Shown in pieces: positions 1 through 64,000 of a DNA stretch of 64,000 bases; positions within the stretch are counted from its first letter, which is position 1; the number at the start of each line of letters is the position of its first letter. Source of the stretch: a virus. Lineage: Duplodnaviria; Heunggongvirae; Uroviricota; Caudoviricetes. The notes beneath the pieces were generated by a model, which saw nothing but the letters and a program-made list of their open reading frames with translations, was not told where the DNA came from and searched no databases. Made by a program: the position numbers and the translations under genes. Location: positions 125,430 through 189,429 of IMG/VR virus record IMGVR_UViG_3300029305_004950, one strand, 5' to 3'.

Positions 1-628
1 AACCATTTATAGTAACGTTACCATTTAGTTCTATTCCACTTTCAGAAATTACAATAGAATTTCCACCAGCAACTAATTTCATTGTATGTTCATTAGTGTC
101 TACTTCAATTCTACATCCATCCCAATATGATCTAATAACGTCTATATTACAACGTTTTTCAGGATCTTCATAATTTCCAGGATTTATACAATTTGTAGTA
201 TCTATTTTATTACCTTCTGTATTAGCTGAAAATGGTAAGTAATAACATTTCTGTAAGTCTGAATCAAAAAACAATACTAAGATTTGAGAACCTACTCTAG
301 GTATTCTTAATGAACCAGAACTACAATATGATTCATTATATTTCCAATTTGGATTATTACTTTCATAGTAACTCATTGGTCTAGCCCAAATATAATTACT
401 TTCCTCTAATTCCATTTCAGAATCTTCAAAATCTTTAGAATTAAGGATTAAGCTTTTATCTAATTCTACTTTAAATTCATTTTCAAAAGGTTTCTCATCA
501 TATTCATTCTCATACATTAATTGTGGTATAAAAACTGATACTTTTCCCTCATTATCTGGATCAATATTATCTCTAACTTCAGCAATTACAAATTTAGATG
601 TATCTAATTTAGAAATATCTTCTATCAT
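1..628 (-). CDS. Baseplate central spike / hub protein, gp5-like N-terminal OB-fold domain (partial; runs off window start)
   Basis: Minus-strand ORF starting at ATG (complement of 626-628) with RBS AAGGAAGG; translation MIEDISKLDTSKFVIAEVRDNIDPDNEGKVSVFIPQLM...YIWARPMSYYES...RIPRVGSQILVLFFDSDLQKCYYLPF follows the T4 gp5 N-terminal pattern (V..V.D.DP...GRV.V..P...WA.P.....G....P.VG..V.V.F..GD...Y). Not in the ORF track because it has no stop inside the window. Confidence 0.55.
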   Translation of the reverse strand, partial: MIEDISKLDTSKFVIAEVRDNIDPDNEGKVSVFIPQLMYENEYDEKPFENEFKVELDKSLILNSKDFEDSEMELEESNYIWARPMSYYESNNPNWKYNESYCSSGSLRIPRVGSQILVLFFDSDLQKCYYLPFSANTEGNKIDTTNCINPGNYEDPEKRCNIDVIRSYWDGCRIEVDTNEHTMKLVAGGNSIVISESGIELNGNVTING

Positions 629-737
629 ATTGAAAATCACCTTCCTTTTATTATTAGGTTGTTAAAAACAATTTTTCTTATAAATATATATTCTAACATT
701 GTAAGTATATTGTTTTGTAAAGGAGTTTTGATAGAAT

Positions 738-1271
738 ATGAAAGAATTAACAATAGAATCTTTAAAAGAAATTAGTAAACGATATAATGATTATGATAGC
801 CCTTTGATAAAATCATTTAATAATGGTACCTATAAAGTTTCAAAAGCATCTTTAGCTAGATTACTAATTCAAAGTATTACAACATTTAGTCATGACGATC
901 AATTAAAGAAATTTTTAAATGAAGAATTACCAAAATTAACAAAAGATGATTTAAAAGAGATTTATAATTTGAAAGTAATTTCACGTTCAGATATAACTTC
1001 AAAAATGTTTAGTCTTTTCAATTCAGATTTAATAAATCTAACAAATATGGAAAAACAATTCATTTTTCTATATGCTTGGAGACAAAATTGCATTTTATCT
1101 GATAAAGAAGAGAAAATGACAATTATTACATTTCTTAAAAAAGAAAAACATATAAAAAGTAAAGAAATTAAAAAAGATATTGCATTAGCTTTATTAGAGA
1201 TTGATTATCTAGACTACTTTAATCCAAATGATTACAAAAGAGAATTATTTGATATTTCATTAAAAATCTAA
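738..1271 (+). CDS. hypothetical protein
   Basis: 177-aa ORF, RBS AAGGAG 11 nt upstream, no recognisable motifs. Confidence 0.55.
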   Translation: MKELTIESLKEISKRYNDYDSPLIKSFNNGTYKVSKASLARLLIQSITTFSHDDQLKKFLNEELPKLTKDDLKEIYNLKVISRSDITSKMFSLFNSDLINLTNMEKQFIFLYAWRQNCILSDKEEKMTIITFLKKEKHIKSKEIKKDIALALLEIDYLDYFNPNDYKRELFDISLKI

Positions 1272-1298
1272 AACTTTTAGGGAGGATAATAAACATAT

Positions 1299-1781
1299 AT
1301 GGAGAACAAAAAGATTTTAACAGATTACCTAATTGAGAAAATGGAAGACGTTTTAGATTTAGATCATGATAATGGAAAATACACTATGCAGCAGCAGATC
1401 TTTGAAAAAGATAAAGATATTATTTGTAATCTATTTCTACCTTTTAACATTGATGGTAAAACAATTGTTGATTATAGTGAATCTGCTAATGAGATTTTAA
1501 AGAAAGACAACTATAGACATTATATTAGATTCAATCCAATTAAGTATAAATCTCATCTATGTTTACTAGAAGAAGCTTTAGTAGAATTTGGTAAAAGTAT
1601 TGGACAGGATTTAGATAGTTCTGTCATTAAAGATGATGAAGGATATTATGGTATTGTATTGATTACATTCCATGATGGATCTAAAGAAACTTTCTTAGAA
1701 ACATCTAAAGGATATAAAAAAGAAAATGAGGCTATTTTAAAAGCTATCCTGTTAGCTTTAACGGATTATGAAGAGGAATGA
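1299..1781 (+). CDS. hypothetical protein
   Basis: 160-aa ORF with GGGAGGA RBS. Confidence 0.55.
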   Translation: MENKKILTDYLIEKMEDVLDLDHDNGKYTMQQQIFEKDKDIICNLFLPFNIDGKTIVDYSESANEILKKDNYRHYIRFNPIKYKSHLCLLEEALVEFGKSIGQDLDSSVIKDDEGYYGIVLITFHDGSKETFLETSKGYKKENEAILKAILLALTDYEEE

Positions 1782-1787
1782 TATAAG

Positions 1788-2063
1788 ATGTCTTCAGATT
1801 TAGAATCTATTACTACAATTATGTCATTTAAATGTAATAATTGTAAAGGTGAATATATTGATATGAATTTAAAACCAGATTATGATAATTTCTATCATTG
1901 TAAAATTTGTGATACTTATTATGCAAAAACTTATACGTATAATGGTTTTTATTATGTAGCAGACTTATATGAAATTGATAAGAAAATAGTTTTTGATAGA
2001 ATGCTAACTAATAGCAATCATAAGATTATTGATTTAGAAGGGAGGAGTATTTACATTGTCTGA
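1788..2063 (+). CDS. small Cys-rich (CxxC...CxxC) zinc-ribbon-like protein
   Basis: 91-aa ORF, CNNCKG...CKIC motifs, overlaps start of next gene. Confidence 0.45.
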   Translation: MSSDLESITTIMSFKCNNCKGEYIDMNLKPDYDNFYHCKICDTYYAKTYTYNGFYYVADLYEIDKKIVFDRMLTNSNHKIIDLEGRSIYIV

Positions 2064-3405
2064 AATTACTATGGATTCTTTAACACATGATCAGCAAAGA
2101 GCTATAAAGAAAATGGTCATGTGGTGGAATCTGGTTGATAATCAACAGTATTATCGTTTAGTAGGTTATGCTGGAACAGGTAAGACTTTCATAGTCAATT
2201 TCCTTATTAAAGAGTTAGGCCTAGATCCTGTTTCACAGGTTGCATTTTGTGCTTTTACTGGTTCAGCAGCTATGAATTTAGTTAAGAAAGGTAATAAGAA
2301 TGCGACTACTATTCATCAGTTAATCTATGAAACTACAGTTGAAGAATATCCAGTTTACCATAAGAAAAAGAATAAAGAAACTGGAGTTATGGAAGATGAT
2401 TTAAGTCGTGAACCAATTAGATATGAGAAGAAATTCTATACTACTAAGAAAACTCAGCTAAATCCTTTAATCAAACTAATTGTTATAGATGAATACTCTA
2501 TGGCTAGTGATGAAATGTTAAAGGATATACTAAGTTTTGGTATTAAAGTCTTGATGATTGGAGATTCAGGTCAGCTCGAACCAGTGAATAAAGTAAATAC
2601 CTTTATGGATGAGTATGATTCTATACTAGAAGAAATTGTAAGACAACAAGGTGAAAGTCCCATTATTGATCTATCTTTTAAAGCGAGAAATAAGATAGCT
2701 ATTCCATATGGTACTTATAATGAAGATGCTGAAGTATTACCTATGTATTGTTTAGATGATATAGATGATGCTATAGAATTATATACATGGGCAGATCAGA
2801 TTCTTTGTGGTTCTAATAGAACTAGAAAGAATATAAATCGAATTGTTAGAAAACATTTAGGATTTACTGATATAATCCCTCAAGTAGGAGATAAGGTAGT
2901 TTGTACTCAGAATAATTGGAAACTATTAACATATAGTCCTAAATTAGGAACCTATATAAATCTAGTAAATGGCACTATGGGTTATGTAAACAAGATTAAA
3001 GCAGTTAGTCTAGTTTCTAAAGAATTCATCATGGATTTTAGATGTGACTTTGATCCAGAATGTGTATTTGAAGATATCAAAGTTAGTTTCTGTAATTTTG
3101 ATGAAGAAACACAACCACCCTCTCAAAGAGGTAAGTTTGACGGTAGAAGTATTACTAACATCTTTGATTTTGGTTATGCTATGACTGTTCATAAAGCACA
3201 GGGTAATGGATATGGTAAAGTTCTTGTTATAGTCGAAAAAATGTCCTTTAGACCTTTCAATATAGAAACTGAAAGACGTTGGCTGTATACTGCTATTACA
3301 AGAGCTGAAAAACAGTTGATTATGTTAATTGATGATAAATACTATCGTAGTCCTTTGTATGAAAGAGATAGAGAATTTTGGAATAGCTATGATGAATACT
3401 ACTAA
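2056..3405 (+). CDS. Dda/RecD-like SF1 DNA helicase
   Basis: TTG start with GGGAGGAG RBS. Walker A GYAGTGKTF, Walker B LIVIDEYSM, motif VI TVHKAQGNGYG; layout as in T4 Dda. Confidence 0.85.
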   Translation: MSEITMDSLTHDQQRAIKKMVMWWNLVDNQQYYRLVGYAGTGKTFIVNFLIKELGLDPVSQVAFCAFTGSAAMNLVKKGNKNATTIHQLIYETTVEEYPVYHKKKNKETGVMEDDLSREPIRYEKKFYTTKKTQLNPLIKLIVIDEYSMASDEMLKDILSFGIKVLMIGDSGQLEPVNKVNTFMDEYDSILEEIVRQQGESPIIDLSFKARNKIAIPYGTYNEDAEVLPMYCLDDIDDAIELYTWADQILCGSNRTRKNINRIVRKHLGFTDIIPQVGDKVVCTQNNWKLLTYSPKLGTYINLVNGTMGYVNKIKAVSLVSKEFIMDFRCDFDPECVFEDIKVSFCNFDEETQPPSQRGKFDGRSITNIFDFGYAMTVHKAQGNGYGKVLVIVEKMSFRPFNIETERRWLYTAITRAEKQLIMLIDDKYYRSPLYERDREFWNSYDEYY

Positions 3406-3426
3406 AGAAAGGATTGAAACAAACTC

Positions 3427-3819
3427 ATGACTAATAATCCAAATGAAATCATTGAAGAGTATGAAGCTAAAGAACAGATTTCTGACAAACAGAAGAAAAA
3501 GAAACCTAAGACTAAGAAAGCCGATCACAAACATGTATATGATAAGTATGTGATAAAAGAAGAAAAATTAGAAACATTATTTGGTAGCTATACATTGTAT
3601 AAGGACAAAACACAGTTTAGTATATATAAGAAATGTTCTGTATGTGGAAAACTTATTCATGAAAATCTACCACAGTATATAGAAGATGATTTAGCTAATA
3701 CTTTTGAAAAGAATTCAAAAAAATGGAAGTATTTTTATTTCTGTATTAGTAATAGAGATGAAGTAGAGTATATAGAAAAGAATTATCCTGAAATTGAAAT
3801 TTGTTATCTTGAAAAATAA
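3427..3819 (+). CDS. hypothetical protein (Lys-rich N-terminus, CxxC)
   Basis: 130-aa ORF. Confidence 0.5.
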   Translation: MTNNPNEIIEEYEAKEQISDKQKKKKPKTKKADHKHVYDKYVIKEEKLETLFGSYTLYKDKTQFSIYKKCSVCGKLIHENLPQYIEDDLANTFEKNSKKWKYFYFCISNRDEVEYIEKNYPEIEICYLEK

Positions 3820-3862
3820 GTATATATTCTTATAGTGATTCTATTGAGGAGGTTTATTAACT

Positions 3863-4123
3863 ATGAATGAAGTTTCTAATCAGCAAAACAATAATCAAGA
3901 AATGGAAAAACTATATTATAAGCCTAATGAAGCTAGTTTTAATTTCAATGGTATTACTTTGAATGTAGACATTCCTACATTTGTAGGTAACATTAAGAAG
4001 ATTAGAGAAGAAAATAGAAGAAAGAAAGCACTTAAAGAATTAAAGAAACTTGAAGGTAAGACTTTAAGAGACGCACAGCATCATGTTGAAGATGAAACTA
4101 TTGAAGTTGAAGAGGTTAAATAA
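3863..4123 (+). CDS. hypothetical protein
   Basis: 86-aa ORF, GAGGAGG RBS. Confidence 0.5.
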   Translation: MNEVSNQQNNNQEMEKLYYKPNEASFNFNGITLNVDIPTFVGNIKKIREENRRKKALKELKKLEGKTLRDAQHHVEDETIEVEEVK

Positions 4124-4368
4124 TGAATAACGAGAATACTTTTCAATCTACAGAAAATTTAGATGATATTGTATTTACTACAGATACAGAACTACCAATT
4201 GATCCAGAACAAGCTTTTATCAGTACTAAAAATTCAGATGATTTTGATTTCAATTTTAACAATCAGAATAATGCTAATAGAGCTACTAAACCAAAAGCTA
4301 TGACAAAGAAACAAAGAAGATCTCGCACTAAAATGACTAAGGCGAGTCGTAGACGTAATCATAGATAA
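4123..4368 (+). CDS. small protein with highly basic C-terminus (KKQRRSRTKMTKASRRRNHR)
   Basis: 81-aa ORF, start overlaps upstream stop (TAATGA). Confidence 0.45.
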   Translation: MNNENTFQSTENLDDIVFTTDTELPIDPEQAFISTKNSDDFDFNFNNQNNANRATKPKAMTKKQRRSRTKMTKASRRRNHR

Positions 4369-4376
4369 AAAAGTAT

Positions 4377-4425
4377 TAGGGGAAGAATGACAAAAACTGT
4401 CATTCTTCCTTAATTTTTTTGAAAA
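4377..4425 (+). terminator. rho-independent terminator
   Basis: GGGGAAGAATGACA-loop-TGTCATTCTTCC hairpin followed by a T-run. Confidence 0.55.
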
Positions 4426-4515
4426 ACACAAATTTTCACTATAACAAAAAATTACACAAAACATAAATCACTAAGGTGATAGTATTTGTTATAAATGTAT
4501 AAAGGAGATGTTTAG

Positions 4516-6774
4516 ATGAATGTAGCTGAATGGTTAGGAAAAGACAACCAACTTGGAATTGATATTTGGGAAAAGAAATATCGTCAAGATGATGAATCTT
4601 TTGACGAATGGCTAGATAGAGTAAGTGGTAAGGATGATGAAGTAAAACAGTTAATTCTTGAAAAGAAGTTTTTATTTGGTGGAAGAATTCTTTCAAATAG
4701 ACTACTTGATAGAAAAGCTACTTACAGTAATTGTTACGTTCTTCCTGCTCCTGAAGATAACATAGAAAGTATTTTTGATACTGCTAAGAACATGGCTAGA
4801 ACATATAGCTATGGTGGTGGTATTGGTTTTGATTTATCTAAGTTAGCTCCTAATGGTGCTAAGATTAACAATACCGCTAAGTATACTAGTGGTGCTATTT
4901 CATTTATGGATCTATACTCCATGGTTACAGGCTTGATTGGTCAGAATGGACGTAGAGGTGCTTTGATGTTATCTATGTCAGTATCTCACCCTGACATTGA
5001 GGAATTCATTAAGTGTAAGACAGATCTAGATAGAGTTACTAAAGCAAATATCTCTGTAAGAGTTTCTGATGATTTTATGAAAGCTGTTGTAAATGATGAA
5101 ATGTGGACTATGTCTTTTACAAGAGATGAAACTAAAGAAACTATTAGTAAAGAAGTTAAAGCTAAAGATTTATTCAGACTAATTTGTGAAACTAATCATA
5201 ACTATGCAGAACCTGGTCTACTATTCTGGGATACTGTATCTAATGGTAACTTACTAGAATTTGATAAGGATTTTAGTTATGCTGGTACTAATCCCTGTGG
5301 AGAAATGCCTCTACCTGCTGGTGGTGCATGTAATCTAGGTTCTATTAATCTAGCAGAATTTGTAGGTGAACCTTTTACAGATGATGCATATATTGATTAT
5401 ATAGATTTAGAAGAAACCGTTAGAATTGCAACTAGAGCATTAAATGAAGTTTTACATGAAGGTTTATCTAAGCATCCTCTAGACATTCAGAAAGAATCCG
5501 TTAACAATTGGAGACAGATTGGTCTTGGTGTTATGGGTATTTCTGATATGCTTATTAAGCTTGGTGTACGTTATGGTTCAGAAGAAGCATCTACAGTACT
5601 GTATAATGTAATGAAAACTATTGCATATGAATCTTTTAAAGAATCCTATAACTTAGCCGATAAGTATGGTTCTTATCCTAACTTTAAAAAGAATAAAGTC
5701 GTTCAGTCAGCATTTTATAAAAGATTAAATGTATTTACATCTAATAATAAGAAACTAGATAAACTAGCAAATTCTCAGTTACTAACTATTGCTCCTACTG
5801 GTACTCTTTCCACTATGTTAGGTATTAGTGGTGGTATTGAACCTATCTTTGCTAATTCCTATACTAGAACTACTCAAAGCTTACATGGAAATAACAATGA
5901 TGTAGTTTATAAAGTATATACTCCTATTGTAGAAGCATATATGAAAGCCAATGGTATAACTGATGAAAAGGATCTTCCTGATTACTTTGTAACTGCAAAG
6001 GATATCAATTGGAGAGAAAGAATCAATATGCAGGCTGCAGCTCAACATTGGATTGATGGTGCTATTAGTTCTACTCTTAATGTACCTGAAGATTTTACAG
6101 TTGAAGATGTAATGGAAGCATATATGTATGCTTGGAACGCTGGTCTAAAGGGTATCACTATGTTCCGTGATAACTGTAAGAGAGTAGCTATTCTAAATAC
6201 TGATAAACCTAAAGAAGAAGAAAAGTCTGTTATTGAACTAGCTGATAGTCTAGTCGGTAAGAGAAAAACTCTAACTACTGGTTGCGGTAGTTTACATTTA
6301 CAGGCATTCTTTGATAGACATACTGGTGAACTAAAAGAAGTCTTCTTAGCTAAGGGTTCTACTGGTGGCTGCAATAACTTCATGATTGGTTTATCTAGAA
6401 TGATTAGTCTAGCTGCTAAAAATGGTGTTTCTACAGCAGAAATTGTTGATCAGCTTAATAGTTGTGGTGTATGTCCTAGTTATGCAGTAAGAAGAGCAAC
6501 AAAGGGTGATACAAGTCCTGGTAGTTGCTGTCCTGTTGCAGTTGGTAAGGCATTGATTGAATTACAGAAGGAAATGAAAGATGAGATCAATCAATTTTCT
6601 TCTAATACTAAAAAAGAATCTGCTGTTCAAAAGAAAGTAGAGAAAAAAGTAGAGAAGACTAATGCTAATGTTGATCATTCTAAACCTATTAAGTGTCCAG
6701 AATGTGGAGAACCACTAAGCTTTACTAATGGATGTGACAGTTGTACTAACTGTGGTTATTCTACTTGTTCTTAA
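4516..6774 (+). CDS. nrdJ: adenosylcobalamin-dependent (class II) ribonucleotide reductase
   Basis: 752 aa. RNR active-site signature NPCGE...C.LGSINL, a G-Y...GGG glycine-rich block, and a C-terminal CxxC...CxxC zinc ribbon (CPECGEP...CDSCTNC) typical of NrdJ. Confidence 0.88.
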   Translation: MNVAEWLGKDNQLGIDIWEKKYRQDDESFDEWLDRVSGKDDEVKQLILEKKFLFGGRILSNRLLDRKATYSNCYVLPAPEDNIESIFDTAKNMARTYSYGGGIGFDLSKLAPNGAKINNTAKYTSGAISFMDLYSMVTGLIGQNGRRGALMLSMSVSHPDIEEFIKCKTDLDRVTKANISVRVSDDFMKAVVNDEMWTMSFTRDETKETISKEVKAKDLFRLICETNHNYAEPGLLFWDTVSNGNLLEFDKDFSYAGTNPCGEMPLPAGGACNLGSINLAEFVGEPFTDDAYIDYIDLEETVRIATRALNEVLHEGLSKHPLDIQKESVNNWRQIGLGVMGISDMLIKLGVRYGSEEASTVLYNVMKTIAYESFKESYNLADKYGSYPNFKKNKVVQSAFYKRLNVFTSNNKKLDKLANSQLLTIAPTGTLSTMLGISGGIEPIFANSYTRTTQSLHGNNNDVVYKVYTPIVEAYMKANGITDEKDLPDYFVTAKDINWRERINMQAAAQHWIDGAISSTLNVPEDFTVEDVMEAYMYAWNAGLKGITMFRDNCKRVAILNTDKPKEEEKSVIELADSLVGKRKTLTTGCGSLHLQAFFDRHTGELKEVFLAKGSTGGCNNFMIGLSRMISLAAKNGVSTAEIVDQLNSCGVCPSYAVRRATKGDTSPGSCCPVAVGKALIELQKEMKDEINQFSSNTKKESAVQKKVEKKVEKTNANVDHSKPIKCPECGEPLSFTNGCDSCTNCGYSTCS

Positions 6775-6785
6775 TTAAAAACTAT

Positions 6786-6826
6786 AAAAGGTATAATCCA
6801 ATACGGATTATACCTTTTTTTTATTT
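6786..6826 (+). terminator. rho-independent terminator
   Basis: AAGGTATAATCC-loop-GGATTATACCTT hairpin plus T8. Confidence 0.6.
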
Positions 6827-6890
6827 CCTTAAAGTATGTTTTAGTGAAAAAATTATTAATGATACTTTTTATGAAAGGAAGAAGTAAATA

Positions 6891-7322
6891 ATGAGAAAAT
6901 TTTTTAACTGGCTTCATAGCCTATTTAAGAGCGAGAAAAATACAGAAATTGCTGTAATTACAGAACCTACCGATGAGGTAATTGAAGAAAAGAATGATGA
7001 AGAATTAGATATCCCTGTAGAAGAAACTATTGAAACTGAGTGTCACTGTGAAGAGTGTAATTGCGATAAGCAGTCTGATGAAGATTTCTTAAAGAATCTT
7101 GATTGGGATAACTTAGATTTGTATGATTTACATACACTATATTCTCTTGATCTAGAAAATTACTGTGATGACTTAGTTAACTGGTATAAGATTTCTAAGA
7201 TTAAGGGCCTACCTGATGATTTCATTCGTAAGTATAAGGACAAGATCATCTGGAAAGAGTATAACAAGAGTTACTTAAGACATAAGACTAGAGATATGCT
7301 TAGAGAAGAAGGATATCTATAA
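6891..7322 (+). CDS. hypothetical protein, member of Trp-bracketed repeat paralog family
   Basis: 143 aa; the C-terminal half carries repeats W..IS.....L.DDFIRKYKDKIIW similar to those of ORF 7511..8734. Confidence 0.55.
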   Translation: MRKFFNWLHSLFKSEKNTEIAVITEPTDEVIEEKNDEELDIPVEETIETECHCEECNCDKQSDEDFLKNLDWDNLDLYDLHTLYSLDLENYCDDLVNWYKISKIKGLPDDFIRKYKDKIIWKEYNKSYLRHKTRDMLREEGYL

Positions 7323-7329
7323 TAGATAA

Positions 7330-7368
7330 TACAGATATAGCTTAACAAAAGCTATATCTGTATTTTTC
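7330..7368 (+). terminator. rho-independent terminator
   Basis: ACAGATATAGCTT-loop-AAGCTATATCTGT plus T-run. Confidence 0.55.
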
Positions 7369-7510
7369 AATTATAAAAATATCTATTATTCTAACTTTGA
7401 TATAAAAGAATTATTTCTTTAAAAATGCTTAAAATAATTCCATATATCAAAATAACGTATGGTTTACAAACATACATTAAAATTCTATTAAGAAAAGGAG
7501 AAGATCAAAT

Positions 7511-8734
7511 ATGACTGATCAGAAAAGATTTAACAAATCTGTTATTGATGAAGAAGATGAAATTGAAGAATATAGCGATGATCCTAGAAATGTAAAGTAC
7601 AAGAAATTTGTAAAACTATTTGACATGCCTGATGAAGAAAGACTAAAGATGTTTGATCATTTCTTTAGTGAAGAAGCTAATCATAAGTTCTGGAACTATT
7701 GTAATGAGTTTAATCAACTTTCTATTCCATTTGTAGAATACTTTATGGATATGCTTCCTACTAAGTATTGGAAGACTCAGGCTAGAAAACTAATTAGACA
7801 TGATTTAGATGAAACATTTGCTGATCATTTTGCTGATAAGATCTACTGGCCTTTGGCTTCTAAGGAAATGACAAAGCTCAGACAGGTTGATGAAGAACTA
7901 ATTAGAAAATATGATAAGTATTGGGATTGGACTCAGATTTCTAAGGCTAGATTGTCTGAAGATCTAATTGAAGATTACAAGTATTGCGTAGATTGGACTG
8001 AAGTATCTATGCATTCTAGACTATCTGAAAACTTTATTCGTAAACATGTTAATGATGTAAACTGGGAAAAGATTTCTGAATGGCAAAGAACTCTATCTGA
8101 AGACTTTATTCGCCAGTATCAAGATATGGTTAACTGGAAGTTCATCTCTCAGTATCAGAAACTATCTGAAAAGTTTATGGATGAGTTTGCTGATAAGATT
8201 GATTGGTTCTATGCTTCTAAATCTCAGAAAATGTCTGAAGGATTTATTGCAAAGCATAGAGATGATGTTGACTGGGGAAGAATTTCTCGTTATCAAGTAC
8301 TAAGCATGTACTTTATTCGTCAGTATAAGAATTATGTAAAGTGGAATAGTATCTTTATGTATCAGAAAACATCTGAAAAATTTAAAGAAGAATTTGCTGA
8401 GTTCTATCAGCCTTATGAAGACAAGTTAAAGAAAAAGGGAAAAGGTGTTAGAGCACAGAAACGTAAGATGGCAGCAAAGGCAGTCTTAGAAGATGAATGG
8501 CGTAAGGAACGTGGCTTTGAAAATCAATCTGAAAATTTCAAATATAGTAAGAGACCTTCTGGTAAGCCTTTACTAAGAAATGAACAGCAGATTAGAGAAG
8601 AGCGATCTATTGTTAATAGATCTAGTGCTCGTACAGTTGTCAAACCTGGTGATCGTTATACACCTGTTACTAGACCTACTATTGCTAAAGAAGTAAATGA
8701 AGCAAGAGATGAATCTCTTAAGAAACACTTTTAA
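7511..8734 (+). CDS. tandem-repeat protein (about seven ~27-aa W..IS..Q.LSE.FI....D.V.W repeats) with basic C-terminal tail
   Basis: 407-aa ORF; the repeats are visible directly in the translation. Confidence 0.6.
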   Translation: MTDQKRFNKSVIDEEDEIEEYSDDPRNVKYKKFVKLFDMPDEERLKMFDHFFSEEANHKFWNYCNEFNQLSIPFVEYFMDMLPTKYWKTQARKLIRHDLDETFADHFADKIYWPLASKEMTKLRQVDEELIRKYDKYWDWTQISKARLSEDLIEDYKYCVDWTEVSMHSRLSENFIRKHVNDVNWEKISEWQRTLSEDFIRQYQDMVNWKFISQYQKLSEKFMDEFADKIDWFYASKSQKMSEGFIAKHRDDVDWGRISRYQVLSMYFIRQYKNYVKWNSIFMYQKTSEKFKEEFAEFYQPYEDKLKKKGKGVRAQKRKMAAKAVLEDEWRKERGFENQSENFKYSKRPSGKPLLRNEQQIREERSIVNRSSARTVVKPGDRYTPVTRPTIAKEVNEARDESLKKHF

Positions 8735-8747
8735 GTTTTAACAATAA

Positions 8748-8805
8748 AGATAAAGTATGATTAACCTATTTAGAGAATCATACTTTATCTTTTTTAAAAG
8801 AATGA
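8748..8805 (+). terminator. rho-independent terminator
   Basis: AAGATAAAGTATGATT-loop-AATCATACTTTATCTT plus T6; covers the 5' part of track ORF 8757. Confidence 0.5.
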
Positions 8806-8816
8806 GGATTTTACAT

Positions 8817-9221
8817 ATGAATAATTCAGATACAGAAAAGAGTTTTTTAAACTTTGAACTAACTTTGGAAGCCTATGACGCAATAATGGATTATATAGAG
8901 GACAATAACTTACTAAATGAAGATAATGCTGAAAGTTTTAGTATCTATGAAAGTCTAATGTTTGAATTAGCTATAGCTGAAGTAACTAAACTAAAACAAG
9001 TACTAATACAAGAAAATGCTAAATACTTATTAGCATTATTAGAAGTTAAAAAAGCTAAAGCAATGATAGATGATTTAATAAAAGAAATTACAAAAATGGC
9101 TGAGAAAGAAAAGCTAGAAAAAGAAAGAAAAGAGCAAGAACAGAATGATACAGTAAAATCTACTAAGGAATCTTTTATAGATACACTAAAGGGTAAGTTC
9201 TCTAAGTTTTTTAATCTATAA
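8817..9221 (+). CDS. hypothetical coiled-coil protein
   Basis: Start moved to the ATG at 8817 (GAGGA RBS) because the track start at 8757 lies inside the terminator hairpin. Confidence 0.5.
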   Translation: MNNSDTEKSFLNFELTLEAYDAIMDYIEDNNLLNEDNAESFSIYESLMFELAIAEVTKLKQVLIQENAKYLLALLEVKKAKAMIDDLIKEITKMAEKEKLEKERKEQEQNDTVKSTKESFIDTLKGKFSKFFNL

Positions 9222-9332
9222 TCAAAAATAGTATAGTTTTTATAAAAACTATACTATTTTTAAATCTTTATTTTACTTATAAACATATATCATAATTCAG
9301 GTAAAATAAAAAGAAAGGAAATTTCATATCTT

Positions 9333-9938
9333 ATGGAAAACATTAAAAAGACTAAAAATTTCTTTTGTAGAAAATGCTTAACATCATATATCATCCCAAC
9401 TGAATATAAAAATGAAATTGTAAATCTAACAGAGAATATAAAGATTGATCAGCATCTAAACTTTACTTATAAGTGTTGTAAGTGTGGCCATGATGCTGAA
9501 GAAATTGATGAAAAGATGTTTTATAACGTCATAAAACTGAATAAAATGGGTTTCTATACTGATTATTGTTGTGAAGGTCATTCAGAAGATGATAAGAATA
9601 TGGATAGTGGCACTTATATTAAATTTCTAAGTTTTGATGAACGTTTCTGTGATGATTTTAGAAAAATGGATGAAGAAAAACATTTATATCTAAAATCTTT
9701 CTTAGAAAGAGAAATTAGAAATCATCCACTACTAAACTTTGAAATAAGCAAATATGATCATTCAATATCAATCGATATGAACTATAATTCAGATGAATTT
9801 GATAGATACATTGATGATAAAGGTTTTGAATATGTCAAAACTGAAACTCTATCACAATTTGATGAACTCATCAAAAAATTAGAAAAACAAATAACAAGAG
9901 AAGAAAAAATGAAGAACTATAAGAAAGGAAACTATTAA
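9333..9938 (+). CDS. hypothetical protein with CxxC...CxxC zinc-ribbon N-terminus
   Basis: 201-aa ORF. Confidence 0.5.
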   Translation: MENIKKTKNFFCRKCLTSYIIPTEYKNEIVNLTENIKIDQHLNFTYKCCKCGHDAEEIDEKMFYNVIKLNKMGFYTDYCCEGHSEDDKNMDSGTYIKFLSFDERFCDDFRKMDEEKHLYLKSFLEREIRNHPLLNFEISKYDHSISIDMNYNSDEFDRYIDDKGFEYVKTETLSQFDELIKKLEKQITREEKMKNYKKGNY

Positions 9939-9942
9939 AAAC

Positions 9943-10500
9943 ATGAATAATAACGAAAATGCAACTGTAATTGTAAAGGATAGAACTATCATTTTCTCTG
10001 GTGTTATCGATTCTGAAGCCGCTGGTAAAGGTATTTATGCTATCAAATCAATTGAAGATGAAGATAATGATAATGAATCTCATCTAAAGACTTATAATAG
10101 AGAACCTATCAATCTTATCATTAATTCTAATGGTGGTAATGCTTATGATGCATTAGCATTGATTGATGTAATTGAAACTAGTAAAACTCCTATTCATACA
10201 TATGCATATGGGATGATTATGAGTGCAGCATTACCTCTATTTGTAGCTGGTGATAAGAGATTCTGTGGTAGACGTGTAACCTTTATGCATCATGAAGCTG
10301 CTGCTAGAATTGATGATTATTCTAGTATTATTTCAGCAAAAGCTAAAGAAGTTGAACGTGTCGGTAAGGTTATTGATGATGTCTTAATTGAAAGAACTAA
10401 AGTTACTGATAAGATGGTAAAACAGTGGTATAATGAAAGAGAAAAATATTTTGACGCACAGGAAGCATTAAAGTTAGGAATTGTTCATGAAATTCTATAA
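9943..10500 (+). CDS. ClpP-family (S14) serine protease-like protein
   Basis: INSNGGNAYDALALIDVI...GMIMSAALPLF...MHHEAAA aligns with the ClpP blocks i.S.GG....g.AIyD......G.AASMg..ll and MIHQP (candidate Ser and His). Confidence 0.65.
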   Translation: MNNNENATVIVKDRTIIFSGVIDSEAAGKGIYAIKSIEDEDNDNESHLKTYNREPINLIINSNGGNAYDALALIDVIETSKTPIHTYAYGMIMSAALPLFVAGDKRFCGRRVTFMHHEAAARIDDYSSIISAKAKEVERVGKVIDDVLIERTKVTDKMVKQWYNEREKYFDAQEALKLGIVHEIL

Positions 10501-10519
10501 GTAAAGGAACTTTTGGTTT

Positions 10520-11455
10520 ATGGATGGTGAAATGAAAAAGTTTATAAAATATTACAAAAAAGAATTTGATAATAATGGAAATTTGATTGATACTAAAGAA
10601 GTAAAACTTTCATTTGATAACATGATTAAGCATTCAAATTGTTTTGACTGGTATTACTTATCTAATAACATAACTGAAGATACTTGCACCAGAGATTTCA
10701 TTACAACATTTGGCGAACATCTTAAATGGTATAATGGTAATTTCCTTATGTATGTGCCTGATGATATAATTCTAAAAAATATGAATCGAATTGATAAAGG
10801 TTCTATTTTTAGTAGAAGACAATTTTCAGAAGAATTTTGTAGTAAGATTTTGGATGATATTTTGAATACATCTCCAAAATATGCTAATGACATGTACTTT
10901 ACAAACTTGAAGTATATGATAAAGTATCAAAAGAATCTTTCAAATGACTTCTTACAGAAATATCTTTTTACTAAAATCACTACTGATAAGGTTAAAGGTA
11001 TTATTCCAGACTATCGTGTAGGAGAGTTAATGAGGAATCTAGCTGAATATTTTCCTCTTACAGAAGAACAGTATTTGATTTATATAGTAAAAACTTCTAA
11101 ATATACAACCAAATTTAGTAGATTTACAGCTTTAGTTAATGCGGATAGTAATTACAGTCTAGATTTCATTAAAAATCATAGAAAAGGTTTAAATGAAAAA
11201 GCTTTCTTAAATACCGATCAAGTAAAATACTATCTATCACATAATAAGATTTCTGAAAATGCATTAACTGTATTTAAGCAGAGAATTAACTGGATCGATC
11301 TTATTAATAGCCATGAAACAAAAGCTGAAGTTTTAGAATATATGGGAAAACACTGTAAGAAAGAAATATTTGATACTATAATGAAGCATTCAGACAAACT
11401 AAACAACAAAAAGAATCTAGAAATAGTTAATAGATCAATTTCAGAAAAAGTGTAA
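10520..11455 (+). CDS. hypothetical protein, Trp-bracketed repeat family member
   Basis: 311 aa; the N-terminus (DWYYLSNNITEDTCTRDFITTFGEHLKW) resembles the repeats of 7511..8734. Confidence 0.5.
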   Translation: MDGEMKKFIKYYKKEFDNNGNLIDTKEVKLSFDNMIKHSNCFDWYYLSNNITEDTCTRDFITTFGEHLKWYNGNFLMYVPDDIILKNMNRIDKGSIFSRRQFSEEFCSKILDDILNTSPKYANDMYFTNLKYMIKYQKNLSNDFLQKYLFTKITTDKVKGIIPDYRVGELMRNLAEYFPLTEEQYLIYIVKTSKYTTKFSRFTALVNADSNYSLDFIKNHRKGLNEKAFLNTDQVKYYLSHNKISENALTVFKQRINWIDLINSHETKAEVLEYMGKHCKKEIFDTIMKHSDKLNNKKNLEIVNRSISEKV

Positions 11456-11581
11456 AGTTAGAATTTTTAAACATATATTCTAACTATGATAGAATTATAA
11501 AGAGGAGAAAGGATTATTATAGAAAATTTCTGTGAACCTTTCTCCTTTTCCTTGTCTATAAGAAAGGAGATTTAAAGAAAA

Positions 11582-11914
11582 ATGTTTAAAATTATGAAAA
11601 AGGAAAAATATGAACTAAGATACTTTTCTGTAAAAATACCTGATGTTGGTATTGAAAGCATGAATAGCAAACAATTAGAAGCCTATTATTCGAAAGAAAA
11701 AATCATTCAATTAGCACAAGATAATGTAATTGAAATTTCATCATTTACACTATCTAAAATGTCAAATGAAGCTATAATTAGATTTAGTGTATTTGATAAT
11801 TCTTTAAAAGATAAGTTTTTAAACATTCTTAATAAAGACTATCGTGAATTGTTATTGATCAGAAGTTTGACACCGTTAGGAAGAATTAGAAATGTACACT
11901 GGATCTGCAAATGA
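11582..11914 (+). CDS. hypothetical protein
   Basis: 110-aa ORF. Confidence 0.45.
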   Translation: MFKIMKKEKYELRYFSVKIPDVGIESMNSKQLEAYYSKEKIIQLAQDNVIEISSFTLSKMSNEAIIRFSVFDNSLKDKFLNILNKDYRELLLIRSLTPLGRIRNVHWICK

Positions 11915-12338
11915 AAAATTTTTTAGTATAGCTAGAAAAGCAGCTGAGATGTCAAATTTTTATAGATGTCATACTGGTTGCGTAATAGTTTATAAAGGTG
12001 ATATTATTTCATCTGGTTATAATCAAAATAAAACTCATCCCTTGCAAAAAGTCTATAACAAAGAAAGATATGAAGAAGATAGTACACCTCATTATATGCA
12101 TGCTGAGATACATGCATTATCTAGTGTAATTAATGATACTTCTATTAATTGGAAGAAAGTACATATCTATTTATATCGTATTAGTAAGAAAAATGTATAT
12201 GCTTTAGCTAGACCTTGCCCTGCATGTATGAAATTGATACATCATTTAGGCATTAGACATATACATTACACTACTAATAATGGTTATGCTCATGAAATAT
12301 TGAATGAGAGAGGAATTGAGAATGAAATTTGTATCTAA
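11892..12338 (+). CDS. dCMP / cytidine deaminase family zinc enzyme
   Basis: HAEIHAL (H-x-E) and PCPACMKLI (PC..C) zinc-ligand motifs of the CDA fold. Confidence 0.8.
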   Translation: MYTGSANEKFFSIARKAAEMSNFYRCHTGCVIVYKGDIISSGYNQNKTHPLQKVYNKERYEEDSTPHYMHAEIHALSSVINDTSINWKKVHIYLYRISKKNVYALARPCPACMKLIHHLGIRHIHYTTNNGYAHEILNERGIENEICI

Positions 12339-12519
12339 AGAAAAGTTATCTAAGAAGAAACAAAAGGAACTAAACAAACAACATAGAAATTTTTGGTTGA
12401 TAAATCCTATTACTAGAACTCCTAAAAATCCCAAAGCTTATGATAGAAACAAAGAAAAGAATTGGATGAAGAGTCTTGATGACTCTTGATATAGAAAGGT
12501 TTATTAAGCGATTTAAGAG

Positions 12520-12714
12520 ATGAATAACTTTAAGGTTAAGGAAATGCAGAATATTCTTAGAAATAATGGTTATGCAAAGAAAAGACATCGTGGATCTCAT
12601 GAAATCTGGTATAATGATGATAAAAATGATACTGTAGTTATTACTAATCGTAAGAAAGGTGTTAATTACTTTACAGCAACTAAAATGATGAAAGAACATT
12701 GTATTGTAAGATAA
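12520..12714 (+). CDS. HicA/YcfA-like small protein (putative mRNA interferase toxin fold)
   Basis: 64 aa; LRNNGYAKKRHRGSHEIW...V.I..RKKGVNYFTATKMMKE matches the HicA pattern (GSH...h....K...tl). Confidence 0.45.
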   Translation: MNNFKVKEMQNILRNNGYAKKRHRGSHEIWYNDDKNDTVVITNRKKGVNYFTATKMMKEHCIVR

Positions 12715-12715
12715 A

Positions 12716-12762
12716 AATTATAGAGGATTTCTTTTATAAGAAATCCTCTTTTTTTTATTGGT
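12716..12762 (+). terminator. rho-independent terminator
   Basis: AGAGGATTTCTT-loop-AAGAAATCCTCT plus T8. Confidence 0.6.
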
Positions 12763-12829
12763 TAAAATAGGTTTCAAATATATATAATAAAACTAGAATA
12801 CTTTATAAAAGAAAGGAGTTTGTAGTTTT

Positions 12830-13306
12830 ATGCAATATACTTTTAAATTAGAAATCTATACTGATAGTGATTTTAGTTTTCCATACATTCCTATTGGAAT
12901 GAAATATGGCATTGAATGTTATTCTTTAGAAAAAGACTTTAAAAATAAAGAAGCTGCAGTTAAGTACATTAAGGATATTTCTGAATTTCTTAAAACACAT
13001 ATTACTGGAGATAAATATGCTATAGAATCTTTTAAGTCAATGTTAGAAAGATTTTGTAAAAATTTAGAAGATAAACCAAATAACCATTTTCATTCTTGTG
13101 TTGATTACATGGGAGGAAATTATGAAGGAACTAGTATTAGTTTAGAACAAACTTTAAACAAAGTCTATATTACAGAACTTTTCTTAACTGATGAAGAATA
13201 TGATTTGTATAAAAGTGCAAAATACTTATCTTTAGGTGATATTAAAGATGCGGTTTTAGAAAAATGTAAAGAGATAAAGGAGAAGTATAAACATGTCAAC
13301 TACTAA
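12830..13306 (+). CDS. hypothetical protein (weak HicB-like N-terminus)
   Basis: 158-aa ORF, strong RBS. Confidence 0.5.
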   Translation: MQYTFKLEIYTDSDFSFPYIPIGMKYGIECYSLEKDFKNKEAAVKYIKDISEFLKTHITGDKYAIESFKSMLERFCKNLEDKPNNHFHSCVDYMGGNYEGTSISLEQTLNKVYITELFLTDEEYDLYKSAKYLSLGDIKDAVLEKCKEIKEKYKHVNY

Positions 13307-13487
13307 TAAATGGAAAGTGACAGGTTATTATGGTTTCTCAGATTATGATGGTCCTGAAGATGATAACATTAATCTTATAATGGAAATGGATAAATCTGTA
13401 ACAAAAGAAGAATTAGAGTATTTATTATTCAAACGATATGAAAAATATAGATGTGTCGTATTAAAAACTAAAAAGGAGGAAATATAA
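13293..13487 (+). CDS. hypothetical protein
   Basis: 64-aa ORF overlapping upstream gene. Confidence 0.4.
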   Translation: MSTTNKWKVTGYYGFSDYDGPEDDNINLIMEMDKSVTKEELEYLLFKRYEKYRCVVLKTKKEEI

Positions 13488-13489
13488 AA

Positions 13490-15019
13490 ATGGCGACTAA
13501 AAAGAATCTAACATATAACGAAGATAGTATTAAAGTCCAAGAATATCCTGATAATGTAAGATCTAATCCTACAGTCTATATCAGTAGTCTTGGTAAAGAA
13601 GGTAATACGCATCTACTAAGAGAAGTAATTGATAACTCTATTGATGAATTCCTAAATGGTTTTGGTAAAACAATTACAATTGAAATTTCCAATAAAAAAG
13701 GTGTATTTAGAGTAATTGATGAAGGTCGTGGTGTTCCTCCTAAATCTATTGAAAGAGCATTTACTACATTACATGCTTCAGGTAAATTCGATAAAGATAG
13801 TTATAGCACATCAGGTGGTCAGCATGGTCTTGGTAGTACATGTGTTAATGCACTTAGTAAGTATTTCCTTGTCATTACACATGAAGGTGGTCATGAATAC
13901 TCTCAAAGATTTGAATATGGTAAGAAAGTAACTGAACTAAAAGATTTAGGAAAGTCTGATAAGGTAGGTACTATTGTAGAGTTTTGTCCTGATGAATCTG
14001 TAATGGATACATTTGAGATTGACATTGAATCAGTCAAAGATGAATGTAAGATGAAGTCTTTTATCAATAAAGGACTTACTATCATTATTAAGGACATGGA
14101 TGAAAAGAAACAGGCTAAGTATTATCATAAAGATGGTATTGAGGAATACGTACAGTTAAATGCTAAGAAAGCTCTATTTAATCCTATTACATTCTCTACA
14201 TCAACTACTGTTAACAAGGCTAATAAAGAATTGAATGTAGAAATCGATTGTTCCTTTACTTATGATAACTCTACTGATCCTATCAATATTAAATCCTTCT
14301 GTAATTCCATTTATACTAGTGATGGCGGTACTCATGAAACTGGTTTTAAAACAGCTCTTACTAGTTTGATTAAAAAGTATATTGCTGATAATAACCTACT
14401 AACTAAAAAAGATGCAAATCTAGACATTACTGGTGATTCAGTTCAGGAAGGTGTAGTAGCAGTAGTATCTATCAAACATCCTCATCCGATGTATGATCAG
14501 CAGTCTAAGAAAAAGCTTAACTCTACAGAAGTTTCTGGTGCAGTAATGAAAGCAGTTAATGCAGAATTTAGTAAGTGGATTGAAACCCATGCTAAAGAAA
14601 TGAAAGTACTTTGTACTAAAGTAATTGAATCTGCAAAGGCTAACAGTGCTGCTAAGAGAGCTAAAGAACTAGCTAATAAGAAATCTGAAAATGGAATTAC
14701 TGCTGTTTCTGATCTATCAAAATTAGCTAACTGTATTTCTAAGAAACCTGAAGAATGTGAACTGTTTGTAGTTGAGGGTAATTCTGCAAGTTCAAGTGCT
14801 AGAAATGGTAGAGATAAGCAAACTCAGGCTGTTTATGCTCTAAGAGGTAAGATTCTCAATACTAACAATCTAGCTGAAACTAAGATTTTTGAAAATAAGG
14901 AACTATCAGATTTGATTTATATCTTAACTGGTAAGAAAACTGCAATTGGTAAGAATTTCAATGTTGAAGACATGAAGTATCATAAACTGGTAGCCTTGAC
15001 TGATGCTGACGATGACGGT
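13490..15019 (+). CDS. gyrB: type II topoisomerase ATPase subunit (GyrB/ParE-like), exon 1
   Basis: GHKL ATPase motifs EVIDNSIDE, GRGVP, GGQHGLGS; Toprim EGNSASSS and DADDDG. The reading frame hits a stop two codons after the conserved DADxDG motif; the downstream ORF supplies the rest (HIASLILGF...PPLY). Confidence 0.88.
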
Positions 15020-16310
15020 AAATGACACATTAAGTCTGCATCAGTGAGAAATTTTCTAACAATACATTAGTATTAATGTTAGGAGGTTTCATTCAAATGA
15101 AAAATGAAAAAGAAACTAAAGAAAGATATGCTTCTGGTATTGAAAATTGTAAAAAACAAGCTCAAAATCTTAAACAAAAAGCATCTGAAAAATTTTTAAG
15201 TAAAGTTTACGAACAAGTTGGTGATGATTATACTTTTCTGGAAACTTATGTAACGAGTAAAACTAAACTCTGGGTAATACATAATGTTTGTGGACATAAG
15301 TATAGAGTAACTCCAAATGAGTTTACTTCTCATAAAAGACGTTGTCCAAACTGTGCAAATAAAAAAAGAGTACTTAATACTGGAATAAAACCTCATACAT
15401 TAGAATCTATTATTGAAAGTGTAAAAGAATTATCTAATGACGAATATGAGGTAGTTAGTAATGAGTATGAAAATAATAAAGAAAAAATTTGGGTTAGACA
15501 TAAAACATGTAGTTATTCATACCTTGTTCGTTATAATGACTTTCAGCAAGGATATAGATGTCCTTTATGTGCTGACATGAATAAAAGTCAGAATAATTCT
15601 AAACCAATACAGGATATTAAAAGTGTTCTAGATTTTAATAAAATTGAGTATGAATCAGAAGTGTCATTTGAAGAATGTGTAGACAAACGTTTTCTTCCAT
15701 TTGATATATTGGTTTATACTGATAAAGTCAATGATGAATACTTTTTAATTGAGTATGATGGACAACAACATTCTGATCCTAATGCACAATTTGGAGGAAC
15801 TAAAGAAGAAAGACTTATTAGATTTGAGCTAACTCAAAAACATGACACTATAAAAAATGCTTTTTGTGAAGAAAACAGTATAAAACTTTATAGAATTTCT
15901 TATAAAGAAGATTTGATGAGCAAACTAAGAAGTATATTGGAAGAAAATAATCTAATTTGACTTGCAGTGAATGCCGTCTAAAAACCTAGTTAACTGCGGG
16001 AAACTATCAATAAACACTATTTACTAAACTAAGATAGTAATATACTTAGTGGCAATGGGTAACTCCAAAGATATAGTAAAAAGAATAGTGTTTGATACAA
16101 TCGACGCAACGAAGTATCCTACATTTAGTAAAAGATAGGATATGAGTTCAACGACTATCGAAACCAACTAACTTAATGTTAGTAATAAGGTAAGTTGAAA
16201 TACTTACACGAAGGGAGTAGAGTAGGGAAATGTAAATTACAAAGTACCGAAAAGCTAGGCTATACTAATTTAGTATAGAAAATATAGTCTAAATTATGCA
16301 AAGTAATTTG
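15020..16310 (+). mobile_element. group I self-splicing intron with homing-endonuclease ORF in the P1 loop
   Basis: Internal guide GCCGTC (15973-15978) complements the exon-1 end GACGGU with a terminal U-G pair. P-like element AACTGCGGGAAAC (~15992), R element GTTCAACGACTA (16146-16157), S element AAAATATAGTCT (~16279). The intron ends in G (16310), giving an in-frame join DADDDG|LHIASLILGF. Confidence 0.75.
15097..15960 (+). CDS. intron-encoded homing endonuclease candidate: two Zn-ribbon-like modules plus a PD-(D/E)xK (Vsr/DUF559-like) nuclease domain
   Basis: ATG at 15097 with TAGGAGG RBS. Duplicated W..H..C..Y.V....F....RCP.CA modules; C-terminal RFLPFDILVY...LIEYDGQQH resembles the restriction-endonuclease-like fold core. 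Confidence 0.55.
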   Translation: MKNEKETKERYASGIENCKKQAQNLKQKASEKFLSKVYEQVGDDYTFLETYVTSKTKLWVIHNVCGHKYRVTPNEFTSHKRRCPNCANKKRVLNTGIKPHTLESIIESVKELSNDEYEVVSNEYENNKEKIWVRHKTCSYSYLVRYNDFQQGYRCPLCADMNKSQNNSKPIQDIKSVLDFNKIEYESEVSFEECVDKRFLPFDILVYTDKVNDEYFLIEYDGQQHSDPNAQFGGTKEERLIRFELTQKHDTIKNAFCEENSIKLYRISYKEDLMSKLRSILEENNLI

Positions 16311-17135
16311 CTTCACATTGCAAGCCTTATCTTAGGATTTGTATATAGACATGCTAAACCCATTTTGGAAAAAGGTTACATGTATATTGCAATGCCTCCT
16401 CTTTATTCTATCATTGAAAGAAATAAGAAACGTTATTTCTTAAATCAAGAGGAATATGATGCATATATTGAGGAAAAGATTTTTGAAAACTATGTATTTA
16501 GTTGTAATGAGATAGGTTTAAATAAGACTAAAGCTAAAACCATTCTTAAGAATTTTGAAACTTACAAAAACAAAGTAAGTGAACTATCTACTAGTACAGG
16601 TATCAATATGTATTTAATTGATGATGTATGTGATTATTTACGTACTAATGAAAATGCAACAAGTAAGGATATTGTGAATTTATTAAAACAGATTGGTGAT
16701 TTTGAATTCTTTAAGAATGATGAAGGAAATTCTGAGATTAATGGTCTTTATGATAATAGCTTTGTAAATGCAGTAATTAAGGATTTAGTAAAGTCTGCTA
16801 AAAAAGCTAAGAAGATTCTAGAAGATCTTAGTATTCCTGAAGAAGTATTCATCAATGATTATCATCTATCAATTAAGAACTATCAAGACATGTATAACAA
16901 GGTTACACCTAAGTCCAGAAGTCGATTCAAAGGCTTGGGAGAAATGGATGCTAATGAACTTTGGGAAACTACTCTTGATCCTTCAGTTAGAAACATTATG
17001 CAAGTTGTACTATCAGATGAAGAAAAGACAGATGATACTATGGATACACTACTAAATTCTAATAGTAAGTATGCAGACAAACGTAAAGTATTCTTAATGA
17101 AAAATCAGCAAAAGATTAAGGAATTAGAAATCTAA
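16311..17135 (+). CDS. gyrB: type II topoisomerase subunit B, exon 2 (C-terminal)
   Basis: HIASLILGFVYRH...YMYIAMPPLY... matches the GyrB region following DADVDG(S)HI; the KGLGEMDANELWETTLDP block matches the GyrB C-terminus. Confidence 0.85.
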   Translation, partial: LHIASLILGFVYRHAKPILEKGYMYIAMPPLYSIIERNKKRYFLNQEEYDAYIEEKIFENYVFSCNEIGLNKTKAKTILKNFETYKNKVSELSTSTGINMYLIDDVCDYLRTNENATSKDIVNLLKQIGDFEFFKNDEGNSEINGLYDNSFVNAVIKDLVKSAKKAKKILEDLSIPEEVFINDYHLSIKNYQDMYNKVTPKSRSRFKGLGEMDANELWETTLDPSVRNIMQVVLSDEEKTDDTMDTLLNSNSKYADKRKVFLMKNQQKIKELEI

Positions 17136-17146
17136 CTAATACAAAA

Positions 17147-17182
17147 AGAAAGTATCTTATTTTAGATACTTTCTTTTTTTGT
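17147..17182 (+). terminator. rho-independent terminator
   Basis: AAAGAAAGTATCT-loop-AGATACTTTCTTT plus T-run. Confidence 0.6.
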
Positions 17183-17242
17183 TTTAATAGGATTTATAAC
17201 ATTTCTATAATGAAAACTATTTTTAAGGAGTGAAATTACTAT

Positions 17243-17593
17243 ATGGCACAAGTTACTATAGATGCAACTCAGGATTACAAAGTTACTGACATTAGAAAAA
17301 ACGTCAATAATAAGTATGATACTACTATTAAGATGCTTAAGAAGTGGACTATGGAAAACTTCTATTTCAATAACAATGTAGTTCATTATCTACATCCAGA
17401 AGCAGCTTACACTACTCAGATTGATAAATCCATTAGATGTAATGAGGTTGTTTATAAGAAGTCTGAATTCGATACCCCTCTGTCTCATATGATGTACATG
17501 TTCATTGTTATTGGTAAAACAATGGAAGAAGATGAGAGAATTGAAGCTATTGATGCTTTATGTAAGTCAGTTGAGGATGACTCTGTTGTTTGA
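17243..17593 (+). CDS. hypothetical protein
   Basis: 116-aa ORF, AAGGAG RBS. Confidence 0.5.
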   Translation: MAQVTIDATQDYKVTDIRKNVNNKYDTTIKMLKKWTMENFYFNNNVVHYLHPEAAYTTQIDKSIRCNEVVYKKSEFDTPLSHMMYMFIVIGKTMEEDERIEAIDALCKSVEDDSVV

Positions 17594-17722
17594 CTACCAA
17601 TGTTTAGAAAGAATCTAGGTTCAGGAAAACAAAGAAAATTTTGGTAATTTTCTAACTTTCTTTTTAACTATATATAATAAACCTGTCATAAAAATCAAAC
17701 ATTTTTAAGGAGGACATTAGTT

Positions 17723-18160
17723 ATGTATAGTTTTGGTAAGGAAGTAAGAGATCTAAAAGAAGCAGAAAAAGTTACGATTGATCTAATTGAAAATGGTAAG
17801 TTTAATGAATTTTTAGAAAAAACAAACATTGACAAAGACTTTTTAATTAGTAAGATTGAAGTGGCAGAATGTTTTACATTAGGAATTGACTATGATATCT
17901 GTCTAGAAGATTGCTTTAATCCAGAAACTCAGCAGTCGATTATTGATGAAATCAAACAGCGAGAAGGCTATGCTGACAATTCTTTAATTGTTGGAGATTG
18001 TTCTGTATATCTAGAAGATTCTGATAAGATGCTTTTTGGTTATTTCCTATGTAGTGATGTTTTCTCTAATACCAATACTGATAGCATGCTTCTACTATCT
18101 GTAGGTTTTGCTCTAGGAGAAGATATTGCCAATGCAACTAAGCAGTTTGTAACTTTATAA
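17723..18160 (+). CDS. hypothetical protein
   Basis: 145-aa ORF, AAGGAGG RBS. Confidence 0.5.
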   Translation: MYSFGKEVRDLKEAEKVTIDLIENGKFNEFLEKTNIDKDFLISKIEVAECFTLGIDYDICLEDCFNPETQQSIIDEIKQREGYADNSLIVGDCSVYLEDSDKMLFGYFLCSDVFSNTNTDSMLLLSVGFALGEDIANATKQFVTL

Positions 18161-18170
18161 AAACACTAAA

Positions 18171-18212
18171 AAGAGGATGTTTTATTCATTAAAACATCCT
18201 CTTTATTTTGTT
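18171..18212 (+). terminator. rho-independent terminator
   Basis: AAGAGGATGTTTTA-loop-TAAAACATCCTCTT plus T-rich tail. Confidence 0.55.
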
Positions 18213-18229
18213 TTAGAGGAGAGTTAATC

Positions 18230-18487
18230 ATGGAAAGCTTAAAGAATGTAATAGAAAATGAGCATATTTTTATAGTAGAAGTTGAAGAAGTTTTACAAAA
18301 GTTAGTTGCTATTAAAGCAGATAGTAAAGAAGAAGCATTAAAAAGAGCTAAAGAAAAATACAAAAATTGTGAACTTATCTTAAATGAAGAGGATTTTAAA
18401 GAAACTAGCTTTAAGATTTATGAATACAATGATCCTAGAGAAATCATAGAACTAGTAATCACAGCTTTAGCTAATAGAACTTGTTAG
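18230..18487 (+). CDS. hypothetical protein
   Basis: 85-aa ORF, AGAGGAG RBS. Confidence 0.5.
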   Translation: MESLKNVIENEHIFIVEVEEVLQKLVAIKADSKEEALKRAKEKYKNCELILNEEDFKETSFKIYEYNDPREIIELVITALANRTC

Positions 18488-18504
18488 AAAGGACTAATGA
18501 TGAA

Positions 18505-19530
18505 ATGACTATTGAAGAAATCAAAAATATGGTTAATGGTGAATCATACGATTTTCTAAGAACTAATCCACATCTTAAGGATAGAATCATTTTTCTTACA
18601 TTAGGTGGTAGCTATGCCTATGGTACAAATAATGAAAATTCAGATGTAGATGTTCGTGGTTGTGCTCTTAATAGTGTTAATGATATCCTCGGTATGTCAA
18701 ATTTTGAACAGGTAGTAAATACAACAACAGATACGACAATCTATAGTTTTAATAAATTGATTAAACTCTTAATCAGCTGCAATCCTAACACCATTGAATT
18801 ACTTGGTTGTAAACCAGAACACTATTTTTACATTACAGATATTGGTAAAGAACTAATAGACAATAGAAAAATTTTTCTTTCTAAAAAAGCAGTTGAGGAT
18901 TCTTTTGGTGGATATGCAACTCAGCAGCTTCGTCGTTTAGAAAATGCAATAGCTAGAGATAAACTATCACAGGAAGATAATGAAAGACACATTAGAAATT
19001 CCATGCAAAGATCTTTAAATCACTTTATTGATAAATATGGAATTTCTGATGGTAATGGTGTTGAACTCTTTATAGATAAAAGTAATCGTGATGATTTAGA
19101 TTGTGAAATTTTCTGTAAGATTTACCTTGACAAAATTCCAGCAAGAGATTTTACTGTTATGTTAAACTCTCTATCAAATGTAATTAGTAGTTATGGAAAA
19201 CTAAATCATAGAAATCATAAGAAAGATGATGCACATCTTAATAAACATGCAATGCATCTAATTAGACTGTATCTAATGGCTATTGACATTCTAGAAAAAG
19301 AAGAGATCAATACTTATAGAGAAAATGATATAGAATTTCTATTAAGTATTCGTAATGGAAGATATCAAAATGAAGATGGTACTTACCATAAAGATTTCTT
19401 TGATATTGTATCTGATTATGAAAAACGTTTAGTATATGCTAAAGAAAATTCTAGTCTTCCTATGGAGCCAAATATGGAACTTATTGAAGAATTTACAATA
19501 GATGTAAATAGGAGGTCATTAGATGTATAA
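18505..19530 (+). CDS. Pol-beta-superfamily nucleotidyltransferase (GS...D.D motif) with C-terminal helical domain
   Basis: LTLGGSYAYGTNNENSDVDVRG is the hG[GS]x9-13DhD signature (as in OAS/cGAS-like and minimal NTases). ATG at 18505 with AAAGGA RBS preferred over the track's TTG at 18481. Stop overlaps the start of the CCA enzyme gene. Confidence 0.55.
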   Translation: MTIEEIKNMVNGESYDFLRTNPHLKDRIIFLTLGGSYAYGTNNENSDVDVRGCALNSVNDILGMSNFEQVVNTTTDTTIYSFNKLIKLLISCNPNTIELLGCKPEHYFYITDIGKELIDNRKIFLSKKAVEDSFGGYATQQLRRLENAIARDKLSQEDNERHIRNSMQRSLNHFIDKYGISDGNGVELFIDKSNRDDLDCEIFCKIYLDKIPARDFTVMLNSLSNVISSYGKLNHRNHKKDDAHLNKHAMHLIRLYLMAIDILEKEEINTYRENDIEFLLSIRNGRYQNEDGTYHKDFFDIVSDYEKRLVYAKENSSLPMEPNMELIEEFTIDVNRRSLDV

Positions 19531-20866
19531 TGTCTCTTTCAATATTCCAGATAATGTGAATGTTATCTTAGATACTTTACATGATAATGGATATGAAGCA
19601 TATATAGTCGGTGGATGTGTTAGAGATAGTCTGTTAGGATTACAACCAAAAGATTGGGATATTTGTACTTCAGCACTTCCACCACAAATACTAGAAGTTT
19701 TTAATGATAAGCGTATAATTGAAACAGGTTTAAAACATGGAACAGTTACTATAGTTCTAGATGACGAACAGTATGAGATTACAACATATCGTACTGATGG
19801 AAACTATTCTGATAATCGACATCCAGATTCAGTAACATTTGTTAGTAACCTTAAAGAAGATCTTGCAAGAAGAGATTTTACTATAAACGCTATGGCTTAT
19901 AACAAACAAGATGGTTTGATTGACTATTTTAATGGTTATAAGGATTTAAAGAATGGTATAATTTCTTGTGTTGGAGATGCTAATGAACGTTTTAATGAAG
20001 ATGCGTTACGTATTATGAGAGCTTTACGTTTTTCTTCTAGATATGAAATTCCAATTGCAGAATCCACACAAGAAGCTATTCATAAAAATAAGGATTTACT
20101 TAAAAATATTGCCATTGAACGCATTAATAGCGAATTATGTAAATTGTTACTTGGTTATGGTGGATCCTATATTTTAGCAAACTATAAAGATGTGATTACA
20201 ACTATTATTCCAGAATTAAAACCTTGTATTGGATTTAATCAAAATAATCGTTATCATGAATACGATGTTTATGATCATATCAGACATGCAGTATACAATT
20301 ATGGAGGTTCGGATTTAGTAGTAATTATATCACTCTTACTTCATGATATTGGCAAACCTCATTGTTATACTGAAGACTGTAACGGAGGACATTTTTATGG
20401 TCATGGAGTAGTAAGTCATGATATAGCAGAGAAAGTATTAGACAATTTAAGATTTGATAATAAAACAAAACATGATGTTCTTGAATTAGTATTATACCAT
20501 GATTCAACTATTGAACCAACACCAAAAACAGTACGTAGATGGTTAAATAAAATTGGTGAAAAACAATTTTTAAGACTTCTTGATATTCGTGAAGCAGATA
20601 TGTTAGCACACTCCAAAGATACACAGAAGTCTAGATTAGAAAGAAATGATAAACTTAGAAAAATTTTAGCTGAAATAATCCAATCTAATCAATGTTTTAC
20701 TATAAAGGACTTAGCAATTAATGGTAAAGACATTATTGCTATGGGTGTACCTGAAGGTAAACGTATAGGTGAAATACTAAATACAGTCCTTAATGAAGTT
20801 ATTAATGAAACTATTGTAAATGAAAGAAAATTTTTATTAGATTACGTATATTATAATCTAGTATAG
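19523..20866 (+). CDS. cca: CCA-adding tRNA nucleotidyltransferase (class II NTase head + HD domain)
   Basis: YIVGGCVRDSLLGLQPKDWDICT (GGxVRD...D.D) and HD motif LLHDIGKP. Confidence 0.8.
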   Translation: MYNVSFNIPDNVNVILDTLHDNGYEAYIVGGCVRDSLLGLQPKDWDICTSALPPQILEVFNDKRIIETGLKHGTVTIVLDDEQYEITTYRTDGNYSDNRHPDSVTFVSNLKEDLARRDFTINAMAYNKQDGLIDYFNGYKDLKNGIISCVGDANERFNEDALRIMRALRFSSRYEIPIAESTQEAIHKNKDLLKNIAIERINSELCKLLLGYGGSYILANYKDVITTIIPELKPCIGFNQNNRYHEYDVYDHIRHAVYNYGGSDLVVIISLLLHDIGKPHCYTEDCNGGHFYGHGVVSHDIAEKVLDNLRFDNKTKHDVLELVLYHDSTIEPTPKTVRRWLNKIGEKQFLRLLDIREADMLAHSKDTQKSRLERNDKLRKILAEIIQSNQCFTIKDLAINGKDIIAMGVPEGKRIGEILNTVLNEVINETIVNERKFLLDYVYYNLV

Positions 20867-20880
20867 AAGGAGAACACATA

Positions 20881-23800
20881 ATGGCACAGAATGTAATTCA
20901 AAAGGATATTGTTGATATTCAAAAAGACAATATGCTTCAGTATATGATGTCTCTAATGTATGATAGAGCGATTCCTGATATTAGAGATGGATTAAAACCA
21001 GTACAGAAATTTATCCTTTGGAGTTGTTACAGTTCAGGTTTCTTTCCAAATAAACCCCATGTAAAGTGTGCTAAGATTGCTGGTGATGTTATTGCTAACT
21101 TCCATCCACATTCACTAGATGCAGCTTATGAAGCATTGTGTAGACTTGCTCAGACTCATTCTATGAATATTCCATTAATTGATTTTCATGGTGCATGTGG
21201 TTCTATTGATGGATCAGGCGCAGCAGCTCATAGATATTGTGTGACTGGTGATACCTTAATTAGTCTACCAAATGGTAAATTAAAAAGAATTGATGAACTA
21301 ATTGAAAATTCTAATGATGATTCAACTATGGATGTAGATTTTGAAGTATTAGATTTTAAAAATAATCCAGTACATGTTTCTAAATTCTTTAATTCTGGAA
21401 AACATGATATAATCAAGATTAAAACCAGTTCTGGTTGTACTATTAGAGGTAGTTATAATCATCCTATCTTGTGTTTATATAAAAATCCTACTGATGGTCT
21501 ACCAGAATTCAGATGGACAACTTTAGATAAAATTGAAACTGGATGTTATGCTGTTATAGCATCTAAATTCAATAATTCTTTTAATGAAACTATAAGTGAA
21601 GAAGAAAAGCTTAAAGCAATTTTCTTTGGTGGAATGGTTTCTGAAGGAGGTTTATCTAAAAATCAGAGATACTATAGAGTAAGTTTCTCCAATCAAGATA
21701 ATGAATACTATAATCTAGTGGAATCTGGATATAAAGTATATCTTGAAGAGAATAATCTAAGTAATTTGAATATTCGTATTAATCCAAATGCTCGTGGTGG
21801 AGTTAAAGAATTTTGTACTGAAGACAAAAATCTTCATAATTTAGTTAAAGAACAAATTGGTGAAGATGCTCATAATAAACAGATTCCTCCCTATGTTCTA
21901 AACTCTAATTTAGAAATTCAAAGATGGTTTTTAAAGGCACTTTTTGAAGGAGATGGAGGAGTAACATGTCGTTTAGATAAAAGAAGAAAAGATAATGTTA
22001 CTGGACATGTATTTTATTCTACTTCTTCAACAAAACTTTTGAATGAATTAAAAATTCTATTAATGAATTTTGGTATTAGAACTAAAGTTACTAAAGACAG
22101 ATCTAATTTTAAACTTACAATTTATTCTTTAACTGACATGAAAATTTTTAAAGAAAAAATAGGATTTTTAAGTGATAGAAAAAATAAAGTATTGAATGAA
22201 TTAGTAGAAAATAAAGAAATACAAATTACTAAGTCTTATGGTGTTTCTTCTTCAGATAAAATTCCATATCTTGCCGAATTCATTAGAAATAATAAACTTA
22301 GAAATACACATTATTTAAAGTCTCATAGCCTAAATTGTAAACAAGATATAGATAAACATAATGATGTAATTAAAGATTCTTTGAGTTATGAAGAATATTT
22401 TAAGCTTATGAGAAAACTTGAAGTTTTAGATTTATACCATTATGAAGAAATTATTGAAGTTGAAAGACTACCAGAAGAAGTAGTATATTCAATTAAAGTA
22501 GATTCTAATGATCATAGTTTTATTAGTAATGGTTTTATTAGTCATAATACTGAGGCAAAACTTAGTAAATATGGATTAGATATTCTTAGTGAAATCGATA
22601 AGGATGCTGTTGATTTTGAAAAGAACTATGATGTAACTAAAGATCAACCAACTGTTTTACCTGCAGTAATTCCTAATATCCTATTGAATTCTTCAATGGG
22701 TATTGCAGGTGGTTATGCTTCTTCAATTCCTCCACATAACATCAAGGATGTATGTAATACTGTATGTGAACTAATTGATAATCCTAATATGTCAGTTCAA
22801 GATGTAGCTAAGAAACTAGTTCCTGACTTTCCTACAGGTGGTATCTTATGTTCTAAGAAGGAAATTGAAAAAGCTTACATTACTGGTCAGGGTTCAGTAA
22901 AACTAAGAGGTAGAGCAACTATCAATAGAAATAAGAATAACACATCAGAAATTGTTATTACTGAAATTCCATTTATGACTACAATTGGTCCTCGTATGAG
23001 TGGCACATCTACTAATACTGAGGGTGGTTTGATTAATTCCATTGTAGCTAAGATTAAAGATGGTACAATTGATGGAATTAAGGATATTCACGATATTTCT
23101 GATAAGAATGGTCTATGTATTAAAGTTTTTATCAAGAAAGATTATGACCCTGATGTTATTCTAAATCAGTTATACAAGTTCACTCAGTTAGAATCTACTT
23201 TTAAGATCATTCTAGTTTGTAAGAATGGTAATTTCTTTAAGGTTTATAACATCAAGGAAATTCTAACTGAATGGATTGAATTCCGTGTATCTACTATTAG
23301 ACGTATCATTACACATGATATCAAGAAAGCTAAGTATCGTGAACATATTCTAGAAGGTCTATTAAAAGCATTAACTGATATCGATACTGTTATTAGTATC
23401 ATTAAGAAAGCTAATGGAAGAGCTGATGCTAAAGTAAAGTTAGTTAGGAAATATGGATTTACTGATTTACAGGTTGAAGCTATTCTTGACATGAAACTTT
23501 CTCAGTTAAACTCTCTAGATGGAAAGAAGCTAGAAGAAGAAAAACTAAGTAAGCAAAAAGAAATTCTAGAACTAAAAGAGAATTGGAAAGAATCCAATAT
23601 CTATGAAAGAATTAAGAAAGAACAGAAAGAATTTGCTAAAAAATATGGTAGTGAAAGAAAGACTACTGTAGAAGAGATTGATACTGATATTACTACTGAA
23701 GACATTATTGCTGATGAAGATACTTTGATTGTCATTACTCAGGGTAATTACATTAAGCGTATTTCAAATGAGTTTAGAACTCAGAAACGTGGTACTCAGG

Positions 23801-24696
23801 GTATTTCTATTGGTGATAACTCTATCACAGAAATGTTCTCTGCTTCTACTAAGGATCATCTACTATGTTTTACTAATACTGCCAGAGTCTATGATTTAAA
23901 AGCTTATGACATTAAAGAATCTAAGGATCTTAAAGCTAAGGGTTTAAGAATTGAAAATTATCTAAATCTAAAAGAAAATGAAACAGTTACTAACATTCTA
24001 TGTATCAATAATACACAGATGAATGATAATGAATCCTTCCTAGTTTTCGCTACTAAGAATGGTATGATTAAGAAAACTAAGTTAGAAGAATTCAATAACA
24101 TTCGTTCTACTGGTATTATTGCTTTGATGTTAAAGTCTGGTGATGAACTAGTTTCTGTAAAGTATATTGATACTAGTAAACCTATGCAAGATATCTTGAT
24201 TTCTACTAAAAATGCTCAGACAGTTAGATATGATCATGAAGAAATCAAAGAATTAGGTAGAAATACCTATGGTGTAATTGGTATTAATCTAGAAAATGAT
24301 GACCGTATTACAGATATGTGTATCATTGAAGATGACGAACAACTAATCTTCTTTGCTACTAAAAATGGTTTAGGTAAAACTATTCGTATTACTGATAATG
24401 TAGAAAAAGTTGATCCCAATACTAAAGAAAAAGTAATCATCAATGATGGTTTTCCTAGACTAAAACGCTCATCCAACATTAAAGGCAGACTATGCATGAA
24501 ACTAAAAGAAAATGACGAATTAGTTTCAATGGTAGCTATCAATAATGTAAATGACGAACTAATGATTGTTACTGATAGCAAACTATTAGTAGTCAATACT
24601 GAAGAATTCAAAGAACCTTTAAAGAGACCTACTTATGGTAAGAAATTAGTTAGTTTGACTAATGAAGACTATGTAAGAAAGGTGATTCTAAAGTGA
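20881..24696 (+). CDS. gyrA: type II topoisomerase subunit A (GyrA/ParC-like) interrupted by an in-frame intein
   Basis: The extein reads ...GSGAAAHRY|TEAKLSKYGLD, matching GyrA AAMRYTEARL around the catalytic Tyr. A C-terminal beta-pinwheel region is present. Extein is about 834 aa after removing the 437-aa intein. Confidence 0.88.
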   Translation: MAQNVIQKDIVDIQKDNMLQYMMSLMYDRAIPDIRDGLKPVQKFILWSCYSSGFFPNKPHVKCAKIAGDVIANFHPHSLDAAYEALCRLAQTHSMNIPLIDFHGACGSIDGSGAAAHRYCVTGDTLISLPNGKLKRIDELIENSNDDSTMDVDFEVLDFKNNPVHVSKFFNSGKHDIIKIKTSSGCTIRGSYNHPILCLYKNPTDGLPEFRWTTLDKIETGCYAVIASKFNNSFNETISEEEKLKAIFFGGMVSEGGLSKNQRYYRVSFSNQDNEYYNLVESGYKVYLEENNLSNLNIRINPNARGGVKEFCTEDKNLHNLVKEQIGEDAHNKQIPPYVLNSNLEIQRWFLKALFEGDGGVTCRLDKRRKDNVTGHVFYSTSSTKLLNELKILLMNFGIRTKVTKDRSNFKLTIYSLTDMKIFKEKIGFLSDRKNKVLNELVENKEIQITKSYGVSSSDKIPYLAEFIRNNKLRNTHYLKSHSLNCKQDIDKHNDVIKDSLSYEEYFKLMRKLEVLDLYHYEEIIEVERLPEEVVYSIKVDSNDHSFISNGFISHNTEAKLSKYGLDILSEIDKDAVDFEKNYDVTKDQPTVLPAVIPNILLNSSMGIAGGYASSIPPHNIKDVCNTVCELIDNPNMSVQDVAKKLVPDFPTGGILCSKKEIEKAYITGQGSVKLRGRATINRNKNNTSEIVITEIPFMTTIGPRMSGTSTNTEGGLINSIVAKIKDGTIDGIKDIHDISDKNGLCIKVFIKKDYDPDVILNQLYKFTQLESTFKIILVCKNGNFFKVYNIKEILTEWIEFRVSTIRRIITHDIKKAKYREHILEGLLKALTDIDTVISIIKKANGRADAKVKLVRKYGFTDLQVEAILDMKLSQLNSLDGKKLEEEKLSKQKEILELKENWKESNIYERIKKEQKEFAKKYGSERKTTVEEIDTDITTEDIIADEDTLIVITQGNYIKRISNEFRTQKRGTQGISIGDNSITEMFSASTKDHLLCFTNTARVYDLKAYDIKESKDLKAKGLRIENYLNLKENETVTNILCINNTQMNDNESFLVFATKNGMIKKTKLEEFNNIRSTGIIALMLKSGDELVSVKYIDTSKPMQDILISTKNAQTVRYDHEEIKELGRNTYGVIGINLENDDRITDMCIIEDDEQLIFFATKNGLGKTIRITDNVEKVDPNTKEKVIINDGFPRLKRSSNIKGRLCMKLKENDELVSMVAINNVNDELMIVTDSKLLVVNTEEFKEPLKRPTYGKKLVSLTNEDYVRKVILK
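21238..22548 (+). mobile_element. intein (437 aa) with LAGLIDADG homing-endonuclease domain at the GyrA catalytic-Tyr site
   Basis: Starts with Cys (CVTGDTLISLPNG) and ends ...SHN before +1 Thr. Blocks resemble the Mycobacterium GyrA intein (CITGDALVALPEG ... NHPLLCL ... HAFITNGFVSHN). Two LAGLIDADG motifs: FFGGMVSEGG and LFEGDGGV. Confidence 0.85.
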
Positions 24697-24881
24697 CTGG
24701 TTTAGTTATATTTGTATTAGCTATCTTAGTTTTCTTTACAGTATATGTAGTCAAATTTCTATTAGCTTTAAAGAAAATTAAACCAAGTTTTAGTAGATCT
24801 ATTGTCATTACACATACTGTAATTATGTATGTTTTTATGGTAGTACTACTTATTTTTCCTTTATTAGAGGTGATTTTCTAA
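24693..24881 (+). CDS. small hydrophobic membrane protein (GTG start)
   Basis: 62 aa, two predicted TM helices, start overlaps the gyrA stop. Confidence 0.3.
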   Translation: MTGLVIFVLAILVFFTVYVVKFLLALKKIKPSFSRSIVITHTVIMYVFMVVLLIFPLLEVIF

Positions 24882-25052
24882 ATGTCTGTACAAATCTGTA
24901 TGTTTATTGTATCTATTAGTGTACTTCTTATAATTTCTGGTTGTTATATCAACATAAATGATACACTAAACAAAAAAGATGGAGATATTCCTGAATCTAT
25001 TGGAATTATTCTGTTTGTTACCTCTATCATTAAACTTTGGAGAATGATGTAA
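24882..25052 (+). CDS. small membrane protein
   Basis: 56-aa ORF not in the track (below its size cutoff), AGAGGTGA RBS 9 nt upstream, two hydrophobic segments. Confidence 0.4.
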   Translation: MSVQICMFIVSISVLLIISGCYININDTLNKKDGDIPESIGIILFVTSIIKLWRMM

Positions 25053-25067
25053 AAGGTAATCCTATAA

Positions 25068-25112
25068 ATTCGACTATTTCAAGGTTATATCTTGAAATAG
25101 TCGAATTTTTTA
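25068..25112 (+). terminator. rho-independent terminator
   Basis: AATTCGACTATTTCAAG-loop-CTTGAAATAGTCGAATT plus T-run. Confidence 0.6.
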
Positions 25113-25143
25113 TCTCTATATTAAAGGAGAAGTATATTCTAAG

Positions 25144-25317
25144 ATGAACGATCTCTTTAATCTATTCATGATACCATGTATTGTTATAATACTAATTGGA
25201 TTAATCACTATAACACTATTTAAAAAATCTCGTTATGAAGGATTTTGTATTCTATCTATTGGTATTATTGGATTTTTGATCTTATTAGTAACTTTCAAAA
25301 TACTTCTAAAAATCTAG
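25144..25317 (+). CDS. small membrane protein
   Basis: 57-aa ORF not in the track, AAGGAGA RBS, two hydrophobic segments. Confidence 0.4.
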   Translation: MNDLFNLFMIPCIVIILIGLITITLFKKSRYEGFCILSIGIIGFLILLVTFKILLKI

Positions 25318-25329
25318 GAGGAAATTAGA

Positions 25330-25746
25330 ATGCTAGAAAATAAAGAAATGCCTATTAGAATTGAATTCAATCTAAAAATCACCGATCAGGATATTGAAGA
25401 TATTGTAGTTACAGCAATTGAAGGCGGTATTGGATATTGGGCTTGTTTGGATAATACTACTGAAGAATGGAATGAATTTGAAAAATCTAATTTAACCACT
25501 AGTGAATATTGTTCCAAACTACTATTGGATGGAAAGAAACTAAGATTTATTGATGATGAAGATAGGAATACTTCTTGGTTGTTAGATATCGATATGTTAC
25601 TTAATGGAATTAAGATGTATATCGAGAGTTGTTCTACTGATATAGTTGATAGTGGTTGTTTTGAGTTAGACCTATGTAATCTAGATGCTAATTCTGCTGA
25701 TTGTATTTTCCAATATGCCTTATTTAAAGAAATTGTATATGGTTAA
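25330..25746 (+). CDS. hypothetical protein
   Basis: 138-aa ORF, AGGAGG RBS. Confidence 0.55.
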   Translation: MLENKEMPIRIEFNLKITDQDIEDIVVTAIEGGIGYWACLDNTTEEWNEFEKSNLTTSEYCSKLLLDGKKLRFIDDEDRNTSWLLDIDMLLNGIKMYIESCSTDIVDSGCFELDLCNLDANSADCIFQYALFKEIVYG

Positions 25747-25771
25747 AATCTAAGAAAGTAGGTATACTATT

Positions 25772-25927
25772 ATGAAATGTCCTAACTGTGGTTGTGATTT
25801 ATTACTAACAGTAACTACAAATGATATTACAGGAAATAGTTATACTAGTTTTTATAGATGTGAAAGTTGTGAAACTAAATTAGACGAAGATGAAGTAGTG
25901 AAATTTAATGATAATGAGATTATTTAG
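25772..25927 (+). CDS. small zinc-ribbon protein (CPNCGC...CESCE)
   Basis: 51-aa ORF below the track cutoff. Confidence 0.3.
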   Translation: MKCPNCGCDLLLTVTTNDITGNSYTSFYRCESCETKLDEDEVVKFNDNEII

Positions 25928-26022
25928 CTTATAACTATAAAAAGTAAAAATTTTTATAAATATATTTAATAATTCTGTAAACAAAATACTACAACACAAC
26001 TAATCAAAAAGGAGACAAAATC

Positions 26023-26220
26023 ATGAAGTATTCAGAATTGGTCGATCAGGTATTCGTAACTTCGGTGGCAGGTGTTGTACCTTATATCGAAGGACATGCT
26101 GGTGTTGGTAAGTCGCAGATGATTAGAGACGTAGCAAATCTCTATCGTGAAAAAGGATTTGAGGAAGTACCTATCGTTACCTTATTCGGTGCGCTACTAA
26201 AAGAGGGAGAGCTTAACTAA
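26023..26220 (+). CDS. MoxR/AAA_5-type ATPase, exon 1 (Walker A)
   Basis: HAGVGKSQMIRDVANL Walker A. The frame stops after 65 codons; the Walker B half lies 1.2 kb downstream. The exact 3' end of the exon is unresolved. Confidence 0.7.
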   Translation: MKYSELVDQVFVTSVAGVVPYIEGHAGVGKSQMIRDVANLYREKGFEEVPIVTLFGALLKEGELN

Positions 26221-27410
26221 AGGTTACAATTCTTTAATAAAGGGGATGTTTTTATGAGAGTAAAAACAAAACCTAATGTTGATGTTGGAGTTACTTTCAC
26301 AAATAACGATGGTTTAGATTTTATAGTAGATGAGATAGTAGAAATAAAAAAGTATGAAAAAATGTGTAAAATCACATTTTTAGAAAGTGGATATTCAGCT
26401 ATAGTTGGTAGTAGTTCTATAACAAAAGGAAGTGTTAAAGATTACTATCAGATAACTATTCTTGGTGTTGCTTGTTTTGGTGATGCTAAAACAAATCCAA
26501 GGCATACTAAGCAAACATATAGAATTTATAAAAACATGTTACATCGTTGCTATGATGAAAAAAACAAAGACTATAATTCATATGGTGGTATTGGTGTTTC
26601 TGTTTGTTCTAATTGGTTGAACTATAACAATTTTCTAAATGACCTTTATGATATTGAAGGATTTGATTTTGAAAAATTTGAAAATGGTGAAATTAGTATG
26701 GACAAAGATAAGAAACAAAAATACATTCCTAAGAATGAAAGAATTTATAGCAAGGAAACATGTTGTTTCATATCTACTAGTGAAAATTCTACTATAAGAA
26801 ATTTCGAAAATAGTCTAAATCCAGAAAAAAGAAAAATTCTTATAACCTATCCAGATGGTAATACTGAAACAATAGATAGAACAGAATTAAAAATCTATTG
26901 TGAAAAAAAGGGTTTTACAAATCCAAACCATATTAGAAGAGTTTTAAGAAAAGAACGTAATTCTTACAAAAACATTAAATTTGAACTTGTAGACTAATGG
27001 GTTCTTCATTAACAAACCTCATGAACTTAAGGTAAGATCTTAAGGTGTGTTACTTATCGTATTAAGTAATGCTAACGGTATCAGTGGAATAAGGATAGTT
27101 TACTATCACGAAGCAGCTGACTAAGAGACTCTACGGTCCAGAAATGGATAGCAGACAATACCGTGCCAAGCTTCTCAAAAGAGATGAAGGTGTACAGACT
27201 ATCGAAACCAACTAGTTTTAAACTAGTAATAAGGTAAGTTGAAATACTTACACGAAGGGAGTAGAGTAGGATAAACAATCCGAAGGATGAGGATCTAGAT
27301 TGTTTCTAGATAAAAGATAGTCGAAAAATCACATAGAAATATGGTAGTGAAAACTACATGATTTTTGCGGTGGTATTCCCGTTCCTAGACGTGATGAAAA
27401 TAGCAAGAAA
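26221..27410 (+). mobile_element. group I intron interrupting the MoxR ATPase gene (boundaries approximate), with endonuclease ORF near its 5' end
   Basis: Core 27000-27400 holds an R-like GTACAGACTATCG (27192-27204) and an S-like AAAGATAGTCG (27313-27323). A 43-nt block AATAAGGTAAGTTGAAATACTTACACGAAGGGAGTAGAGTAGG (27228-27270) is identical to the gyrB intron at 16184-16226. Confidence 0.7.
26254..26997 (+). CDS. intron-encoded endonuclease-like protein (phage HNH/free-standing homing-endonuclease-associated DNA-binding motif)
   Basis: YRIYKNMLHRCYDEKNKDYNSYGGIGVSVCSNWLNYNNFLNDL matches the Y..W..M..RC......Y..YGGRGI.VC..W..F..F..D module common in phage HNH-family endonucleases. Confidence 0.55.
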   Translation: MRVKTKPNVDVGVTFTNNDGLDFIVDEIVEIKKYEKMCKITFLESGYSAIVGSSSITKGSVKDYYQITILGVACFGDAKTNPRHTKQTYRIYKNMLHRCYDEKNKDYNSYGGIGVSVCSNWLNYNNFLNDLYDIEGFDFEKFENGEISMDKDKKQKYIPKNERIYSKETCCFISTSENSTIRNFENSLNPEKRKILITYPDGNTETIDRTELKIYCEKKGFTNPNHIRRVLRKERNSYKNIKFELVD

Positions 27411-28352
27411 ATGATCAACGATTACACTACACATGTTAAAATGCAGCAGATTTTGGATAATGATACTAGAGGTATCAACACAATCCTCTTTATTGACGAG
27501 CTAAATAGATGTGAAGCAGCAGTGAATCAGGAACTCATGCAGTTGATTCTTGACCGTAGAATCAATGAAACGATTCTTCCTGATTCTTGTATTATTGTTG
27601 CAGCAGGTAACCCTGAGTATGACGATGATAACGACTATCAGGTTCAGGTTATGAACGACGCCATGAAGAATCGGTTTGTTAAGTATACACTTGAAGCTGA
27701 TGTAAAGGACTGGCTTAAGTGGGCATCTAACACAAAGGATGATAACAAAACTGGTACAGAAGCAATTGATTCTGACGTAATTGAGTTTATTGCAGAAATG
27801 CCTAATCTACTTCACGATCCTCATAGTAAAGAAGACATCAAGCCCACTCCTAGAGGTTGGGAACTTCTTTCTAAGGTAATGAGACAGATTAAGAATTACT
27901 ATCCTGAAGATTTTGAAAGTATGTTGTTTGAAGCAGCAAAGGGTGTAGTTGGTCAGACTCCTGCAACCCAGCTAATTGGTTTCCTGAGAGATAAGAAGAA
28001 TCCTATTACTTCTACTAAGGATATTTTCAAGTCTTCTGATAAGGAATTTAACAATAACGTACTTAACAAGATTAAGGGTGATACATCCACTAGACAGTTC
28101 GTTATCATTGATCGTTGCATTCGTTACATTAGCGAAAACATTAAGGAATTCAATGATAAGAAGACTGGTGAAAATAGCTGTAAGAGATTCATTGAAGTAT
28201 GTAAGGTACTTCCCAAGGACATCATGGTTGGCGTTCTAAAGAACATTGGTGTTAATCATAAGAATATTCATGATACTTTTACTAAGTATGATGACTATAT
28301 GGATCTATTCTTTGATACCAATAAGAAGACTATGACTGCGGCAAACATCTAA
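27411..28352 (+). CDS. MoxR/AAA_5-type ATPase, exon 2 (Walker B / sensor region to C-terminus)
   Basis: ILFIDELNRCEAAVNQELMQLILDRR...IIVAAGNPEYDD matches the MoxR vlLaDEiNRa...ATqNP pattern. The frame is open upstream to 27351, so the true 3' splice site lies between about 27351 and 27411. Confidence 0.75.
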   Translation: MINDYTTHVKMQQILDNDTRGINTILFIDELNRCEAAVNQELMQLILDRRINETILPDSCIIVAAGNPEYDDDNDYQVQVMNDAMKNRFVKYTLEADVKDWLKWASNTKDDNKTGTEAIDSDVIEFIAEMPNLLHDPHSKEDIKPTPRGWELLSKVMRQIKNYYPEDFESMLFEAAKGVVGQTPATQLIGFLRDKKNPITSTKDIFKSSDKEFNNNVLNKIKGDTSTRQFVIIDRCIRYISENIKEFNDKKTGENSCKRFIEVCKVLPKDIMVGVLKNIGVNHKNIHDTFTKYDDYMDLFFDTNKKTMTAANI

Positions 28353-28362
28353 GCCATACTAA

Positions 28363-28420
28363 TAGAGTTTAAGAGTTAGAGAAAAATAAAAAATTCTCTA
28401 ACTCTTAAACTTTTTTCTTT
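28363..28420 (+). terminator. rho-independent terminator
   Basis: AGAGTTTAAGAGTTAGAGAA-loop-TTCTCTAACTCTTAAACT plus T-run. Confidence 0.6.
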
Positions 28421-28471
28421 TTTAATGAGTAATCAAAAAATCTTATAGAGAAAGGAGATGTACTATAAGTT

Positions 28472-29641
28472 TTGACTGATAAAGAATTGGAATTTGTAAA
28501 AAAGTTTCTAGATTTTAAAGAAGCTACTGAAAACAGTTACTACTATGATCGTTATATAACACCAAGTGATGTTATGAAGTTTTTACAACCAGATGCAAGA
28601 AGAAACTATAAAGATGCTTGTAACATACTTTCTTATGAAGATAGAATAGATTTAGCAAAAATCTATCTAGAAAGAATAGTAAGTATGACATTTAGTAACA
28701 ATTTTGGTTACTATAAAAATAGTCATAATAGTAATAAAGGTTACTATGAAACGATGTTATCCAATAGTGGAATTGACTGTTATGTTGATGTAGCTAAAAC
28801 AAATGAAGAAGGTTTTCCATTAGAGTTCAACAAGAAAAATGAGAACTTTTTCTATATCTTCTTAGATGGTCTCTATAAGTATTGGGATAAGCAGTTAGAA
28901 TACTATAAAAACAATCAACAAGAAGCTGTAGAGATTATGTTTGAATCTCAATGTAATGGTACTTGGTTTTACTATAACCATTTCAACTATAACTTCCTAA
29001 AAGTATATCTAGAATATCTGAAATCTAGAGGATTTAAGATTAACATCTTTGAGCTTTTCAATAAGAAACTCAAAAGAGTTATAAAAAGTATGGATAAAGG
29101 TTTAGCACATTATACTAAATCTTATCTATTTGAAAGTTTAGCTATAATCTTTGATTTCTATAATGCTATTCTAGATATCTATGGAGAAGATAATGAAAAA
29201 GTAATCAATAAGCTACAGAACAATCTAATCACTATTTTCAAAGATGAAATAGAAACTGAGAAATTTGGTTTCATGAATACTTTCTTATACACAAAGAGGT
29301 GGACTAACAATAGTAAGAATAGAAGTTCTGAATCAACTAGTGATGTAGTTCATTTCTGGGAGTATGTTTACAATAATGAACTAAATCCTACTTTAAAACG
29401 TATCTTCTTGAATGCAATAATTCATACTTGGAATAAGTCACCTATTCCAAAAGTAAGAAACTCAATGCAGTTACTAGTGGATTTAGCAACTTATAAATAT
29501 GATGGAAGATCAGGATTTCCATACCATAATCAAAGATTGTTCTATAATGACATAATTGCAAATGCAAACATGCTAAAGAAATCTGTTAAATCTATACTAT
29601 TTTCTAAAGCAATTCTAGAAGAAGGAGGTTTATTTCTATAA
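28472..29641 (+). CDS. hypothetical protein (389 aa) between the ATPase and VWA genes
   Basis: TTG start with AAAGGAGA RBS. Confidence 0.5.
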   Translation: MTDKELEFVKKFLDFKEATENSYYYDRYITPSDVMKFLQPDARRNYKDACNILSYEDRIDLAKIYLERIVSMTFSNNFGYYKNSHNSNKGYYETMLSNSGIDCYVDVAKTNEEGFPLEFNKKNENFFYIFLDGLYKYWDKQLEYYKNNQQEAVEIMFESQCNGTWFYYNHFNYNFLKVYLEYLKSRGFKINIFELFNKKLKRVIKSMDKGLAHYTKSYLFESLAIIFDFYNAILDIYGEDNEKVINKLQNNLITIFKDEIETEKFGFMNTFLYTKRWTNNSKNRSSESTSDVVHFWEYVYNNELNPTLKRIFLNAIIHTWNKSPIPKVRNSMQLLVDLATYKYDGRSGFPYHNQRLFYNDIIANANMLKKSVKSILFSKAILEEGGLFL

Positions 29642-31137
29642 TGGCAGCTAAAGTTAGTACTAAGAATACTAGTTTAGAAGACATGAATGTAGAAGAACTT
29701 AAGAAAAGATGCTTAGAATGTGTTAACAACAAGGATCTTAATACTGCAACAAGATACTTTAAAGAGTACATTGAATTGATCATCTTCAATCTATTGATTT
29801 CAGATCACTTCTTTGGTACTTTCATTATCCATATGCAAAGAGAAATTCGTTATGATTTCTATGCACCTGCAGGTGTAACTATCAAAAAAGGTTCTCCATT
29901 ATTGGTAATAAATCCTGCTCTACTACTAAGATATACTCATAAAGAAGTTAAAGCTATTCTAAAACATGAGGTTTATCATCTACTTCATTTCCATCTTCTA
30001 AGAAGTAAAGAGAATAACAATCGTTTTGATAGCTATATTGAGAATATCGTTATGGACGTTGCTATCAACCAGTTCATTCCAGAAATTCCTGATGAATGTG
30101 TTACGTTTGACAATTTCTGTAAACAGTTTAAACTAGATCCTTACAGAGTATCTCGTAAAGAATCTTTTGAGTATTACTTAGAACTAGTAAAGAATAGTGA
30201 TGTATACAAAAAAGATTCTGAACAGTATAAGCAAATGATGAAGGATATTCAGGATATTCTTGATCAGCTTAATGAAAGTATGGGTCAGAATGGTAATGGT
30301 TCTGGTAGTGGCTCTGGATCTGGTGATGGTAAAAATGGTAAAGCTTCTGGAAATGGTTCTGGAAATGGTGGAAAATCCATTCAGGAAATGTTAGATGAAA
30401 TTCTAGATAAGAAATATCCTATTGATCATTCTATCTGGAAAGAATCTGATAGTTCCGATGTTCAGAACATCAAGGAGATCGTTAAGCATATGGTAAATGA
30501 AGCAATCAAGAATTGTGGTAATGTACCTGGCGATCTACAAGAGCTAATCAATAAGATTAATGAACCTACTATCATTAAGTGGCAGGATGAACTAAAGAGA
30601 CTTGTTGGTTCTGTTAAGTGTCCTTATAAACTTACTCCTCTAAGAAGACCTAGAAGACAGCCTGATAGAATGGATCTTAAGGGTAAAATGTCTGATAGAA
30701 AAGTTAAAATCGCAGTTGCTATTGATACTTCTGGTTCTATGGGTGAAAGAGAACTTCAGTTTGTATTCTCTGAAATCTTTAAGATTCTAGAATTGGTTAA
30801 GTTTGAAATGACAATCATTGAATGTGATTATAACGTACAGAGAGTTTATAAGGCTAAGAACCTGCAAGAAGTTGACATGAATGTCAAGGGACGTGGAGGT
30901 ACAGCATTTACACCTGTCTTCAAATATCTTAAGGAAGAAATGCGTCAACAAGATAAACCTGACTTACTGGTTTATTTCACTGACGGATGGGGCGAGTCTT
31001 GTCTTGACGAAAAGTATCATATTAGTAGTAGTACCAAACTAATGTGGGTATTAACAGGACGTAAGAAAGATTTATCATGTTCTGGACATGGTGCTTGGAC
31101 TAATAAGATCAAAGAACTTAAGATGAACGAAAGATAA
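29641..31137 (+). CDS. VWA-domain protein with N-terminal HExxH putative metallopeptidase domain (DUF2201-like MoxR partner)
   Basis: HEVYHLLHFH motif; Gly/Ser/Asn linker; VWA MIDAS region KVKIAVAIDTSGSMG...FTDGWGES. Confidence 0.75.
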   Translation: MAAKVSTKNTSLEDMNVEELKKRCLECVNNKDLNTATRYFKEYIELIIFNLLISDHFFGTFIIHMQREIRYDFYAPAGVTIKKGSPLLVINPALLLRYTHKEVKAILKHEVYHLLHFHLLRSKENNNRFDSYIENIVMDVAINQFIPEIPDECVTFDNFCKQFKLDPYRVSRKESFEYYLELVKNSDVYKKDSEQYKQMMKDIQDILDQLNESMGQNGNGSGSGSGSGDGKNGKASGNGSGNGGKSIQEMLDEILDKKYPIDHSIWKESDSSDVQNIKEIVKHMVNEAIKNCGNVPGDLQELINKINEPTIIKWQDELKRLVGSVKCPYKLTPLRRPRRQPDRMDLKGKMSDRKVKIAVAIDTSGSMGERELQFVFSEIFKILELVKFEMTIIECDYNVQRVYKAKNLQEVDMNVKGRGGTAFTPVFKYLKEEMRQQDKPDLLVYFTDGWGESCLDEKYHISSSTKLMWVLTGRKKDLSCSGHGAWTNKIKELKMNER

Positions 31138-31149
31138 GTGTTAAATTCA

Positions 31150-31190
31150 TACTAGAGACTATAATACAACTTATAGTCTCTAGTATTTTA
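31150..31190 (+). terminator. rho-independent terminator
   Basis: ACTAGAGACTATAA-loop-TTATAGTCTCTAGT plus T's. Confidence 0.55.
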
Positions 31191-31223
31191 CATAAATCAA
31201 AAAATAAAAAGGAGACTTAAAAA

Positions 31224-32783
31224 ATGGCAATTATTATCCCTATCATTATTGGCGTAGTACTATTAGGATTAGTCATTGGTTTCATGTGTATGATTTACAA
31301 GGTAGCTGATATTGACAAGGCATTGATTATTACTGGTGGCAAAGAGCCTAAGATTAAGGTATCTGGTGGTAGTTTTGTAATTCCTATTTTTAGAAGAGCA
31401 CAGTATTTTGATCTTTGTATGCTTACTGTTAAGGCCGATAGAGATGAAATTCGTACTGTAACTTCTGTACCTATTGTTACCGACTGGACTGCTCAGATTC
31501 GTCCTGATACCTCTGATGAAGCAAATCTAAAGAAAGCAATTATGTCTTTTAAAGAACGTGGTCAGGAAGGTATTATTAATGATGTTAAACTAACTCTTAC
31601 TGGCGCTGTTCGTGATATTGTTGCATCTATGACTCCTGAAGCTGTTCTTAAAGATAAGGCTGAATTTGCTCAGAAGGTTCGTGATACTGTTGAAGATGAA
31701 ATGAGAAACATGGGTATGGAACTAGTTTCTCTAAACATTCAAGATATTTCTGATAATAATGGTTACTATGATAACATTGCAGCTCTAGATATGGAAGATA
31801 AGCGTCTATCCGCAGAAACTAAGAAGGCTCAGATTAATCAGGAAGTTCGTAAGAAGAAGGCAGAATCTGAACAAGCTGCTGCTCATTCTGAACTTGCTGC
31901 AAATCTAGCTATTGCTGAAAAGAAACGTGATAATGATCTTAAGAGAGCTGAATTTAAGGCTGAAACTGATACTGCTAATGCAAATGCTGAAATTGCTGGT
32001 AGACTTCAGACAACTAAGAGAGAACAGGAAGTTGCAGAACAGGAAGGTAGAATTCAGGTAATCCGTCAGGAACAGGCTAACTTTGCTGCTCAGAAGGAAA
32101 AGGAAGTTATCATCACTAAGGCACAGGCTGAAAAAGAAAAGAATCAGATTGCAGCTGAAGCAGTAGCTAACATCAAGAAGATTGATGCTGAAGCAAAGGT
32201 TATGGTTGCTGAAAGAGAAGCTAATGCTATTAAGATCAATGCTGATGCTAATGCAGAAAAGGTTAAGAAGGAAGGTCAGGCAACAGCTGATGTTACTAAG
32301 CTAAAGGGTATTGCTGAAGCTGAAGTAGCAAAGGAAAAGGGTCTAGCAGAAGTAGAAGTCATTAAGGAAAAGGGTCTAGCAGAAGCTGAAGCTGAGAAGG
32401 CTAAACTACTAGCTAAGGCAGAAGGTGAAAAGGCTCTAGCAGATGCTCGTGCTTCTAATGAAAAGGTTAACTTCGAAATCGAAAAGCTTAAGATTGAAGC
32501 TGAAGCTAGAGTAACTATTGCTACTAAGACTGCTGAAATTATGGCTGAGATTGGTAAGAATGCTGAATTCGTCAACATCAATGGTTCTTCTCAGGGTACT
32601 CAGAGTGGTAATGTACTAATCGATACTCTTAAAGGTATTCCTGAACTTATGAAGGTTCTTAATGTTGAGAATGAAGCTCTTAATGGTAAGGGTATTAATG
32701 ATGAAGTTAAAGGTATTGTCGAGAGTGTAACTGGTCCTGTAAAGGGATTACTTGTTGACAATTCTAACAAGTCTGATACATAA
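31224..32783 (+). CDS. SPFH/band-7 (flotillin-like) membrane protein with long Ala/Glu/Lys coiled coil
   Basis: N-terminal TM helix (IIIPIIIGVVLLGLVIGFM), band-7 core, then about 200 aa of AEKEK/AEAEA-rich coiled coil, as in flotillin/YqiK. Confidence 0.75.
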   Translation: MAIIIPIIIGVVLLGLVIGFMCMIYKVADIDKALIITGGKEPKIKVSGGSFVIPIFRRAQYFDLCMLTVKADRDEIRTVTSVPIVTDWTAQIRPDTSDEANLKKAIMSFKERGQEGIINDVKLTLTGAVRDIVASMTPEAVLKDKAEFAQKVRDTVEDEMRNMGMELVSLNIQDISDNNGYYDNIAALDMEDKRLSAETKKAQINQEVRKKKAESEQAAAHSELAANLAIAEKKRDNDLKRAEFKAETDTANANAEIAGRLQTTKREQEVAEQEGRIQVIRQEQANFAAQKEKEVIITKAQAEKEKNQIAAEAVANIKKIDAEAKVMVAEREANAIKINADANAEKVKKEGQATADVTKLKGIAEAEVAKEKGLAEVEVIKEKGLAEAEAEKAKLLAKAEGEKALADARASNEKVNFEIEKLKIEAEARVTIATKTAEIMAEIGKNAEFVNINGSSQGTQSGNVLIDTLKGIPELMKVLNVENEALNGKGINDEVKGIVESVTGPVKGLLVDNSNKSDT

Positions 32784-32791
32784 GCTTCTTA

Positions 32792-32830
32792 AAAAGAATA
32801 GACTCTATCAAAAGAGTCTATTCTTTTTTT
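32792..32830 (+). terminator. rho-independent terminator
   Basis: AAGAATAGACTCT-loop-AGAGTCTATTCTT plus T7. Confidence 0.6.
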
Positions 32831-32890
32831 GTTATTTTTCTAGACTTTAACAAATCTATAATAGAAAAACATAGAAGAAGGTGAACTAAA

Positions 32891-34078
32891 TTGGCTAGTC
32901 CTAAAGATTGTAGCAGTGTTATAGTTAAAACCAAATACTATCCAGAAATTGAAAAGAATATAGCTAAGAACAATGGTAGAGAGTTCTTAAGTTACATTCC
33001 TAGATACATTGATAGAAATCATGATAAACTATTCAATGCAGATTTCAAACATCTATCTTGGAGAGTTGACAGTATGGATGGCGAAGTTGTTTTTGATACA
33101 GTTGGAAAAAATCCAGAAGAACTAAATCGAATCATAAAGGAAACTAAACAGACTGAAGATAGCTGGGTTCTATACAATAAAGCAGAATATTGGTCTATGA
33201 TCTTCATCATTAAGTACTTCCAAGATAACAAAAAAGAAAGAGAAATGAAGATGTCCATACTTTACTTTGCATTAGCTCTATACTCTAGTGTTATTAGAAA
33301 GTGTTTTAAGTTTGAACCTAATCCAAACATAATGGAATACACTATAAACTCTTTATCTAATCGCTATGACATTAAGAAGTATGGTACTATCATCAATGTT
33401 CTACAAAAGCTATCCTATGGTTGTCATGAGACTTATAAGGATTACTTAGATGATAAGGATTTCTGTGACTTACACATTAAGGATTATCTAAACAACATGT
33501 ATGTTCGTATTAACAACTTTGTTAAGGAAATCCTTACTGTTTATATCAAAAATAAAGAAAACAAAAACTATATGAATACTGAAAGAGAAAAAACTGATGC
33601 TGAAGATTTTTATGAAACTAACAACATCTCAAATAAGATTTATCAGATGACAGAAAAAGTAGCAAATACTATCATAACTTCTAACTTGAATGTAAACATA
33701 GTAGAAATGTCTGCTAAGATGTCTAACGTTTCTATTAGCGAAGTTAGAAACGTAATCACTCGGATCTTAGAAAAAGATGACAAACGTATTAAGGAATTCA
33801 TAGCATTATTCTTACATCAGTATTTAGTAGTTGATAGACATCCAGAAGCAACATTCTCTAGTTCTAATTTCCTAGTTTATGTTAACAAGATTTATGGTAA
33901 GTCTAATACTAACGATAAAGGTGTTATTAGAATGAAGGAAATTCTAGATGAATGGTTAAAAGAAAATTCTGAAAAATACTTAAAAACTCAACGAGTTGCT
34001 AGTTTGATAGCATTTAGAAAGTCTATCATGCTTTTCTTCTGTATTGCAACTCAACAAGTTATACTGAATAAATACTAA
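32891..34078 (+). CDS. hypothetical protein
   Basis: 395-aa ORF, TTG start with GAAGGTGA RBS. Confidence 0.5.
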   Translation: MASPKDCSSVIVKTKYYPEIEKNIAKNNGREFLSYIPRYIDRNHDKLFNADFKHLSWRVDSMDGEVVFDTVGKNPEELNRIIKETKQTEDSWVLYNKAEYWSMIFIIKYFQDNKKEREMKMSILYFALALYSSVIRKCFKFEPNPNIMEYTINSLSNRYDIKKYGTIINVLQKLSYGCHETYKDYLDDKDFCDLHIKDYLNNMYVRINNFVKEILTVYIKNKENKNYMNTEREKTDAEDFYETNNISNKIYQMTEKVANTIITSNLNVNIVEMSAKMSNVSISEVRNVITRILEKDDKRIKEFIALFLHQYLVVDRHPEATFSSSNFLVYVNKIYGKSNTNDKGVIRMKEILDEWLKENSEKYLKTQRVASLIAFRKSIMLFFCIATQQVILNKY

Positions 34079-34104
34079 TTAAAATACAGGTAGGTGAAAA
34101 TACT

Positions 34105-35532
34105 TTGGAAATAATGAATGAAAATGTTCTTTTACAGGAATCTTACTTCGGTAAGGATAGTACTCTACTAGAATGTGAAGAATGTATTAAAGCGATGAAA
34201 GAAGCTATAGTAGCAGGCAAGAATCCTAACTCTATCAATGAAAAGACTACATTTGAATCTTTGATAGCTAAAAAGTTCAACTGTGAAAAAGTCTATTTAT
34301 CTATTTTAGCTGATGAAAGTGGATTGAATGCATATACTGTACCTTTCTATTATGAAAAGAATCGTAGTTATGATGATAAGTTTTTTGAACTAGTATCAGA
34401 TAATAATGGTATACGATATAAGTCTGCTACTGGTAAGACTTTATACATCTATATCAATACTTATACCATTAGAAACTATAGTGTCACTAACATCATGGGT
34501 ATTTTACTACATGAAGTTGGACATAATTTCTTCTATATGAAGGAACAGATACAAAATCGTAAGTCTAAGCTATTTACAGAGTTTGTACTATACTTAATGA
34601 GACTGTTAGATCAATACAATTATGATCCTAGATTAGTATCTGAAGTTGTAAGAGTTTTAATCAATGAAGGATTGAACTTTAAAAAAGGAATTCAAAAGTC
34701 TTCTTATGAAGAAACTAAGAAATTCCTATCTGATAAAGCTTTTGACATCATTAATGGTAGATACAAGTCTACCCATACTGGAATTGGTAAAGCTTTCTAT
34801 ACTTTAGCTACTGTTGTAGGTAAGGTTATAACTACTGCTTTTTCTTTAGTAAATACTGCAATATATACACTAATGTTCCCTCTATTAGTCAATTCTGCGG
34901 CTTATAAGAATCTAGAGAATTCAGCTAAGAAAACTCAGAACTATAATGCTGAAAAGTTCTGTGATAACTTCGCAGCTTCTTATGGTTATGCATTAGGTGT
35001 AGTTGATACTTTCAACTCTTCCTCTAACTTTACTTATTCTAAAAAAATTGCTAGTAAGATTCCTATTGTTAGAGTCTTAGATTACTATTCTGATGTCTTA
35101 TTCTATTTCGTTGCTTATATGAGTGACGAACATCCTACTCATCAGAAACGTGTAACATTTGCTTTAGAGAAATTAAAGTATGAGTTAGAAACTAACAAAA
35201 AGAACATGTCTCCTAAACAGATAGAAGAAATCCAGAATGATATCAATGATATCGAAAAGCTATTAAAGAAAACTCCTTATTTCAAGAAAGCTATAGATAA
35301 GCTATTTGCTGGTATTGATGATAGGAGAGATAAAGCTGGTTCTTTAGGTATGACTGATGAAGAAATCTATGATTTCGATAAGACTATACTAAAGGATAAA
35401 GTTACAACTATCAATAAAGAAGATTTAGGTATACTTTCTTATATGACAGAAGACTATCAAAAAGCTATAGATGACTATTTTGAATCTCCTGTGATGGAAA
35501 TGTTAAATGAATCCTGTATTCTAGAACAATGA
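34105..35532 (+). CDS. hypothetical protein with HExxH zinc-metalloprotease-like motif
   Basis: ILLHEVGHNFFYM; 475 aa. Confidence 0.5.
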   Translation: MEIMNENVLLQESYFGKDSTLLECEECIKAMKEAIVAGKNPNSINEKTTFESLIAKKFNCEKVYLSILADESGLNAYTVPFYYEKNRSYDDKFFELVSDNNGIRYKSATGKTLYIYINTYTIRNYSVTNIMGILLHEVGHNFFYMKEQIQNRKSKLFTEFVLYLMRLLDQYNYDPRLVSEVVRVLINEGLNFKKGIQKSSYEETKKFLSDKAFDIINGRYKSTHTGIGKAFYTLATVVGKVITTAFSLVNTAIYTLMFPLLVNSAAYKNLENSAKKTQNYNAEKFCDNFAASYGYALGVVDTFNSSSNFTYSKKIASKIPIVRVLDYYSDVLFYFVAYMSDEHPTHQKRVTFALEKLKYELETNKKNMSPKQIEEIQNDINDIEKLLKKTPYFKKAIDKLFAGIDDRRDKAGSLGMTDEEIYDFDKTILKDKVTTINKEDLGILSYMTEDYQKAIDDYFESPVMEMLNESCILEQ

Positions 35533-35579
35533 ATTATAGGATTCTTTAATCAAAAATAAAGAAAGGAGATTTTTAATTT

Positions 35580-36311
35580 ATGTTAAACATTACTGCTAGT
35601 AGTTCAGAAGACTTCAGTGCAATAGAAGCTGCGTTATTTGAATTTGATGAAAATGAAGTATTTTTAAAATATTTTGATGTTGCAGTACAGTCTGAAGCTG
35701 ATGTTGAAGGTATTACTGTTATCTTAAGAAATAATAAAAAGTTTAAGAAAGATCTCAATAAGAAAAAGTACATTGTTTCTATTCCTACTACTTTAACTAT
35801 AGATGCTTTTGAGTTCTTAAAGAAATATGAAACCAAAGGTAATAAGAGAGTTCCTTTCTATTCTGTAATAATTAAAGGTCATCTTTATCAGTCTGATGTA
35901 AAACTTATCTTAATTTTATGTGGATTTAATGATGACAATATTCGTATCTTAAGTGCCGATGAATATTCAACTGGTGACGGTATAATTGTTGACGGTGGTT
36001 CAATTGGTGGTAACAATGGTTCAATTGACGATGATTATGTTGACGGTGGTATAATTGGTGAGAATAATGGGAATAACGGTAGTAATAGTGGCGTTAATGG
36101 TGGTTTAATTGGCAACAATAATAACCATAAATGTCACCATACTAATCGTAAAATGCATGAAATGTATCATCCTCCCGCTCCTTTAGGTCCTCCTCCTCAT
36201 CATCATATGAGACCTGAAATGGCACCTCCTATGGATCATCACCATCATTGCAAACCTATAATAAGCTGTGAAGAAGAATCTTTCATAGTTGATACCTTAA
36301 TTGATCAATAA
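35580..36311 (+). CDS. hypothetical protein with Gly/Asn repeats and His/Pro-rich C-terminus
   Basis: GGIIGENNGNNGSNSGVNGGLIGNNNNH, then HPPAPLGPPPHHHMRPEMAPPMDHHHHC. Confidence 0.5.
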   Translation: MLNITASSSEDFSAIEAALFEFDENEVFLKYFDVAVQSEADVEGITVILRNNKKFKKDLNKKKYIVSIPTTLTIDAFEFLKKYETKGNKRVPFYSVIIKGHLYQSDVKLILILCGFNDDNIRILSADEYSTGDGIIVDGGSIGGNNGSIDDDYVDGGIIGENNGNNGSNSGVNGGLIGNNNNHKCHHTNRKMHEMYHPPAPLGPPPHHHMRPEMAPPMDHHHHCKPIISCEEESFIVDTLIDQ

Positions 36312-36321
36312 AAATACAAAA

Positions 36322-36358
36322 AGAAGAGTATAACCTAAAATAGGTTATACTCTTTTCT
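36322..36358. terminator. bidirectional terminator between convergent genes
   Basis: AAGAGTATAACCT-loop-AGGTTATACTCTT flanked by A- and T-runs. Confidence 0.55.
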
Positions 36359-37477
36359 TTATTTAGTTAGATTTATTCTATCAGTTAGTCTAGTAAACAA
36401 ATTTGGTTTTTTAGGAGTTTTCTTTTTAATCTGTAAAGGTTCTAAATAACTCATTGAAGCATAACCTTTTAGATTTTGTATATAACCCCAACCATTATTA
36501 GTTTTTTTATTGATATGAACAGTTTGTCCATTTTTTAATGTAGTTATTATATCATAGTTAGTACTAGGCCCTTTACGAATGTTTAGAACATCACCTTTGT
36601 CTACATTTGTAACTACAAATACCTTACTGCCAGTAACAGGGATTAAATCTATCTTAGGTGCTAAAGTAAGAAAATTCATAGATACCCAACCATCTAAAGA
36701 TTCTATATAACCCCAGTTATCATTAGTCTTTTTACTAATAGTTACTACTTTGCCTCTTTTTAAAGTATCAATAATATAAGAATTGGTATTAGGATTATTA
36801 CGAACATTTAAAGAAGAATTAGCAGCTACATTTACTACATAGTCTTTATTAACTAAAGTAGTTTTGATAGGTTCTTTTTCTAATTTTTCTTCATTAGAAA
36901 TTACAGTATCATCTCCATCAAAAAAACCAATAGGACGTCCGTAACCAGCAATACGATTGTAATCAAGTCTATAAGATTTTCTTTCAACTCCACCACCATT
37001 GGCTACGACACCATCATCAATACTAGTATTACCTTCTATAGTATAAACTCTATTAGAATCTACTTTATAGACAATACCTACGTGTGCCATCATACTATAA
37101 CTTAAATCAGGATATAAGAAAAAGATAATGTCACCAACTTTAGGTTCTTTAAAGATTCTATTCTTAGCCTTAAAGTTGTTATAGCCAACTATACAAGCAC
37201 AGAATAAATCACCACATAGCATTTCCTTAGCCTTTTTTACATTACCTTTGCATAATTCTACCATGATTACTGAAGTAAACATAGCACACCAAGGTTGACC
37301 CTGCCAATAAGTTTCACCTACACCAGTATATACACCATAATCTCGATTAAATCTAGTATAGTTATTATTACCTGCATTTGCTGAGAAATCTTCTAAATTT
37401 TCATTGGATAATTTTTCATGATAATTCTCATATTTCAATGCTATATTTACATAATCAATTGCTTTAATAATTCCCAT
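36359..37477 (-). CDS. endolysin: N-terminal CHAP peptidase + two C-terminal SH3b cell-wall-binding repeats
   Basis: CHAP Cys/His (QPWCAMFTS ... MMAHVGIV). Two SH3_5-like repeats (KVVTISKKTNDNWGYIESLDGWVSMNFL and QTVHINKKTNNGWGYIQNLKGYASMSYL). GGAGGA RBS. Confidence 0.85.
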   Translation of the reverse strand: MGIIKAIDYVNIALKYENYHEKLSNENLEDFSANAGNNNYTRFNRDYGVYTGVGETYWQGQPWCAMFTSVIMVELCKGNVKKAKEMLCGDLFCACIVGYNNFKAKNRIFKEPKVGDIIFFLYPDLSYSMMAHVGIVYKVDSNRVYTIEGNTSIDDGVVANGGGVERKSYRLDYNRIAGYGRPIGFFDGDDTVISNEEKLEKEPIKTTLVNKDYVVNVAANSSLNVRNNPNTNSYIIDTLKRGKVVTISKKTNDNWGYIESLDGWVSMNFLTLAPKIDLIPVTGSKVFVVTNVDKGDVLNIRKGPSTNYDIITTLKNGQTVHINKKTNNGWGYIQNLKGYASMSYLEPLQIKKKTPKKPNLFTRLTDRINLTK

Positions 37478-37497
37478 TTTTATAATTATCCTCCATT

Positions 37498-38127
37498 TTA
37501 GGTTCCATCTAAACTAATGTCATCTATATCCTCATAAATAAAGTCATCACCATAGTGTTTTTTCAATTCTGATAGCTCTTTAGATTGAGAAACTTTCATT
37601 GTAACTAAGTCTTTTTGATAAGCTCGTTTCATATATGCTTTAACACAGATACCTAACATAATAACAATACCTGCACCTACGTAAGCTACTGGTTCTAAAT
37701 TTTGCTGTAAGTGCATTTCAATACATATAAAAAGTATGAATAAGAAAGCTAGTGCAACACAAGCTATAGTAATTTTTTTAGAAAATTCCATTTTATGTTT
37801 AGCTTGTTTTTCTTCTTTAGTATTAAAGTTAGATGTTACTTTTTTTATTTCTTCACTAGTTAGTATGTTTAATAACTCTTTTTTAATACTTTCTTTGTCA
37901 TCTTCAGTAAGAACACTATTGCAAATCTTTTCTTCTTTAATAGGTTCTTCTATTGTAAATTCCTCTTCAGGTATTTCAGAATTTTCTTGATTATTTTCAG
38001 AGATAAACTGTAACTCTTCTGCTAAATCAGTATAATTTGATTTAGTTTCTTTTTCCTCTTTTACATCTTTTAAGATATTACTCATGTTTGATAATCTCTC
38101 TTTCCTAAGACGTTCTTTTTCAGTCAT
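37498..38127 (-). CDS. holin candidate (two C-terminal TM helices) immediately upstream of the endolysin
   Basis: 209 aa. Acidic cytoplasmic N-terminal region, then two TM helices (ITIACVALAFLFILFICI and AYVGAGIVIMLGICV) and a charged tail. Gene order is holin then lysin on the minus strand. Confidence 0.5.
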   Translation of the reverse strand: MTEKERLRKERLSNMSNILKDVKEEKETKSNYTDLAEELQFISENNQENSEIPEEEFTIEEPIKEEKICNSVLTEDDKESIKKELLNILTSEEIKKVTSNFNTKEEKQAKHKMEFSKKITIACVALAFLFILFICIEMHLQQNLEPVAYVGAGIVIMLGICVKAYMKRAYQKDLVTMKVSQSKELSELKKHYGDDFIYEDIDDISLDGT

Positions 38128-38307
38128 AAATAATCACTTCAACTTTCTTTTAAGAAACTTTTATATAGGCTTGATTATTGTATTGTTAAGAGTAATAATT
38201 AGGTAGAGTTTATAATAGTATAATCTTCCATTTCTTCTCATTATAAACAACAAACTATTAATGATTCTTAAAAAATAAAAAGAAAGGAAATGGAGGTTAA
38301 AATAACT

Positions 38308-39675
38308 ATGCCTAGTGTTATTAATATACGTCAAACTATTACTGAATATTTTTCTGGTGATAGTGCTTCTACTAATTTTACTATAACTCACCTTCCTTTA
38401 GCTATACAAAAAATTACTGTAGATGACAATTTATTAGATGAATCTACATATAGTTTATCTGATAAAGTTGTCAAGATTAAATCTGCACCTGCTAGAGGTA
38501 ATAAAAATATAGCAATTACCTATACCTATTATAGTGAACTACCTTTTATTAAAGGTAAGGATGGTAAATCTGTTTATGAAGTAGCTAAAGAAAATGGTTA
38601 TACTGGTAGTGAAATAGATCTTTACGAAGCTTTAGGTGACTTAGATAAATTCCTACCCTTTACTGGTAATGAACCTGGTTTAGTACCTTCTGGTTCTAAT
38701 TCAAATAAAGCTCTTTTCTTATCTGGTGATGGTGTTTGGAGAACTCCAAGTGTTGATTTAAATACAGCTTTAGAAGATTATCCAACTGAAGATGAATTAA
38801 ATAAATTATTAGAAAATTACCTTCAAGATAAGGATTTAAAAAATTCTAATGCATTAGCTGGTATTTTAGAAAATTATGTTAAGTCTAATAATAAAGATAC
38901 TGTATTAGAGACAGTATTAAATGATGGCTATTATACTAAGGATGCAATAGATAAACTATTAGACGGCTATATTAAAAATGGTGAATTAGATGGTAACATT
39001 GGTAGCGATGAAGTAGCTGATTTACTAGCTAACTATGTTAAAAATAGTGAACTAACAGAAACTTTAAAAAAGTATGCACTTCTTACTGAATTAAGTAATT
39101 ATTACAAAAAAACTGAAATAGATGCTACATTAGGTGATTATTACAAAAAAACTGAAATAGATGCTACATTAAAATCTTATACTACTAATACTAACTTTAC
39201 TGATCTTTCAAATAAAGTCACTAATATAGAAAATAATTATACTAAAACATCTGATTTAAGTGATTATGCTAAAACATCTGATTTAACTAATTATGTTAAA
39301 ACTACTGATTTAAATAGTAAATTAACTAGTTATGCTAAAACATCTGATTTAAGTAGTTATGTTAAAACTACTGATTTAAATAGTACATTAAATAGTTATG
39401 CTATTAAATCAACAGCTACTACAGTTACTTTATCAGCTAGTGGTTGGGAAGGAACTGAAGCTCCTTATACCTATAATGCAAGTAATATTTCTGGTATTAC
39501 TGAAAATGGTATTGTTGCATTGGCTGATAGTAATACTTCCGCTCAAAAAGAAGATGCTGCAGATGCTTTAATTAGTGTCAGTGCACAATCTGTAACCAAT
39601 AAAACTATTACATTTGCTGCTAATGGCACTAAACCTACTTCCAATATTGTTTTACAATTGGTATTCTTTGGTTAA
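38308..39675 (+). CDS. tail-fibre-like protein with short tandem peptide repeats
   Basis: ATG at 38308 with GGAGG RBS preferred over the track start at 38290. Repeats YYKKTEIDATL x2 and YAKTSDL(S/T)(N/S)YVKTTDLNS(K/T)L(T/N)SYA x2. Confidence 0.55.
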   Translation: MPSVINIRQTITEYFSGDSASTNFTITHLPLAIQKITVDDNLLDESTYSLSDKVVKIKSAPARGNKNIAITYTYYSELPFIKGKDGKSVYEVAKENGYTGSEIDLYEALGDLDKFLPFTGNEPGLVPSGSNSNKALFLSGDGVWRTPSVDLNTALEDYPTEDELNKLLENYLQDKDLKNSNALAGILENYVKSNNKDTVLETVLNDGYYTKDAIDKLLDGYIKNGELDGNIGSDEVADLLANYVKNSELTETLKKYALLTELSNYYKKTEIDATLGDYYKKTEIDATLKSYTTNTNFTDLSNKVTNIENNYTKTSDLSDYAKTSDLTNYVKTTDLNSKLTSYAKTSDLSSYVKTTDLNSTLNSYAIKSTATTVTLSASGWEGTEAPYTYNASNISGITENGIVALADSNTSAQKEDAADALISVSAQSVTNKTITFAANGTKPTSNIVLQLVFFG

Positions 39676-39732
39676 TAAAATCTTTTTAAACTTTATTTCA
39701 GTTATGATGATAAAGAAAAAAGAATAAAGGAT

Positions 39733-39760
39733 AAAGGGAATTAATTCCCTTTATCCTATT
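39733..39760. terminator. bidirectional terminator hairpin (copy 1 of a repeated element)
   Basis: GGATAAAGGGAATTAATTCCCTTTATCC perfect palindrome between convergent genes. Confidence 0.6.
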
Positions 39761-39766
39761 TTTATA

Positions 39767-39925
39767 TCACTTATTATCAATAAATTCTTCTAATTCAAAC
39801 TTATAAAACCAAATCTCTCTTAGATCCTTAGTACGACAAAGAACTTGTTCTTTACCTTCTCTTAGAACCCATAAATAATCCTTAGTAAACTTGTGAATTA
39901 GCTTTTTACCATGAGTAAATTCCAT
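39767..39925 (-). CDS. small hypothetical protein (52 aa)
   Basis: Minus-strand ORF with AGGTGG RBS, below the track cutoff. Confidence 0.3.
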   Translation of the reverse strand: MEFTHGKKLIHKFTKDYLWVLREGKEQVLCRTKDLREIWFYKFELEEFIDNK

Positions 39926-40089
39926 AGTTAAATACCACCTACAACCTTTTTAAATTTTTAGTTCATATAATTTATATAAACTAATAGTTTTTTAGTAGTA
40001 TTTTTAGTTTTTAAAAAACTTATATGATAAAGAAATATTTTAAATCATTTATCCTAAAATCTAATCTTAAATTATATTCTTATGATATA

Positions 40090-40533
40090 TTAGATGGATA
40101 AATAATAACTAAACTCATTATTAGAAAAACCATAAGCGTTCATATCTATAACCATATTATCTTTAAGGACACGTACAACCCACATAAATGCTTCATCATA
40201 ATCATCACTATTAGAATACTCAAACTTTATAGATTCAAAACTATCTGCAGGAGTAATTTCTGGTATAGTTATCCCCCATTTATAAGCACTACCTGTGTAA
40301 GTCACATTATGCATAATAATAAATATAGAATCTATAGGTACTTGTATTGTGACTCCTGAATTATCAGCATTTACTTTTAAACGAATTAGAGATTTAGTAG
40401 CATAGTCATAGTAAATAATAACATTAGCTGGACTATAAGCTTCTCTATCAGGTTCTCTATCACTATTTAATGTAATAGTAGCCATCTCTGGCATATTACC
40501 AGAATCTCCGCCTCTTTTAACAAAAACAGACAT
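40090..40533 (-). CDS. hypothetical (virion-module) protein
   Basis: 147 aa, AAAGGAGA RBS. Confidence 0.5.
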   Translation of the reverse strand: MSVFVKRGGDSGNMPEMATITLNSDREPDREAYSPANVIIYYDYATKSLIRLKVNADNSGVTIQVPIDSIFIIMHNVTYTGSAYKWGITIPEITPADSFESIKFEYSNSDDYDEAFMWVVRVLKDNMVIDMNAYGFSNNEFSYYLSI

Positions 40534-40554
40534 ATTCTTTCAAGTCTCCTTTCA

Positions 40555-40872
40555 TTATATTACACCAATATTTATAGGTATATCAACTTCAGGAATTTCT
40601 ACAGTATAGAAAGTTAAACTGTTAAGACCTTGAGCTACCTTTTGAGAAGAAGGTCCTTTAATCCAAGCTTCTAATATTGATTTATCAGCTTCTATATCTG
40701 TTCCTGATAATCTTGCATCAACAATAATTATAGGGGTATTAATAGTTACACCAGATACAAATATAGACTGTTTATATCTACCATCAGAATTAGATTCCCA
40801 TCCAGAAATAGTAAGAGTAGCTGAAGAAGCTTTTCCATGATTAGCTTGAGGAATTGAATTTATAATACCCAT
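40555..40872 (-). CDS. hypothetical (virion-module) protein
   Basis: 105 aa, AAGGAGGG RBS. Confidence 0.5.
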   Translation of the reverse strand: MGIINSIPQANHGKASSATLTISGWESNSDGRYKQSIFVSGVTINTPIIIVDARLSGTDIEADKSILEAWIKGPSSQKVAQGLNSLTFYTVEIPEVDIPINIGVI

Positions 40873-41110
40873 AAAGTCTTTATTACCCTCCTTATTAGAT
40901 TTTATTTGAAAACTTAATTTCTAATTAAAACATTTAACAATCAAAAATTTTAAAGAATAAACTATTTTAATTCCTAGAAACAAACTATTATAGTTTGTTT
41001 CTAGATTCAATAGCTTATTAATTTTTTAAAACTAAAAAGGTAAGAAGTTATTGAAAAGCTATTTTTATGTTTTTGTTATTAAATTTTAAAAGGGAGGTTA
41101 TAAATATTTT

Positions 41111-42187
41111 ATGAGTATTATAAATGCTATACCCCAAATTAAAAGTATAGATACTAGTGAATTTGCTAAAATTACTGATTTAAGTGATTGCATGAAAAAA
41201 TCTGAAGTTTTACAATTATCTTCAGAACCAAATTCAACTACAATTGGTTATGCAGGACAAATGGCAATTGTAAATACTGATACAGTATATGTTTGTGCTG
41301 GTGCTATAACTGACGGTACTACAACTCAATATGTATGGAAGAAAAATAGAAGTGGCACTGTTGCTGGAGATAATGGTAGTGATCCTCTAGTTTTTACTAC
41401 AAGTAAAACTATTGATCTTAGTGCTTATGGTTTAGAAACTGGTGATAGTATTACTATTGCTTGTGTTAGTGGTGGTAATGGTGGTCAAGCTGGCGGCGGT
41501 AATGCACTTAGAGATGAAGTAGGTGGTAATGGTGGAGCTGGTGGATGTGGTGGTAAAAGTACTGGTAATAGTCATAGTGGAGGTGGAGGAGGTAGTGGTG
41601 TAGGATATGGTGCAGGTGGCGGAGGTGGTGGAGGTAGACATTATTATAGTAGTACATCTGGCGCCACTAAGTATAAAGCTGGTAATGGTGGAGCTGGTGG
41701 AGCTGGTGGAAAATGTGAGGTAAAAACTGTAACATTAACGTCTACGTCTGTTGCTGTTACTATTGGAGCTGGTGGTACTGGAGGTAGCGGTATTGCTAGT
41801 TCTTCTGGTACTACTAGTGCCGATTATACAATTGGTAATGTTGGTGGTACTGGAGGTACTACATCCTTTGGTAGCTATTTATCAGTTACAGGTGGCGGAG
41901 GTAAAGCTGGTGGTAATGGAAGTAGTGGCGATTATCGTAGTCCTAGTACTTATGATGATTATTCTTATGGTGGTTATGGTGGCGGCGGAGGAGGCGGTTG
42001 GTACTGGACTACTGGAGTAATTGGTTCTCTAAATCAATATGGAGCTGGAAGTAATGGACCTGATACTAGTAGTGCATGGGAAACTTATGGTGGTAGAGGA
42101 GGCGGTGCTGCTGCTGCTAATGGTGGTACTGGAGGTAATTCTGGCACTGATAGTGGTTCTGGTGGCGCAGTCTTTATTTGGTATTAA
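41111..42187 (+). CDS. glycine-rich tail-fibre-like protein (GGxGG/GNGG repeat arrays)
   Basis: 358 aa; long GGNGGAGG / GGGGSG tracts in the C-terminal two-thirds; AAGGGAGG RBS. Confidence 0.55.
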   Translation: MSIINAIPQIKSIDTSEFAKITDLSDCMKKSEVLQLSSEPNSTTIGYAGQMAIVNTDTVYVCAGAITDGTTTQYVWKKNRSGTVAGDNGSDPLVFTTSKTIDLSAYGLETGDSITIACVSGGNGGQAGGGNALRDEVGGNGGAGGCGGKSTGNSHSGGGGGSGVGYGAGGGGGGGRHYYSSTSGATKYKAGNGGAGGAGGKCEVKTVTLTSTSVAVTIGAGGTGGSGIASSSGTTSADYTIGNVGGTGGTTSFGSYLSVTGGGGKAGGNGSSGDYRSPSTYDDYSYGGYGGGGGGGWYWTTGVIGSLNQYGAGSNGPDTSSAWETYGGRGGGAAAANGGTGGNSGTDSGSGGAVFIWY

Positions 42188-42205
42188 TAGGAGAGATGAT
42201 TGATT

Positions 42206-42649
42206 ATGAATAAGAAATATATAAGATTAGATGAAACTAATAGAGTTTTAGAAATTATTCCTGAATTTGATCCTGTATTTCCTGAAATACCATTAAGTGA
42301 AAGATATTCCAAAGTATTTATAGATTCTCTTATGGAAATTGAAGAAGATGTAAAAGTAGAACAAAATTGGTACTACAACAAATCTACTAATGGTTTTGTA
42401 AAAACTATTAATGAAATTCTATCTTCTTCTGAATTAAGAGAAAAGGCTTATAAAGAATTAGCTATTATTAACTGGGAATCTTCTACAATTACTGTTGATA
42501 AGGCTAATGAACTTTGGATTGCTTATACTGCTGAAGGAAATACTGAAAAGTCTAGTAAACTATCTGCTTTAATTGCAGAAGCTAAAGCTAGCATTAGAGA
42601 AATGTATCCTGATGAAGTAGTTGAAGAACCTACTGAATCTGTTGAATAA
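42206..42649 (+). CDS. hypothetical protein
   Basis: ATG at 42206 with AGGAGAG RBS (track TTG at 42200). Confidence 0.5.
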   Translation: MNKKYIRLDETNRVLEIIPEFDPVFPEIPLSERYSKVFIDSLMEIEEDVKVEQNWYYNKSTNGFVKTINEILSSSELREKAYKELAIINWESSTITVDKANELWIAYTAEGNTEKSSKLSALIAEAKASIREMYPDEVVEEPTESVE

Positions 42650-42658
42650 AAATAAAAA

Positions 42659-42687
42659 GGATAAAGGGAATTTAATTCCCTTTATCC
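42659..42687. terminator. bidirectional terminator hairpin (copy 2)
   Basis: GGATAAAGGGAATTTAATTCCCTTTATCC; same 13-bp stem as 39733-39760. Confidence 0.6.
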
Positions 42688-42702
42688 TTAAAAATTACTT
42701 AA

Positions 42703-43476
42703 TTAACCTTCATAGCAAATATAGATATCACCAGTAGGTAGTGAAGCACCAGAACCAATGTCATTAGTTCCAGCATAGATGTTTCTAACTTGTTTAGTAC
42801 CTAAGTTAGTAACAGCACTTGCATTAGCAACAACTTGTCCTGCTAAAGTACCAGCAGTAATAGTATTAGCACCTTGATTGTGAGAAGTAGGAGCTACACC
42901 ACTAACTTCAGATGCACTGTGAGTATGACCTACAGGAGAAGCACCAACTTCAGATAAGGTATAAGTAAGACCACCAGTACCGTCAAAATTCTTACTAGAA
43001 TTACCAATCTTAATAGCTCTACTAGTAGTTAACTTAGCAGCAGAATTTACACTACCAGTAGGAATTACATAATCTACACCAGCTTGAGCAACTGTAATTG
43101 TACCATTACCATTACCTTTTAATAATCCATTAGCAGTAATAGTAGCTTGTTTACCTGCAATACTAGCTAACGCAATATAAAAAGCAGCTTCAGTTCCAGT
43201 ATAACCACCAGCTACAGCAGATTCATATGCTGATTTACCATCAGCACCAGCAGTAGTAGGAATACTATCCCAATAACTATAAGAGATATTAACGAGTCCA
43301 CTAGGGGCAGTATTGAATGTAACAACATTACCAGATAGAGTATAACCAGAGTTAGCACCAGATACAATTATCTTAACATTTTGGTCTGGTATATTTTGTA
43401 AAGTAAAATCCTTCTGAGAACCATTTCCAACAAAAGTTTCAGTAATAGGAATTTTAATTTTTATAGATTCAGCCAT
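42703..43476 (-). CDS. tail-fibre / receptor-binding-like protein
   Basis: 257 aa, Gly/Thr/Ser/Ala-rich, AAGGGGG RBS. Confidence 0.5.
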   Translation of the reverse strand: MAESIKIKIPITETFVGNGSQKDFTLQNIPDQNVKIIVSGANSGYTLSGNVVTFNTAPSGLVNISYSYWDSIPTTAGADGKSAYESAVAGGYTGTEAAFYIALASIAGKQATITANGLLKGNGNGTITVAQAGVDYVIPTGSVNSAAKLTTSRAIKIGNSSKNFDGTGGLTYTLSEVGASPVGHTHSASEVSGVAPTSHNQGANTITAGTLAGQVVANASAVTNLGTKQVRNIYAGTNDIGSGASLPTGDIYICYEG

Positions 43477-43521
43477 TATAATTTACCCCCTTTATTCTAT
43501 AAATTTTTGAAATCATTTTTT

Positions 43522-44283
43522 TTAGGTATTTTTTAATCTTTCGTCTAGTAAATTCATTACAAATTGATAAACTGCATTAGAAGTGACAAGATTATCACTG
43601 CCAAAAGTTACTTCATTATCAATACTAAATCCAGTACCATCAGGATTAAACCAAACATCAATTTCATCAGTAGGTCTAACCTTACTTACTTCAATTCTAC
43701 TATTGAATTTAAGGTTTTGTACGGAAGCTTTTTTATCCTCCATATCAATAATGACAGAAACGATACTATTAACTTCAAATGCATGTTTATAATTACAGGT
43801 ACAGACGTTTTCAGAGTCTACTAATTCATAATTTTCTCCATCAATTACAATGTGAGTTAAATCACAACTAGCTACTGGAGTTTTAAAATTGATCTGTAGC
43901 TTATTCTGTACGTACATACCAGTAGGTAAAGATAATGTTAATTTTTTATCAGCGATACTACCATTAACTGTAGCTGCTACAGTACCAGCACCAGCAGTAT
44001 AAGCTACTTCATATTTTTCAAAAGGAATTAATTCATAAACACCTTTAGAAAAACTAGTAGCTTTAAAAGTATCACCAGAACGTTTATAATAAGTCTTTCC
44101 ACTTACTGCAGAATTATCAGAAGTTACTTGATAGTTAGCATAATCAGCAAAACCAGCTTCAGAAATATCAGAGAATTGTTTAAAACAAAAACCATTAGCA
44201 TCATATAATCTAATAAAAGAAGAACCTCTAACAGCTTTATTATAATCATAAGATACTAAACCTTTTACTAAAACACCTGCCAT
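43522..44283 (-). CDS. hypothetical virion protein
   Basis: 253 aa, GGAGGA RBS. Confidence 0.5.
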   Translation of the reverse strand: MAGVLVKGLVSYDYNKAVRGSSFIRLYDANGFCFKQFSDISEAGFADYANYQVTSDNSAVSGKTYYKRSGDTFKATSFSKGVYELIPFEKYEVAYTAGAGTVAATVNGSIADKKLTLSLPTGMYVQNKLQINFKTPVASCDLTHIVIDGENYELVDSENVCTCNYKHAFEVNSIVSVIIDMEDKKASVQNLKFNSRIEVSKVRPTDEIDVWFNPDGTGFSIDNEVTFGSDNLVTSNAVYQFVMNLLDERLKNT

Positions 44284-44303
44284 AATAAGTTTCCTCCTTC
44301 CGA

Positions 44304-45191
44304 TTAATAGTTAGCTAGGGTAGGTTGAGCATTTACAGAAATAGTACCACCAGTACTATAAGTATATAGAGTTCTAGCAACTAAATTAGTAGTTTTAATA
44401 CTTACAGAACTTCCACTATCAACAATAATACCATCAACAACTTCATTATTACCACCAGTAATGGTATCTATATACATCTGAGATAACTCAGATACTTTAA
44501 CTGCTGTAATGGCACTATTAACATTGATAATACCTTTGCTAATAAAAGTACTAGCTTCTTTTAGTTCAATACCAGTATCAGTACTATTAATAGTAATTGT
44601 ATATCCACTATCAAAAACAACAGCACTGTCAGTAATAGTTATACTATTAGCAGTTAAGTGTATTCCATTAAACTTTACAGAAACACTGTAAGAAATGGAT
44701 AAATTATTGATAGTGATATCATAATTATCTCCACTAAAAATAATAGAACCACCAAAGAAACCAGTTACATTAACGACTTCATTATAAGTTCCATTATCTA
44801 TAAAGGTAATATATGCATTATTACCATTTAAATTTTTAGGAATTACACTTAAAGCCTTATTAATAGTAGCATAAGGAGCATCCTTACTACCATCTCCAGT
44901 TTCATCATTACCAGATATACCTACATAAATAGTTGCATCTACTAATAGATTAGGACTTTTTGAACTAACTATATTGTTTATGCTACTATTGTTATTATTA
45001 CTATTTTCTTTAGTAACAAACCAAACAACTTCACTACCAGAAGGAGCCTCACTACCAACATGAACTTCAGGAGGACTAATGTTATTTTCTAAAGCAGTAT
45101 ATATACCGCCAGATGTAACTAGATTAGGACTACCAGAGATAGGCATTTCATCAATTGGACGAGTAGCTTTTGCTAGGATAGCTTCACCCAT
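44304..45191 (-). CDS. tailspike-like protein with parallel beta-helix-type repeats
   Basis: Repetitive N/T/S/I/V-rich ~22-aa segments (ITINNLSISYSVSVKFNGIHLTANSITITDSAVVFDSGYTITINSTDTGIELK). Confidence 0.5.
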   Translation of the reverse strand: MGEAILAKATRPIDEMPISGSPNLVTSGGIYTALENNISPPEVHVGSEAPSGSEVVWFVTKENSNNNNSSINNIVSSKSPNLLVDATIYVGISGNDETGDGSKDAPYATINKALSVIPKNLNGNNAYITFIDNGTYNEVVNVTGFFGGSIIFSGDNYDITINNLSISYSVSVKFNGIHLTANSITITDSAVVFDSGYTITINSTDTGIELKEASTFISKGIINVNSAITAVKVSELSQMYIDTITGGNNEVVDGIIVDSGSSVSIKTTNLVARTLYTYSTGGTISVNAQPTLANY

Positions 45192-45437
45192 GTATAATCA
45201 CTTTCCTTTCTTCATTAGATTAAAAGAAATTATCTTTTTTAAGAATTTTTACAATTAAAGGACTTTTTAATCATTATTTAATTCATTATAGATTTGTTTA
45301 AAATGTTGCATTTTTCTATTTTGAGTGGTTATTAAGAGTGCATTTTTTATAGAAAATTTATACTCAAACAATACTATAAAACAAATTTTAATAAAGAAGA
45401 TAAAAATCATAAAAATATTAGGAGGTTAACCATTATC

Positions 45438-46358
45438 ATGACTGAGTTTTATCATTCTTATTTTGATGAAAGATGGAATAAAGAAAAATCTAAGAATGAT
45501 ATAGATATTTCTGAGATAACAAGTAATTTATCTATATCTATGTGTCTTTCTATATTATTCAAACAAGAAATCTTACCTACAGAATTTATTAATAACGATT
45601 TATTCGGTATTATTGAAAAGTATAAACTTTATATGACTAAACTAGAAAACATAAATGAAATTATAACTCAGTTAAAAATTGGTAATCCTATTGTAGTAAA
45701 TATACATTCAAGTAATGCAGTATATAATAAAAAACAATCCTTAGTTATTACTAGTTTTGATGAAAGCACTAATACATTTTCTATAAAAGATCCTTATTTA
45801 TATACAACTAAATATACTAAGGCAATAAAAGAAAATCTAGTTAATTATAAAACACCTACAGGATCAGTAAATCTTATTAGTAATAATGATGCACTTAAAG
45901 GTTTTGATATCTTCATATCAAAACATGCATTAGAGGAAATTAGTAATACTATGGATTTTTATTCCATATCTGATAATGAAAAAACAAGTGAAGAAACTCC
46001 TATTTACATTATGAAAATAACTAGTACTAGTAAAGTTTCTATTAGAAAATTACCCAGTTATTCTTCAGGAAAAATCTGTTATAAATACATTAATGATATA
46101 GTCAATATCTATGAATTGGCCGATGAAAATTGGGCTAGAACTGATAAAGGTTGGATACAACTAGAAGAAGGTTTGATTCTAAATCAGCCAGTAACTAAGG
46201 TATTAAAAGAAAAAACTAACATTAGAAAATATCCTAATAATAATGCTACAAAACTAGGTAGATATAATAAGGATGCCGAAGTTAAGATAACTCAAGTTTT
46301 AACAGATTGGGTTAGAACTAATAAAGGTTGGATATTATCTAGTTCCTTAACAGATTAA
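45438..46358 (+). CDS. hypothetical protein with two C-terminal SH3-like repeats
   Basis: Repeats ...ENWARTDKGWIQLEEG and ...TDWVRTNKGWILSSS; AGGAGG RBS. Confidence 0.5.
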   Translation: MTEFYHSYFDERWNKEKSKNDIDISEITSNLSISMCLSILFKQEILPTEFINNDLFGIIEKYKLYMTKLENINEIITQLKIGNPIVVNIHSSNAVYNKKQSLVITSFDESTNTFSIKDPYLYTTKYTKAIKENLVNYKTPTGSVNLISNNDALKGFDIFISKHALEEISNTMDFYSISDNEKTSEETPIYIMKITSTSKVSIRKLPSYSSGKICYKYINDIVNIYELADENWARTDKGWIQLEEGLILNQPVTKVLKEKTNIRKYPNNNATKLGRYNKDAEVKITQVLTDWVRTNKGWILSSSLTD

Positions 46359-46361
46359 AAA

Positions 46362-46392
46362 TGACAAAGGGAATTTAATATTCCCTTTGTCA
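46362..46392. terminator. bidirectional terminator hairpin (related to 39733 and 42659 copies)
   Basis: TGACAAAGGGAATTTAATATTCCCTTTGTCA. Confidence 0.55.
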
Positions 46393-46398
46393 ATTATT

Positions 46399-46758
46399 TT
46401 AAGTAAAAGATAAAACCTGAATATCAAATGCTTCAGTTAAAGCTTTATTACTATAAACTGTAATAGAACCGTCATTAGAAACGATTTTAACAATATTTGC
46501 AAATAAGTTATCTTTCTCTAAAGTTTGCTCATAAGTATCTTCTACTAATTTTTTAACTTGAACTACTAACTTACAACTAGCAGTAATATCTTCCATATCT
46601 CCAATAGTTTGCATATAGTAATTACCATTTAATTCCCAATTAGTAGTTATGGTAACTTCATTTAACTTACAAACACTAGCACCAGCTTTAGCATATCTTG
46701 GATCTAAAACATCATATAATTCAGGTAAATCTAACTGTTTAGATCTAACTAATCCCAT
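46399..46758 (-). CDS. hypothetical protein
   Basis: 119 aa, AAAGGGGAG RBS. Confidence 0.5.
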   Translation of the reverse strand: MGLVRSKQLDLPELYDVLDPRYAKAGASVCKLNEVTITTNWELNGNYYMQTIGDMEDITASCKLVVQVKKLVEDTYEQTLEKDNLFANIVKIVSNDGSITVYSNKALTEAFDIQVLSFT

Positions 46759-46939
46759 ATACTATTGCTCCCCTTTCTATTTTAGTTTTATATAAAACGA
46801 ATCTATATATTTTTTACTTTCTTATATATTTGTTTCCTTTTTATAAGATATATTATTTTACTTTCTATAGTATTTTTAGTTTAACAAAAAATTATACTTT
46901 GTATAAAGTATTTGTATAAAGGAGGATAGTTTTAGAATT

Positions 46940-47299
46940 ATGTATATAGGAGAAACTACATTAACATCTATAATTAAAAATGATGAAAATATTGATTGGA
47001 TTGAAATATTTAGTATTAATGAAAATAGAAGCGAGATTTGTTTATCTAATAATGAAAAATTCACTATTAATAAATCATTGGAATACATAATCAATATTTT
47101 TAAAAAATTTGAAGATAGATATGCTCTTCCGCCATTAGAGGATATTTGTTACAAATTTATAGCTATAAATCATACCAATATACAATATATTGATGATGAG
47201 AATATTTTCTTTAAAGATGGTTTAAAATATACTGATTTTTATGCCAATACAATGATACTAATTGATAAGTATCAATTATCCTTTGAATATCCATATTAA
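46940..47299 (+). CDS. hypothetical protein
   Basis: 119 aa, AAGGAGG RBS. Confidence 0.5.
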   Translation: MYIGETTLTSIIKNDENIDWIEIFSINENRSEICLSNNEKFTINKSLEYIINIFKKFEDRYALPPLEDICYKFIAINHTNIQYIDDENIFFKDGLKYTDFYANTMILIDKYQLSFEYPY

Positions 47300-47302
47300 A
47301 AA

Positions 47303-47342
47303 TAATGAGACTAACCTTTAAATTAGGTTAGTCTCATTATTT
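47303..47342. terminator. bidirectional terminator
   Basis: AATGAGACTAACCT-loop-AGGTTAGTCTCATT. Confidence 0.55.
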
Positions 47343-47349
47343 TAGTCAA

Positions 47350-47853
47350 TTATCTATTAAGAATTAAAATACTTAAATCATCTTTTTCATCAGGTCGATA
47401 TCTATTAAATGTAATTGTGTTAGCATTTAATTTAAATAAATCAGTAGAATATAGAATTCCATTTACAATTACTGCTATTACAGTTTTATTAGCTTGAAGT
47501 ACTAAAGATTCCTTTAAGTTTACAGTAGTATCATCTAATACATTAAAATTATATAATTTGTATTGAGAGATATAACCACTATTACCAGCACTTGAAGATG
47601 TAAAAATCATATATATTCTATCAGTAGAATAAACAGGATAATCTTTATTAATAACAACTTTATTCTTAGCAAAACTATAATTAACAGATTCTAATAGAAT
47701 ACCATTTATAAAAATACCAATAGGAAATTTTAATTTTTTATTTATTTTGAAAATTTCAGTAAGATCTATACAAATATCTTTATTTTCATCTAAATAAAAA
47801 TTTCTCTGATTAGATTTAAAATCTTCCTCTAATTTTATAAACTCATATTTCAT
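47350..47853 (-). CDS. hypothetical protein
   Basis: 167 aa, AAGGAGG RBS. Confidence 0.5.
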   Translation of the reverse strand: MKYEFIKLEEDFKSNQRNFYLDENKDICIDLTEIFKINKKLKFPIGIFINGILLESVNYSFAKNKVVINKDYPVYSTDRIYMIFTSSSAGNSGYISQYKLYNFNVLDDTTVNLKESLVLQANKTVIAVIVNGILYSTDLFKLNANTITFNRYRPDEKDDLSILILNR

Positions 47854-47979
47854 ATAACATTTTTACCTCCTTATCTTTATTATTTTTGATAAGCTTAATA
47901 ATGTTTTGTTTTAAGAAATAAGAAAATCCATAGTAAAACAATTCTATAAATAGTATTATGAAAGGAGGTATCTTTAGTT

Positions 47980-48312
47980 TTGACAATTCAAGAAAAAAGA
48001 AAAAAGATAGAAACTATGATTATCAATACTATGAACTTAATGGATAAGACTGGTAGTAACGGAAACAAGTATAAAGTCTTTTTTAAATCTATGAATGATG
48101 ATCAATTTTCTAAATGGGCAAAAAATTTCTTAAAAGATGATGAGGAAAATTTTTATATGGAAATCTTACCATATAAAAATGAACCAAAGCTAAAAGATTT
48201 AATTGAAGCTGGAGAATACCTAGATGTTCCATTAGATGAGTATATATACTATCGTGATAATGGAAATATGGATAATCCAATTAGAAGTAAGTATAAAGTA
48301 CCAGTTGGGTAA
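47980..48312 (+). CDS. hypothetical protein; possible 5' exon of an intron-split gene
   Basis: TTG start with AAAGGAGG RBS. Stop lies about 35 nt before a group I intron P element. Confidence 0.45.
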   Translation: MTIQEKRKKIETMIINTMNLMDKTGSNGNKYKVFFKSMNDDQFSKWAKNFLKDDEENFYMEILPYKNEPKLKDLIEAGEYLDVPLDEYIYYRDNGNMDNPIRSKYKVPVG

Positions 48313-48752
48313 AAGAATTCATTATATGCTCAACTTATAAATTTTCTTTAAATGCTGGAAATACTCATTTAGTAAAGAGTTAATCAGCAGCTAAAAAATT
48401 AAATGAATTTTTGTTTATATATTTTAATTACGTTCCCAACTCCATGAGATCGTAAAAGTATTCTAAAAACCCTGAGAATACTAATGAGTATAGTTTTAAG
48501 GCTGGTCTATACTCATCCCTCCTTTCCAAAAGTATATAATCAAAAAATCATTTTTGAAGAAGTCTTTACAGGTGACTTCTTTTTTTTTAGTTCAACGACT
48601 ATTTTTGTAGGATTTAAATGAATCTGAAATAAGAAAACTATCTTATATGATAGAAGATATAGTCTAAACTTTATTGAAATATAAAGATTAGTGTAGATTA
48701 ATGGACTACACACTTGAAATAATGATATAATGATACGCAAACTCCAACAGAT
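48313..48752 (+). mobile_element. group I intron core (P/Q/R/S) between two same-frame ORFs, boundaries approximate
   Basis: P AAATGCTGGAAAT 48350-48362, Q AATCAGCAGC 48382-48391, R GTTCAACGACTA 48590-48601, S AAGATATAGTCT 48654-48665, followed by P9-type hairpins. Confidence 0.55.
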
Positions 48753-49167
48753 GTTGATGAAAAAGAACTCTTATAGCCTATCAATAGATTCTCGTAATCT
48801 ACGTACAAATCAGCTTTCTGGCGATGACAAAGTAGCTAGATTAACTGAAGCGGAGAACTTTGCATCCTCAATTTGGGGAATCGAGGATGGATTAAAAGAG
48901 ATGATGGGTCCAAGAGCTGATGATAGTGTAGCTAAAACACAGCTATATAAACAAATAGCACAACAGGGTTATTGTTCTCTAAATGATATAGAAAATGATC
49001 CAGCTAATAAATACACTCTTAATACAGTTGATGTATTTATGATAGGCGCTGGATTAATGTCAGACTTAGTAACTGATGGCTTAGAATTGCGTAGAACTGA
49101 AGATGCTAGAAAACGTAGAACTTCTACATCTGAAAGAATCTCTGATAAAACTGAACGAAAAGATTAA
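48730..49167 (+). CDS. hypothetical protein; possible 3' exon (Arg/Asp-rich, composition differs from neighbours)
   Basis: 145-aa ORF in the same frame as 47980..48312, beginning inside or at the 3' end of the intron core. Confidence 0.4.
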   Translation: MIRKLQQMLMKKNSYSLSIDSRNLRTNQLSGDDKVARLTEAENFASSIWGIEDGLKEMMGPRADDSVAKTQLYKQIAQQGYCSLNDIENDPANKYTLNTVDVFMIGAGLMSDLVTDGLELRRTEDARKRRTSTSERISDKTERKD

Positions 49168-49293
49168 GTTAAATTTTCTGTATAGGATAATAAGTCCTAT
49201 ACAGAAAATTTTTTAACGTATTTATTCAAATTTTAAGTATATATTATAAAAGTAATACAATAATAGTTACTTACAAAGGAGGACTAATCACAC

Positions 49294-51060
49294 ATGGCAC
49301 AACCAATAAAGAAAACCTTACTAAAAAAGAATATGTCTATGGAGGAAATGGAAAGACAGCTTAATGCAATTACTAAAAATGATGTTTTGCTTTCTTTTAG
49401 TACATTATCTTCTAAGCAAGTAGATCCTATTTATCGTAGAAAATACTTGCAACGAATTACAAAGTTATTCACGTTAGAAGAATTGATTAAAAAATGGGGA
49501 TCTAGCAAAACTACTGTATGTAAGTTCTTTATTAACAACAAGATCTCTATTTTCGAAGAAAAAAATCTGTTTGAAAAAGAACTTAACATGCTCTTGGAAG
49601 CAGAAAATGTTACATGTAAAGAAATCAGAAAAAGAATAACATCTATGTTTGCAATGTATAGTGTTCATACTATTCTGAGACGTTACAAAATTTCATTGAA
49701 TGAATTAAAATTCTACTGTAGTTTATTTGGAATGGATGATACAACAAATTTTATTCCTGCTAAGAATGAATTTTTCAAAGATATTCCTGAAAACTATACT
49801 CTCATATTAAATACTGATATTTTGAAAAAGAAAGAGGAACAAACAATGCAAGAAACTAAAACTACTGTAGATATTACTACTGGTTTGGTAGATAAAGTTG
49901 AATTTTTAAATAAGACTTCAAATATTGATAGTCAGCATCAGATTAAGAAATCTGATGATTACTATAAGAAACCTATTTCTATTATTGAATTCCTGAAACT
50001 TCCTGAAAACACCAGAAAAGATAGAATCACCACTCTATTAAAAGATTATGATCTGAAGCATGATGAAATCGAAAAGATTTTGGGTATTCCTTCCGTAAAC
50101 TATTTTAGACAGGTCAAAGCAAGACATCTTATTTTCGATGATCTTCGAAAAAATGAGATTAAGAAAAAATTAGAAACATTCAATACCTTTGAAGAATGTC
50201 AAAATTTCATTTTGGAAGTTTTCAATTCTAATAGTTATAGTAAATATAAGTTTTCTGCAAGTGGTTTTGAAGCATTCGCTAAAAACTATTTTGGTATTTG
50301 CAAAAATAAAAATTCTCTTAGAGTTGATACATGGGAAGACTTTTGTAAGAAAATTACTAAACAAGCAGTACGTGTATACAAAAATGATTCTAGAGTTACT
50401 AATTTTGATAAAGATCAGGTGGATGAATATGATAACACTAATCGTAAAGTAATTAATCTGTCTAGTCTTATTAGAATTACTAGAGAAACTATCAAACAGA
50501 GCCATAGTGAAAATCAGAGTTGGATTTCCATCTATGACTTCAAGTCTGCTATTGAGAAAGAAGGATTTGAACTAGATTCTAATGATACTCTGATTAAGAC
50601 TATTGATAATCTCATTGCAGGTAATTCTTTCAGAAATGAAAATTTCACTCTGAAGAAGATTACTCTTGATAATCCTATTCTTTCTGATGATAGTTCTATT
50701 AGATGGGAATTTGTTAGCACTAAACCTATTGAAGCTCCTGTAGTTACTGCTACTGTTGTTAAAGAAGAAACTCCTGTAATGTCTAATTCTGAGTTGGAAG
50801 AAGCTCTTGCAACTAAGATTGAAGAAGATGTTAAAGAAGAAGTAGTAGTTACTAAGGAAGATATTAAGGAAGAGGAACAGTTCATCAAAGAACCTCCTAA
50901 GAAGGAAGAACCTGTTACTAAGAAGAAAGACTTTATCAATGACACTACTGTTAGTCTTTCTTTCAATGAAGAAAATATTGATGAAGTAATTGACTTTGTC
51001 AAGATGACTTTCAAACTGTTTGGTAGAGGTAACGTTACTCTTAACGTTTCTAAGACTTAA
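49294..51060 (+). CDS. hypothetical protein (588 aa) with acidic/Lys-rich C-terminal region
   Basis: AAGGAGG RBS. Confidence 0.55.
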   Translation: MAQPIKKTLLKKNMSMEEMERQLNAITKNDVLLSFSTLSSKQVDPIYRRKYLQRITKLFTLEELIKKWGSSKTTVCKFFINNKISIFEEKNLFEKELNMLLEAENVTCKEIRKRITSMFAMYSVHTILRRYKISLNELKFYCSLFGMDDTTNFIPAKNEFFKDIPENYTLILNTDILKKKEEQTMQETKTTVDITTGLVDKVEFLNKTSNIDSQHQIKKSDDYYKKPISIIEFLKLPENTRKDRITTLLKDYDLKHDEIEKILGIPSVNYFRQVKARHLIFDDLRKNEIKKKLETFNTFEECQNFILEVFNSNSYSKYKFSASGFEAFAKNYFGICKNKNSLRVDTWEDFCKKITKQAVRVYKNDSRVTNFDKDQVDEYDNTNRKVINLSSLIRITRETIKQSHSENQSWISIYDFKSAIEKEGFELDSNDTLIKTIDNLIAGNSFRNENFTLKKITLDNPILSDDSSIRWEFVSTKPIEAPVVTATVVKEETPVMSNSELEEALATKIEEDVKEEVVVTKEDIKEEEQFIKEPPKKEEPVTKKKDFINDTTVSLSFNEENIDEVIDFVKMTFKLFGRGNVTLNVSKT

Positions 51061-51071
51061 TAGCTTTTATA

Positions 51072-51110
51072 AAGATGCTAGTTTTCTAATGAGAACTAGC
51101 ATCTTTTTTT
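51072..51110 (+). terminator. rho-independent terminator
   Basis: AAGATGCTAGTTCTC-loop-GAACTAGCATCTT plus T7. Confidence 0.6.
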
Positions 51111-51189
51111 GTCTATTTTATAATACTTTACCTTAACAATACATTATAAACAATAAGAAAATCATATAAAAGTAGGTGAATTATATACG

Positions 51190-53649
51190 ATGAATCTATA
51201 TAATATATACACTGAATCTGCTTTAGTAAAAGCTGAACGTGATAAGTTAGCAGATTCTGATTTTGGTTTACCAAAAACTAGACAATTTCCATTACATGAT
51301 GCCGAACATGTAAGAAAAGCTATACAAATGTTTGGTCATTGTCCAGAGGAACATAGAAAAGAATTAGCGGAAAATATTTATAAGGCAGCTAAAAAATTTT
51401 CTGTAGAAATATCAGAGAAATCTCTAGTTTTCAAATATTTATCTAAATCACAACAGTCTGATATTCTAAATACTAATAGAAAACAAAAAAAGTTAAGTGA
51501 GAATAATCCATTTCTAAACTTTGTAGATTTCTATCAGTTACCTTTAACTGAAGGAAACATTGAAAAGTATAGCAAATACTACTCTAAACTAAACTGTATT
51601 CAGGAAAGTAAAGATAGAAAAGGAACATTACTAATTGATAGTAAAGATCAAGTAGCTGGATTTATTCAAGTTGATACTAAATCTGGTTATCTAAACGACC
51701 TTGAAGTTAATCCAATTTATACTAATCAAGGTATTGGTAGTAAGTTACTAAATACTAATACTGGTAAGTTAGCTACTAGAGTCAGTATTAAATCTGATAA
51801 TGACAAAACTATCAATTTTTTTAAGAATAATGGATTTGAAGTAGTTTCTGATAGTAACTATAAAACCATAATGAAACGAAAACTAGCTATTAATGAAGAT
51901 TCTGGATTTATGTTATCTGGAAATACTTCAAAACTAGATATGCAAAGTATTATGGATGAGAAATTAATAGATTCTATAGATCAATTAGAAAATTCTAATG
52001 ATATAGTAACTCAATTAGAAAATTACTTAGATTGTTTAAAAGAAACATCTGTAGCTGGATTAGCTTGTGTAGCTCCATTGGCTGGGAAAACTATAAGAAA
52101 TCCATATGTAAACAATACTGTTAGACCAGCTACTAAAGATTGTCCTAACATGTTTGACTATGATGAATTCTATGAGCCTGAAGAAAGTAATCTTACTTAT
52201 TCCGAAGACTTCTATTCATCTAAGTTAGACACTAGTGAACCAGTTGATGTAGTTAAAAATACTGCTGATAGAGATAAGAATTCTTCTAGTGTTATACAAA
52301 AACCTCAAGCTATGATGGAAAATAATAAAGATATTGATAGCAATATATTTACAAGAGGAGAATTTAAAAAATATAGAAAAGATGATTTAACAGAAAATAG
52401 AGGAGAAATAATAGTTAATGAAGATGATGGTATCTTAAGTGCTATTATTTGGGATATCATTAAGTTCATAGTAAAGTTACCATTCAAAATCGGTAAGTTT
52501 ATTGCAAGAAGAATTAAGAATTCTGATTCTCATAAAATCGAAAAAGCAATTAAAGAATATAGAAAAGCTTATGATAGTTGTTTAGATATTTCTAGAATAG
52601 CTAAAAACCATAAAGAAATTTCTTTACAACAGTTATGTAAGGAACTAGGTGCATCTTCTAGTGAAGTAAAACATATCAAAACAACTGGTATTATAAAAGT
52701 AACTGCATGGTATAAAGGTAAGAATCTAATTTCTTATTTCATAGAAATTCTAAAGAATAAAGATTCCACTCAATATGAATACGTATTAGGTATAGTAGAC
52801 GGAGATTATACTAAAGATCCTACTAAAACCTTATTATGTGCAATTATGGAGTATACTACTAATTCTTATGGTAAATACTTAGATAGACTAAATACTATCT
52901 TAAGAAAACGTGGTAAAAAGCTTTTGGAAGATGTAGTACTATTTGAAGATATAGATGCTACTGCTGCACCAAATAGTAAAGTAGTTGATTACAAAGACCA
53001 ATCTACAGATGTAATTACTGGTATCGATCGTTATACTAACCATAAAGATGAAAATGGTTGTTATTATATAAAACTAAATGCTAATGAATATGAAGATCAA
53101 GTACAAAAGAGTCTAATTCTGCCTTATATTAATGAGGATATGTTTATTACTTCAGATTTACATCTAAATCATAAGAATCGTAACTCAGCTAACTTAGCTA
53201 ATATTCTAGTTAGTGAGATTAATGCTAAAGTTTCAGTAGATGGTGTATTAATGATTCTTGGTGATCTAGGTAATAAAGGTGATGCTAATCAAAAAGAATA
53301 TCTTAAATCTTTTATACAGAGACTTAATGTAAGTAAGAAAATCTTAATACTTGGTAATCATGATAACTTATCATTAAAAGATTACTACGATATGGGATTT
53401 ACCTTTGTTTCCGATAGATTAGAAAATGATGATTACATTTTCTCTCATTGTCCTGAAGATCCAAAAAATAAGATCAATGTTCATGGACATATTCATGATG
53501 AAAAAGAATATTGGAACATACCTGCTGAAGGGCATATCAATGTTTATATCAATTCTCATAATTATAAAGTTCATACATTAAGAGAATACTTAAAGTTTTA
53601 TAAACAAGGTAGATATAAAGGTAAATCTGTAAAAAAGAAATTTAATTGA
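51190..53649 (+). CDS. multidomain protein: GNAT acetyltransferase-like domain + C-terminal calcineurin-like metallophosphoesterase
   Basis: GNAT motif A NQGIGSKLL near residue 190. MPP motifs ITSDLHLNH (D.H), MILGDLGNKGD (GD..D), ILILGNHD (GNHD), HGHIH (GH.H) in the last ~200 aa. Confidence 0.6.
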   Translation: MNLYNIYTESALVKAERDKLADSDFGLPKTRQFPLHDAEHVRKAIQMFGHCPEEHRKELAENIYKAAKKFSVEISEKSLVFKYLSKSQQSDILNTNRKQKKLSENNPFLNFVDFYQLPLTEGNIEKYSKYYSKLNCIQESKDRKGTLLIDSKDQVAGFIQVDTKSGYLNDLEVNPIYTNQGIGSKLLNTNTGKLATRVSIKSDNDKTINFFKNNGFEVVSDSNYKTIMKRKLAINEDSGFMLSGNTSKLDMQSIMDEKLIDSIDQLENSNDIVTQLENYLDCLKETSVAGLACVAPLAGKTIRNPYVNNTVRPATKDCPNMFDYDEFYEPEESNLTYSEDFYSSKLDTSEPVDVVKNTADRDKNSSSVIQKPQAMMENNKDIDSNIFTRGEFKKYRKDDLTENRGEIIVNEDDGILSAIIWDIIKFIVKLPFKIGKFIARRIKNSDSHKIEKAIKEYRKAYDSCLDISRIAKNHKEISLQQLCKELGASSSEVKHIKTTGIIKVTAWYKGKNLISYFIEILKNKDSTQYEYVLGIVDGDYTKDPTKTLLCAIMEYTTNSYGKYLDRLNTILRKRGKKLLEDVVLFEDIDATAAPNSKVVDYKDQSTDVITGIDRYTNHKDENGCYYIKLNANEYEDQVQKSLILPYINEDMFITSDLHLNHKNRNSANLANILVSEINAKVSVDGVLMILGDLGNKGDANQKEYLKSFIQRLNVSKKILILGNHDNLSLKDYYDMGFTFVSDRLENDDYIFSHCPEDPKNKINVHGHIHDEKEYWNIPAEGHINVYINSHNYKVHTLREYLKFYKQGRYKGKSVKKKFN

Positions 53650-53653
53650 AAGG

Positions 53654-54445
53654 ATGATAAAAAAGTATATGTTTGATGAAAGATCTTGTTGTTTAGAAGA
53701 TGCATCCTATTCTATTTTCAGTGAATCTAAAACTAATTACATTATACAAAATAATGAAAAAATGTATCCTATTTATATTTTCTGTTTATCAGGTAATTGT
53801 ATTGCATCTAAAGCAATACAGAAATTTACCAAATCTCCATATAGTCATGCTGCCATTGGTTTTGATTTAGCTTTTAAAAACTTATATTCATTCAATTTTG
53901 ACAATCTAAGAATGGGTGGTTTTAGTAATGAAAGCTTAGCTGGTTATATCGAAGAACTAAAATCAGAAGATGTTTATTTTAAAGTAAATGTATTTTTTGT
54001 AAGAGAAAAATACTATAAGATTATAAGAAATAGAATTTCATACTATAATAAACATAGTAAGGATACTAAATACGATTTTGTTAATTTAGTACGTAATGTA
54101 TTCAAAATACAGGTTAAAGTAGATAGTTTAAAACTAGTATGTTCAGAATTCGTAGCTGCTGTTTGTAACTTTGCAGGTATTAGTATTGTAAATAAGCCAA
54201 TTAATCTAGTAACACCTAAAGATTTAGCTGATGCTGATAAAACTAATAGAAAAGTATATAATCTTTATGAAGGAACTTATAAAGATTTCTCAGTCAGTTC
54301 TATGCGTGGTAAATTAGCAGGTATTAAACATAGAGGTGGATTTATTAGAGTATCTACTAAAAATATGACTAATGAAAATGTAACTAGTAATAAGAAAGAG
54401 TTATATGATATGTGTACTTTCTTAGAATACAAAGAATTTAAGTAA
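53654..54445 (+). CDS. putative permuted papain-fold (NlpC/P60-like, His-before-Cys) peptidase
   Basis: SPYSHAAIGFD (His) precedes LVCSEFVAAVCNF (Cys), the order seen in YiiX/PPPDE-type permuted peptidases; weak call. Confidence 0.35.
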   Translation: MIKKYMFDERSCCLEDASYSIFSESKTNYIIQNNEKMYPIYIFCLSGNCIASKAIQKFTKSPYSHAAIGFDLAFKNLYSFNFDNLRMGGFSNESLAGYIEELKSEDVYFKVNVFFVREKYYKIIRNRISYYNKHSKDTKYDFVNLVRNVFKIQVKVDSLKLVCSEFVAAVCNFAGISIVNKPINLVTPKDLADADKTNRKVYNLYEGTYKDFSVSSMRGKLAGIKHRGGFIRVSTKNMTNENVTSNKKELYDMCTFLEYKEFK

Positions 54446-54474
54446 TATTTTCATTTTAAGGAGGTTAATTAACT

Positions 54475-54627
54475 ATGACTGAAATTGAAAGACTGAGACA
54501 AAAGAAACAAAAAGAAGAGGAAGAAAAGAAAAGAAGACAAACTACTAAGCAGGATTATAATCGTATAATTACTGAAGATGGTACTTTAGCTTCTTTTAAT
54601 TTCAATGATAATTACAAATCTAAGTAA
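54475..54627 (+). CDS. small Lys/Glu-rich protein (50 aa)
   Basis: AAGGAGG RBS 10 nt upstream; below the track cutoff. Confidence 0.45.
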   Translation: MTEIERLRQKKQKEEEEKKRRQTTKQDYNRIITEDGTLASFNFNDNYKSK

Positions 54628-54637
54628 TAATAGAAAA

Positions 54638-54680
54638 AATTTAAGTCTAACTACTTTTTACAGTAGTTAGACTTAAATTT
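54638..54680 (+). terminator. rho-independent terminator
   Basis: AAATTTAAGTCTAACTACT-loop-AGTAGTTAGACTTAAATTT plus T's. Confidence 0.6.
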
Positions 54681-55045
54681 TCACGACACAAAACCAAAAA
54701 TAAGGAGAACAAAAATAAAAACACGGACAAATCACACAAGAGGAGGACCACATACGAAAATCAGAAAGGACTATGTTCCACAGAATCTTTCGCCATAAAA
54801 ATTCTATGACCTATTCTATATTAACTTTCACCCCGGCAGAAAAATATAGAATCTTATTTAGTAAGCTTAATATGAAGAAATTCACGACCATTTCCTTTTA
54901 GATTTATACTATCTGCGAGAAAAAAACAAGATAGTAATTACTCTTTTTAAATCTAAAACATCATATAATTACTTACAACTCTTAAGTAAAGGGTTTTATA
55001 CTAAGACATTATAAGTATATCACTTACCTATTAATAAAATGTTCA

Positions 55046-55645
55046 TTATCTTTTATTCTTTAATTTACAATTAATAAATTCTATTAATTGTTCTTTATTA
55101 CTCATAACTAATAGAGTTAATAGATAAGAAGAAATATATTCATCCAATTTTTTAGTAATAGTCATTATCTCAGTATTGATATAATCCTTATTACTAGCAT
55201 CAGACTTTTCAAGCTTTCTTTTAAGAGCATAAAAATTTTTTCTAATAGAAACATAACGTTGAAATTTCTTATCTTTAATCTGTCTTAAAAACTTTTCATC
55301 ACGAATTAAACGAGTACCATTATCATAAATCATAGGTTCCATATCATGATAAACATCTTTAGCTAAAGAAGAAAAGAATTTACTAACTTCTAATTCATTT
55401 CTAACATCAGCTAAATCATAATCCTTATGAATAAATCTCATTAATTCAAATTCAGTAATATCGAGTTTCTTAAGAAACATATCCTTTTGATATTTCTTAC
55501 GAGCTTTTTCTAACTCTTCTGGAGTTATTTTATCAATACAATCATACTCATCATCTATAATGTCTGATAAATCAGTATTCTTTACTAAAGTAGCTGCTTC
55601 GTCTAATAGATCTGCATCATTTTTAATTTTAGACATTTTAATCAC
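55046..55645 (-). CDS. hypothetical protein
   Basis: 199 aa. Confidence 0.5.
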   Translation of the reverse strand: MIKMSKIKNDADLLDEAATLVKNTDLSDIIDDEYDCIDKITPEELEKARKKYQKDMFLKKLDITEFELMRFIHKDYDLADVRNELEVSKFFSSLAKDVYHDMEPMIYDNGTRLIRDEKFLRQIKDKKFQRYVSIRKNFYALKRKLEKSDASNKDYINTEIMTITKKLDEYISSYLLTLLVMSNKEQLIEFINCKLKNKR

Positions 55646-56297
55646 TTCTTTCCCTATTCAATTTTTTTAATTCTTTTGTATATTCTTTATAATCTTTATG
55701 ATATACTAAAGAATTTATTAGATTACTACTATATTTATGTTTTTTAAATTCATTAAATACTTTTTTAATAGTATCACTATCTGTATAGATAATTTTATCC
55801 TCTAAATCTTTATATGTTAAAACATAAGTTTTATCTGGTTTTACTGGGACATCAATAGTGAACTCTTCAATAGATTTATCATGCCCTCTACCTACTAATT
55901 TTGTAGGTACAGTTTTTTCATAAATAAAAACTTTATCTGATGTAAATAGTTTTATAAACTTTTCTTTATCTTTTTTATCTACTAATACTTTCATATTAGG
56001 AATATCAAAAGCACATTTAATGTTAATATCATTTTTGATTAATTTTCCTAAGTATTCATAAACTGCAAAAGTTTTTGAATGTTCTATATTATTAAACCAG
56101 AAAGAAGACATTCTACCAGTAGATAATCTAGTTCCAGCATTATATGAATTTGGATTAATGTTACTTAAACTAAAAGAAGAAGCATGATATAAAGTAATTT
56201 CTTTACCTATAAATGGTTTAGTTAATTTAGTTTCCAATGTTTCATTTAAGAATATACATTGTGATTGTATATATAGCTGATTATCATTTAAAATCAT
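55638..56297 (-). CDS. hypothetical protein
   Basis: 219 aa; overlaps downstream gene start. Confidence 0.5.
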   Translation of the reverse strand: MILNDNQLYIQSQCIFLNETLETKLTKPFIGKEITLYHASSFSLSNINPNSYNAGTRLSTGRMSSFWFNNIEHSKTFAVYEYLGKLIKNDINIKCAFDIPNMKVLVDKKDKEKFIKLFTSDKVFIYEKTVPTKLVGRGHDKSIEEFTIDVPVKPDKTYVLTYKDLEDKIIYTDSDTIKKVFNEFKKHKYSSNLINSLVYHKDYKEYTKELKKLNRERSD

Positions 56298-56350
56298 ATT
56301 TAGTTCACCTACTTTTATAGTACATATTAATATATTGGTAGTTACTTTAT

Positions 56351-56392
56351 ATAGATTATAAAAAAAGATAGTATTATAAAAATACTATCTTT
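56351..56392 (-). terminator. rho-independent terminator for leftward transcripts
   Basis: AAGATAGTATT-loop-AATACTATCTT flanked by T/A runs. Confidence 0.5.
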
Positions 56393-56400
56393 TTTTATAA

Positions 56401-56835
56401 TCACATACTAATCACAAACCATTTATTCTTAGTAGAATCAAACTTAACTGTATAACTAAAAGATTTAGTTCCAATTTCTTTATCACTACTAAAACTAATT
56501 AAATTGTATTCGTCTTTTTCTTCCCAAAAGACTCTACTATGTTTTGGCTCTTTAAAGAAATATGGACAAATACCATCAGACAATTCAGTTCTCATACTAG
56601 GCTCATAACTAAATTCACTAGACTCAAAGAAAGAAAGTAAATCACAAGCCTTTTCTTTAGATATATTGTTTAGCATCTTTGCAAATTCATAATCTCTTGG
56701 ATGGCAGTTAATATGGTTATGTAATTCATCACAAAATATTCGCCAATACTCATTTCTACCAACTAGATTTTTTAGTTGATAATAATACTCTTCATAATTC
56801 TCATTTGAAAATATCGATTCTTTACTAATAATCAT
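56401..56835 (-). CDS. hypothetical protein
   Basis: Internal ATG at 56835 with AAGGAGA RBS preferred over the track start at 56859. Confidence 0.45.
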   Translation of the reverse strand: MIISKESIFSNENYEEYYYQLKNLVGRNEYWRIFCDELHNHINCHPRDYEFAKMLNNISKEKACDLLSFFESSEFSYEPSMRTELSDGICPYFFKEPKHSRVFWEEKDEYNLISFSSDKEIGTKSFSYTVKFDSTKNKWFVISM

Positions 56836-57241
56836 AATGGGATTCTCCTTATCTTTCATTCAATCTTTTCATTTGTTCTGCAACTTGTTTTCTTTTTTCA
56901 ATTTCTTCTTCAATCAAGTTAATTGCATAGTTTCTATTCATACTAGGTCTATATCTTTTAGATTCTTCAAGTAACATGTTTAATTCTCTATTAGTCATTA
57001 CACTAACTTCTTTTTTTGTTATTTTACAACAATCATAAATTGAATAAAAGCTAAGATCATCATCTTCTTTTTTCCCATAAAATAGTATTCTCCTTTAAAA
57101 GTTTTATAGTATATACTATTATAATATATAACTATAAAATTTTATTATACATATTTTATTATATGCTTAGTTTTTATATATAATTATTTTAATCCCCTAT
57201 ATTATTAGTATTTAATAGTTTTAATTAAAAATTTTTATAAA

Positions 57242-57275
57242 AAAAGAGAATTACTTTTAAAGTAATTCTCTTTAG
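57242..57275 (-). terminator. rho-independent terminator for leftward transcripts
   Basis: AAGAGAATTACTTT-loop-AAGTAATTCTCTT. Confidence 0.5.
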
Positions 57276-57282
57276 TTTAAGA

Positions 57283-57582
57283 TTAATCAGGAAGTAAAGA
57301 AAGAAGTTCTCTAGTTGAAAGAATAGCGCATTCTACACCATTGCTATTTACTTCAGTAAACATTCTTTCAAGTCCACCTCTAGTTTCAGTATATTTCTTT
57401 TCTTCGTCAGTTAGTAAATCAAGGAACTCTAGAGCAACTGCTAACTTACTACTTTCATTAATAAATTTTCCCCAATCTTTAACTTCAGTATAGTAAGTAT
57501 AATTAGAAAATTCTGGTCTATGACAATTCTTAATATAAAATTCTTCTACAATACTTTTTGCATATTGAGTTTTTGTCATCAT
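57283..57582 (-). CDS. hypothetical protein
   Basis: 99 aa. Confidence 0.5.
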   Translation of the reverse strand: MMTKTQYAKSIVEEFYIKNCHRPEFSNYTYYTEVKDWGKFINESSKLAVALEFLDLLTDEEKKYTETRGGLERMFTEVNSNGVECAILSTRELLSLLPD

Positions 57583-57597
57583 AGAATATTACCCCTC

Positions 57598-58176
57598 TTA
57601 TCTAGCTTTAAAGAATTGAATTTTTCTAATTTGTGTTTTAGATAACTTCCAAAATGTAGCCTGAATGTATTTTCCTTGTATAATCCATCCATTATCAATT
57701 GGATCAATATTGAAAATATTATTCCAACTAAGCTCAATTTGTTTTTGTCTTTCGTCGTTAGGTAAAGAATCTAACCAATTATTAATCACATCCCATTCTT
57801 CTTCATTTTTAGAATAATTATGATGCCAATTATTAAGTATATAATGCCATGAATTATGATCTGATAATACAATATCTTCATCAGGAATTTCAATTTCCAT
57901 ACAAACACATTGAGAACCTTTATTACCTAATCCAATACATCTTAAATCAGGTTTTTTATGTTTCCAGTTGTATGTATACCATGCCCATACTGGATATTGT
58001 ATATTTAAAGGAGGTTGACCGATTTTTTCTTTCATTTTTTCAACTAACCAATCATATTGTTTTTCAAATTGCATAGTTTTAATACAACTTGATTCATGAT
58101 TCGGATCACAGAAATAATAACCTTGTTTTTGAATTAAATCATAAACTTCTAGTGTTTGTATTGTCCATAAAATCAT
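57598..58176 (-). CDS. hypothetical Trp-rich protein
   Basis: 192 aa. Confidence 0.5.
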   Translation of the reverse strand: MILWTIQTLEVYDLIQKQGYYFCDPNHESSCIKTMQFEKQYDWLVEKMKEKIGQPPLNIQYPVWAWYTYNWKHKKPDLRCIGLGNKGSQCVCMEIEIPDEDIVLSDHNSWHYILNNWHHNYSKNEEEWDVINNWLDSLPNDERQKQIELSWNNIFNIDPIDNGWIIQGKYIQATFWKLSKTQIRKIQFFKAR

Positions 58177-58212
58177 TGATTAAGAATCAACTCTTTTCTT
58201 AGAAATGTCTTA

Positions 58213-58410
58213 TTAATAACGAGAATCAATAAGTCTAAAGATAGCGTTATCAATAGATTCTTGAGTTTTAAAAGATTTAAGAACTTCTAATTCTTTCTCA
58301 GTAGGATTGATATAAAAGTCATCCTTAAGAATCTTTAATTTTCTATTAAGATATTTGTTATGATCATTTTCCCATCTAGGATTATAAGAAACAGCGTTAC
58401 CAATACTCAT
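58213..58410 (-). CDS. hypothetical small protein
   Basis: 65 aa. Confidence 0.45.
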   Translation of the reverse strand: MSIGNAVSYNPRWENDHNKYLNRKLKILKDDFYINPTEKELEVLKSFKTQESIDNAIFRLIDSRY

Positions 58411-58586
58411 TTTAATTCTCCTTTGTAGTAATAAAATACTAGTAAACTCAATCTATGTTCACTATAGTTAAAATATATGTATATAAAGTGTAAAAATACG
58501 AATTTTTTCATAAAAAACAATAGAAAACTATAAATTACTAATCATTAAACTTGATTAATTTTTATAAAGGAAGGAAAATAAGAATT

Positions 58587-59180
58587 ATGGGTTTATTAAA
58601 AGCACAGTTTAACAAGGCTATTGATAATGGTAAGTTAGGTAAAAAAGTAGAATATATTCCTTTTTATCGTACGGGTATTGATATTTTTGACTATATTAAT
58701 GGTGTAAGAAAAGCAGATGGTACTATGGACTTAGGTATCCAAGGCGGTAGAATCATGATGGATATTGGTCAGTCTGGTACTGGTAAGACTTCTAAGATTA
58801 TTCAGCAGGCATGTTATATCGCCGATCAGTTTGAAGAAGCAGACGTATGGCATTATGATTATGAAAGATCTACTAGTAAGGAACGTGTTATGGCTCTAAC
58901 TGGTTGGTCTTCTGATCATTATGATGAAAAGTATCAAATTTTCCAAGAGAATATTTCTGTAGAAACTCTATTTAGAGCTTGTAAAGAAATTGAAAAGATT
59001 AAGATGGAAAATAAAGAAGCTATTCAGATTGATACTGGTAGAAAAGATGGCAGTGGTAAACCTGTTTACATCTTACCTCCTACAATTATGATTGTAGACT
59101 CCGTCGCTATGTTAGCTCCTGAAGATGTCGAGGATGATGATGAACTAAAGGGATCAATGGGTAAACTTGCAATTGCATAA
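58587..59180 (+). CDS. uvsX: UvsX/RecA-like recombinase, exon 1 (3' end approximate)
   Basis: ATG at 58587 with AAGGAAGGA RBS. Walker A GQSGTGKTS. IMIVDSVAMLAPE matches RecA/UvsX VIDSLGNL / VVDSVAAL. The frame stops at 59180 inside the conserved core, about 25 nt before an intron P element. Confidence 0.8.
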   Translation: MGLLKAQFNKAIDNGKLGKKVEYIPFYRTGIDIFDYINGVRKADGTMDLGIQGGRIMMDIGQSGTGKTSKIIQQACYIADQFEEADVWHYDYERSTSKERVMALTGWSSDHYDEKYQIFQENISVETLFRACKEIEKIKMENKEAIQIDTGRKDGSGKPVYILPPTIMIVDSVAMLAPEDVEDDDELKGSMGKLAIA

Positions 59181-60196
59181 TGTGCTCATTTAAAACTCAC
59201 TTAATTGCTGGAAAAACTAATTTAGAAAATCAGCAGCTTATAAACAGTTGAAAAAATTATTGCACTAATTTTCGCACCCAAAATCTAACATATAATTAAA
59301 TTCTATATGTTAGGAGTTGTAAAAATGAAAATAGATTTTCAAAGTTTTATGGTTGGATGTTGTTTAGGTGATTCTAGTTTTGAATTTAGAGCTAGAACAG
59401 ATACATTTGATAGAATTTCATTTGGACATAAGATAGAGAATAAAGATTATGTTGATTTAAAGAAAAATATTTTATCTGAAAATAACATAGAGTTTTCAGA
59501 ATTAAAAGGATTAAGTATGACTAATATCTGTCGTTTTAGAATTTCTTATTCAAAATATAGTGAGTTAATTGAAACTTATTATGAATTAACTAGAAATAAT
59601 GATAGAAGTAGAAAACTTCCATCAATTGAGTATATTACTCCAACTACTCTTTTCTTTTGGTTTTTAGATGATGGTTATACTACAGCTAGAAATTGTAAAA
59701 ATAAGAGTTCTAAAATTTCTGGTTATGTTAGAACTGAAATAGGAATTGCTTTAAAGAGCTATGCTGACGAGGATATTATGAACTTAACACCTCAAATCAA
59801 TGAAAAATTTGGTTTAAATTTTACTTATAAGTATGATTACTATAATGGTACTAAAAAGATTAAAGATATTATCCTTTCAAAAAAGAAAGACCAATATAAG
59901 TTTTTGGATCTTATGTATCAATTTAAAGAAATTTTACCTGTAAGTATGGAATATAAATTCTGTCTTTGTGAAATACCTAAACGAAATGGAATTAGTGTAG
60001 ATACAAGATACAATATGTGTGATGTACATGAAACTGGATTTTGTACATGTAGAGAAAAAGATTTCTCTAATTGTTTATAAGTTCAACGACTATGTCATTG
60101 CAAGTGCAATGTGAATATTGAGTACTGGAAACAGTAAAGATATAGTCTAATCTAAGTAGTAATACTTAGAAGAAGAACTAACAATTCTTCAAATAA
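59181..60196 (+). mobile_element. group I intron 1 in the recombinase gene, carrying a LAGLIDADG homing endonuclease gene in a peripheral loop (boundaries approximate)
   Basis: P AATTGCTGGAAAA 59203-59215, Q AATCAGCAGC 59227-59236, then the ORF, then R GTTCAACGACTA 60081-60092 directly after the ORF stop, and S AAGATATAGTCT 60137-60148. Confidence 0.75.
59325..60080 (+). CDS. LAGLIDADG-family homing endonuclease (double-motif)
   Basis: ATG at 59325 with TAGGAG RBS. Motif 1 FMVGCCLGDSSF, motif 2 LFFWFLDDGYTT. Confidence 0.65.
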   Translation: MKIDFQSFMVGCCLGDSSFEFRARTDTFDRISFGHKIENKDYVDLKKNILSENNIEFSELKGLSMTNICRFRISYSKYSELIETYYELTRNNDRSRKLPSIEYITPTTLFFWFLDDGYTTARNCKNKSSKISGYVRTEIGIALKSYADEDIMNLTPQINEKFGLNFTYKYDYYNGTKKIKDIILSKKKDQYKFLDLMYQFKEILPVSMEYKFCLCEIPKRNGISVDTRYNMCDVHETGFCTCREKDFSNCL

Positions 60197-60328
60197 AAGC
60201 TGGCAACAGCAATTGCAAAGGCAAATACTAACGTTTTTAAGCGTATTATGTCTCCTATGCAGAATGCTAACATTATTCTAATGCTAGTTAATCATATTAC
60301 ACAGAAAATTGATAGATTTTTGTCAATG
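60197..60328 (+). CDS. uvsX: UvsX/RecA-like recombinase, internal micro-exon
   Basis: Open frame KLATAIAKANTNVFKRIMSPMQNANIILMLVNHITQKIDRFLSM. It aligns with RecA [26 protein letters not shown] and T4 UvsX CIAINHTYETQEMFSKTVM. Bounded upstream by intron-1 S and downstream by the intron-2 P element. Confidence 0.55.
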
Positions 60329-60758
60329 TAAAATCTTAAGAATTGCTGGAAAAATCGATAAGATAAATCAGCATCCCTTATATTAAGGGTTCAACGACTA
60401 TATACTATAGAAATCTATAGTTAGTATAAGACTTAGAAGATATAGTCTGAACTTCTATGAAAATAGAAGACTTAAGTACGATTAATGAACGTACTAATAA
60501 TACAATTGATTAATCCGATGGCTCGAACCAAGGCTCAGATAAACTATCTTAAGCAGGATGAGTCAATTCCAGGTAAACTATTTACTGCCTGATGTATATT
60601 CTTAAATGCTGGAAAATTTATAAAACAATCAGCATCTAGTATTTTATACTAGTTCAACGACTAATTTTACTTTTCAAATGAAAAGGAAATGGAATCTTTG
60701 AAGATATAGTCTCAACTTCTATGGAAACATAGAGAAATTTGTAGCTTAATAAACTACA
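60329..60758 (+). mobile_element. two tandem minimal group I intron cores (introns 2 and 3) in the recombinase gene
   Basis: Core A: P 60341-60353, Q 60365-60374, R 60389-60400, S 60437-60448. Core B: P 60604-60616, Q 60627-60636, R 60652-60663, S 60701-60712. Each has P6/P8/P9-type hairpins. An in-frame stop at 60750 forces the 3' splice site to between 60753 and about 60775. Confidence 0.6.
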
Positions 60759-61379
60759 ATGAAGAAATGTAAAAAATTGGGTAAAGCAGTTTCTTACCTA
60801 ACTAATACACTAACTAAACTAGAAACAGGCTCTAAGCTAGAAACTGATAAGGAATTTGGTATTAAGGGTTTCTATCTATCTGGTATTCTAGTTAAGTCTC
60901 GTTCTACTGAAGCTGGTGTATCCTTTAAGATGGTATTTGAACAGAAGAAGGGTGTTAATAACCTACTAACAAACTTTGCTAATCTTAAGGATCTAGGTCG
61001 TATCACTGGTGCAGGTCGTAGCTTTAAACTAGATACTTGTCCTGATGTTAAGTTCTCTATTAAGGAATTCCAGAATAAGTACTATGAATCTGCAGAACTT
61101 AGAAAAGCTTTTGATGCAGCAGTTCATGAAGAATATTCTAAGTTCCTACCTGAAGCTGGTGTTGCACCTAGTCAGTCTATTGATATGAATAAGCTAGATG
61201 AACTAATTGAAGATGATGTTAAGTCTGCAGGTAAGAAATCTAGTAAGACAACTAAAACTACTAAAGCAACTACTTATGAACTAGTAGATGAAGAAAATGG
61301 TGTTTACCAAGGTACAGATGGTAAGTACTATATCATCGAGAATGGTGAATATGTAGAAGTAGAATATGAAGAAGAATAA
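60759..61379 (+). CDS. uvsX: UvsX/RecA-like recombinase, 3' exon
   Basis: GKAVSYLTNTL...GFYLSGILVKSRSTEAGVSFKMVF aligns with T4 UvsX GPMYSADTVF...GYQFVLNVEKSRTVKEKSKFFIDV and RecA GNALKFYASVRLDIRR; acidic C-terminal tail as in UvsX. Confidence 0.75.
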   Translation: MKKCKKLGKAVSYLTNTLTKLETGSKLETDKEFGIKGFYLSGILVKSRSTEAGVSFKMVFEQKKGVNNLLTNFANLKDLGRITGAGRSFKLDTCPDVKFSIKEFQNKYYESAELRKAFDAAVHEEYSKFLPEAGVAPSQSIDMNKLDELIEDDVKSAGKKSSKTTKTTKATTYELVDEENGVYQGTDGKYYIIENGEYVEVEYEEE

Positions 61380-61389
61380 ATAAAACAAA

Positions 61390-61428
61390 GGAGATAGAGA
61401 ATGTTAAATCTCTATCTCCTTTTCATCT
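61390..61428 (+). terminator. rho-independent terminator
   Basis: AGGAGATAGAGA-loop-CTCTATCTCCT plus T's. Confidence 0.55.
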
Positions 61429-61480
61429 ATATATTCTTTCTATAGTAAATAAAAACTATAGAAAGGAGTTTAGATTCAAG

Positions 61481-61846
61481 ATGATTTGTCCAAATTGTGA
61501 AAAAGAAATGAAAGATAAGTCATATTGGTATTATGGTATTAGTGATTGGGATATGGATTATCCTGCTACATTACATGAAGAACATTATTGTAAAGATTGT
61601 AGAATTACTTTTGTTAATGGAAAATGGAAAATTCCTAAGAAATTTGAAAGACCTACTGAAAAGCAAATTAGAACTGTTCTCTTTATAAATTCAAAATTAG
61701 GTACTAATCTTACACCACTTTTAAAAAGACAGTGTTGGAAGTTTATTTCTAAACATTTTGAAGAAGCTAAACTACAAGCTAAATATGACAGAGAAGAGTA
61801 TTTTGAATGGCACAGAGAAATGTATGGTGAATTTGAATACTACTAA
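61481..61846 (+). CDS. zinc-ribbon protein (CPNCEK...CKDC), paralog of 62420..62839
   Basis: Shared P-T-E-K-Q ... K-R-Q ... K-F-I-S block with ORF 62420. Confidence 0.5.
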   Translation: MICPNCEKEMKDKSYWYYGISDWDMDYPATLHEEHYCKDCRITFVNGKWKIPKKFERPTEKQIRTVLFINSKLGTNLTPLLKRQCWKFISKHFEEAKLQAKYDREEYFEWHREMYGEFEYY

Positions 61847-61865
61847 TGGGAGATATACCAGAATT

Positions 61866-62177
61866 ATGAGTAATAACCTTAAAGACTATGTAGTAATTCT
61901 TTGTAGAGAATATGACAAATATCAAGGAAGAGAACCTATAGTTTATAAACTTGATATAAAACAAGAAGACATGACAAATATTCTATTACATTCTCTAAAT
62001 TTGAGATCCAGATATAATCCTGAATTGGCATATTTCCTAGTTTTAAAGGAAAATTGGGAAGAGAACAAAGAAGATATAACTAATAAGATTTTCAGAGAAT
62101 ATGAATTTGAAATGTTTGATAGTTTTATAGGCAATGGTTCTAATGTATTAGAAAATAATGGTATTGTAAGAATTTAA
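61866..62177 (+). CDS. hypothetical protein
   Basis: ATG at 61866 just after the upstream stop; the track start at 61758 would overlap the previous gene by 88 nt. Confidence 0.45.
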   Translation: MSNNLKDYVVILCREYDKYQGREPIVYKLDIKQEDMTNILLHSLNLRSRYNPELAYFLVLKENWEENKEDITNKIFREYEFEMFDSFIGNGSNVLENNGIVRI

Positions 62178-62205
62178 TAGAGAGAATTTATGAGGATAAT
62201 TGACT

Positions 62206-62412
62206 ATGCCAAAAATTATATTTGAAGGTATTGAAATTCCAAAAAATTGTAATGAATGTGAACATATAGGACACTATGAAAATGGACTATTTTCTCGTAA
62301 TCCACATTGTTGTTGTGAATTGATTTGGCAATTAAAACATGAAGATTATAAAGTTGATAAAAATTCTTTAGATGAAAATTGTCCATTAAAAATTGGATAT
62401 ATAGAACTTTAA
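62206..62412 (+). CDS. small Cys-rich protein
   Basis: ATG at 62206 with GAGGA RBS; CNECEH...CCC motifs. Confidence 0.45.
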   Translation: MPKIIFEGIEIPKNCNECEHIGHYENGLFSRNPHCCCELIWQLKHEDYKVDKNSLDENCPLKIGYIEL

Positions 62413-62419
62413 AAGTATT

Positions 62420-62839
62420 ATGAAATGTATAGAATGTAAAAAGCATATGAAACTAGTAAATGTAGAAAACTTCTACATTTCAGATACTAGTGAAGCTACA
62501 TCTTCTATAAATGAGTATGATTGTCCTAATTGTGGTATTAAGATTTTCATGAACATGAGTATTTCTAATTATGGTATAGAAAAATTGTATATACCAGATT
62601 TACTAAAACCAACTGAAAAACAATTAGAATTTGCTGAGTATCTTTGTAGTATAATGCCAGAATTAAGGTATTCTAGATCAAAGTGTTATACTAAAAGACA
62701 GTTAAGTAAATTCATATCTGAAAATAAGGAAGAAGTATTTAGATTTAAAAAAGAAGAACAAGAAAAAGCTAGTAGTAAAGTAAGTAAATCTATAGCTACT
62801 AGAAGAAGTATAAAGAAAAGGAGTAATACAGATGAGTGA
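62420..62839 (+). CDS. zinc-ribbon protein (CIECKK...CPNCG), paralog of 61481..61846
   Basis: 139 aa, basic C-terminus. Confidence 0.5.
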   Translation: MKCIECKKHMKLVNVENFYISDTSEATSSINEYDCPNCGIKIFMNMSISNYGIEKLYIPDLLKPTEKQLEFAEYLCSIMPELRYSRSKCYTKRQLSKFISENKEEVFRFKKEEQEKASSKVSKSIATRRSIKKRSNTDE

Positions 62840-63284
62840 CAAGAAAGAACTATTAGTTAAAACTGATGTGATTACTTGTATCGATGAAGTTTGGACTCCT
62901 CATAATTGGGGACTTAAAGAAAGACTTAATAATCTGCCTACAACTACTATTGATGGTAATACTTCAGATGGTTATCATACTTTTAATGAACTTTACCATC
63001 ATAGAGCTATGCTTTTTAAGACTATTTGTGAAACTTATTATCAATATGCTTGGAAGTCAATGCAACATGATGATCCTGAAAGTAATCCTATGTATGATGG
63101 AATGTTTATCGTAGGAATTGAAACTCCAGAAGGTCAAGCTACTTATCATTATGATGTTGATCCTTATTGGGATTTATTTAATGTTAGAGAAATCGCAAGA
63201 GCACCTGAATGGGATGGTCATACTCCAGAAGAAGCATTAGAAAGAATTCAAAGTCTTACTAAATATAAAACTTCCATTTACTAA
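62832..63284 (+). CDS. hypothetical protein
   Basis: 150 aa, AAGGAG RBS, overlaps upstream stop. Confidence 0.5.
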   Translation: MSDKKELLVKTDVITCIDEVWTPHNWGLKERLNNLPTTTIDGNTSDGYHTFNELYHHRAMLFKTICETYYQYAWKSMQHDDPESNPMYDGMFIVGIETPEGQATYHYDVDPYWDLFNVREIARAPEWDGHTPEEALERIQSLTKYKTSIY

Positions 63285-63305
63285 AATATAGGAGTTGAAT
63301 TATAA

Positions 63306-63638
63306 ATGGCTAGAATGGTAAAGAAAGATAAAGTAATTGAAAAGAAAACTTTAGTTTTAAAAAATGAAGGATATATTGATAATCTAGATGATTTTAGTGC
63401 TATTCTAATCTGTGCTGTTAGATATTGCCTTGGTAGAATGACTTATATGCCAAAACTAGTAACATCATTTATTAAAAGAAATTTAAAAGATTTCATTACT
63501 GATAACGATATTACTGTTATGATTCAAGATATTCAGAGTTGTAACAATTATGGACATTCTTGTGATGAAGAAACATGGATGGATTTTCTATATTGGTTGA
63601 AAGAAGTTAAAAAAGAAAGAGATGATATTATTAAATGA
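63306..63638 (+). CDS. hypothetical protein
   Basis: 110 aa, TAGGAG RBS. Confidence 0.5.
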   Translation: MARMVKKDKVIEKKTLVLKNEGYIDNLDDFSAILICAVRYCLGRMTYMPKLVTSFIKRNLKDFITDNDITVMIQDIQSCNNYGHSCDEETWMDFLYWLKEVKKERDDIIK

Positions 63639-63776
63639 AAGCACTTTTGGTAATTGGTTTATTGATTTTTTGTACTTTAGCAGTCCAGTATAATATGTTT
63701 AATGATTAATACAAAAGATAATTTAGTTTACTTTTATATATAATGATGAAAACATAAAGAAAGGAAAACTTAATTA

Positions 63777-64000
63777 TGCCTTTAGATATTCAAAAAGTCC
63801 AAGAATCATGTGTAAATTTAGAAAATTCACATAAGTTCTTAGCAGAAGAATTATTGATTCCAAATCTAAACAACTGTGATACTGTACGAATTAACATGTT
63901 TGATAATCATCTACCACAGGCATTAGTTTTATCTAATCCTGACTTTCCAAATGTATTTACTAACTTTGAAAATCAAATTGGTAAGTACAGTACTAGTTAT
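63777..64000 (+). CDS. hypothetical protein (partial, runs off window end)
   Basis: ATG at 63777 with AAAGGAAA RBS; open to the end of the window. Confidence 0.4.

Follow-up and report, generated by a model that had tools for sequence, protein, structure and literature searches.

A phage locus with an intron-split AAA+ ATPase gene, a protease-like VWA gene and a flotillin gene: probably one conserved module with two independent mobile additions

The locus considered here belongs to a 64,000-nucleotide stretch of phage DNA (the window; positions 125,430 to 189,429 of IMG/VR virus record IMGVR_UViG_3300029305_004950). It is surrounded by genes of replication and nucleotide metabolism, namely those of a helicase, ribonucleotide reductase, GyrB, a CCA-adding enzyme and GyrA, in agreement with the replication-region context proposed by an earlier, sequence-only reading. 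That reading described four genes, coding for a MoxR ATPase, an unknown protein (X), a VWA metallopeptidase and an SPFH protein, as one unit; the four genes are present where it had placed them, but the unit itself did not survive, the SPFH gene being absent from the sister loci. The following features were delimited:

25958..25977, + strand, AR9-type early-promoter-like motif AAATATATTTAAT-N6-G, 65 nt upstream of the ATPase start
26023..26213, + strand, AAA+ ATPase exon 1, with Walker A GHAGVGKS (PHROG 1297 positions 9-49)
26214..27367, + strand, group I intron of 1,154 nt with IA-like extra hairpins and an ORF within the P1 loop
26254..26997, + strand, intron ORF, homing-endonuclease-like, 247 aa (PHROG 2081)
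27368..28352, + strand, AAA+ ATPase exon 2, stop codon included (PHROG 1297 positions 98-352)
28364..28413, + strand, 20-bp hairpin and U-run in the ATPase-X gap; RNAfold -24.9 kcal/mol, with CUUUUUUCUUUUUU following
28472..29641, + strand, X, orphan all-helical protein of 389 aa, start TTG 28472 or possibly TTG 28487
29641..31137, + strand, protein of the DUF2201 family composed of a zincin (HExxH), a G/S/N-rich linker and a VWA/MIDAS domain (PF13203, PF09967)
31149..31186, + strand, 16-bp hairpin preceding the SPFH gene, at the 5' border of the inserted segment (RNAfold -20.9 kcal/mol)
31224..32783, + strand, flotillin-type SPFH protein of 519 aa (Band_7 73.5 bits; FloT-like, E 2.6e-51)
32791..32828, + strand, intrinsic-terminator-like hairpin with a 16-bp stem and a T-run

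The ATPase gene, previously taken for a single ORF beginning at 26023, consists of two exons, which appear among the raw ORFs as 26023-26220 (65 aa, Walker A) and 27411-28352 (313 aa, Walker B onwards). This split by an intron had been overlooked. An uninterrupted 391-aa ATPase gene was found in a strain identical to the window by about 99% (L005). Exon 1 can be aligned to this intronless gene as far as ...GGAGAGCT, while the similarity of exon 2 (98.7% DNA identity) begins exactly at 27369, and the L005 allele fixes the junction as ...KEGEL/GGIPVP..., the in-frame product of excision. Exon 1 ends with U, paired with G in P1, and the terminal base of the intron is G. P1 is formed by the exon sequence GAGCUU (26209-26214) and GGGUUC (27001-27006), P7 by GACUAUC and GAUAGUC, and in 18 of the 72 predicted intron pairs the pairing is kept despite changes on both sides. 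Rfam gave nothing at gathering score for the intron, RF00028 reaching only 10.9 bits (E 3.1). Homologous introns without the ORF occupy the identical site in L022 and L033, the L022 intron being otherwise homologous to that of the window, and the intron is not present in L005 or in two sister phages, L009 and L010. The 247-aa ORF is similar to PHROG 2081 ("HNH endonuclease", E 8e-47) and to PHROGs 374 and 953; it has no match in Pfam, and no catalytic motif was identified in it. It may be suggested that a mobile group I intron invaded the ATPase gene at a conserved codon and that, in the window strain, it additionally bears a homing-endonuclease-like gene. Since the ATPase gene is interrupted in this way, an active ATPase depends on RNA splicing.

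Only the spliced product passes the Pfam AAA_5 threshold (29.1 bits; cut-off 22). Exon 2 contributes Walker B (LFIDELNR), the sensor 1 N, the Arg finger and the C-terminal helical domain. Across 40 homologues, Walker A and B, sensor 1 and the Arg finger are unchanged, with G27, G29, K30, D107, N145 and R166 invariant. The structure model of the spliced protein (pLDDT 89) has NorQ, including NorQ-NorD VWA complexes, and CbbQ2 as top Foldseek matches. Both of these closest proteins are MoxR-class ATPases working with VWA partners. The window ATPase does not match Pfam AAA_3 (MoxR proper), and its sequence alone retrieved no MoxR structure; the ATPase profile, searched against the PDB, matched midasin AAA domains (1.5e-25), McrB (7e-9) and the MoxR-like structure 2r44 (1e-6). 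The protein is presumably a hexameric NorQ/CbbQ-like AAA_5 ATPase.

The product of the third gene had been assigned as a VWA protein with an N-terminal HExxH domain of the DUF2201 type, and both Pfam domains were found above cut-off (DUF2201_N 46.5 bits, DUF2201 56.9 bits), together with PHROG 1314 (E 4e-60). It is 30-32% identical to proteins of phages AR9, PBS1 and BpSp over about 90% of its length, and the HExxH motif and the MIDAS residues (DxSGS, T, D) are invariant in seven phages, from the window to AR9 and BpSp. Similarity of the HExxH domain to SprT-like and M48 proteases is weak and sub-threshold. Among the 80 IMG/VR viral loci carrying the VWA gene, the ATPase gene lies within 10 kb of it in 77, on the same strand in 76 and directly adjacent in 41, a linkage exceeding chance. 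The two genes are also linked in AR9, PBS1, BpSp, LPJP1, 121Q-like and N4-like phages. Thus, the linkage, the NorQ/CbbQ2-like model and the profile matches with midasin, McrB and 2r44 bear out the view that these genes form a genuine MoxR-class/VWA pair.

Between them, X is a real gene, as claimed before, and its position is conserved within a clade. The protein is all-helical; the structural examination proposed for it gave this fold class and no informative fold match. It does not match Pfam, PHROG, NCBIfam or PADLOC entries. Its family comprises only 10 clusters among 5.8 billion proteins, with two further remote relatives among 1.84 billion representatives, and all the homologues with a readable contig are situated between AAA_5 ATPase and DUF2201 VWA genes. 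X occupies the same position in L009, L010, L017-L021, the partial contig L022 and the IMG/VR loci L031 and L032 (L032 and L018 are the same contig), so that within this clade its association with the pair also exceeds chance. In the window the stop codon of X overlaps the VWA start (TAATG), and the last codons of X, GAAGAAGGAGGT, contain the ribosome-binding site of the VWA gene; stop and start overlap or abut in four of five lineages. The alternative start TTG 28487 is the counterpart of the ATG start in L005. In the sister phages L009 and L010, X is 46-53% identical to the window protein, whereas the ATPase reaches 84-87% and the VWA protein 67-78%. A downstream gene without any link to the module, p243, diverged equally fast (52-53%), which rules out rapid evolution specific to X.

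It might be supposed that X is one more tolerated insertion between the two genes, functionally unrelated to the pair, as the flotillin gene seems to be. AR9, PBS1 and BpSp do not have X, and therefore the ATPase-VWA pair works without it; in many other phage groups unrelated genes, some on the opposite strand, separate the pair, and X contains no recognizable domain. Such a tolerated passenger would hardly be expected to hold its exact position while identity falls to 35% in the ATPase and to 41-46% in the VWA protein, to share a stop/start junction with the VWA gene and hold the ribosome-binding site of the latter, or to be confined to the ATPase-VWA gap in all its readable homologues, and we regard this explanation as rather unlikely. 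In our opinion, X, helical and fast-evolving, most likely serves the pair as a clade-specific adaptor or regulator, or else is its substrate, and the translation of X would be coupled to that of the VWA protein in a clade of uncultivated AR9-like jumbo phages.

The early-like motif upstream of the ATPase gene differs by two mismatches from the AR9 early consensus AAATATATATTAT-N6-G (PMC5312081). L005 and L009 also have its core TTTATAAATATATTTAATA ahead of their ATPase genes, and similar motifs precede other + strand ORFs of the window by 50-65 nt. Over the whole window such motifs are no more numerous than chance predicts (10 against an expected 7.8), and so the assignment of a putative early promoter is based on position. 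A late-like AACA-N6-TA motif follows immediately, at about 25982-25993. In the AR9 record the pair is annotated, with an early promoter directly upstream of g028. With the motif count at chance level, the timing rests on the position of the motif and on AR9, and the unit is probably not a purely late one, its expression being early or lasting through the whole infection. The strong hairpin and U-run that separate the ATPase gene from X may act as a terminator or attenuator, and hence the three genes may not share one transcript; the hairpin cannot be present in L009, where the gap between ATPase and X is 18 nt.

The core may be regarded as a phage version of a MoxR-class AAA+/VWA machine, whose VWA partner combines an N-terminal HExxH zincin with a VWA domain in which the MIDAS site is intact, the two being joined by a flexible G/S-rich linker. 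By analogy, the ATPase ring would be the docking site of the VWA domain, an acidic residue of a target protein would be gripped by the MIDAS site, the linker would be pulled or twisted upon ATP hydrolysis, and the target would be remodelled and then cut by the attached zincin.

Another role proposed for such pairs is that of a virion-assembly chaperone, in which the MoxR-vWA pair folds or assembles structural proteins, while their processing falls to the fused peptidase. It was suggested by Iyer et al. in 2021 for group 2.2 jumbo phages with the same domain architecture, by analogy with the Acidianus two-tailed virus, whose MoxR and VWA proteins are needed for tail development (PMC7824862). 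MoxR/VWA systems in general are maturation chaperones (PMC13036017), and N4 gp24 and gp25 are core genes of N4-like phages (PMC4193335), as would befit a basic role in the virion or in replication. However, the AR9 pair has an annotated early promoter and the N4 genes are transcribed in the middle phase (PMC4193335), while the window pair is located behind an early-like motif among the gyrase, ribonucleotide reductase, helicase and CCA-enzyme genes, with no structural gene adjacent. This role has, in our estimate, a minor share of the probability.

A still less likely explanation is that ATPase, X and the VWA protease represent a phage-borne analogue of bacterial MoxR-vWA ternary conflict systems, X giving specificity for a host protein, e.g., a defence factor, which would be captured and cleaved at an early stage. 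The third component of those systems has a rapidly diverging, mostly alpha-helical middle region (PMC7159879), similarly to the helical and divergent X, early expression is probable, and the HExxH domain has its weak, sub-threshold likeness to SprT-like and M48 proteases. On the other hand, PADLOC matches none of the components, X is devoid of VMAP-C and iSTAND features and of an NCBIfam match, and the enzymatic domain of the VWA protein is N-terminal instead of being one of the variable C-terminal effectors. Moreover, the pair is a stable core set in N4-like phages and not a patchy, shuffled island, and p243 diverges as fast as X.

The SPFH protein was correctly recognized as membrane-anchored and provided with an AEK-rich coil: a hydrophobic anchor spans residues 3-21, and A+E+K make up 54% of residues 206-425. 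Its gene is missing in L009 and L010, which keep the order ATPase-X-VWA-p395-p475, and at the locus in the more distant L017 and L018. In L009 a hairpin matching that at 32791..32828 comes directly after the VWA stop, which places the insertion of the SPFH gene between the two, and a terminator-like hairpin occupies this position in L010 as well; the hairpin at 31149..31186, with just four U after its stem, has no counterpart in L009 or L010. The SPFH protein shares 73% identity with a flotillin whose gene has a core chromosomal neighbourhood in a Clostridia MAG, and 64-83% with copies in unrelated contexts on other contigs, including viral ones, where the gene follows NAD-salvage or other unrelated genes; copies of 80% identity also have unrelated neighbours. 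The SPFH gene is thus a lineage-specific, host-derived insertion, probably captured from a Clostridia-type host, that separates the VWA stop from the terminator which ancestrally closed the X-VWA unit. Lying upstream of that terminator, the gene is probably transcribed together with the module by read-through. SPFH proteins often partner with proteases, as in HflKC-FtsH and stomatin-NfeD. Despite such partnerships, the neighbouring putative zincin gene, the consecutive arrangement of four genes on one strand and the plausible co-transcription towards the only strong terminator, the membrane-associated complex of all four products formerly proposed to remodel the host membrane or exclude competing phages is very improbable and already largely refuted on the criterion chosen for it beforehand, the co-occurrence of the homologues outside this genome: conserved neighbourhoods uphold the ATPase-VWA linkage and, within the clade, X, whereas none of the 80 VWA loci has an SPFH gene nearby and none of 8 SPFH loci an ATPase or VWA gene, an association not exceeding chance, and, besides the visible insertion boundaries and the sister loci, X and the VWA protein have no membrane-spanning segment (maximal Kyte-Doolittle 19-residue scores 1.3 and 1.6). 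The flotillin is most likely an independent cargo acting on host membrane organization or membrane-stress tolerance during infection.

Summarizing, we favour, with reasonable though far from full confidence in the composite taken jointly (core pair, X, intron and flotillin cargo), the interpretation of the locus as one conserved module with two independent mobile additions, the group I intron and the host-derived flotillin gene. The docking and remodelling scheme is borrowed from NorQ-NorD and CbbQ-CbbO; in NorQD a VWA finger enters the pore and the linker is remodelled (PMC13036017), and for the phage pair a remodel-and-cut mechanism would follow from this analogy. The previous description of the pair in phages (N4 gp24/gp25, AR9, Iyer et al. 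2021) had been overlooked in the sequence-only reading. The window pair corresponds to N4 gp24/gp25 and AR9 g028/g029, its VWA protein belonging to the N4 gp25/AR9 gp029 family. The pair of an ATPase and a protease-VWA protein is therefore already known from N4-like and jumbo phages, and it is the clade-specific third gene, X, that is new.

The pair formed by the ATPase gene and the VWA gene is genuine, conserved and already known; it is core in N4-like phages and widespread in jumbo phages, and yet its function has long remained unexplained. The interest of the locus lies mainly in the 389-aa protein encoded between the two genes (X), as a possible lead to the function of pairs of the N4 gp24/gp25 type.

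The locus is situated on the + strand of a window with a GC content of about 29%, inside a block of replication and nucleotide-metabolism genes (helicase, ribonucleotide reductase, GyrB, CCA-adding enzyme and an intein-containing GyrA). Megablast of the region found no DNA-level relatives among 50,697 phage records, by protein AR9, PBS1 and BpSp, jumbo phages with uracil DNA, come nearest among cultured relatives (about 30–35% identity), and X is also carried by a contig of 319,626 bp; therefore, the source of the window is an uncultivated AR9-like jumbo phage. Identical VWA proteins are encoded on 14 metagenome contigs. The CHAP-SH3 endolysin and the similarities of the flotillin suggest a host of the Clostridia type. 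The intein of GyrA (window 20881–24696, 1,271 aa) contains a LAGLIDADG endonuclease domain; an identical gene on contig L003 has precomputed Pfam matches to DNA_topoisoIV, Intein_splicing, LAGLIDADG_3, DNA_topoisoIV and DNA_gyraseA_C, and the intein boundaries in translation are CVTGDTLISL...SHNT.

The ATPase gene is split. An ORF at 26023–26220 encodes Walker A only and another at 27411–28352 encodes the protein from Walker B onwards, matching PHROG 1297 at positions 9–49 and 98–352, respectively. A 247-aa ORF between these halves matches 'HNH endonuclease' PHROGs (E 8e-47), and no endonuclease catalytic motif was found in its sequence. In L005, a strain about 99% identical, and in the sister phages L009 and L010, the gene is uninterrupted and encodes 391–422 aa, L005 representing the intronless allele with a single 391-aa AAA_5 protein. 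Similarity between the window and L005 picks up again exactly at 27369, the L005 sequence around the intronless site is ...GGAGAATTAGGAGGAATACCC..., and its protein reads ...KEGELGGIPVP... over the junction, the in-frame splice junction being KEGEL/GGIPVP. The sole boundaries that restore the frame and obey the group I rules, with a U preceding the 5' splice site and a G closing the intron, are 26213/26214 and 27367/27368, which gives an intron of 1,154 nt ending with G27367.

In the P1 pairing of this intron, the exon end GAGCUU is matched by GGGUUC at 27001–27006, just 3' of the ORF, with U26213 paired to G27002, and hence the endonuclease-like gene is placed within the P1 loop. A P7 pairing GACUAUC/GAUAGUC set in R- and S-like elements was read by eye, and extra hairpins are present between P3' and P8. 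Rfam gave nothing at gathering score across the whole window and only noise in an E-value scan of 25900–27600, and RF00028 on the isolated intron core stayed below threshold (10.9 bits, E 3.1). The comparative evidence for a group I intron is stronger than the evidence from Rfam. A homologous ORF-less intron occupies the same codon in contig L022, whose exon-2 product is 64% identical, and a more divergent one was found in contig L033, whose VWA protein is 38% identical, both with the same boundaries as in the window. RNAalifold of the three introns recovered P1 and showed changes on both sides in 18 of 72 pairs.

These ORF-less group I introns (L022, 77–503; L033, about 8409–8735) lie within the Leu codon of KEGEL/GG, and three allelic states therefore exist: no intron, an intron, and an intron with an endonuclease-like ORF. 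One codon of the ATPase gene is, in this way, a recurrent homing site of group I introns in divergent phages. Production of the ATPase must require splicing, and without recognition of the intron the gene would be mis-annotated as two fragments and an "HNH endonuclease". With this intron, a well-known class gains a new representative.

Split matches were also observed elsewhere. The ATPase match of contig L043 falls into two parts, 5189–5452 and 6524–7639. In Listeria phage LPJP1 (MZ422438.1, 7192–9668), the ATPase match is in two pieces and the VWA match in three, overlapping two and five annotated 'hypothetical proteins', respectively; the pair may also be interrupted there, by introns or frameshifts. 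In the window itself, gyrB (13490–17135) looks interrupted, as its ORF 13490–15025 stops inside the Toprim domain, and is followed by:
15076–15960, ORF within the gyrB interruption, with a treble-clef zinc-finger domain (DUF4379)
16296–17135, ORF for the GyrB C-terminus
A core segment of the ATPase intron recurs in this interruption at 16146–16230 (nhmmer E 3.8e-12); the interruption probably represents another group I intron, related to the first and with an endonuclease-like ORF of its own.

The spliced product contains GHAGVGKS, LFIDELNR, AAGN and KNRF as Walker A, Walker B, sensor 1 Asn and Arg finger, and G27, G29, K30, D107, N145 and R166 are invariant in 40 ATPase homologues. It matches Pfam AAA_5 (PF07728) with 29.1 bits against a cut-off of 22, each exon alone being below the cut-off. 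A profile of the 40 homologues found in the PDB the midasin AAA domains (1.5e-25), then McrB and the MoxR-like 2r44, while a phmmer search with the single sequence gave only spurious Get3 matches. The best 15 Foldseek matches of the structure model (P0134, 91% identical to the window ATPase; pLDDT 89) were all to NorQ, including NorQ-NorD VWA complexes, and CbbQ2 (E 2e-10 to 1e-7); McrB and 2r44 came next. It is a MoxR-class ATPase with intact catalytic residues. The name MoxR, given to it in the sequence-only reading, holds as far as AAA_5, the motifs and the fold are concerned, but not for MoxR proper, since Pfam AAA_3 (PF07726) has no match in the window ATPase and appears only in distant homologues, e.g., P0167 and P0172. 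NCBIfam had nothing for the ATPase, and PADLOC had nothing for any of the seven proteins.

The proposal that HExxH and VWA domains share one protein was borne out: PF13203 (46.5 bits) and PF09967 (56.9 bits) are both above cut-off in the VWA protein, and its zincin and MIDAS sites are intact and joined by a low-complexity linker. Residues H109, E110 and H113 of HExxH and D362, S364, S366, T421 and D448 of the MIDAS (DxSxS...T...D) are invariant in seven phages, from the window to AR9 and BpSp. A single-protein VWA scan of viral contigs gave no relatives, whereas an alignment-based scan did find them. The two genes are adjacent and stand after the gyrase genes in AR9 (g028/g029) and BpSp (gp083/gp084), and tblastn detected the pair in 267–354 phage records, including ~72-kb N4-like Pseudomonas phages, 121Q-like coliphages and Vibrio and Staphylococcus jumbo phages. 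When 80 IMG/VR loci containing the VWA gene were surveyed, an ATPase gene was located within 10 kb in 77, on the same strand in 76 and directly adjacent in 41. With this linkage, and with a fold nearest to NorQ/CbbQ2, the MoxR-VWA pair recognized in the sequence-only reading is real. The core set of N4-like phages comprises 14 genes, gp24 and gp25 of N4 among them, and both of these are middle transcripts (PMC4193335). For group 2.2 jumbo phages, a MoxR paired with a metallopeptidase-vWA was noted by Iyer et al., who suggested a function in virion assembly (PMC7824862).

X, described earlier only as an unknown protein separating the pair, also proved to be real and conserved in its place. It has no family match in Pfam, PHROG, PADLOC or NCBIfam, and tblastn against the phage collection found it in no known phage, even at E 1. 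Homologues form only 10 clusters among 5.8 billion proteins, and two remote relatives, confirmed by hhalign with a probability of 97–98%, were found among 1.84 billion representatives. The structure prediction proposed earlier for the 28472–29641 protein gave an all-helical model with one beta-hairpin (pLDDT 78.7, pTM 0.81) and no informative structural neighbour.

X may be merely a long-tolerated insertion. It is absent from AR9, PBS1 and BpSp; the X family compared by hhalign with 16 proteins neighbouring the pair in AR9 and BpSp gave probabilities below 3%, with no counterpart among them; and in other phage groups the gap is filled by genes unrelated to X. At the same time, X stands between the AAA_5 ATPase gene and the DUF2201 VWA gene in every readable homologue contig (L009, L010, L017–L022, L031 and L032), and this position is kept even in lineages where the ATPase is merely 35% identical. 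Its stop codon overlaps the VWA start (TAATG), and the VWA Shine-Dalgarno sequence lies within its last codons. X evolves faster than its partners, with an identity of 46–53% vs 84–87% for the ATPase and 67–78% for the VWA protein. In our opinion, X is to be taken as an accessory subunit specific to this clade, either an adaptor, a regulator or a substrate, and the locus, through X, is a new version of the known ATPase-VWA system with a narrow distribution. A translationally coupled third subunit is a possible handle on the client or regulator of the pair via co-purification or co-folding. The conserved C-terminal EEGG(L) motif of X (window 29617–29628) is encoded by GAAGAAGGAGGT, which is also the VWA Shine-Dalgarno; because the same codons serve both, a part of this conservation may be a nucleotide-level constraint.

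The fourth gene of the locus encodes a membrane-anchored SPFH protein with a coiled coil, as had been read from the sequence: Band_7 matches with 73.5 bits, residues 3–21 form the anchor (Kyte-Doolittle 3.0), and A, E and K make up 54% of residues 206–425. The NCBIfam FloT model covers residues 5–395 with E 2.6e-51 and 175 bits against an equivalog cut-off of 700, so that by profile the protein is FloT-like, below equivalog level. Its membership in a four-gene module did not survive. SPFH and the ATPase-VWA pair occur together in 0 of 80 VWA loci and 0 of 8 SPFH loci, and the SPFH gene is also absent at the locus in contig L017. The sister phages L009 and L010 keep the order ATPase-X-VWA-p395-p475-p243, where the last three are genes further downstream, and the SPFH gene is missing. 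In L009, the hairpin AAAAAGAATAGACTCT...GGGTCTATTCTTTTTTT directly follows the VWA stop and is itself followed by a conserved AACA-N6-TA motif; in L010, a terminator-like hairpin and the same motif stand 3' of the VWA stop; in the window, a matching hairpin and motif are located 3' of the SPFH stop instead. This shift means that ~1.65 kb (roughly 31138–32790) was inserted between the VWA stop and the terminator. The flotillin is an insertion, not a partner of the pair, and the co-occurrence check, by which the sequence-only reading was to be judged, refutes the SPFH link as far as present data reach. What had been observed there is confirmed in part, and its interpretation is supported in part, for the pair and not for the SPFH scaffold; a tempting but wrong flotillin association is removed from the annotation.

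The SPFH protein is 73% identical to the chromosomal flotillin of a Clostridia MAG, whose neighbours are infC-rpmI-rplT, spoIID, maf, smpB and RNase J, and 64–83% identical to copies on other contigs with different neighbours. In gut or rumen phages, flotillin appears to recur as cargo, at several separate loci. Capture of genes close to Clostridia copies by several phage lineages at different loci suggests a selectable membrane-scaffold role in infection; nothing specific was found in the literature on phage-encoded flotillin. The GC3 of the gene (0.235) is in line with the phage background, and therefore its capture was not very recent. As no strong terminator stands upstream, it is probably co-transcribed by read-through. 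In four IMG/VR contigs of 66–128 kb (L023, L024, L025 and L028, about 5500–11600), a flotillin 64–69% identical follows NAD-salvage genes in every case; scans covered a NAMPT-like phosphoribosyltransferase and NAD synthase in most of the four, and an isochorismatase domain in L023. A DUF2828/DUF7788 protein lies nearby in L023 and in contig L012.

Downstream of the terminator, p395 (PHROG 2921) and p475 (PHROG 2767) were considered as module parts and rejected, as they lie behind it and a late-promoter-like motif, are absent from L017, and a different paralogous family stands there in AR9. The latter consists of four paralogues 3' of the VWA gene (AR9 locus L001, 10313–15414: g030, g031, g034 and g035; PHROG 13583/38865), unrelated to the downstream genes of the window. 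p475 (window 34105–35532) is a putative second zincin by its HExxH motif LLHEVGHNF, with weak, sub-threshold M48 and SprT-like matches; it is kept downstream in L009 and L010 and not in L017 or AR9. The motif AACA-N6-TA is conserved between the terminator and p395 (window 32836–32860; L009, about 4645–4670; L010, about 10840–10870) and is the late-promoter consensus of AR9 (PMC5312081); p395-p475-p243 may form a separate late unit.

An early promoter is annotated before g028 in the AR9 record. In the window, AAATATATTTAAT-N6-G stands 65 nt upstream of the ATPase gene, is conserved in L005 and L009, and is followed by a late-like AACA-N6-TA. Early motifs of the AR9 consensus, AAATATATATTAT-N6-G with no more than two mismatches, were noted on the + strand at 682, 9281, 12776, 17666, 25958 and 49235, and these six sites are 50–65 nt upstream of ORF starts. 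Across the window as a whole, such motifs are no more numerous than expected from shuffling, and the six are kept as positional evidence only; the positions suggest that the source phage has a promoter class of the AR9 virion-RNA-polymerase type. In AR9, expression is continuous for genes that have promoters of both types (PMC5312081). The promoter evidence argues against a purely late assembly role of the pair, making it less likely.

In NorQ-NorD, a finger of the VWA protein enters the ATPase pore, and ATP hydrolysis twists the NorD linker (PMC13036017). By analogy, a ring of the phage ATPase would use the VWA protein to act on a client held at the MIDAS, and the zincin domain may cut this client. 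It is conceivable, although we consider it improbable, that the ATPase and the zincin-VWA protein, together with X, make up a MoxR-vWA machine of three parts borne by the phage, in which fast-evolving, helical X would serve as a specificity subunit delivering a host protein, such as a defence or membrane-stress factor, to the MIDAS for ATP-driven unfolding and cleavage early in infection. If true, a function could be assigned to the gene pair, which belongs to the core of N4-like phages and of many jumbo phages.

Phage group I introns with homing-endonuclease genes are known from T4 (td and nrdB), SPO1 and Twort. The ATPase intron resembles them in interrupting a highly conserved codon of an enzyme gene, in a P1 where the U of the 5' splice site pairs with a G, in the terminal G, in a P7 (as read by eye) with R- and S-like elements and extra P3'–P8 hairpins, and in an optional endonuclease ORF looped from a peripheral element. 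It differs in its new host gene, a MoxR-class ATPase, in the location of the ORF in the P1 loop, and in staying below the threshold of the general Rfam model. AR9 genes have also been reported to contain introns (PMC5312081). The flotillin shares with the Bacillus-type FloT an N-terminal membrane anchor, a Band_7 domain and a long A/E/K-rich coiled coil, but is phage-encoded, falls below the equivalog cut-off and has no adjoining NfeD-type gene.

As in the bacterial MoxR-vWA ternary conflict systems (VMAP, iSTAND; Kaur et al. 2020, PMC7159879), a MoxR-type ATPase and a vWA protein are accompanied by a rapidly diverging, largely alpha-helical third component. However, X has neither VMAP-C (alpha+beta) nor an inactive STAND domain, no variable effectors are C-terminal to the vWA, which is itself C-terminal with a conserved N-terminal zincin as the sole other domain, no defence-database match was found, and the carrier is a phage. 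NorQ-NorD and CbbQ-CbbO, the closest solved folds to the ATPase, likewise combine an ATPase with a separate VWA/MIDAS partner, the linker of which is remodelled by the ATPase ring (PMC13036017); sequence identity is ~14%, about 140 aa at the C-terminus of the phage ATPase form an additional helical domain, and, unlike NorD and CbbO, the phage VWA protein has an N-terminal zincin protease domain and no evident metalloenzyme client.

The closest counterparts are N4 gp24/gp25 and AR9 g028/g029 (PHROG 1297 and PHROG 1314), with the same families, order and strand and the invariant HExxH and MIDAS; as in AR9 and BpSp, the pair is near gyrase genes, and expression in AR9 and N4 is early or middle. 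In contrast to the N4 and AR9 pairs, to which identity is only 30–35%, the ATPase gene of the window is split by an intron, a flotillin gene has been added downstream, and a conserved 389-aa gene, translationally coupled to the VWA gene, lies between the two.

Follow-up and report, generated by a model that had tools for sequence, protein, structure and literature searches.

Phage introns are known in genes for terminase, capsid/tail proteins and prohead protease, and the AR9-like jumbo phages carry many of them (PMC11878797, PMC3706429, bioRxiv 10.1101/2020.12.14.422802). In AR9 and the related phages MarsHill/Madawaska/Machias, which have many introns per genome, the repertoire includes genes for RNA polymerase subunits, prohead protease, DNA polymerase, large terminase and gyrase; a MoxR-type ATPase is not listed (bioRxiv 10.1101/2020.12.14.422802). 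The DNA polymerase introns of SPO1 and the Bastillevirinae belong to class IA and carry I-HmuI-like or PHROG 2081 open reading frames. Introns in the DNA polymerase genes of Bastillevirinae are reported to encode members of PHROG 2081 (PMC11878797, Table 2), a family for which InterPro gives DNA-binding domains only (PMC11878797). The polymerase intron of Bacillus phage G has been cited as self-splicing (PMC7824862). The T4 td intron, of type IA2, interrupts the thymidylate synthase gene and has the GIY-YIG open reading frame of I-TevI in P6.

A related element is described here in a stretch of viral DNA of 64,000 nucleotides, termed the window. The phage is an AR9/PBS1-related jumbo phage, of the same lineage as the AR9-like phages, and like these it has a gyrB intron and a gyrA intein (bioRxiv 10.1101/2020.12.14.422802), the intein also lying within the window. 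With a probability of roughly nine in ten, positions 26214–27367 represent a mobile, T4 td-like (IA2-type) group I intron in a gene for a MoxR-type AAA_5 ATPase, as judged from sequence comparison. A preliminary description had placed a group I intron at 26221–27410, but these limits are those of the gap between called open reading frames and not of the intron itself. The exons, the intron with its structural elements and its open reading frame, and the partner gene of the ATPase are all on the + strand.

Two open reading frames, 26023–26220 (65 amino acids, Walker A) and 27411–28352 (313 amino acids, Walker B ILFIDELNR), are by alignment the halves of one AAA_5 ATPase, as had been proposed. 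Exon 1 (26023–26213), whose junction was set via the alignment of intact homologues, contains the Walker A motif GHAGVGKS and ends in ...KEGEL, the Leu codon being cut after its second base. Exon 2 (27368–28352) encodes Walker B, the sensor and the C-terminal region; it starts with C GGU GGU AUU, read as (L)GGI, and its frame is open already from 27351. Removal of 26214–27367 gives a 391-amino-acid protein with the EL|GGIP motif restored, which aligns end to end with intact homologues of 390–391 amino acids at 84–91% identity, among them P0001–P0007 at 87–91% identity and 100% coverage. Around the junction, residues E63, G65, G66 and P68 show no variation among 23 sequences. The preliminary description had taken more than 15 missing residues as the sign of a pseudogene; since none is missing at the junction, that objection to an intron fails. 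The joined protein displays a single continuous Pfam AAA_5 match of 29.1 bits (cutoff, 22 bits) over profile positions 5–139 of 139, and neither half alone reaches the threshold. The homologues carry PF07728.

The MoxR-type label is supported by a downstream partner gene (29641–31137), whose domain matches are to DUF2201_N, a putative metallopeptidase, and to DUF2201, which is vWA-like. The same pairing of ATPase and metallopeptidase-vWA genes is found beside the intronless homologue in L001, and a MoxR-vWA pair is known from jumbo phages (PMC7824862). The closest cultured relatives of the ATPase are in PBS1/AR9, at 35% identity, and the AR9/PBS1 homologue is uninterrupted.

Of the possible junctions, only 26213|27368 has a U at position −1 and a terminal intron G and restores the conserved protein; the intron is thus assigned to 26214–27367, a length of 1154 nt. 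Junctions at 26214|27369, 26214|27372 and 26216|27370 were rejected, as they end the intron in a base other than G, cost a residue or disrupt the frame. The predicted junction of the ligated exons is AAAGAGGGAGAGCU|CGGUGGUAUUCC, and the predicted 28-mer that spans it is AAAGAGGGAGAGCTCGGTGGTATTCCCG. A group II intron, an intein and translational bypass were also set aside (no reverse transcriptase; stops in all frames; an interruption of 1154 nt).

Natural alleles show the interruption to be precise. DNA of the intronless alleles in L001 and L033 is continuous across the site, the L001 allele reading ...AAGGAAGGAGAATTAGGAGGAATACCCGTTCC..., and intron-plus and intron-minus alleles are found together in one sample. 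In lineage L005, where exon 2 is only 64% identical, an intron of ∼419 nt that has no open reading frame is present at the identical position. The exon flank AAAGAGGGAGAGCT|CGGTGG is identical in both intron-bearing lineages and differs synonymously in the intronless ones, a pattern that would be expected from constraint by P1 or from co-conversion. Megablast of the region found no match among 50,697 phage records, and the pattern AAGCAGCTGACTAAGAGACTCTACGG had 0 matches in viral contigs. An exact-pattern scan of metagenome contigs with GCTAACGGTATCAGTGGAATAAGG also found none; as it missed the contig of L005 itself, that collection does not hold these samples.

These alleles bear on a different reading, in which the ATPase is a pseudogene: a free-standing endonuclease gene with flanking DNA was inserted, there is no splicing and the two halves are decaying. 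The ATPase gene can decay, as the homologue in the cultured relative Listeria phage LPJP1 carries an in-frame stop and a frameshift. (This fragmented homologue was considered as a second intron case and rejected, as it has these lesions and no intron.) Gene callers moreover give three separate open reading frames on every contig, and Rfam has no significant intron match. However, the intron without an open reading frame at the same site rules out insertion of an endonuclease gene as the explanation, both ATPase halves keep their frames and motifs in lineages down to 64% identity and abut with no residue lost, the exon flank complements an internal guide sequence, and the insert, far from being random DNA, has an RNA structure that is conserved and covaries. 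A decaying gene is therefore highly improbable.

Nor is it at all credible that the gene is truly split, with the 65- and 313-amino-acid fragments made separately and assembled in trans and the RNA element having another role. The second fragment would start at the in-frame ATG at 27411 in exon 2, which gene callers use, but this codon specifies the conserved Met of ...SKKMINDY... within intact homologues. The frame is open for 20 codons 5′ of it, including the conserved GGIPVPRRDEN, and a Shine-Dalgarno-like motif upstream is not evident on reading the sequence. The residues from the junction to this Met, among them the invariant G65, G66 and P68, would be lost, and a 65-amino-acid P-loop fragment as a separate subunit is without precedent in this ATPase family.

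The RNA of the interrupting segment can be folded into a group I intron, in agreement with the preliminary description, and the proposed helices are complementary in the window in 21 of 21 cases. P1 consists of the exon sequence GGAGAGCU (26206–26213) paired with GGUUCUUC (27000–27007), the internal guide sequence that forms the 3′ strand. U26213 and G27000 make a U.G wobble at the 5′ splice site; the exon sequence and the P1 pairing are the same in L005. P1 and P3 have no canonical P2 between them, and a convincing P10 pairing was not found. P3, a partner in the P3/P7 pseudoknot, is formed by CCUCAU (27017–27022) and AUGAGG (27287–27292), the latter directly 5′ of P8 as in T4 td, and has a G.U-compatible change in L005. 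This pairing was chosen because it is the sole candidate that covaries across the family and is placed like P3′ of td; alternatives with the 5′ strand directly before J3/4, GUGUG/UACAC and CUCUAC/GUAGAG, were dropped.

Two hairpins lie between P3 and J3/4 (27026–27070) and show compensatory changes between the window and L005. They are provisionally termed P3.1 (27026–31:27039–44) and P3.2 (27049–56:27063–70); P3.1 is a recognised optional pairing (PMC3873408). The J3/4 segment (GCUAA) and the P4–P6 domain follow at 27071–27189, identified by covariation and by likeness to T4 td. P4 is at 27075–81:27158–64, P5 at 27130–31:27154–55 and 27136–40:27145–49 with a GAAA loop, and P6 at 27171–76:27183–89; a hairpin (27082–87:27114–19 with 27094–98:27103–07) is inserted between P4 and P5. 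The outer part of P5 is partly supported, in that two pairs covary or are invariant and the third position is inconsistent. The pairs 27132:27153 (the third) and 27134:27151 were omitted as inconsistent across the family.

The R/S-like elements that had been noticed in the gap were confirmed as the two strands of P7. The R element, GTACAGACTATCG (27192–27204), supplies the 5′ strand with C27195, a bulged A27196 and GACUAU (27197–27202), and the S element, AAAGATAGTCG (27313–27323), comprises J8/7 and the 3′ strand, AUAGUC (27317–27322) and G27323. At the sequence level, the guanosine-site pattern of P7 is present (C27195-G27323, bulged A27196, G27197-C27322), with GUACAGACUAUCG in R and AAAGAUAGUCG in S. 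P7.1 and P7.2 (27208–27281) align with those of td. P7.1 (27208–09:27257–58) encloses two hairpins, 27211–17:27221–27 and 27234–39:27246–51, and P7.2 is at 27269–72:27278–81. The P8 hairpin is at 27293–27311, where a weak RF00028 alignment also puts it. The 3′ end forms a P9 three-way junction with a terminal omega G (27324–27367), consisting of P9 (27324–31:27359–66), GAAA-capped hairpins at 27332–43 and 27344–57, and G27367. This architecture is kept in L005 and L004, whose sequences differ.

Compensatory changes among the window, L005 and L004 are found in P3.1, P3.2, P5, P6, P7.1, P8, P9, P9a and P9b, there being only 2.5 sequences to compare for the intron at exactly the ATPase site. The helix homologous to P3 shows covariation among 11 or more distinct introns of the dnaE type, and in P3.2 all eight of eight pairs covary in 26 sequences. 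Paired cells make up 96.3% of the 5′ domain versus 81.6% in shuffled controls, and the covariation score is 0.393 versus 0.128 (0/500 shuffles for each measure); slid controls are at most 45.5% paired. P7.1, P7.2 and P8 persist despite sequence change in a 3′-domain family of 21 distinct sequences. P7.1 variants across the family are CC/GG, GC/GC and GU/AC, and the P8 hairpin is retained with a different sequence in L005, L004 and the 21 family members. The core motifs recur at dozens of phage loci, far more often than by chance (the expectation from shuffling the window is 0), and the intron class is seen at >80 phage loci. Folding energy gives a z-score of −5.6 in L005 and of −3.9 in the window intron with the open reading frame removed.

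A search of the whole window against Rfam at the gathering threshold found no significant family. In permissive E-value mode over 26100–27550 and 26990–27400, the only match was to RF00028, at 10.9 bits and E = 3.3 (the gathering score is 50). The same model gave no match at E ≤ 10 to the T4 td control, and dnaE introns are also missed. RF00028 is without sensitivity for this subgroup, so the silence of Rfam carries little weight.

The intron and T4 td have in common the helix order P7 - P7.1 - P7.2 - P3′ - P8 - P7′, a 5′ U.G wobble, a terminal G and a looped-out endonuclease open reading frame, and RF00028 misses both. Near-identical blocks are CUAA(A)CGG (J3/4-P4), AGACAAU.CCGUGC (J5/4-P4′), GGGAGUAG, CGAAA/G.GAU before P3′ and AUAGUC in P7′; GAGUAG is also alike. 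As in IA2 introns, P7.1 and P7.2 of the window intron separate the P7 5′ strand from P3′, although in periphery the type members have a P2 and a simple P7.1, whereas the window intron has no P2 and a branched P7.1. It further differs from td in the two hairpins after the P3 5′ strand, the P4–P5 hairpin, the host gene, and the type and location of its open reading frame, which is of the PHROG 2081 type and in the P1 loop.

A second group of relatives consists of unannotated introns in the dnaE gaps of Bacillus phage G, a Staphylococcus SPbeta-like phage and Clostridium phage CS266P1, which split DNA polymerase III alpha. Over ∼65 nt of P3.2-J3/4-P4-P5 they are 80–87% identical to the window intron, with ∼130 nt alignable, P3 has the same placement, and endonuclease genes are found next to them. 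In phage G and the Staphylococcus SPbeta-like phage, the gaps with the same P4–P6 core are beside homing-endonuclease genes. The dnaE introns differ in host gene, in having their open reading frames in the P6 region and not in P1, and in P7.1, a simple hairpin without the two inserts.

The gyrB intron of the same window (about 15020–16310) shares a ∼60-nt identical stretch in P7.1-P7.2 and the P7/P8 layout with the ATPase intron. Its P3–P6 half is unrelated in sequence, and its P9 is a single hairpin. The open reading frame, near the 5′ end, encodes 294 amino acids with a treble-clef zinc finger (DUF4379), a type different from that in the ATPase intron.

An endonuclease-like open reading frame in the gap had been noted, and it encodes a putative homing endonuclease of 247 amino acids in the P1 loop, L1 (26254–26997). 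A Shine-Dalgarno-like AAGGGG, read from the sequence, is found at 26240–26245, 8 nt 5′ of the start codon. The protein matches PHROG 2081 'HNH endonuclease' at 8e-47, and its homologues in Bacillus phages are encoded within or next to split genes for polymerase and RNR. It is of the same type as open reading frames of the SPO1/Bastillevirinae introns, although the host gene and ribozyme sequence of those introns differ and the HNH motif is clear in I-HmuI and absent here. The earlier label 'HNH-associated' thus holds for the PHROG 2081 membership and for an I-HmuI-like, C-terminal DNA-binding part, but not for catalytic residues: an HNH catalytic motif was not detected, there is no Pfam HNH match, and the conserved block LDKDKKQ...YSKETC...EN is without His. 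The HMM match to I-HmuI (E = 0.012) is limited to the C-terminal DNA-binding part. An AF2 model (pLDDT 77) has I-HmuI, 1u3e, as its best PDB match (Foldseek E = 1.3e-3, TM 0.19–0.26). Nuclease activity is uncertain because no His-Me/HNH catalytic motif is recognisable.

The intron may accordingly be degenerate or dependent, needing a phage or host protein cofactor, or carrying an open reading frame that is an inactive relic and no longer supports mobility, or both. Besides the lack of detectable HNH catalytic residues and the restriction of I-HmuI likeness to the C-terminal part, the missing P10 is in line with this, as is a related survey in which four of eight validated Bastillevirinae introns were spliced only in infected bacteria (PMC11878797). 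Yet every core helix is intact, and at least 24 contigs of several samples, always in the same layout, encode the same intact protein of 247 amino acids. It retains conserved blocks common to homologues at 35–42% identity, and the two alleles in one sample are compatible with ongoing homing. Degeneracy or dependence is a possibility, though an unlikely one.

For a mobile group I intron, the following course is proposed. Transcription of the ATPase gene would run through the intron, and the RNA would fold such that exon GGAGAGCU pairs with the internal guide GGUUCUUC as P1. Free guanosine bound in P7 would attack after U26213, the terminal G27367 would dock, and the exons would be ligated as GAGCU|CGGUGG. 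The predicted product is an mRNA for the 391-amino-acid ATPase, with the layout of the uninterrupted homologues. The open reading frame in the P1 loop would be translated from its own ribosome-binding site. Its product is most likely a site-specific DNA endonuclease, or an I-HmuI-like nickase, which would cut intronless ATPase alleles of co-infecting relatives, and repair would copy the intron in (homing).

It may tentatively be proposed, as a rather doubtful extension, that the ATPase intron is a mosaic caught in the process of becoming mobile, with a dnaE-type 5′ half and a gyrB-type 3′ half. The 5′ half (P3.2–P6) is of the type of the dnaE introns in Firmicutes phages. The 3′ half, with its branched P7.1-P7.2, is of a type common to the gyrB intron of the same genome and to multi-copy introns of other jumbo phages. 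The version in L005 differs from that in the window essentially by the ∼776 nt in the P1 loop. If the mosaic were true, it would show that introns resident in one genome had exchanged domains and that an endonuclease gene had later, in a separate event, entered an intron already in place. As intron-plus and intron-minus alleles are in the same sample, it would also point to use of the element in competition among co-infecting jumbo phages.

The element is of an ordinary kind, and current understanding of how such elements work is unchanged; it is the ATPase host gene that has not previously been listed for such introns. The initial view of a MoxR gene as an unusual host was overstated, in that genes for terminase, capsid/tail proteins and prohead protease are documented hosts of phage introns and AR9-like phages carry many introns. 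The intron pair with and without an open reading frame is matched at one site, and the standard Rfam model is blind to a whole, widely distributed intron class, T4 td included. In annotation, three separately called open reading frames, on at least 24 public contigs, become one 391-amino-acid ATPase gene and an intron-borne endonuclease gene. The phage genes that host group I introns come to include one for a chaperone of virion assembly, the MoxR partner of a vWA-metallopeptidase.

The AAA_5 ATPase gene of this AT-rich window (29% G+C) is represented by two open reading frames, one of 65 amino acids with the P-loop GHAGVGKS (26023-26220) and one of 313 amino acids with the motif ILFIDELNR (27411-28352). 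The preliminary description had listed both, as well as an endonuclease-like frame between them; all three are found where described, the middle one at 26254-26997. Searched singly, the outer frames gave only sub-threshold AAA matches. The reading frame of exon 2 stays open 5′ of its called ATG, to 27351, and every junction with a U before the 5′ cut and a G before the 3′ cut was tried. The only such junction in frame is 26213|27368, which yields ...KEGEL|GGIPVPRRDEN.... The joined 391-amino-acid sequence displays a single, continuous AAA_5 match (29.1 bits against a Pfam cutoff of 22; profile positions 5-139 of 139). When it was used to query 5.8 billion proteins, uninterrupted homologs of 390-391 amino acids were detected at 87-91% identity and 100% coverage, along with many remoter ones. 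The joined protein is colinear with these intact homologs, and the earlier proposal of one ATPase split in two is confirmed. Had the locus been a pseudogene, more than 15 residues were expected to be missing between the halves; nothing is missing, and the junction is gap-free in a 23-sequence alignment in which E63, G65, G66 and P68 are invariant. The site is also uninterrupted in the DNA of intronless relatives (contigs L001 and L033).

Among cultured phages, PBS1/AR9-type Bacillus jumbo phages have the best-matching relatives of the ATPase (35% identity); there, unlike in the window, the gene is uninterrupted. In another cultured jumbo phage, Listeria phage LPJP1 (MZ422438.1, 8717-9950), the homolog is annotated as three small open reading frames. 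An intron there was rejected on the basis of an in-frame stop just after Walker A and a frameshift near residue 220; the locus is either a pseudogene or affected by sequencing errors.

The intervening RNA (26214-27367) is predicted to fold with helices that are all complementary in the window. P1 pairs 26206-26213 with 27000-27007 and includes U26213.G27000. P3 pairs 27017-27022 with 27287-27292, and two hairpins, provisionally named P3.1 and P3.2, lie 3′ of its 5′ strand; P3.1 is a recognised optional pairing, and P2 is optional too (PMC3873408). P4 (27075-27081 with 27158-27164) is separated by an inserted hairpin from P5, which has a GAAA loop. P6, a branched P7.1, P7.2 and P8 are present, P9 is a three-way element with two GAAA-capped hairpins, and the terminal G is G27367. 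The R/S-like core elements noticed previously are found as GTACAGACTATCG at 27192-27204 and AAAGATAGTCG at 27313-27323; P7 comprises C27195-G27323, a bulged A27196 and G27197-C27322. Minimum-energy folding recovers P1 and the long-range CCUCAU/AUGAGG helix, with z-scores of -3.9 for the window's copy minus its open reading frame and -5.6 for L005, a relative's intron at the identical site.

Comparison with the whole T4 td intron, whose reference sequence agrees with T4 records at 100% identity, shows a common J3/4-P4 block CUAACGG, J5/4-P4′ block AGACAAU.CCGUGC, GGGAGUAG after P7.1 and P7′ block AUAGUC. The helix order P7 - P7.1 - P7.2 - P3′ - P8 - P7′ is also the same.

Rfam recognised no family at gathering score, the best being the group I model RF00028 (10.9 bits, E = 3.3) in a weak alignment covering P8 and J8/7-P7′. 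This negative is uninformative, because the same permissive search left the experimentally established td intron unmatched, and RF00028, at thresholds as permissive as E<=10 (or E<=1), was silent on L005 and on the dnaE introns from phage G and an SPbeta-like phage. A published study of a related Staphylococcus jumbo phage likewise reports that Rfam detected no introns (PMC10638138). Phage-genome intron screens built on Rfam will miss the whole td-/dnaE-like class.

Among the window, L005 and a partial third copy (L004, the final 150 nt), compensatory changes occur in P3.1, P3.2, P5, P6, P7.1 (CC/GG versus GU/AC), P8, P9, P9a and P9b, and P3 shows A-U to G.U. In Bacillus phage G, a Staphylococcus SPbeta-like phage and Clostridium phages, dnaE is divided by unannotated gaps that contain the P4-P6 core at 80-87% identity, and endonuclease genes adjoin every one of these gaps. 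In this dnaE-type family, the six bases 5′ of the conserved GAAC pair perfectly with the six just 5′ of P8, and the pairing is kept in at least 11 sequence versions, e.g., GAAGGU/GCCUUC, UCUUGU/GCAAGA, CCUAUU/GAUAGG and the window's CCUCAU/AUGAGG. Judged from sequence, this covarying P3 gives the P3/P7 pseudoknot, the defining topology of group I introns. When pairing was formally counted over 26 sequences of the 5′ domain, 96.3% of cells were paired versus 81.6% after shuffling, and the covariation score was 0.393 versus 0.128, neither being reached in 500 shuffles; both sides had changed in half of the pairs (14/28), and slid controls paired at most 45.5% of cells. The in-frame junction, full helix map, covariation and likeness to td thus bear out the group I reading.

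Also in the family alignment, C/A at position 27134 co-varies with A/U at 27153 (CUACGG...AGCAG versus CUAAGG...AGCUG). With P5 in the proposed register, these combinations are incompatible with Watson-Crick pairing; a non-canonical contact or a tertiary one in the J4/5-J5/4 region may account for them.

The two intron halves differ in sequence family. The 5′ half is that of 53 viral dnaE-intron-type loci, the contigs matched by the P4-P6 core motif, and no viral contig was found with the window's exact P4-P6 sequence. The 3′ half, through an exact 27-mer of P7.1-P7.2, is found at 27 loci on contigs of jumbo-phage size, and a contig often has several of them. Across 21 distinct copies of this domain P7.1 is CC/GG, GC/GC or GU/AC and P7.2 varies; P8 and the P7.1 inner hairpin are retained as hairpins with unrelated sequences. 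The pattern suggests that co-resident introns recombined to give mosaic ones.

A second group I intron, with an inferred span of 15020-16310 and the junction ...TDADDDG|LHIASL..., divides a gyrB-like topoisomerase subunit gene (13490-17135) into two parts, 13490-15025 and 16296-17135. The intron's 294-amino-acid open reading frame (15076-15960) has a treble-clef zinc finger (DUF4379). Its P7.1-P7.2 region is of the same 3′-domain family as that of the ATPase intron, with a nearly identical sequence, whereas the P3-P6 half is unrelated. A gyrA-like gene (20881-24696) encodes a 1271-amino-acid product that includes a LAGLIDADG intein (Pfam Intein_splicing, LAGLIDADG_3), the arrangement reported for Staphylococcus jumbo phage MarsHill. 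Both mirror AR9-like jumbo phages, which have an intein or introns in gyrA and introns in gyrB and in the genes for RNA polymerase subunits, prohead protease, DNA polymerase and terminase (bioRxiv 10.1101/2020.12.14.422802).

The view that a MoxR-type ATPase is an unusual host holds in part: a literature search found no report of an intron in such a gene, but terminase genes (PMC11878797) and genes for capsid and tail (PMC3706429) are known hosts of phage introns beyond DNA metabolism. Downstream of the ATPase are a 389-amino-acid protein with no Pfam match (within 28472-32783), a putative metallopeptidase (DUF2201_N) and vWA-like (DUF2201) protein two genes away (29641-31137), and an SPFH/Band 7 protein (31224-32783). 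The first two stand in the same order beside an intronless homolog. The ATPase and metallopeptidase/vWA-like pair corresponds to the MoxR-vWA(-peptidase) chaperone pair reported from jumbo phages, for which a role in virion assembly has been proposed (PMC7824862).

The intron encodes a 247-amino-acid protein (26254-26997) with a Shine-Dalgarno-like AAGGGG 8 nt 5′ of the start codon. The earlier label of an HNH-associated endonuclease stands as to family, with a match to phrog_2081 'HNH endonuclease' at 8e-47, but not as to motif: Pfam detected no HNH domain, and the conserved block LDKDKKQ...YSKETC...EN is without histidine. Among PDB entries, the AlphaFold model (pLDDT 77) is most similar to I-HmuI (E = 1.3e-3, low TM), and a profile match to I-HmuI (E = 0.012) covers only the C-terminal DNA-binding part. 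With no catalytic motif and a C-terminal-only match, the endonuclease assignment rests on family and context. Homologs (31-39% identity) from Bacillus, Lactococcus and Staphylococcus phages lie within or adjoin split genes for polymerase or ribonucleotide reductase, and PHROG 2081 proteins are documented as encoded by Bastillevirinae DNA polymerase introns, with DNA-binding domains alone recognised (PMC11878797). Its sequence features mark the ATPase element as a genuine and well-formed group I intron, in a host gene new for such elements, with a putative homing-endonuclease-type open reading frame.

Three database proteins of 313-320 amino acids are exon-2-only calls, one being the window's own sequence. 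Another led to L005, where exon 1 ends ...GGAGAGCT and is followed by ∼419 nt without an open reading frame and then CGGTGGAATTCCC; its exon 2 is only 64% identical to the window's. The main difference between the two introns is ∼776 nt between the 5′ splice site and the internal guide sequence, which places the endonuclease gene in the P1 loop. The exon flank AAAGAGGGAGAGCT|CGGTGG is identical in both intron-bearing lineages and differs at synonymous positions in intronless ones, a pattern that fits P1 constraint and/or co-conversion during homing. The layout of 65, 247 and 313 amino acids is constant on at least 24 contigs with an identical 247-amino-acid protein, from several JGI and ENA samples. 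In JGI sample 3300018878, an intronless relative's allele (L003, encoding an 87% identical protein) and an intron-containing allele (L117) are found together. The presence of intron-plus and intron-minus alleles in one sample represents a setting where homing or intron-mediated competition could operate.

Follow-up and report, generated by a model that had tools for sequence, protein, structure and literature searches.

The 43-nt repeat shared exactly by two introns in the 64,000-nt stretch of jumbo-phage DNA analysed here (the window) appears to reflect a common, very slowly evolving module and not a recently duplicated intron. Both elements are predicted to be self-splicing group I introns of the IA2-like kind, one interrupting gyrB and the other a gene for a MoxR-like AAA ATPase, and the repeat would be part of the P7.1/P7.2 peripheral domain of each. 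That the repeat is a slowly evolving P7.1/P7.2 module, shared most likely through recombination or gene conversion between introns, is the reading in which we place good, though not full, confidence.

The gyrB and MoxR-like ATPase genes and their group I introns

The gyrB locus is organised as follows.

13490..15019, + strand: exon 1 of the gyrB-like topoisomerase gene, ending ...TDADDDG (Pfam DNA_gyraseB, HATPase_c and Toprim)
15020..16310, + strand: gyrB group I intron with a 'type A' core, 1291 nt; 5' splice site after U15019, terminal G at G16310
15097..15960, + strand: homing-endonuclease-like ORF of the gyrB intron, in the P1 loop (phrog_559, 1.5e-53; Pfam DUF4379 treble-clef zinc finger)
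15973..15978, + strand: guide sequence GCCGUC of the gyrB intron, pairing with exon GACGGU at 15014-15019 (P1), as read from the sequence
16153..16226, + strand: gyrB copy of the shared module, from the P7 5' strand (16153-16158) through the first GG of P7.2
16184..16226, + strand: gyrB copy of the 43-nt exact repeat
16227..16310, + strand: 3' part of the gyrB intron, with P7.2, P3', P8, P7', P9 and the terminal G; helices read from the sequence
16311..17135, + strand: exon 2 of gyrB, LHIASLILGF... (Pfam DNA_gyraseB_C), aligning to AR9 gyrB

The MoxR-like locus comprises the following features.

26023..26213, + strand: exon 1 of the MoxR-like AAA ATPase gene, ending ...LKEGEL
26214..27367, + strand: group I intron of the MoxR-like gene, 1154 nt; 5' splice site after U26213, terminal G at G27367
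26254..26997, + strand: endonuclease-like ORF of the MoxR intron, in the P1 loop (phrog_2081, 8e-47)
26999..27007, + strand: guide sequence GGGUUCUUC of the MoxR intron, pairing with GGAGAGCUU at 26206-26214, as read from the sequence
27197..27270, + strand: MoxR copy of the shared module (P7 5' strand 27197-27202, P7.1a 27211-27227, P7.1b 27234-27251)
27228..27270, + strand: MoxR copy of the 43-nt exact repeat
27271..27367, + strand: 3' part of the MoxR intron, with P7.2 (27269-27281), P3', P8, P7', P9 and the terminal G, read from the sequence
27368..28352, + strand: exon 2 of the MoxR-like ATPase gene

Group I introns in these two genes had been proposed from the letters alone, and their junctions are confirmed by intron-less homologues. 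Exon 1 of gyrB is 37-39% identical to the gyrB of AR9, Internexus and BpSp, the alignment stopping at residue 510. The spliced gene reads DADDDG/LHIASL in frame and aligns without a gap to the intact gyrB of Bacillus phage AR9 (DADDDGYHITML), and the same junction is matched by an intron-less allele in a relative contig (L186). Likewise, splicing of the MoxR-like gene joins LKEGEL to GGIPVP (26213 to 27368) in frame and without a gap against LKEGELTGMPI of AR9 g028, to which the spliced protein is 35% identical in one piece. The full match to AAA_5, over residues 23-167, is restored by splicing, and an intron-less allele (L185) agrees with this junction as well. A MoxR 5' splice site after U26214 was rejected, as it leaves either exon 2 out of frame or a terminal C. 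In the closest relative found, the 299-kb IMG/VR contig IMGVR_UViG_3300031555_004294, whose exons show 79-82% DNA identity, both genes are intron-less and joined exactly at the predicted splice sites. Upstream of the intron-less MoxR-like gene on that contig (L185, 2100-2620), about 12 repeats of about 45 nt were seen, of the form ...AATGAATCA...ATAGTATCA..., which have the look of iterons or of an array of binding sites. When the gyrB region was compared with phage genomes by megablast, nothing matched; the window phage has no close sequenced relative in the collection searched.

Both introns were assigned a P1 that places a U-G wobble at the 5' splice site (U15019-G15973 in gyrB and U26213-G27000 in MoxR), helices P3, P4, P5, P6, P7, P8 and P9, and a terminal G. 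The order P7, module, P7.2, P3', P8, P7' is the same in both introns and in their relatives, as expected of subgroup IA. In the gyrB intron, P3' (16255-16259) pairs with 15985-15989, P8 spans 16260-16278, P7' 16284-16289 and P9 16291-16309; in the MoxR intron, P3' (27287-27292) pairs with 27017-27022, and P8, P7' and P9 lie at 27293-27311, 27317-27322 and 27324-27366. By inspection, P3 is complementary in at least 8 sequence versions across the relatives, and P7 covaries across the family in 5 complementary variants. An arrangement with P7.1/P7.2 placed after P3' was dropped once the P3 pairings CCUAG/CUAGG and CCUCAU/AUGAGG had been found.

Pairing was also counted formally in nine type A introns, where 86% of the cells were paired versus 34-48% with the partners slid, and 21 pairs had changes on both sides. 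This covariation supports P4, distal P5, P5a, P5b, P6, P7 and P7.1b; the P7.2-P3'-P8 helices were excluded from the count, as the MAFFT alignment of that region was too poor to score. The structure of the type C 5' half of the MoxR intron was assigned by eye. Its P3 covaries with that of the type C relatives L052, L020 and L031, and the chosen pairing is complementary in all 4 type C sequences checked. An alternative type C P3 (UGGC/GCCA beside J3/4) was rejected because it fails in the MoxR intron. Two covarying hairpins, to which we give no standard name, lie between P3 and the UAA-P4 junction (27026-27069) in the MoxR intron and in other type C cores, which is an unusual insertion place for group I introns.

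Membership in the group I family rests on our own helix assignments and covariation. Rfam gave no group I match over the whole window at the gathering score, no match to RF00028 (Intron_gpI) in either intron region at E<=10, and no group I match in ORF-less relatives, including the split Internexus gyrB, at E<=1. These misses are read as limited sensitivity of the models.

In both introns the ORF occupies the P1 loop, downstream of the 5' splice site and ahead of the guide sequence (15020-15972 and 26214-26998), and P2 is absent. Most type C relatives have their ORF after P4'/P6 instead, and in this feature as well the MoxR intron is more like a type A intron. The proposal that the two ORFs belong to different families was borne out, as they fall in phrog_559 and phrog_2081 and BLASTP between them gave E=0.15. 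Both of these are labelled 'HNH endonuclease' in PHROGs, while Pfam reports a zinc finger for the gyrB ORF only; the MoxR-intron ORF had no match in Pfam, NCBIfam or PDB sequences. PDB sequence searches with the two ORFs were uninformative, and NCBIfam returned nothing useful. The open frame of the gyrB-intron ORF starts at 15076, an ATG with AGGAGG ahead of it stands at 15097, and the C-terminal 'FLIEYDGQQH' looks Vsr/PD-(D/E)XK-like by eye. This ORF is 31% identical to the phrog_559 ORF of another intron (L001), which sits in a different loop (P6 position), which fits the established view that endonuclease genes move independently of the ribozyme (PMC3984707). About 22 nt just ahead of the guide are also similar between the two introns (ATTTGACTTGCAGTGAATG at 15950-15972 and ATTTGAACTTGTAGACTAATG at 26976-26999). 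This similarity overlaps the ends of both unrelated ORFs; it may be a coincidence of AT-rich sequence or reflect a small element common to the two introns.

The shared module and its family

The similarity that drew attention to these introns is exact over 43 nt. The 43-mer AATAAGGTAAGTTGAAATACTTACACGAAGGGAGTAGAGTAGG occurs on the + strand at 16184-16226 and 27228-27270, and the whole window contains no third copy, even at 3 mismatches; by chance no copies are expected (100 shuffles). The identical run is really 47 nt long (16180-16226 and 27224-27270), as TAGT precedes the 43-mer in both places, and upstream of it the 18-nt GACTATCGAAACCAACTA is identical as well (16153-16170 and 27197-27214). 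A repeat finder delimited a 74-nt block around the 43-mer in which 68 of 74 positions are identical (92%). The hairpin ahead of the 43-mer, P7.1a, had been described as different in sequence and equal in shape, and it is: ACTAAC-TTAAT-GTTAGT in the gyrB intron (16167-16183) and ACTAGTT-TTA-AACTAGT in the MoxR intron (27211-27227). Two double compensatory changes (A-T to G-C and C-G to T-A) and one extra pair are read between them.

The 43-mer is located between the P7 5' strand (GACUAU) and P3', where subgroup IA carries P7.1/P7.2. From 5' to 3', the module consists of P7, the junction CGAAA, a 2-bp closing helix (C16164-G16214 and C16165-G16213 in gyrB), the variable hairpin P7.1a, AAUAAG, the hairpin P7.1b (16190-16207 in gyrB), ACGAAG, GAGUAGAGUA and P7.2, of which it includes the first GG. 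A second AAUAAG-hairpin-ACGAAG unit (GGAATAAGGATAGTTTACTATCACGAAGC) is present in the P5 extension of the MoxR intron at 27090-27113 and in other type C cores, e.g. L052. Because it occurs in the module and in the P5 extension, this unit is a reusable building block; it may resemble the UAA/GAN internal-loop motif.

The element ACGAAGnGAGTAGAGTAGG was found at 61 viral-contig loci and, by distant BLAST, in the Staphylococcus jumbo phage LY01. All loci with ACGAAGnGAGTAGAGTAGG have one layout, namely GACTATCGAAA-N-C, one or more variable hairpins, AATAAG, a hairpin and ACGAAG-N'-GAGTAGAGTAGG. Of 47 distinct modules, 46 have a Watson-Crick or G-U pair at the closing position N-N', and P7.1b has 34 distinct versions with complementary ends. 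Blocks AATAAG and ACGAAGnGAGTAGAGTAGG make up 25 of the 43 nt and recur in more than 60 phage introns, a set in which the constancy of ACGAAGnGAGTAGAGTAGG is built in, as it was the search query; the sample of the family is biased by the search motifs in the same way. The remaining 18 of the 43 nt are one version of the hairpin that varies across the family. A degenerate pattern of the module had no match among bacteria and archaea, searched with one genome per species, and the intron family looks phage-borne. Type C cores are very common in viral contigs, where their P7.1 inserts are diverse and mostly quite different from the shared module. By analogy with the IA2 ribozymes of Twort and T4 td, the unpaired blocks of the module probably make packing contacts with the catalytic core near the guanosine-binding P7.

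The sequence-only reading had itself named identity confined to a universal P7-P9 motif as the alternative to its view of the repeat. This alternative is largely right, in that the module is found family-wide; only its location is different, the block lying between P7 and P3' (P7.1/P7.2) and not in P7-P9.

Origin of the sharing between the two introns

In segment-wise global alignment against shuffles, the module scored z=16.3, while the 5' core reached z=2.2 and the part after the module z=0.3. The P3, P7.2, P8 and P9 helices, the guide sequences, the 5' halves and the endonuclease genes are all unrelated between the two introns. Over nearly its whole length the gyrB RNA can be aligned, at about 72%, to type A introns of other contigs (L058, L010, L181, L179 and L033), and its 5' core matches those of L058, L010, L035 and L181 and not that of the MoxR intron. 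In the MoxR RNA, nt 17-225 have their best matches in type C introns (L120, L097, L149 and L128), whereas nt 168-331 best match the 3' halves of L181, L010 and L058; its 5' core matches L052, L026, L021, L128 and L120 and not the gyrB core. Because its 5' part matches type C and its 3' part matches L181, L010 and L058, the MoxR intron looks chimeric, with a 'type C' 5' core and a 3' half of the sort usually found with type A or B cores.

The two introns had been taken for recent relatives that spread within this genome. This could not be upheld, as pairwise alignment confines their similarity to the module, they are no more alike outside the 74-nt block than shuffled sequence, and the gyrB intron is type A end to end while the MoxR 5' half is type C. 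The accompanying picture of one RNA core combined with different endonuclease genes also has to be replaced, for the cores themselves differ and what they have in common is one peripheral module.

The exact 43-mer was found in 5 unrelated contigs, of which four are metagenomic and one is a further viral contig. All of them are distinct from this phage, and the cores that accompany the 43-mer are of types A, B and C. In three of the contigs, which carry type A cores, the 43-mer is 100% identical while the 5' cores are only 63-69% identical to that of the gyrB intron. As the exact 43-mer persists beside such cores, its identity does not date the event. Other type A introns, with 5' cores 66-73% identical to that of the gyrB intron, differ at 3-4 positions of the 43-mer. 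The 43-nt segment evolves at a rate several times lower than the remainder of the intron, and for this reason the zero differences between the window copies are uninformative on time.

It is extremely improbable, in our judgement, that one intron was recently copied to the second site by ectopic homing or reverse splicing and had its endonuclease gene swapped afterwards. Such a copy would agree with the modules being each other's best match (92% over 74 nt), with the ORF in the P1 loop and the missing P2 of both introns, and with the absence of both from the closest relative phage. However, the similarity covers only 74 of about 350 nt of RNA core, the 5' core and the 3' part being at chance level. 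Moreover, the 5' cores are of different types with nearest relatives in other phages, and unrelated phages with cores 31-37% diverged still carry the identical 43-mer.

Several observations bear on how the module came to be shared. Identical P7.1b hairpins were found in 4 of 7 pairs of introns on the same contig, versus 12 of 854 pairs (1.4%) on different contigs. In two other phage lineages, the co-resident modules are identical at 82/82 and 86/86 positions beside near-random 5' regions. For P7.1a, the MoxR intron is the closest match of the gyrB intron (12/18 by manual count, versus 11-50% for other introns). One P7.1b version is carried by three mutually unalignable core types, and the P7.1a types also reassort. 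Because the module is found on three core types and co-resident introns share it far above chance, exchange between introns is the most likely source. The route would be homologous recombination or patch gene conversion, with the conserved blocks as anchor points.

These observations also speak to pure conservation, an ancestral 43-mer held by selection on folding while the rest of the intron drifted without any exchange, which we regard as unlikely. The family-wide blocks covering 25 of the 43 nt are in keeping with it, and so are the 0-4 changes in the 43-mer against 27-37% difference between cores. Yet the P7.1b stem is free to vary, as its 34 complementary versions demonstrate, and the same version still stands on types A, B and C, while most type C introns carry quite different P7.1 inserts. 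Nor does conservation agree with the excess of sharing among co-resident introns or with their fully identical modules, in which even the hypervariable P7.1a is included. On another explanation, a trans-acting factor specific to the phage or the host, for example a splicing cofactor or regulator, would dock on the module, so that the introns of one genome are selected for the same version. Module versions common to the introns of one genome, and the AAUAAG-hairpin-ACGAAG unit in the P5 extension of type C cores, would fit this; but no candidate factor was identified, convergent selection is not expected to yield exact identity of arbitrary stems, and gene conversion is simpler for the same data. 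We consider a docking site very unlikely.

Exchange between introns, the preferred reading, can be placed only loosely. In another source, a type C core already carries the same 43-mer (L180), and a ready-made chimera could therefore have arrived by homing. The 6 differences in P7.1a between the window introns argue against a very recent full-length conversion. The exchange may have taken place inside this phage lineage.

A broader scheme can be offered tentatively, with odds that we put somewhat below even. The introns of this family would evolve by swapping sub-modules (5' core type, P7.1a, P7.1b and P7.2-P8) in varying combinations, with GACUAUCGAAA, AAUAAG and ACGAAGnGAGUAGAGUAGG serving as homology arms, and co-resident introns would repeatedly homogenise P7.1 by patch gene conversion. 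If this is true, the MoxR intron would be a type C core carrying the module of a gyrB-type intron.

Relation to known introns and wider meaning

The window introns are similar to the phage IA2 introns (T4 td, nrdB and sunY; Twort orf142) in the P1 U-G wobble, the terminal G, the P3-P8 and P4-P6 domains, P7 GACUAU/AUAGUC and the extra P7.1/P7.2 between P7 and P3'. They also have in common with them an optional endonuclease ORF in a loop and insertion in conserved codons of DNA-metabolism genes. A GGGAGUAG-like strand is present in them, as it is in T4 td. Unlike those introns, the P7.1 of the window introns is a junction of two hairpins flanked by AAUAAG and ACGAAG, the ORFs are in the P1 loop, P2 is absent and RF00028 does not detect them. 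General features of phage group I introns are given in PMC3984707.

The gyrB intron of Bacillus phage vB_BspM_Internexus (MW749003, 174561-174940, about 380 nt) is annotated only as a split gyrB. Like the window gyrB intron, it directly follows the GGT (Gly) codon of the Toprim DxDxDG motif, its guide GCUGUC (versus GCCGUC) is at the equivalent place and pairs with the same exon, and its type A 5' core is 57-68% identical. In contrast to the window intron, it is ORF-less, and its P7.1 is a single long hairpin without the AAUAAG...ACGAAG unit; for this reason its 43-mer region is only 47% identical.

Recombination of T4 introns at short conserved core sequences has reportedly produced chimeric introns (Hall et al. 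1989; Bryk and Belfort 1990, Nature). In those laboratory crossovers the exons were rearranged, whereas here one module is shared naturally in a patch-like manner with the exons untouched. In a 2025 survey of Bastillevirinae phage introns, the 5' and 3' core parts of some introns align to different subgroups, and IA2 was found to be heterogeneous (PMC11878797). The chimeric appearance of the MoxR intron fits this 5'/3' subgroup mismatch; unlike the present work, the survey concerns different phages and introns detectable with Rfam/GISSD, and has no module-level analysis. As in the model of endonuclease-gene invasion or collaborative homing (PMC3984707, PMC2988022), intron RNA and endonuclease gene have separate histories here. 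The window is another example of this process and brings nothing new to it.

Four more group I-like introns, smaller and Twort-like, were noticed in the window at 48313-48735, 59181-60160, about 60310-60500 and about 60590-60758, with the motif order AAATGCTGGAAA...ATCAGCA...GTTCAACGACTA...GATATAGTCT. A single gene (58551-61379) seems to be split by three of them, the first containing a LAGLIDADG ORF at 59307-60080 (Pfam 8.9e-14). This gene recalls orf142 of phage Twort, which is a three-intron gene. In Staphylococcus phage LY01 (OR836606, about 176470-177540; L002 1960-3030), four intron-like cores, one large with the module and three small, occupy unannotated gaps between 'hypothetical protein' CDSs; this is probably a split gene that has gone unrecognised in the public record. 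Elsewhere in the window, 39064-39414 and 41443-42007 contain in-frame periodic repeats, one with a 27-nt period (TCTGATTTAAnTAATTATGnTAAAAC...) and the other a GGT/GGA tract rich in glycine. Repeats of both kinds are typical of phage proteins of the tail-fibre or collagen-like type.

Taken for what they are, the two elements are new introns of a known type, whose shared peripheral module is apparently both conserved and exchangeable. However striking, an exact repeat between introns does not point to recent spread when the repeated piece is a slowly evolving module in wide circulation. An abundant intron family that Rfam does not detect accounts for split genes annotated without an intron, as in Internexus gyrB and the LY01 gaps, and its conserved blocks provide simple search patterns for such introns in metagenomes. 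Combinatorial exchange, if true, would give the 'domain shuffling' of T4 introns in the laboratory its counterpart in nature. The sharing of modules by co-resident introns hints at concerted evolution of ribozyme parts, which would bear on the origin of intron variants.

Follow-up and report, generated by a model that had tools for sequence, protein, structure and literature searches.

The question raised by this locus is whether two open reading frames (ORFs) that lie in one frame on either side of a group I intron core are the parts of one gene or unrelated neighbours of a catalytic RNA. The window, by which we mean the whole 64,000-nucleotide stretch of viral DNA that was analysed, is about 28% G+C, and the two ORFs (47980-48312 and 48730-49167) are present in a common frame, as the first-pass annotation had recorded. 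That annotation regarded both as being of unknown function and offered two readings: a novel gene split by an intron, or a free-standing or decaying intron. We put at about 0.9 the probability that positions 48311-48724 are an endonuclease-less group I intron, predicted to be spliced, in the virion RNA polymerase beta C-terminal subunit gene. The case is built from the anatomy of the RNA, from proteins and genes that span the proposed junction and from introns found at the same site in related phages.

The P, Q, R and S elements were all found on the plus strand where the earlier reading had placed them, and the helices that they anchor could be assigned as follows.

48342-48348, plus strand: 5' strand of P3, UUUUCUU, pairing with AAGAAAA at 48631-48637
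From 48350, plus strand: P element AAATGCTGGAAA, read in the sequence
48353-48389, plus strand: P4 (UGCUGG with UCAGCA, that is, P with Q) around P5 (ACUC with GAGU), from the Rfam alignment, the fold and pair counts
48382-48391, plus strand: Q element AATCAGCAGC, read in the sequence
48590-48601, plus strand: R element GTTCAACGACTA, read in the sequence
48597-48664, plus strand: P7, GACUA (48597-48601, in R) with UAGUC (48660-48664, in S), invariant among relatives
48610-48625, plus strand: P7.1-like hairpin between P7 and the 3' strand of P3, covarying in the related locus L016 as ACUCUC/GAGAGU
48638-48653, plus strand: P8 hairpin CUAUC-UUAUAU-GAUAG, 5 of 5 pairs altered on both sides among close relatives
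48654-48664, plus strand: S element AAGATATAGTC, read in the sequence
48669-48711, plus strand: P9 (48669-48686) and P9.1 (48691-48711), from the Rfam alignment, the fold and pair counts

The P/Q/R/S set is far beyond chance. The exact R 12-mer has five copies in the window and none in 100 shuffles, and the composite of R, a spacer of 30-60 nucleotides and GATATAGTC occurs four times (at 48590 and in three introns near 60 kb) and never in the shuffles. Helices P3, P4, P5, P6, P7, P8 and P9 are all placed, in canonical order, and P7 presumably holds the guanosine-binding site here as it does in other group I introns. Two separate local matches to the Rfam group I model RF00028 were obtained, one covering P4-P5-P4'-P6 (48353-48435; 21.5 bits, E = 0.008) and the other J8/7-P7'-P9 (48653-48684; 22.3 bits, E = 0.005). 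With both matches at about 22 bits, the curated gathering score of 50 bits, which is a detection threshold and not a structural feature, was not reached anywhere in the window. Rfam searches of the whole window at the gathering threshold and at E <= 1 returned nothing relevant, the intron being visible only in the local search. The low score is plausibly a consequence of a 201-nt P6 arm that splits the core and of an RNA that is only about 23% G+C.

The limits of the intron were drawn from P1, P10 and the terminal guanosine, and they agree with the junction in the protein.

47960-47969, plus strand: ribosome-binding site GAAAGGAGGT, 10 nt upstream of the TTG start, read from the sequence
47980-48310, plus strand: exon 1, TTG start, 110 codons and the first base (T) of a Tyr codon, from the ORF list
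48303-48335, plus strand: P1, 8 bp between exon AGUUGGGU (48303-48310) and guide GCUCAACU (48328-48335), from a duplex search
48311-48724, plus strand: group I intron without an endonuclease ORF, from P1, P10 and the terminal G, the partial Rfam matches and same-site homologues that score 85-98 bits on RF00028
48319-48327, plus strand: 5' strand of P10, UCAUUAUAU, in perfect 9-bp pairing with the start of exon 2, AUAUAAUGA (48725-48733)
48724, plus strand: terminal guanosine (omega-G), the base preceding exon 2, with the 3' splice site directly after it
48725-49167, plus strand: exon 2, the two bases that complete the Tyr codon, then 146 more codons and a TAA stop
49175-49214, plus strand: hairpin followed by a T-run, a probable transcription terminator of low weight, seen by eye and through spurious Rfam matches to miRNA hairpins; the consensus scan did not call a terminator there

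The intron is thus 414 nt long, or 3 x 138, and its being a multiple of three explains why the two flanking ORFs share a frame. P1 and P10 each give splice sites that restore the frame. The duplex search and the coordinates place a wobble pair, U48310.G48328, within P1 at the 5' splice site; the 5' strand of P10 sits immediately upstream of the guide. G48724 is the only G that restores the frame past the in-frame TGA at 48715-48717 while yielding Tyr-Ile-Met-Ile-Arg. The insertion point falls one base into the Tyr codon of the conserved motif VPVGY(I/L)xI(K/R)RLQQ, and exon 2 begins five bases ahead of the ATG at 48730. Ligation is predicted to give the reading GGG-UAU-AUA-AUG and a protein of 257 amino acids that runs KYKVPVG from exon 1 into YIMIRKLQQ. 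The expected junction in the spliced RNA is GGGU joined to AUAUAAUG or, in longer form, CCAGUUGGGU joined to AUAUAAUGAUACGC.

Proteins that bridge this junction without interruption are common. The first-pass annotation would have taken the lack of any homologue spanning both ORFs as evidence against a split gene, but such homologues exist: about 20 single-ORF proteins of around 250 amino acids (40-66% identity) cover 88-100% of the conceptual fusion and read KVPVGYxxI(K/R)RLQQ straight through the junction. In the DNA of phage AR9, AYKVPVGYITIKRVQQ is encoded without a break across it and amino acids 6-138 are contiguous, and about 45 further viral or metagenomic loci also lack an intron at the position of the one in the window. 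In tblastn comparisons with AR9, Staphylococcus phage Machias and the metagenomic loci, the similarity of exon 1 stops at amino acid 110. The 145-amino-acid database proteins P0017-P0019 (85-87% identity) are exon-2-only gene calls made from relatives with the same intron (L004-L008, L016). Of the two readings offered earlier, that of a gene split by an intron is therefore borne out, by the homologues that span both ORFs and by the introns at the same site that are described below.

The family of the interrupted gene can be named, and neither "unknown function" nor "novel gene" now describes it. Sequence similarity identifies its product as the C-terminal beta-like subunit of the virion RNA polymerase found in jumbo phages of the AR9/PBS1 type. 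Over residues 5-226 of 257, the fusion protein matches phrog_3233 (PHROG 3233), "RNA polymerase beta subunit" (E = 7e-38), and it matches an AR9-type "hydrolase" PHROG over the C-terminal 143 positions only (280-422; E = 2e-52). A profile of the family aligns with residues 1223-1310 of the E. coli beta subunit (E = 5e-5), with RPVTVGYMYMLKLNHLV, GEMEVWALEAYGA, VKSDD and KMYKNIV in register, and this puts the intron site between the equivalents of E. coli beta G1228 and Y1229 in the region RPVTVGYMYMLKL. A Pfam search with the fusion protein gave no match. By tblastn the fusion finds AR9 with E = 6e-46, and in blastn the only matches of the region are to AR9 and PBS1 with their relatives among the Bacillus jumbo phages, to Listeria phage LPJP1 and to jumbo phages of Staphylococcus. 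The genes that are hit carry the annotation "virion RNAP subunit / hydrolase" or "viral RNA polymerase beta subunit"; the annotation of AR9 YP_009282982 is virion RNAP subunit. That the gene would belong to the virion rather than the non-virion enzyme is suggested by its orthology to AR9 gp077. The AR9 and Machias records already show introns for this gene as well as its family.

A review describes the beta C-terminal subunit and notes an extra N-terminal HD domain in AR9, PBS1 and BpSp, a fusion that it calls unique to Bacillus phages (PMC7598289). An N-terminal HD-hydrolase domain is absent from the gene in the window, whose ORF begins at 47980, right after a divergently oriented gene; because the fusion is confined to Bacillus phages, the HD domain does not define the wider family. 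According to the AR9 annotation, the HD-hydrolase domain of about 280 amino acids (2089-2929 of the AR9 locus, L001) is removed by proteolysis. Most of the metagenomic homologues are about 250 amino acids long without it, and the form lacking the HD domain appears to be the commoner one. The upstream gene showed no similarity to AR9 gp076.

Each exon has a dN/dS of about 0.15 (0.14-0.17) in comparison with the intron-bearing relatives L004 and L005, both of which have ATG at the position equivalent to the TTG start of exon 1. As read from these ratios, both exons are under purifying selection, which in this lineage is sensible only if the exons are joined. The 3' ORF had been described as atypically rich in Arg and Asp for this genome. 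The composition itself is as stated (Arg plus Asp 17.9%, against 10.0 +/- 2.5% for the long ORFs of the window), but it is a family-wide trait, conserved in a RADD motif and an LELRRT..RKRR tail, and it is no sign of a foreign origin for this ORF.

At exactly this point, one base into the Tyr codon, a group I intron also interrupts the gene at ten other loci: Machias (L002) and nine metagenomic loci (L004/L005, L016, L171, L174, L175, L177, L181 and L183). Three of them, which have a short P6, match RF00028 over their full length with 97.9 (L175), 92.6 (L181) and 84.6 bits (L177), against the threshold of 50, and all ten end in a terminal G (10/10). P3 differs in sequence among the ten yet is complementary in every one. 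The exon and guide pairs seen across them are GUUGGGU/GCUCAAC, GUUGGAU/GUUCAAC, UUGGAU/GUCCAA, GUUGGGU/GCCCAAU and ACAGGGU/GCUCUGU. The guide follows the exon when it changes (GGGU/GCUC becomes GGAU/GUUC), and such covariation in P1 is seen in L016, L171 and L183; at two pairs of P10, both bases differ between the window and its relatives. When the four closest variants are aligned (the window with L004, L016 and L006-8), 94.4% of cells are paired, compared with 40-51% when the partners are slid. Eighteen pairs are changed on both sides, compared with two or three for slid partners, and none of 500 shuffles reaches 18. This set consists of only four distinct close sequences with a structure drawn from one of them, and it counts as support, not proof. 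P7 and P4 are nearly invariant among the relatives and neither contributes covariation evidence.

Introns are concentrated in this part of the gene. Within about 70 codons they occur near amino acids 110, 118, 138, 148, 166 and 175 (window numbering), those at sites other than 110 being seen in L001, L003, L015-L022, L165, L183 and L184. Endonuclease genes are probably present in some inserts of the stretch, which measure 1.2-1.9 kb. Among long relatives, the one closest to the window's phage is L016 / L084 (IMGVR_UViG_3300031555_004294, 299 kb), whose exons are 80-86% identical in amino acids by tblastn. At the shared site its intron has a P6 arm of 294 nt, longer than that in the window; a second intron lies near amino acid 148, and the contig would serve as a reference genome for the window.

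These observations suggest how the RNA would work, the anatomy being that described here and the chemistry being taken from established group I introns. The pre-mRNA would fold so that the exon end AGUUGGGU lies on the guide GCUCAACU in P1, with the U48310.G48328 wobble at the cleavage point, and a free guanosine held in P7 would attack after U48310. P10 (48319-48327 with 48725-48733) and omega-G48724 would then place exon 2, and ligation to the GGG-UAU-AUA-AUG reading would yield the 257-amino-acid subunit. The in-frame TAA that closes ORF 1 (48310-48312) spans the 5' splice site and would keep ribosomes out of the ribozyme; its location means that unspliced RNA would yield only a 110-amino-acid fragment.

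The same arrangement could be read as a dead ribozyme in a truly split gene, with both ORFs translated separately and the two polypeptides assembling into the polymerase. The RNA polymerase subunits of jumbo phages are naturally divided among several genes (PMC7598289), the ATG of ORF 2 is only five bases past the proposed 3' splice site, and splicing of the window intron is itself a prediction. We nevertheless consider separate translation very improbable. No ribosome-binding site comparable to the GAAAGGAGGT of exon 1 can be read before the ATG at 48730, and L016 has no Met at that position, reading YIIIKR with Ile in its place, so independent translation of exon 2 is not conserved. A break here would moreover hit the most conserved motif of the protein, VPVGY..RLQQ, with loss of Tyr-Ile, at a point where every single-ORF homologue is continuous, and the compensatory changes that keep P1 and P10 are explicable only by selection for splicing. 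Still less probable, to the point of being negligible, is the earlier suggestion of a free-standing or decaying intron between unrelated ORFs, in whose favour there is only the missing database annotation of the two ORFs (none in Pfam). Single proteins are matched along their whole length by the two ORFs taken together, purifying selection acts on each ORF, and all the core helices are intact.

The intron also has an elaborate P6 arm, and P6 is where its relatives carry their homing-endonuclease genes. The remark that about 200 nt of extra paired region lies between Q and R proved sound: 48390-48590 folds with a minimum free energy of -53 kcal/mol (z = -7.9), and the following elements can be placed in it.

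48391-48590, plus strand: P6, CUAAAAAA (48391-48398) with UUUUUUAG (48583-48590), closing a non-coding extension of about 185 nt
48458-48481, plus strand: hairpin of the P6 arm, GUAUUCU and AGAAUAC around AAAAACCCUG, from the fold
48556-48582, plus strand: terminator-like hairpin of the P6 arm, GAAGAAGUC and GACUUCUUU around UUUACAGGU, then a U-run

The arm comprises a long P6a stem, three hairpins that include a second inner one, and the hairpin at 48556-48582. An intron-encoded homing endonuclease is absent from the window intron: every variant of the arm is interrupted by stops in each of the six frames, and tblastn with four endonuclease proteins, against a database of about 1.4 kb, found no remnant of one (all E > 0.01). 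The only ORF of at least 40 amino acids wholly within the intron (45 amino acids, 48484-48621) crosses R and is not conserved in L004. When the intron alone was compared with phages by blastn, only the S/P9 core matched other phage introns and the arm was unmatched. A scan of viral contigs with the 14-mer CTAAAAACCCTGAG gave at least 119 matches, mostly by chance, and of the contigs matched only the close relative UViG_3300031555_004294 combines it with the second loop motif and a downstream R.

Other features of the arm were considered. We rejected the hairpin and the U-run that follows it (48556-48590) as a working terminator, since the U-run forms the 3' strand of P6 and no terminator is called there by the consensus scan; a hairpin and U-run inside the intron could in principle end transcription before exon 2. 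A GTTC target-site duplication flanking an insertion in R (48432, 48590) was also rejected, L004 and L016 being without the first GTTC. An unpaired part of the arm holds a pyrimidine tract, CAUCCCUCCUUUCC (48513-48527), containing CCUCCUUUC, which is exactly complementary to the ribosome-binding site of the gene itself, GAAAGGAGG (47960-47968), and weaker anti-Shine-Dalgarno-like tracts are seen in L007 (ACCUCCUAAG) and L016 (AUCCUUUCU). As a candidate for pairing with the ribosome-binding site, the anti-Shine-Dalgarno-like CCCUCCUUUCC (about 48516-48526) is only loosely kept in relatives and was given no weight.

The arm would most probably be either a structural peripheral domain or the leftover of an endonuclease cassette. 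There is an appreciable chance, somewhat short of even, that the intron is real and that its arm of about 200 nt is only an eroding homing-endonuclease cassette (promoter, ORF and terminator) that has no function. Two same-site relatives have P6 inserts of endonuclease size, 1035 nt in L174, with a Vsr/DUF559-like ORF, and 637 nt in L171, a recognisable endonuclease ORF being found only in the former. The arm also ends in a terminator-like hairpin and U-run, its interior varies in length and sequence among the window, L004, L016 and L006-8, and the intron of Machias at the same site manages with a P6 of 12 nt. The tblastn result and the six-frame stops tell against erosion, as does evidence of selection on RNA structure: in the same four variants the loops AAAAACCCUG and UACAGGUG of two hairpins are identical and the stems beneath them carry compensatory changes, and the fold is far better than those of shuffles. 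That the arm is a peripheral RNA domain not described before and kept by selection, rather than debris of an endonuclease cassette, nonetheless seems to us unlikely, even though the covariation slightly favours a maintained domain over leftover cassette signals. If there were such a domain, the CCUG and CAGG cores of the two loops could make a loop-loop contact, and the arm might stabilise the extremely A+U-rich ribozyme core or make splicing of the polymerase subunit conditional, for instance on how far infection has advanced or on a factor from the phage or its host.

The intron at 48 kb has company in the window. It had been counted as the fourth core, and there are in fact five, the additional one being at about 15.96-16.3 kb in a gyrB-like gene (window 15960-16300: P TAACTGCGGGAAAC near 15990, R GTTCAACGACTA at 16146 and S AAAATATAGTC at 16279). 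This core splits the gene between LTDADDDGK and YIAMPPLYSI, with flanking ORFs at 13490-15025, 15076-15960 and 16296-17135. Upstream of it is a 294-amino-acid ORF for a zinc-finger and Vsr/DUF559-like endonuclease, which is 28% identical to the endonuclease in the P6 loop of L174 (E = 3e-7). The "recombinase introns" with which the 48-kb elements had been said to share their sequences are three compact tandem cores (59180-60760) in a RecA/UvsX-like gene with exon ORFs at 58551-59180 and 60759-61379, and the exact R and S are indeed common to all three and to the 48-kb intron. The first of them carries a 257-amino-acid LAGLIDADG-type ORF (59307-60080) in its P6 loop. The P9.1 loops are also alike, AUUAAUGGA in the 48-kb intron and GAUUAAUGAAC and CUUAAUAAA in the two recombinase introns whose 3' ends were read.

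For annotation, the consequence is that a single essential gene, encoding a virion RNA polymerase subunit and having a defined exon junction, takes the place of two "hypothetical" ORFs. Automatic gene callers otherwise mis-annotate this phage and its relatives, and 145-amino-acid proteins consisting of exon 2 only are already in the database. The intron hot spot fits the idea that mobile introns aim at the most conserved parts of essential phage genes and may figure in competition between phages (PMC12908238).

Among known systems, the orthologous gene of AR9/PBS1 (BI022_gp077, YP_009282982.1) is a close counterpart. It is 53% identical over amino acids 6-138, exon 1 also being found by blastn, and it comes from the same kind of phage and has group I introns in the same conserved stretch of beta of about 70 codons. 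It consists of three exons with two such introns, at about amino acids 138 and 175 (window numbering), and has none at the window site. One AR9 intron carries an HNH/Vsr-type endonuclease, whereas the window intron carries none, and the AR9 subunit, unlike that of the window, is fused to an N-terminal HD-hydrolase domain of about 280 amino acids. In Staphylococcus phage Machias, CPT_Machias_239 is annotated as a joined coding sequence for a "viral RNA polymerase beta subunit". The position of its intron is identical to that in the window, after GGUUGGGU and thus one base into the Tyr codon; the guide type, R and S are shared, and in their 5' part the two introns align as DNA. The Machias intron differs in being 147 nt long, with a 12-nt P6, no P6 arm and no P8 hairpin, and in being followed by an 18-nt micro-exon and then a second intron core. 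These tandem group I cores lie at 3242-3600 of the Machias locus (L002, MW349128) around the micro-exon ACTTACATGTTAAGAGGT, which encodes YLHVKR and the first base of a Leu codon and fits the family consensus. Its first intron has 5 nt between P3' and J8/7, with no room for P8, and if spliced it would be unusually small and missing a core helix. The Machias record annotates three exons; tblastn suggests four.

AR9-like phages are already on record as having introns in their RNA polymerase subunit genes (bioRxiv 10.1101/2020.12.14.422802), and in PhiPA3 the endonuclease of an intron in a virion RNA polymerase subunit gene targets the intron-less virion polymerase gene of PhiKZ in phage competition (PMC12908238). 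Like the mobile intron of PhiPA3, the intron described here belongs to group I and interrupts a virion RNA polymerase gene of a jumbo phage (PMC12908238). PhiPA3 is a Pseudomonas chimallivirus with an active endonuclease; the window phage is of another lineage and its intron, having no endonuclease, cannot by itself act as that of PhiPA3 does. When 24 kb of the window was compared with phage genomes by megablast, only intron-core fragments of 40-50 nt were matched, which indicates that the window phage is absent from the collection.

The classical phage group I introns are those of T4 td, nrdB and sunY, of the SPO1/SP82 DNA polymerase genes and of Twort. We take the window intron to share with them the P1-P10 architecture, the P/Q/R/S core, the U.G pair at the 5' splice site and the terminal G, as well as a location in a highly conserved part of an essential gene, an early stop codon and the use of P6 for optional inserts. 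Unlike them, it interrupts a subunit gene of a phage multisubunit RNA polymerase and not a gene of nucleotide metabolism or a DNA polymerase gene. The intron is genuine and its target gene is known, and what is new is one more example of such an intron rather than a new principle.
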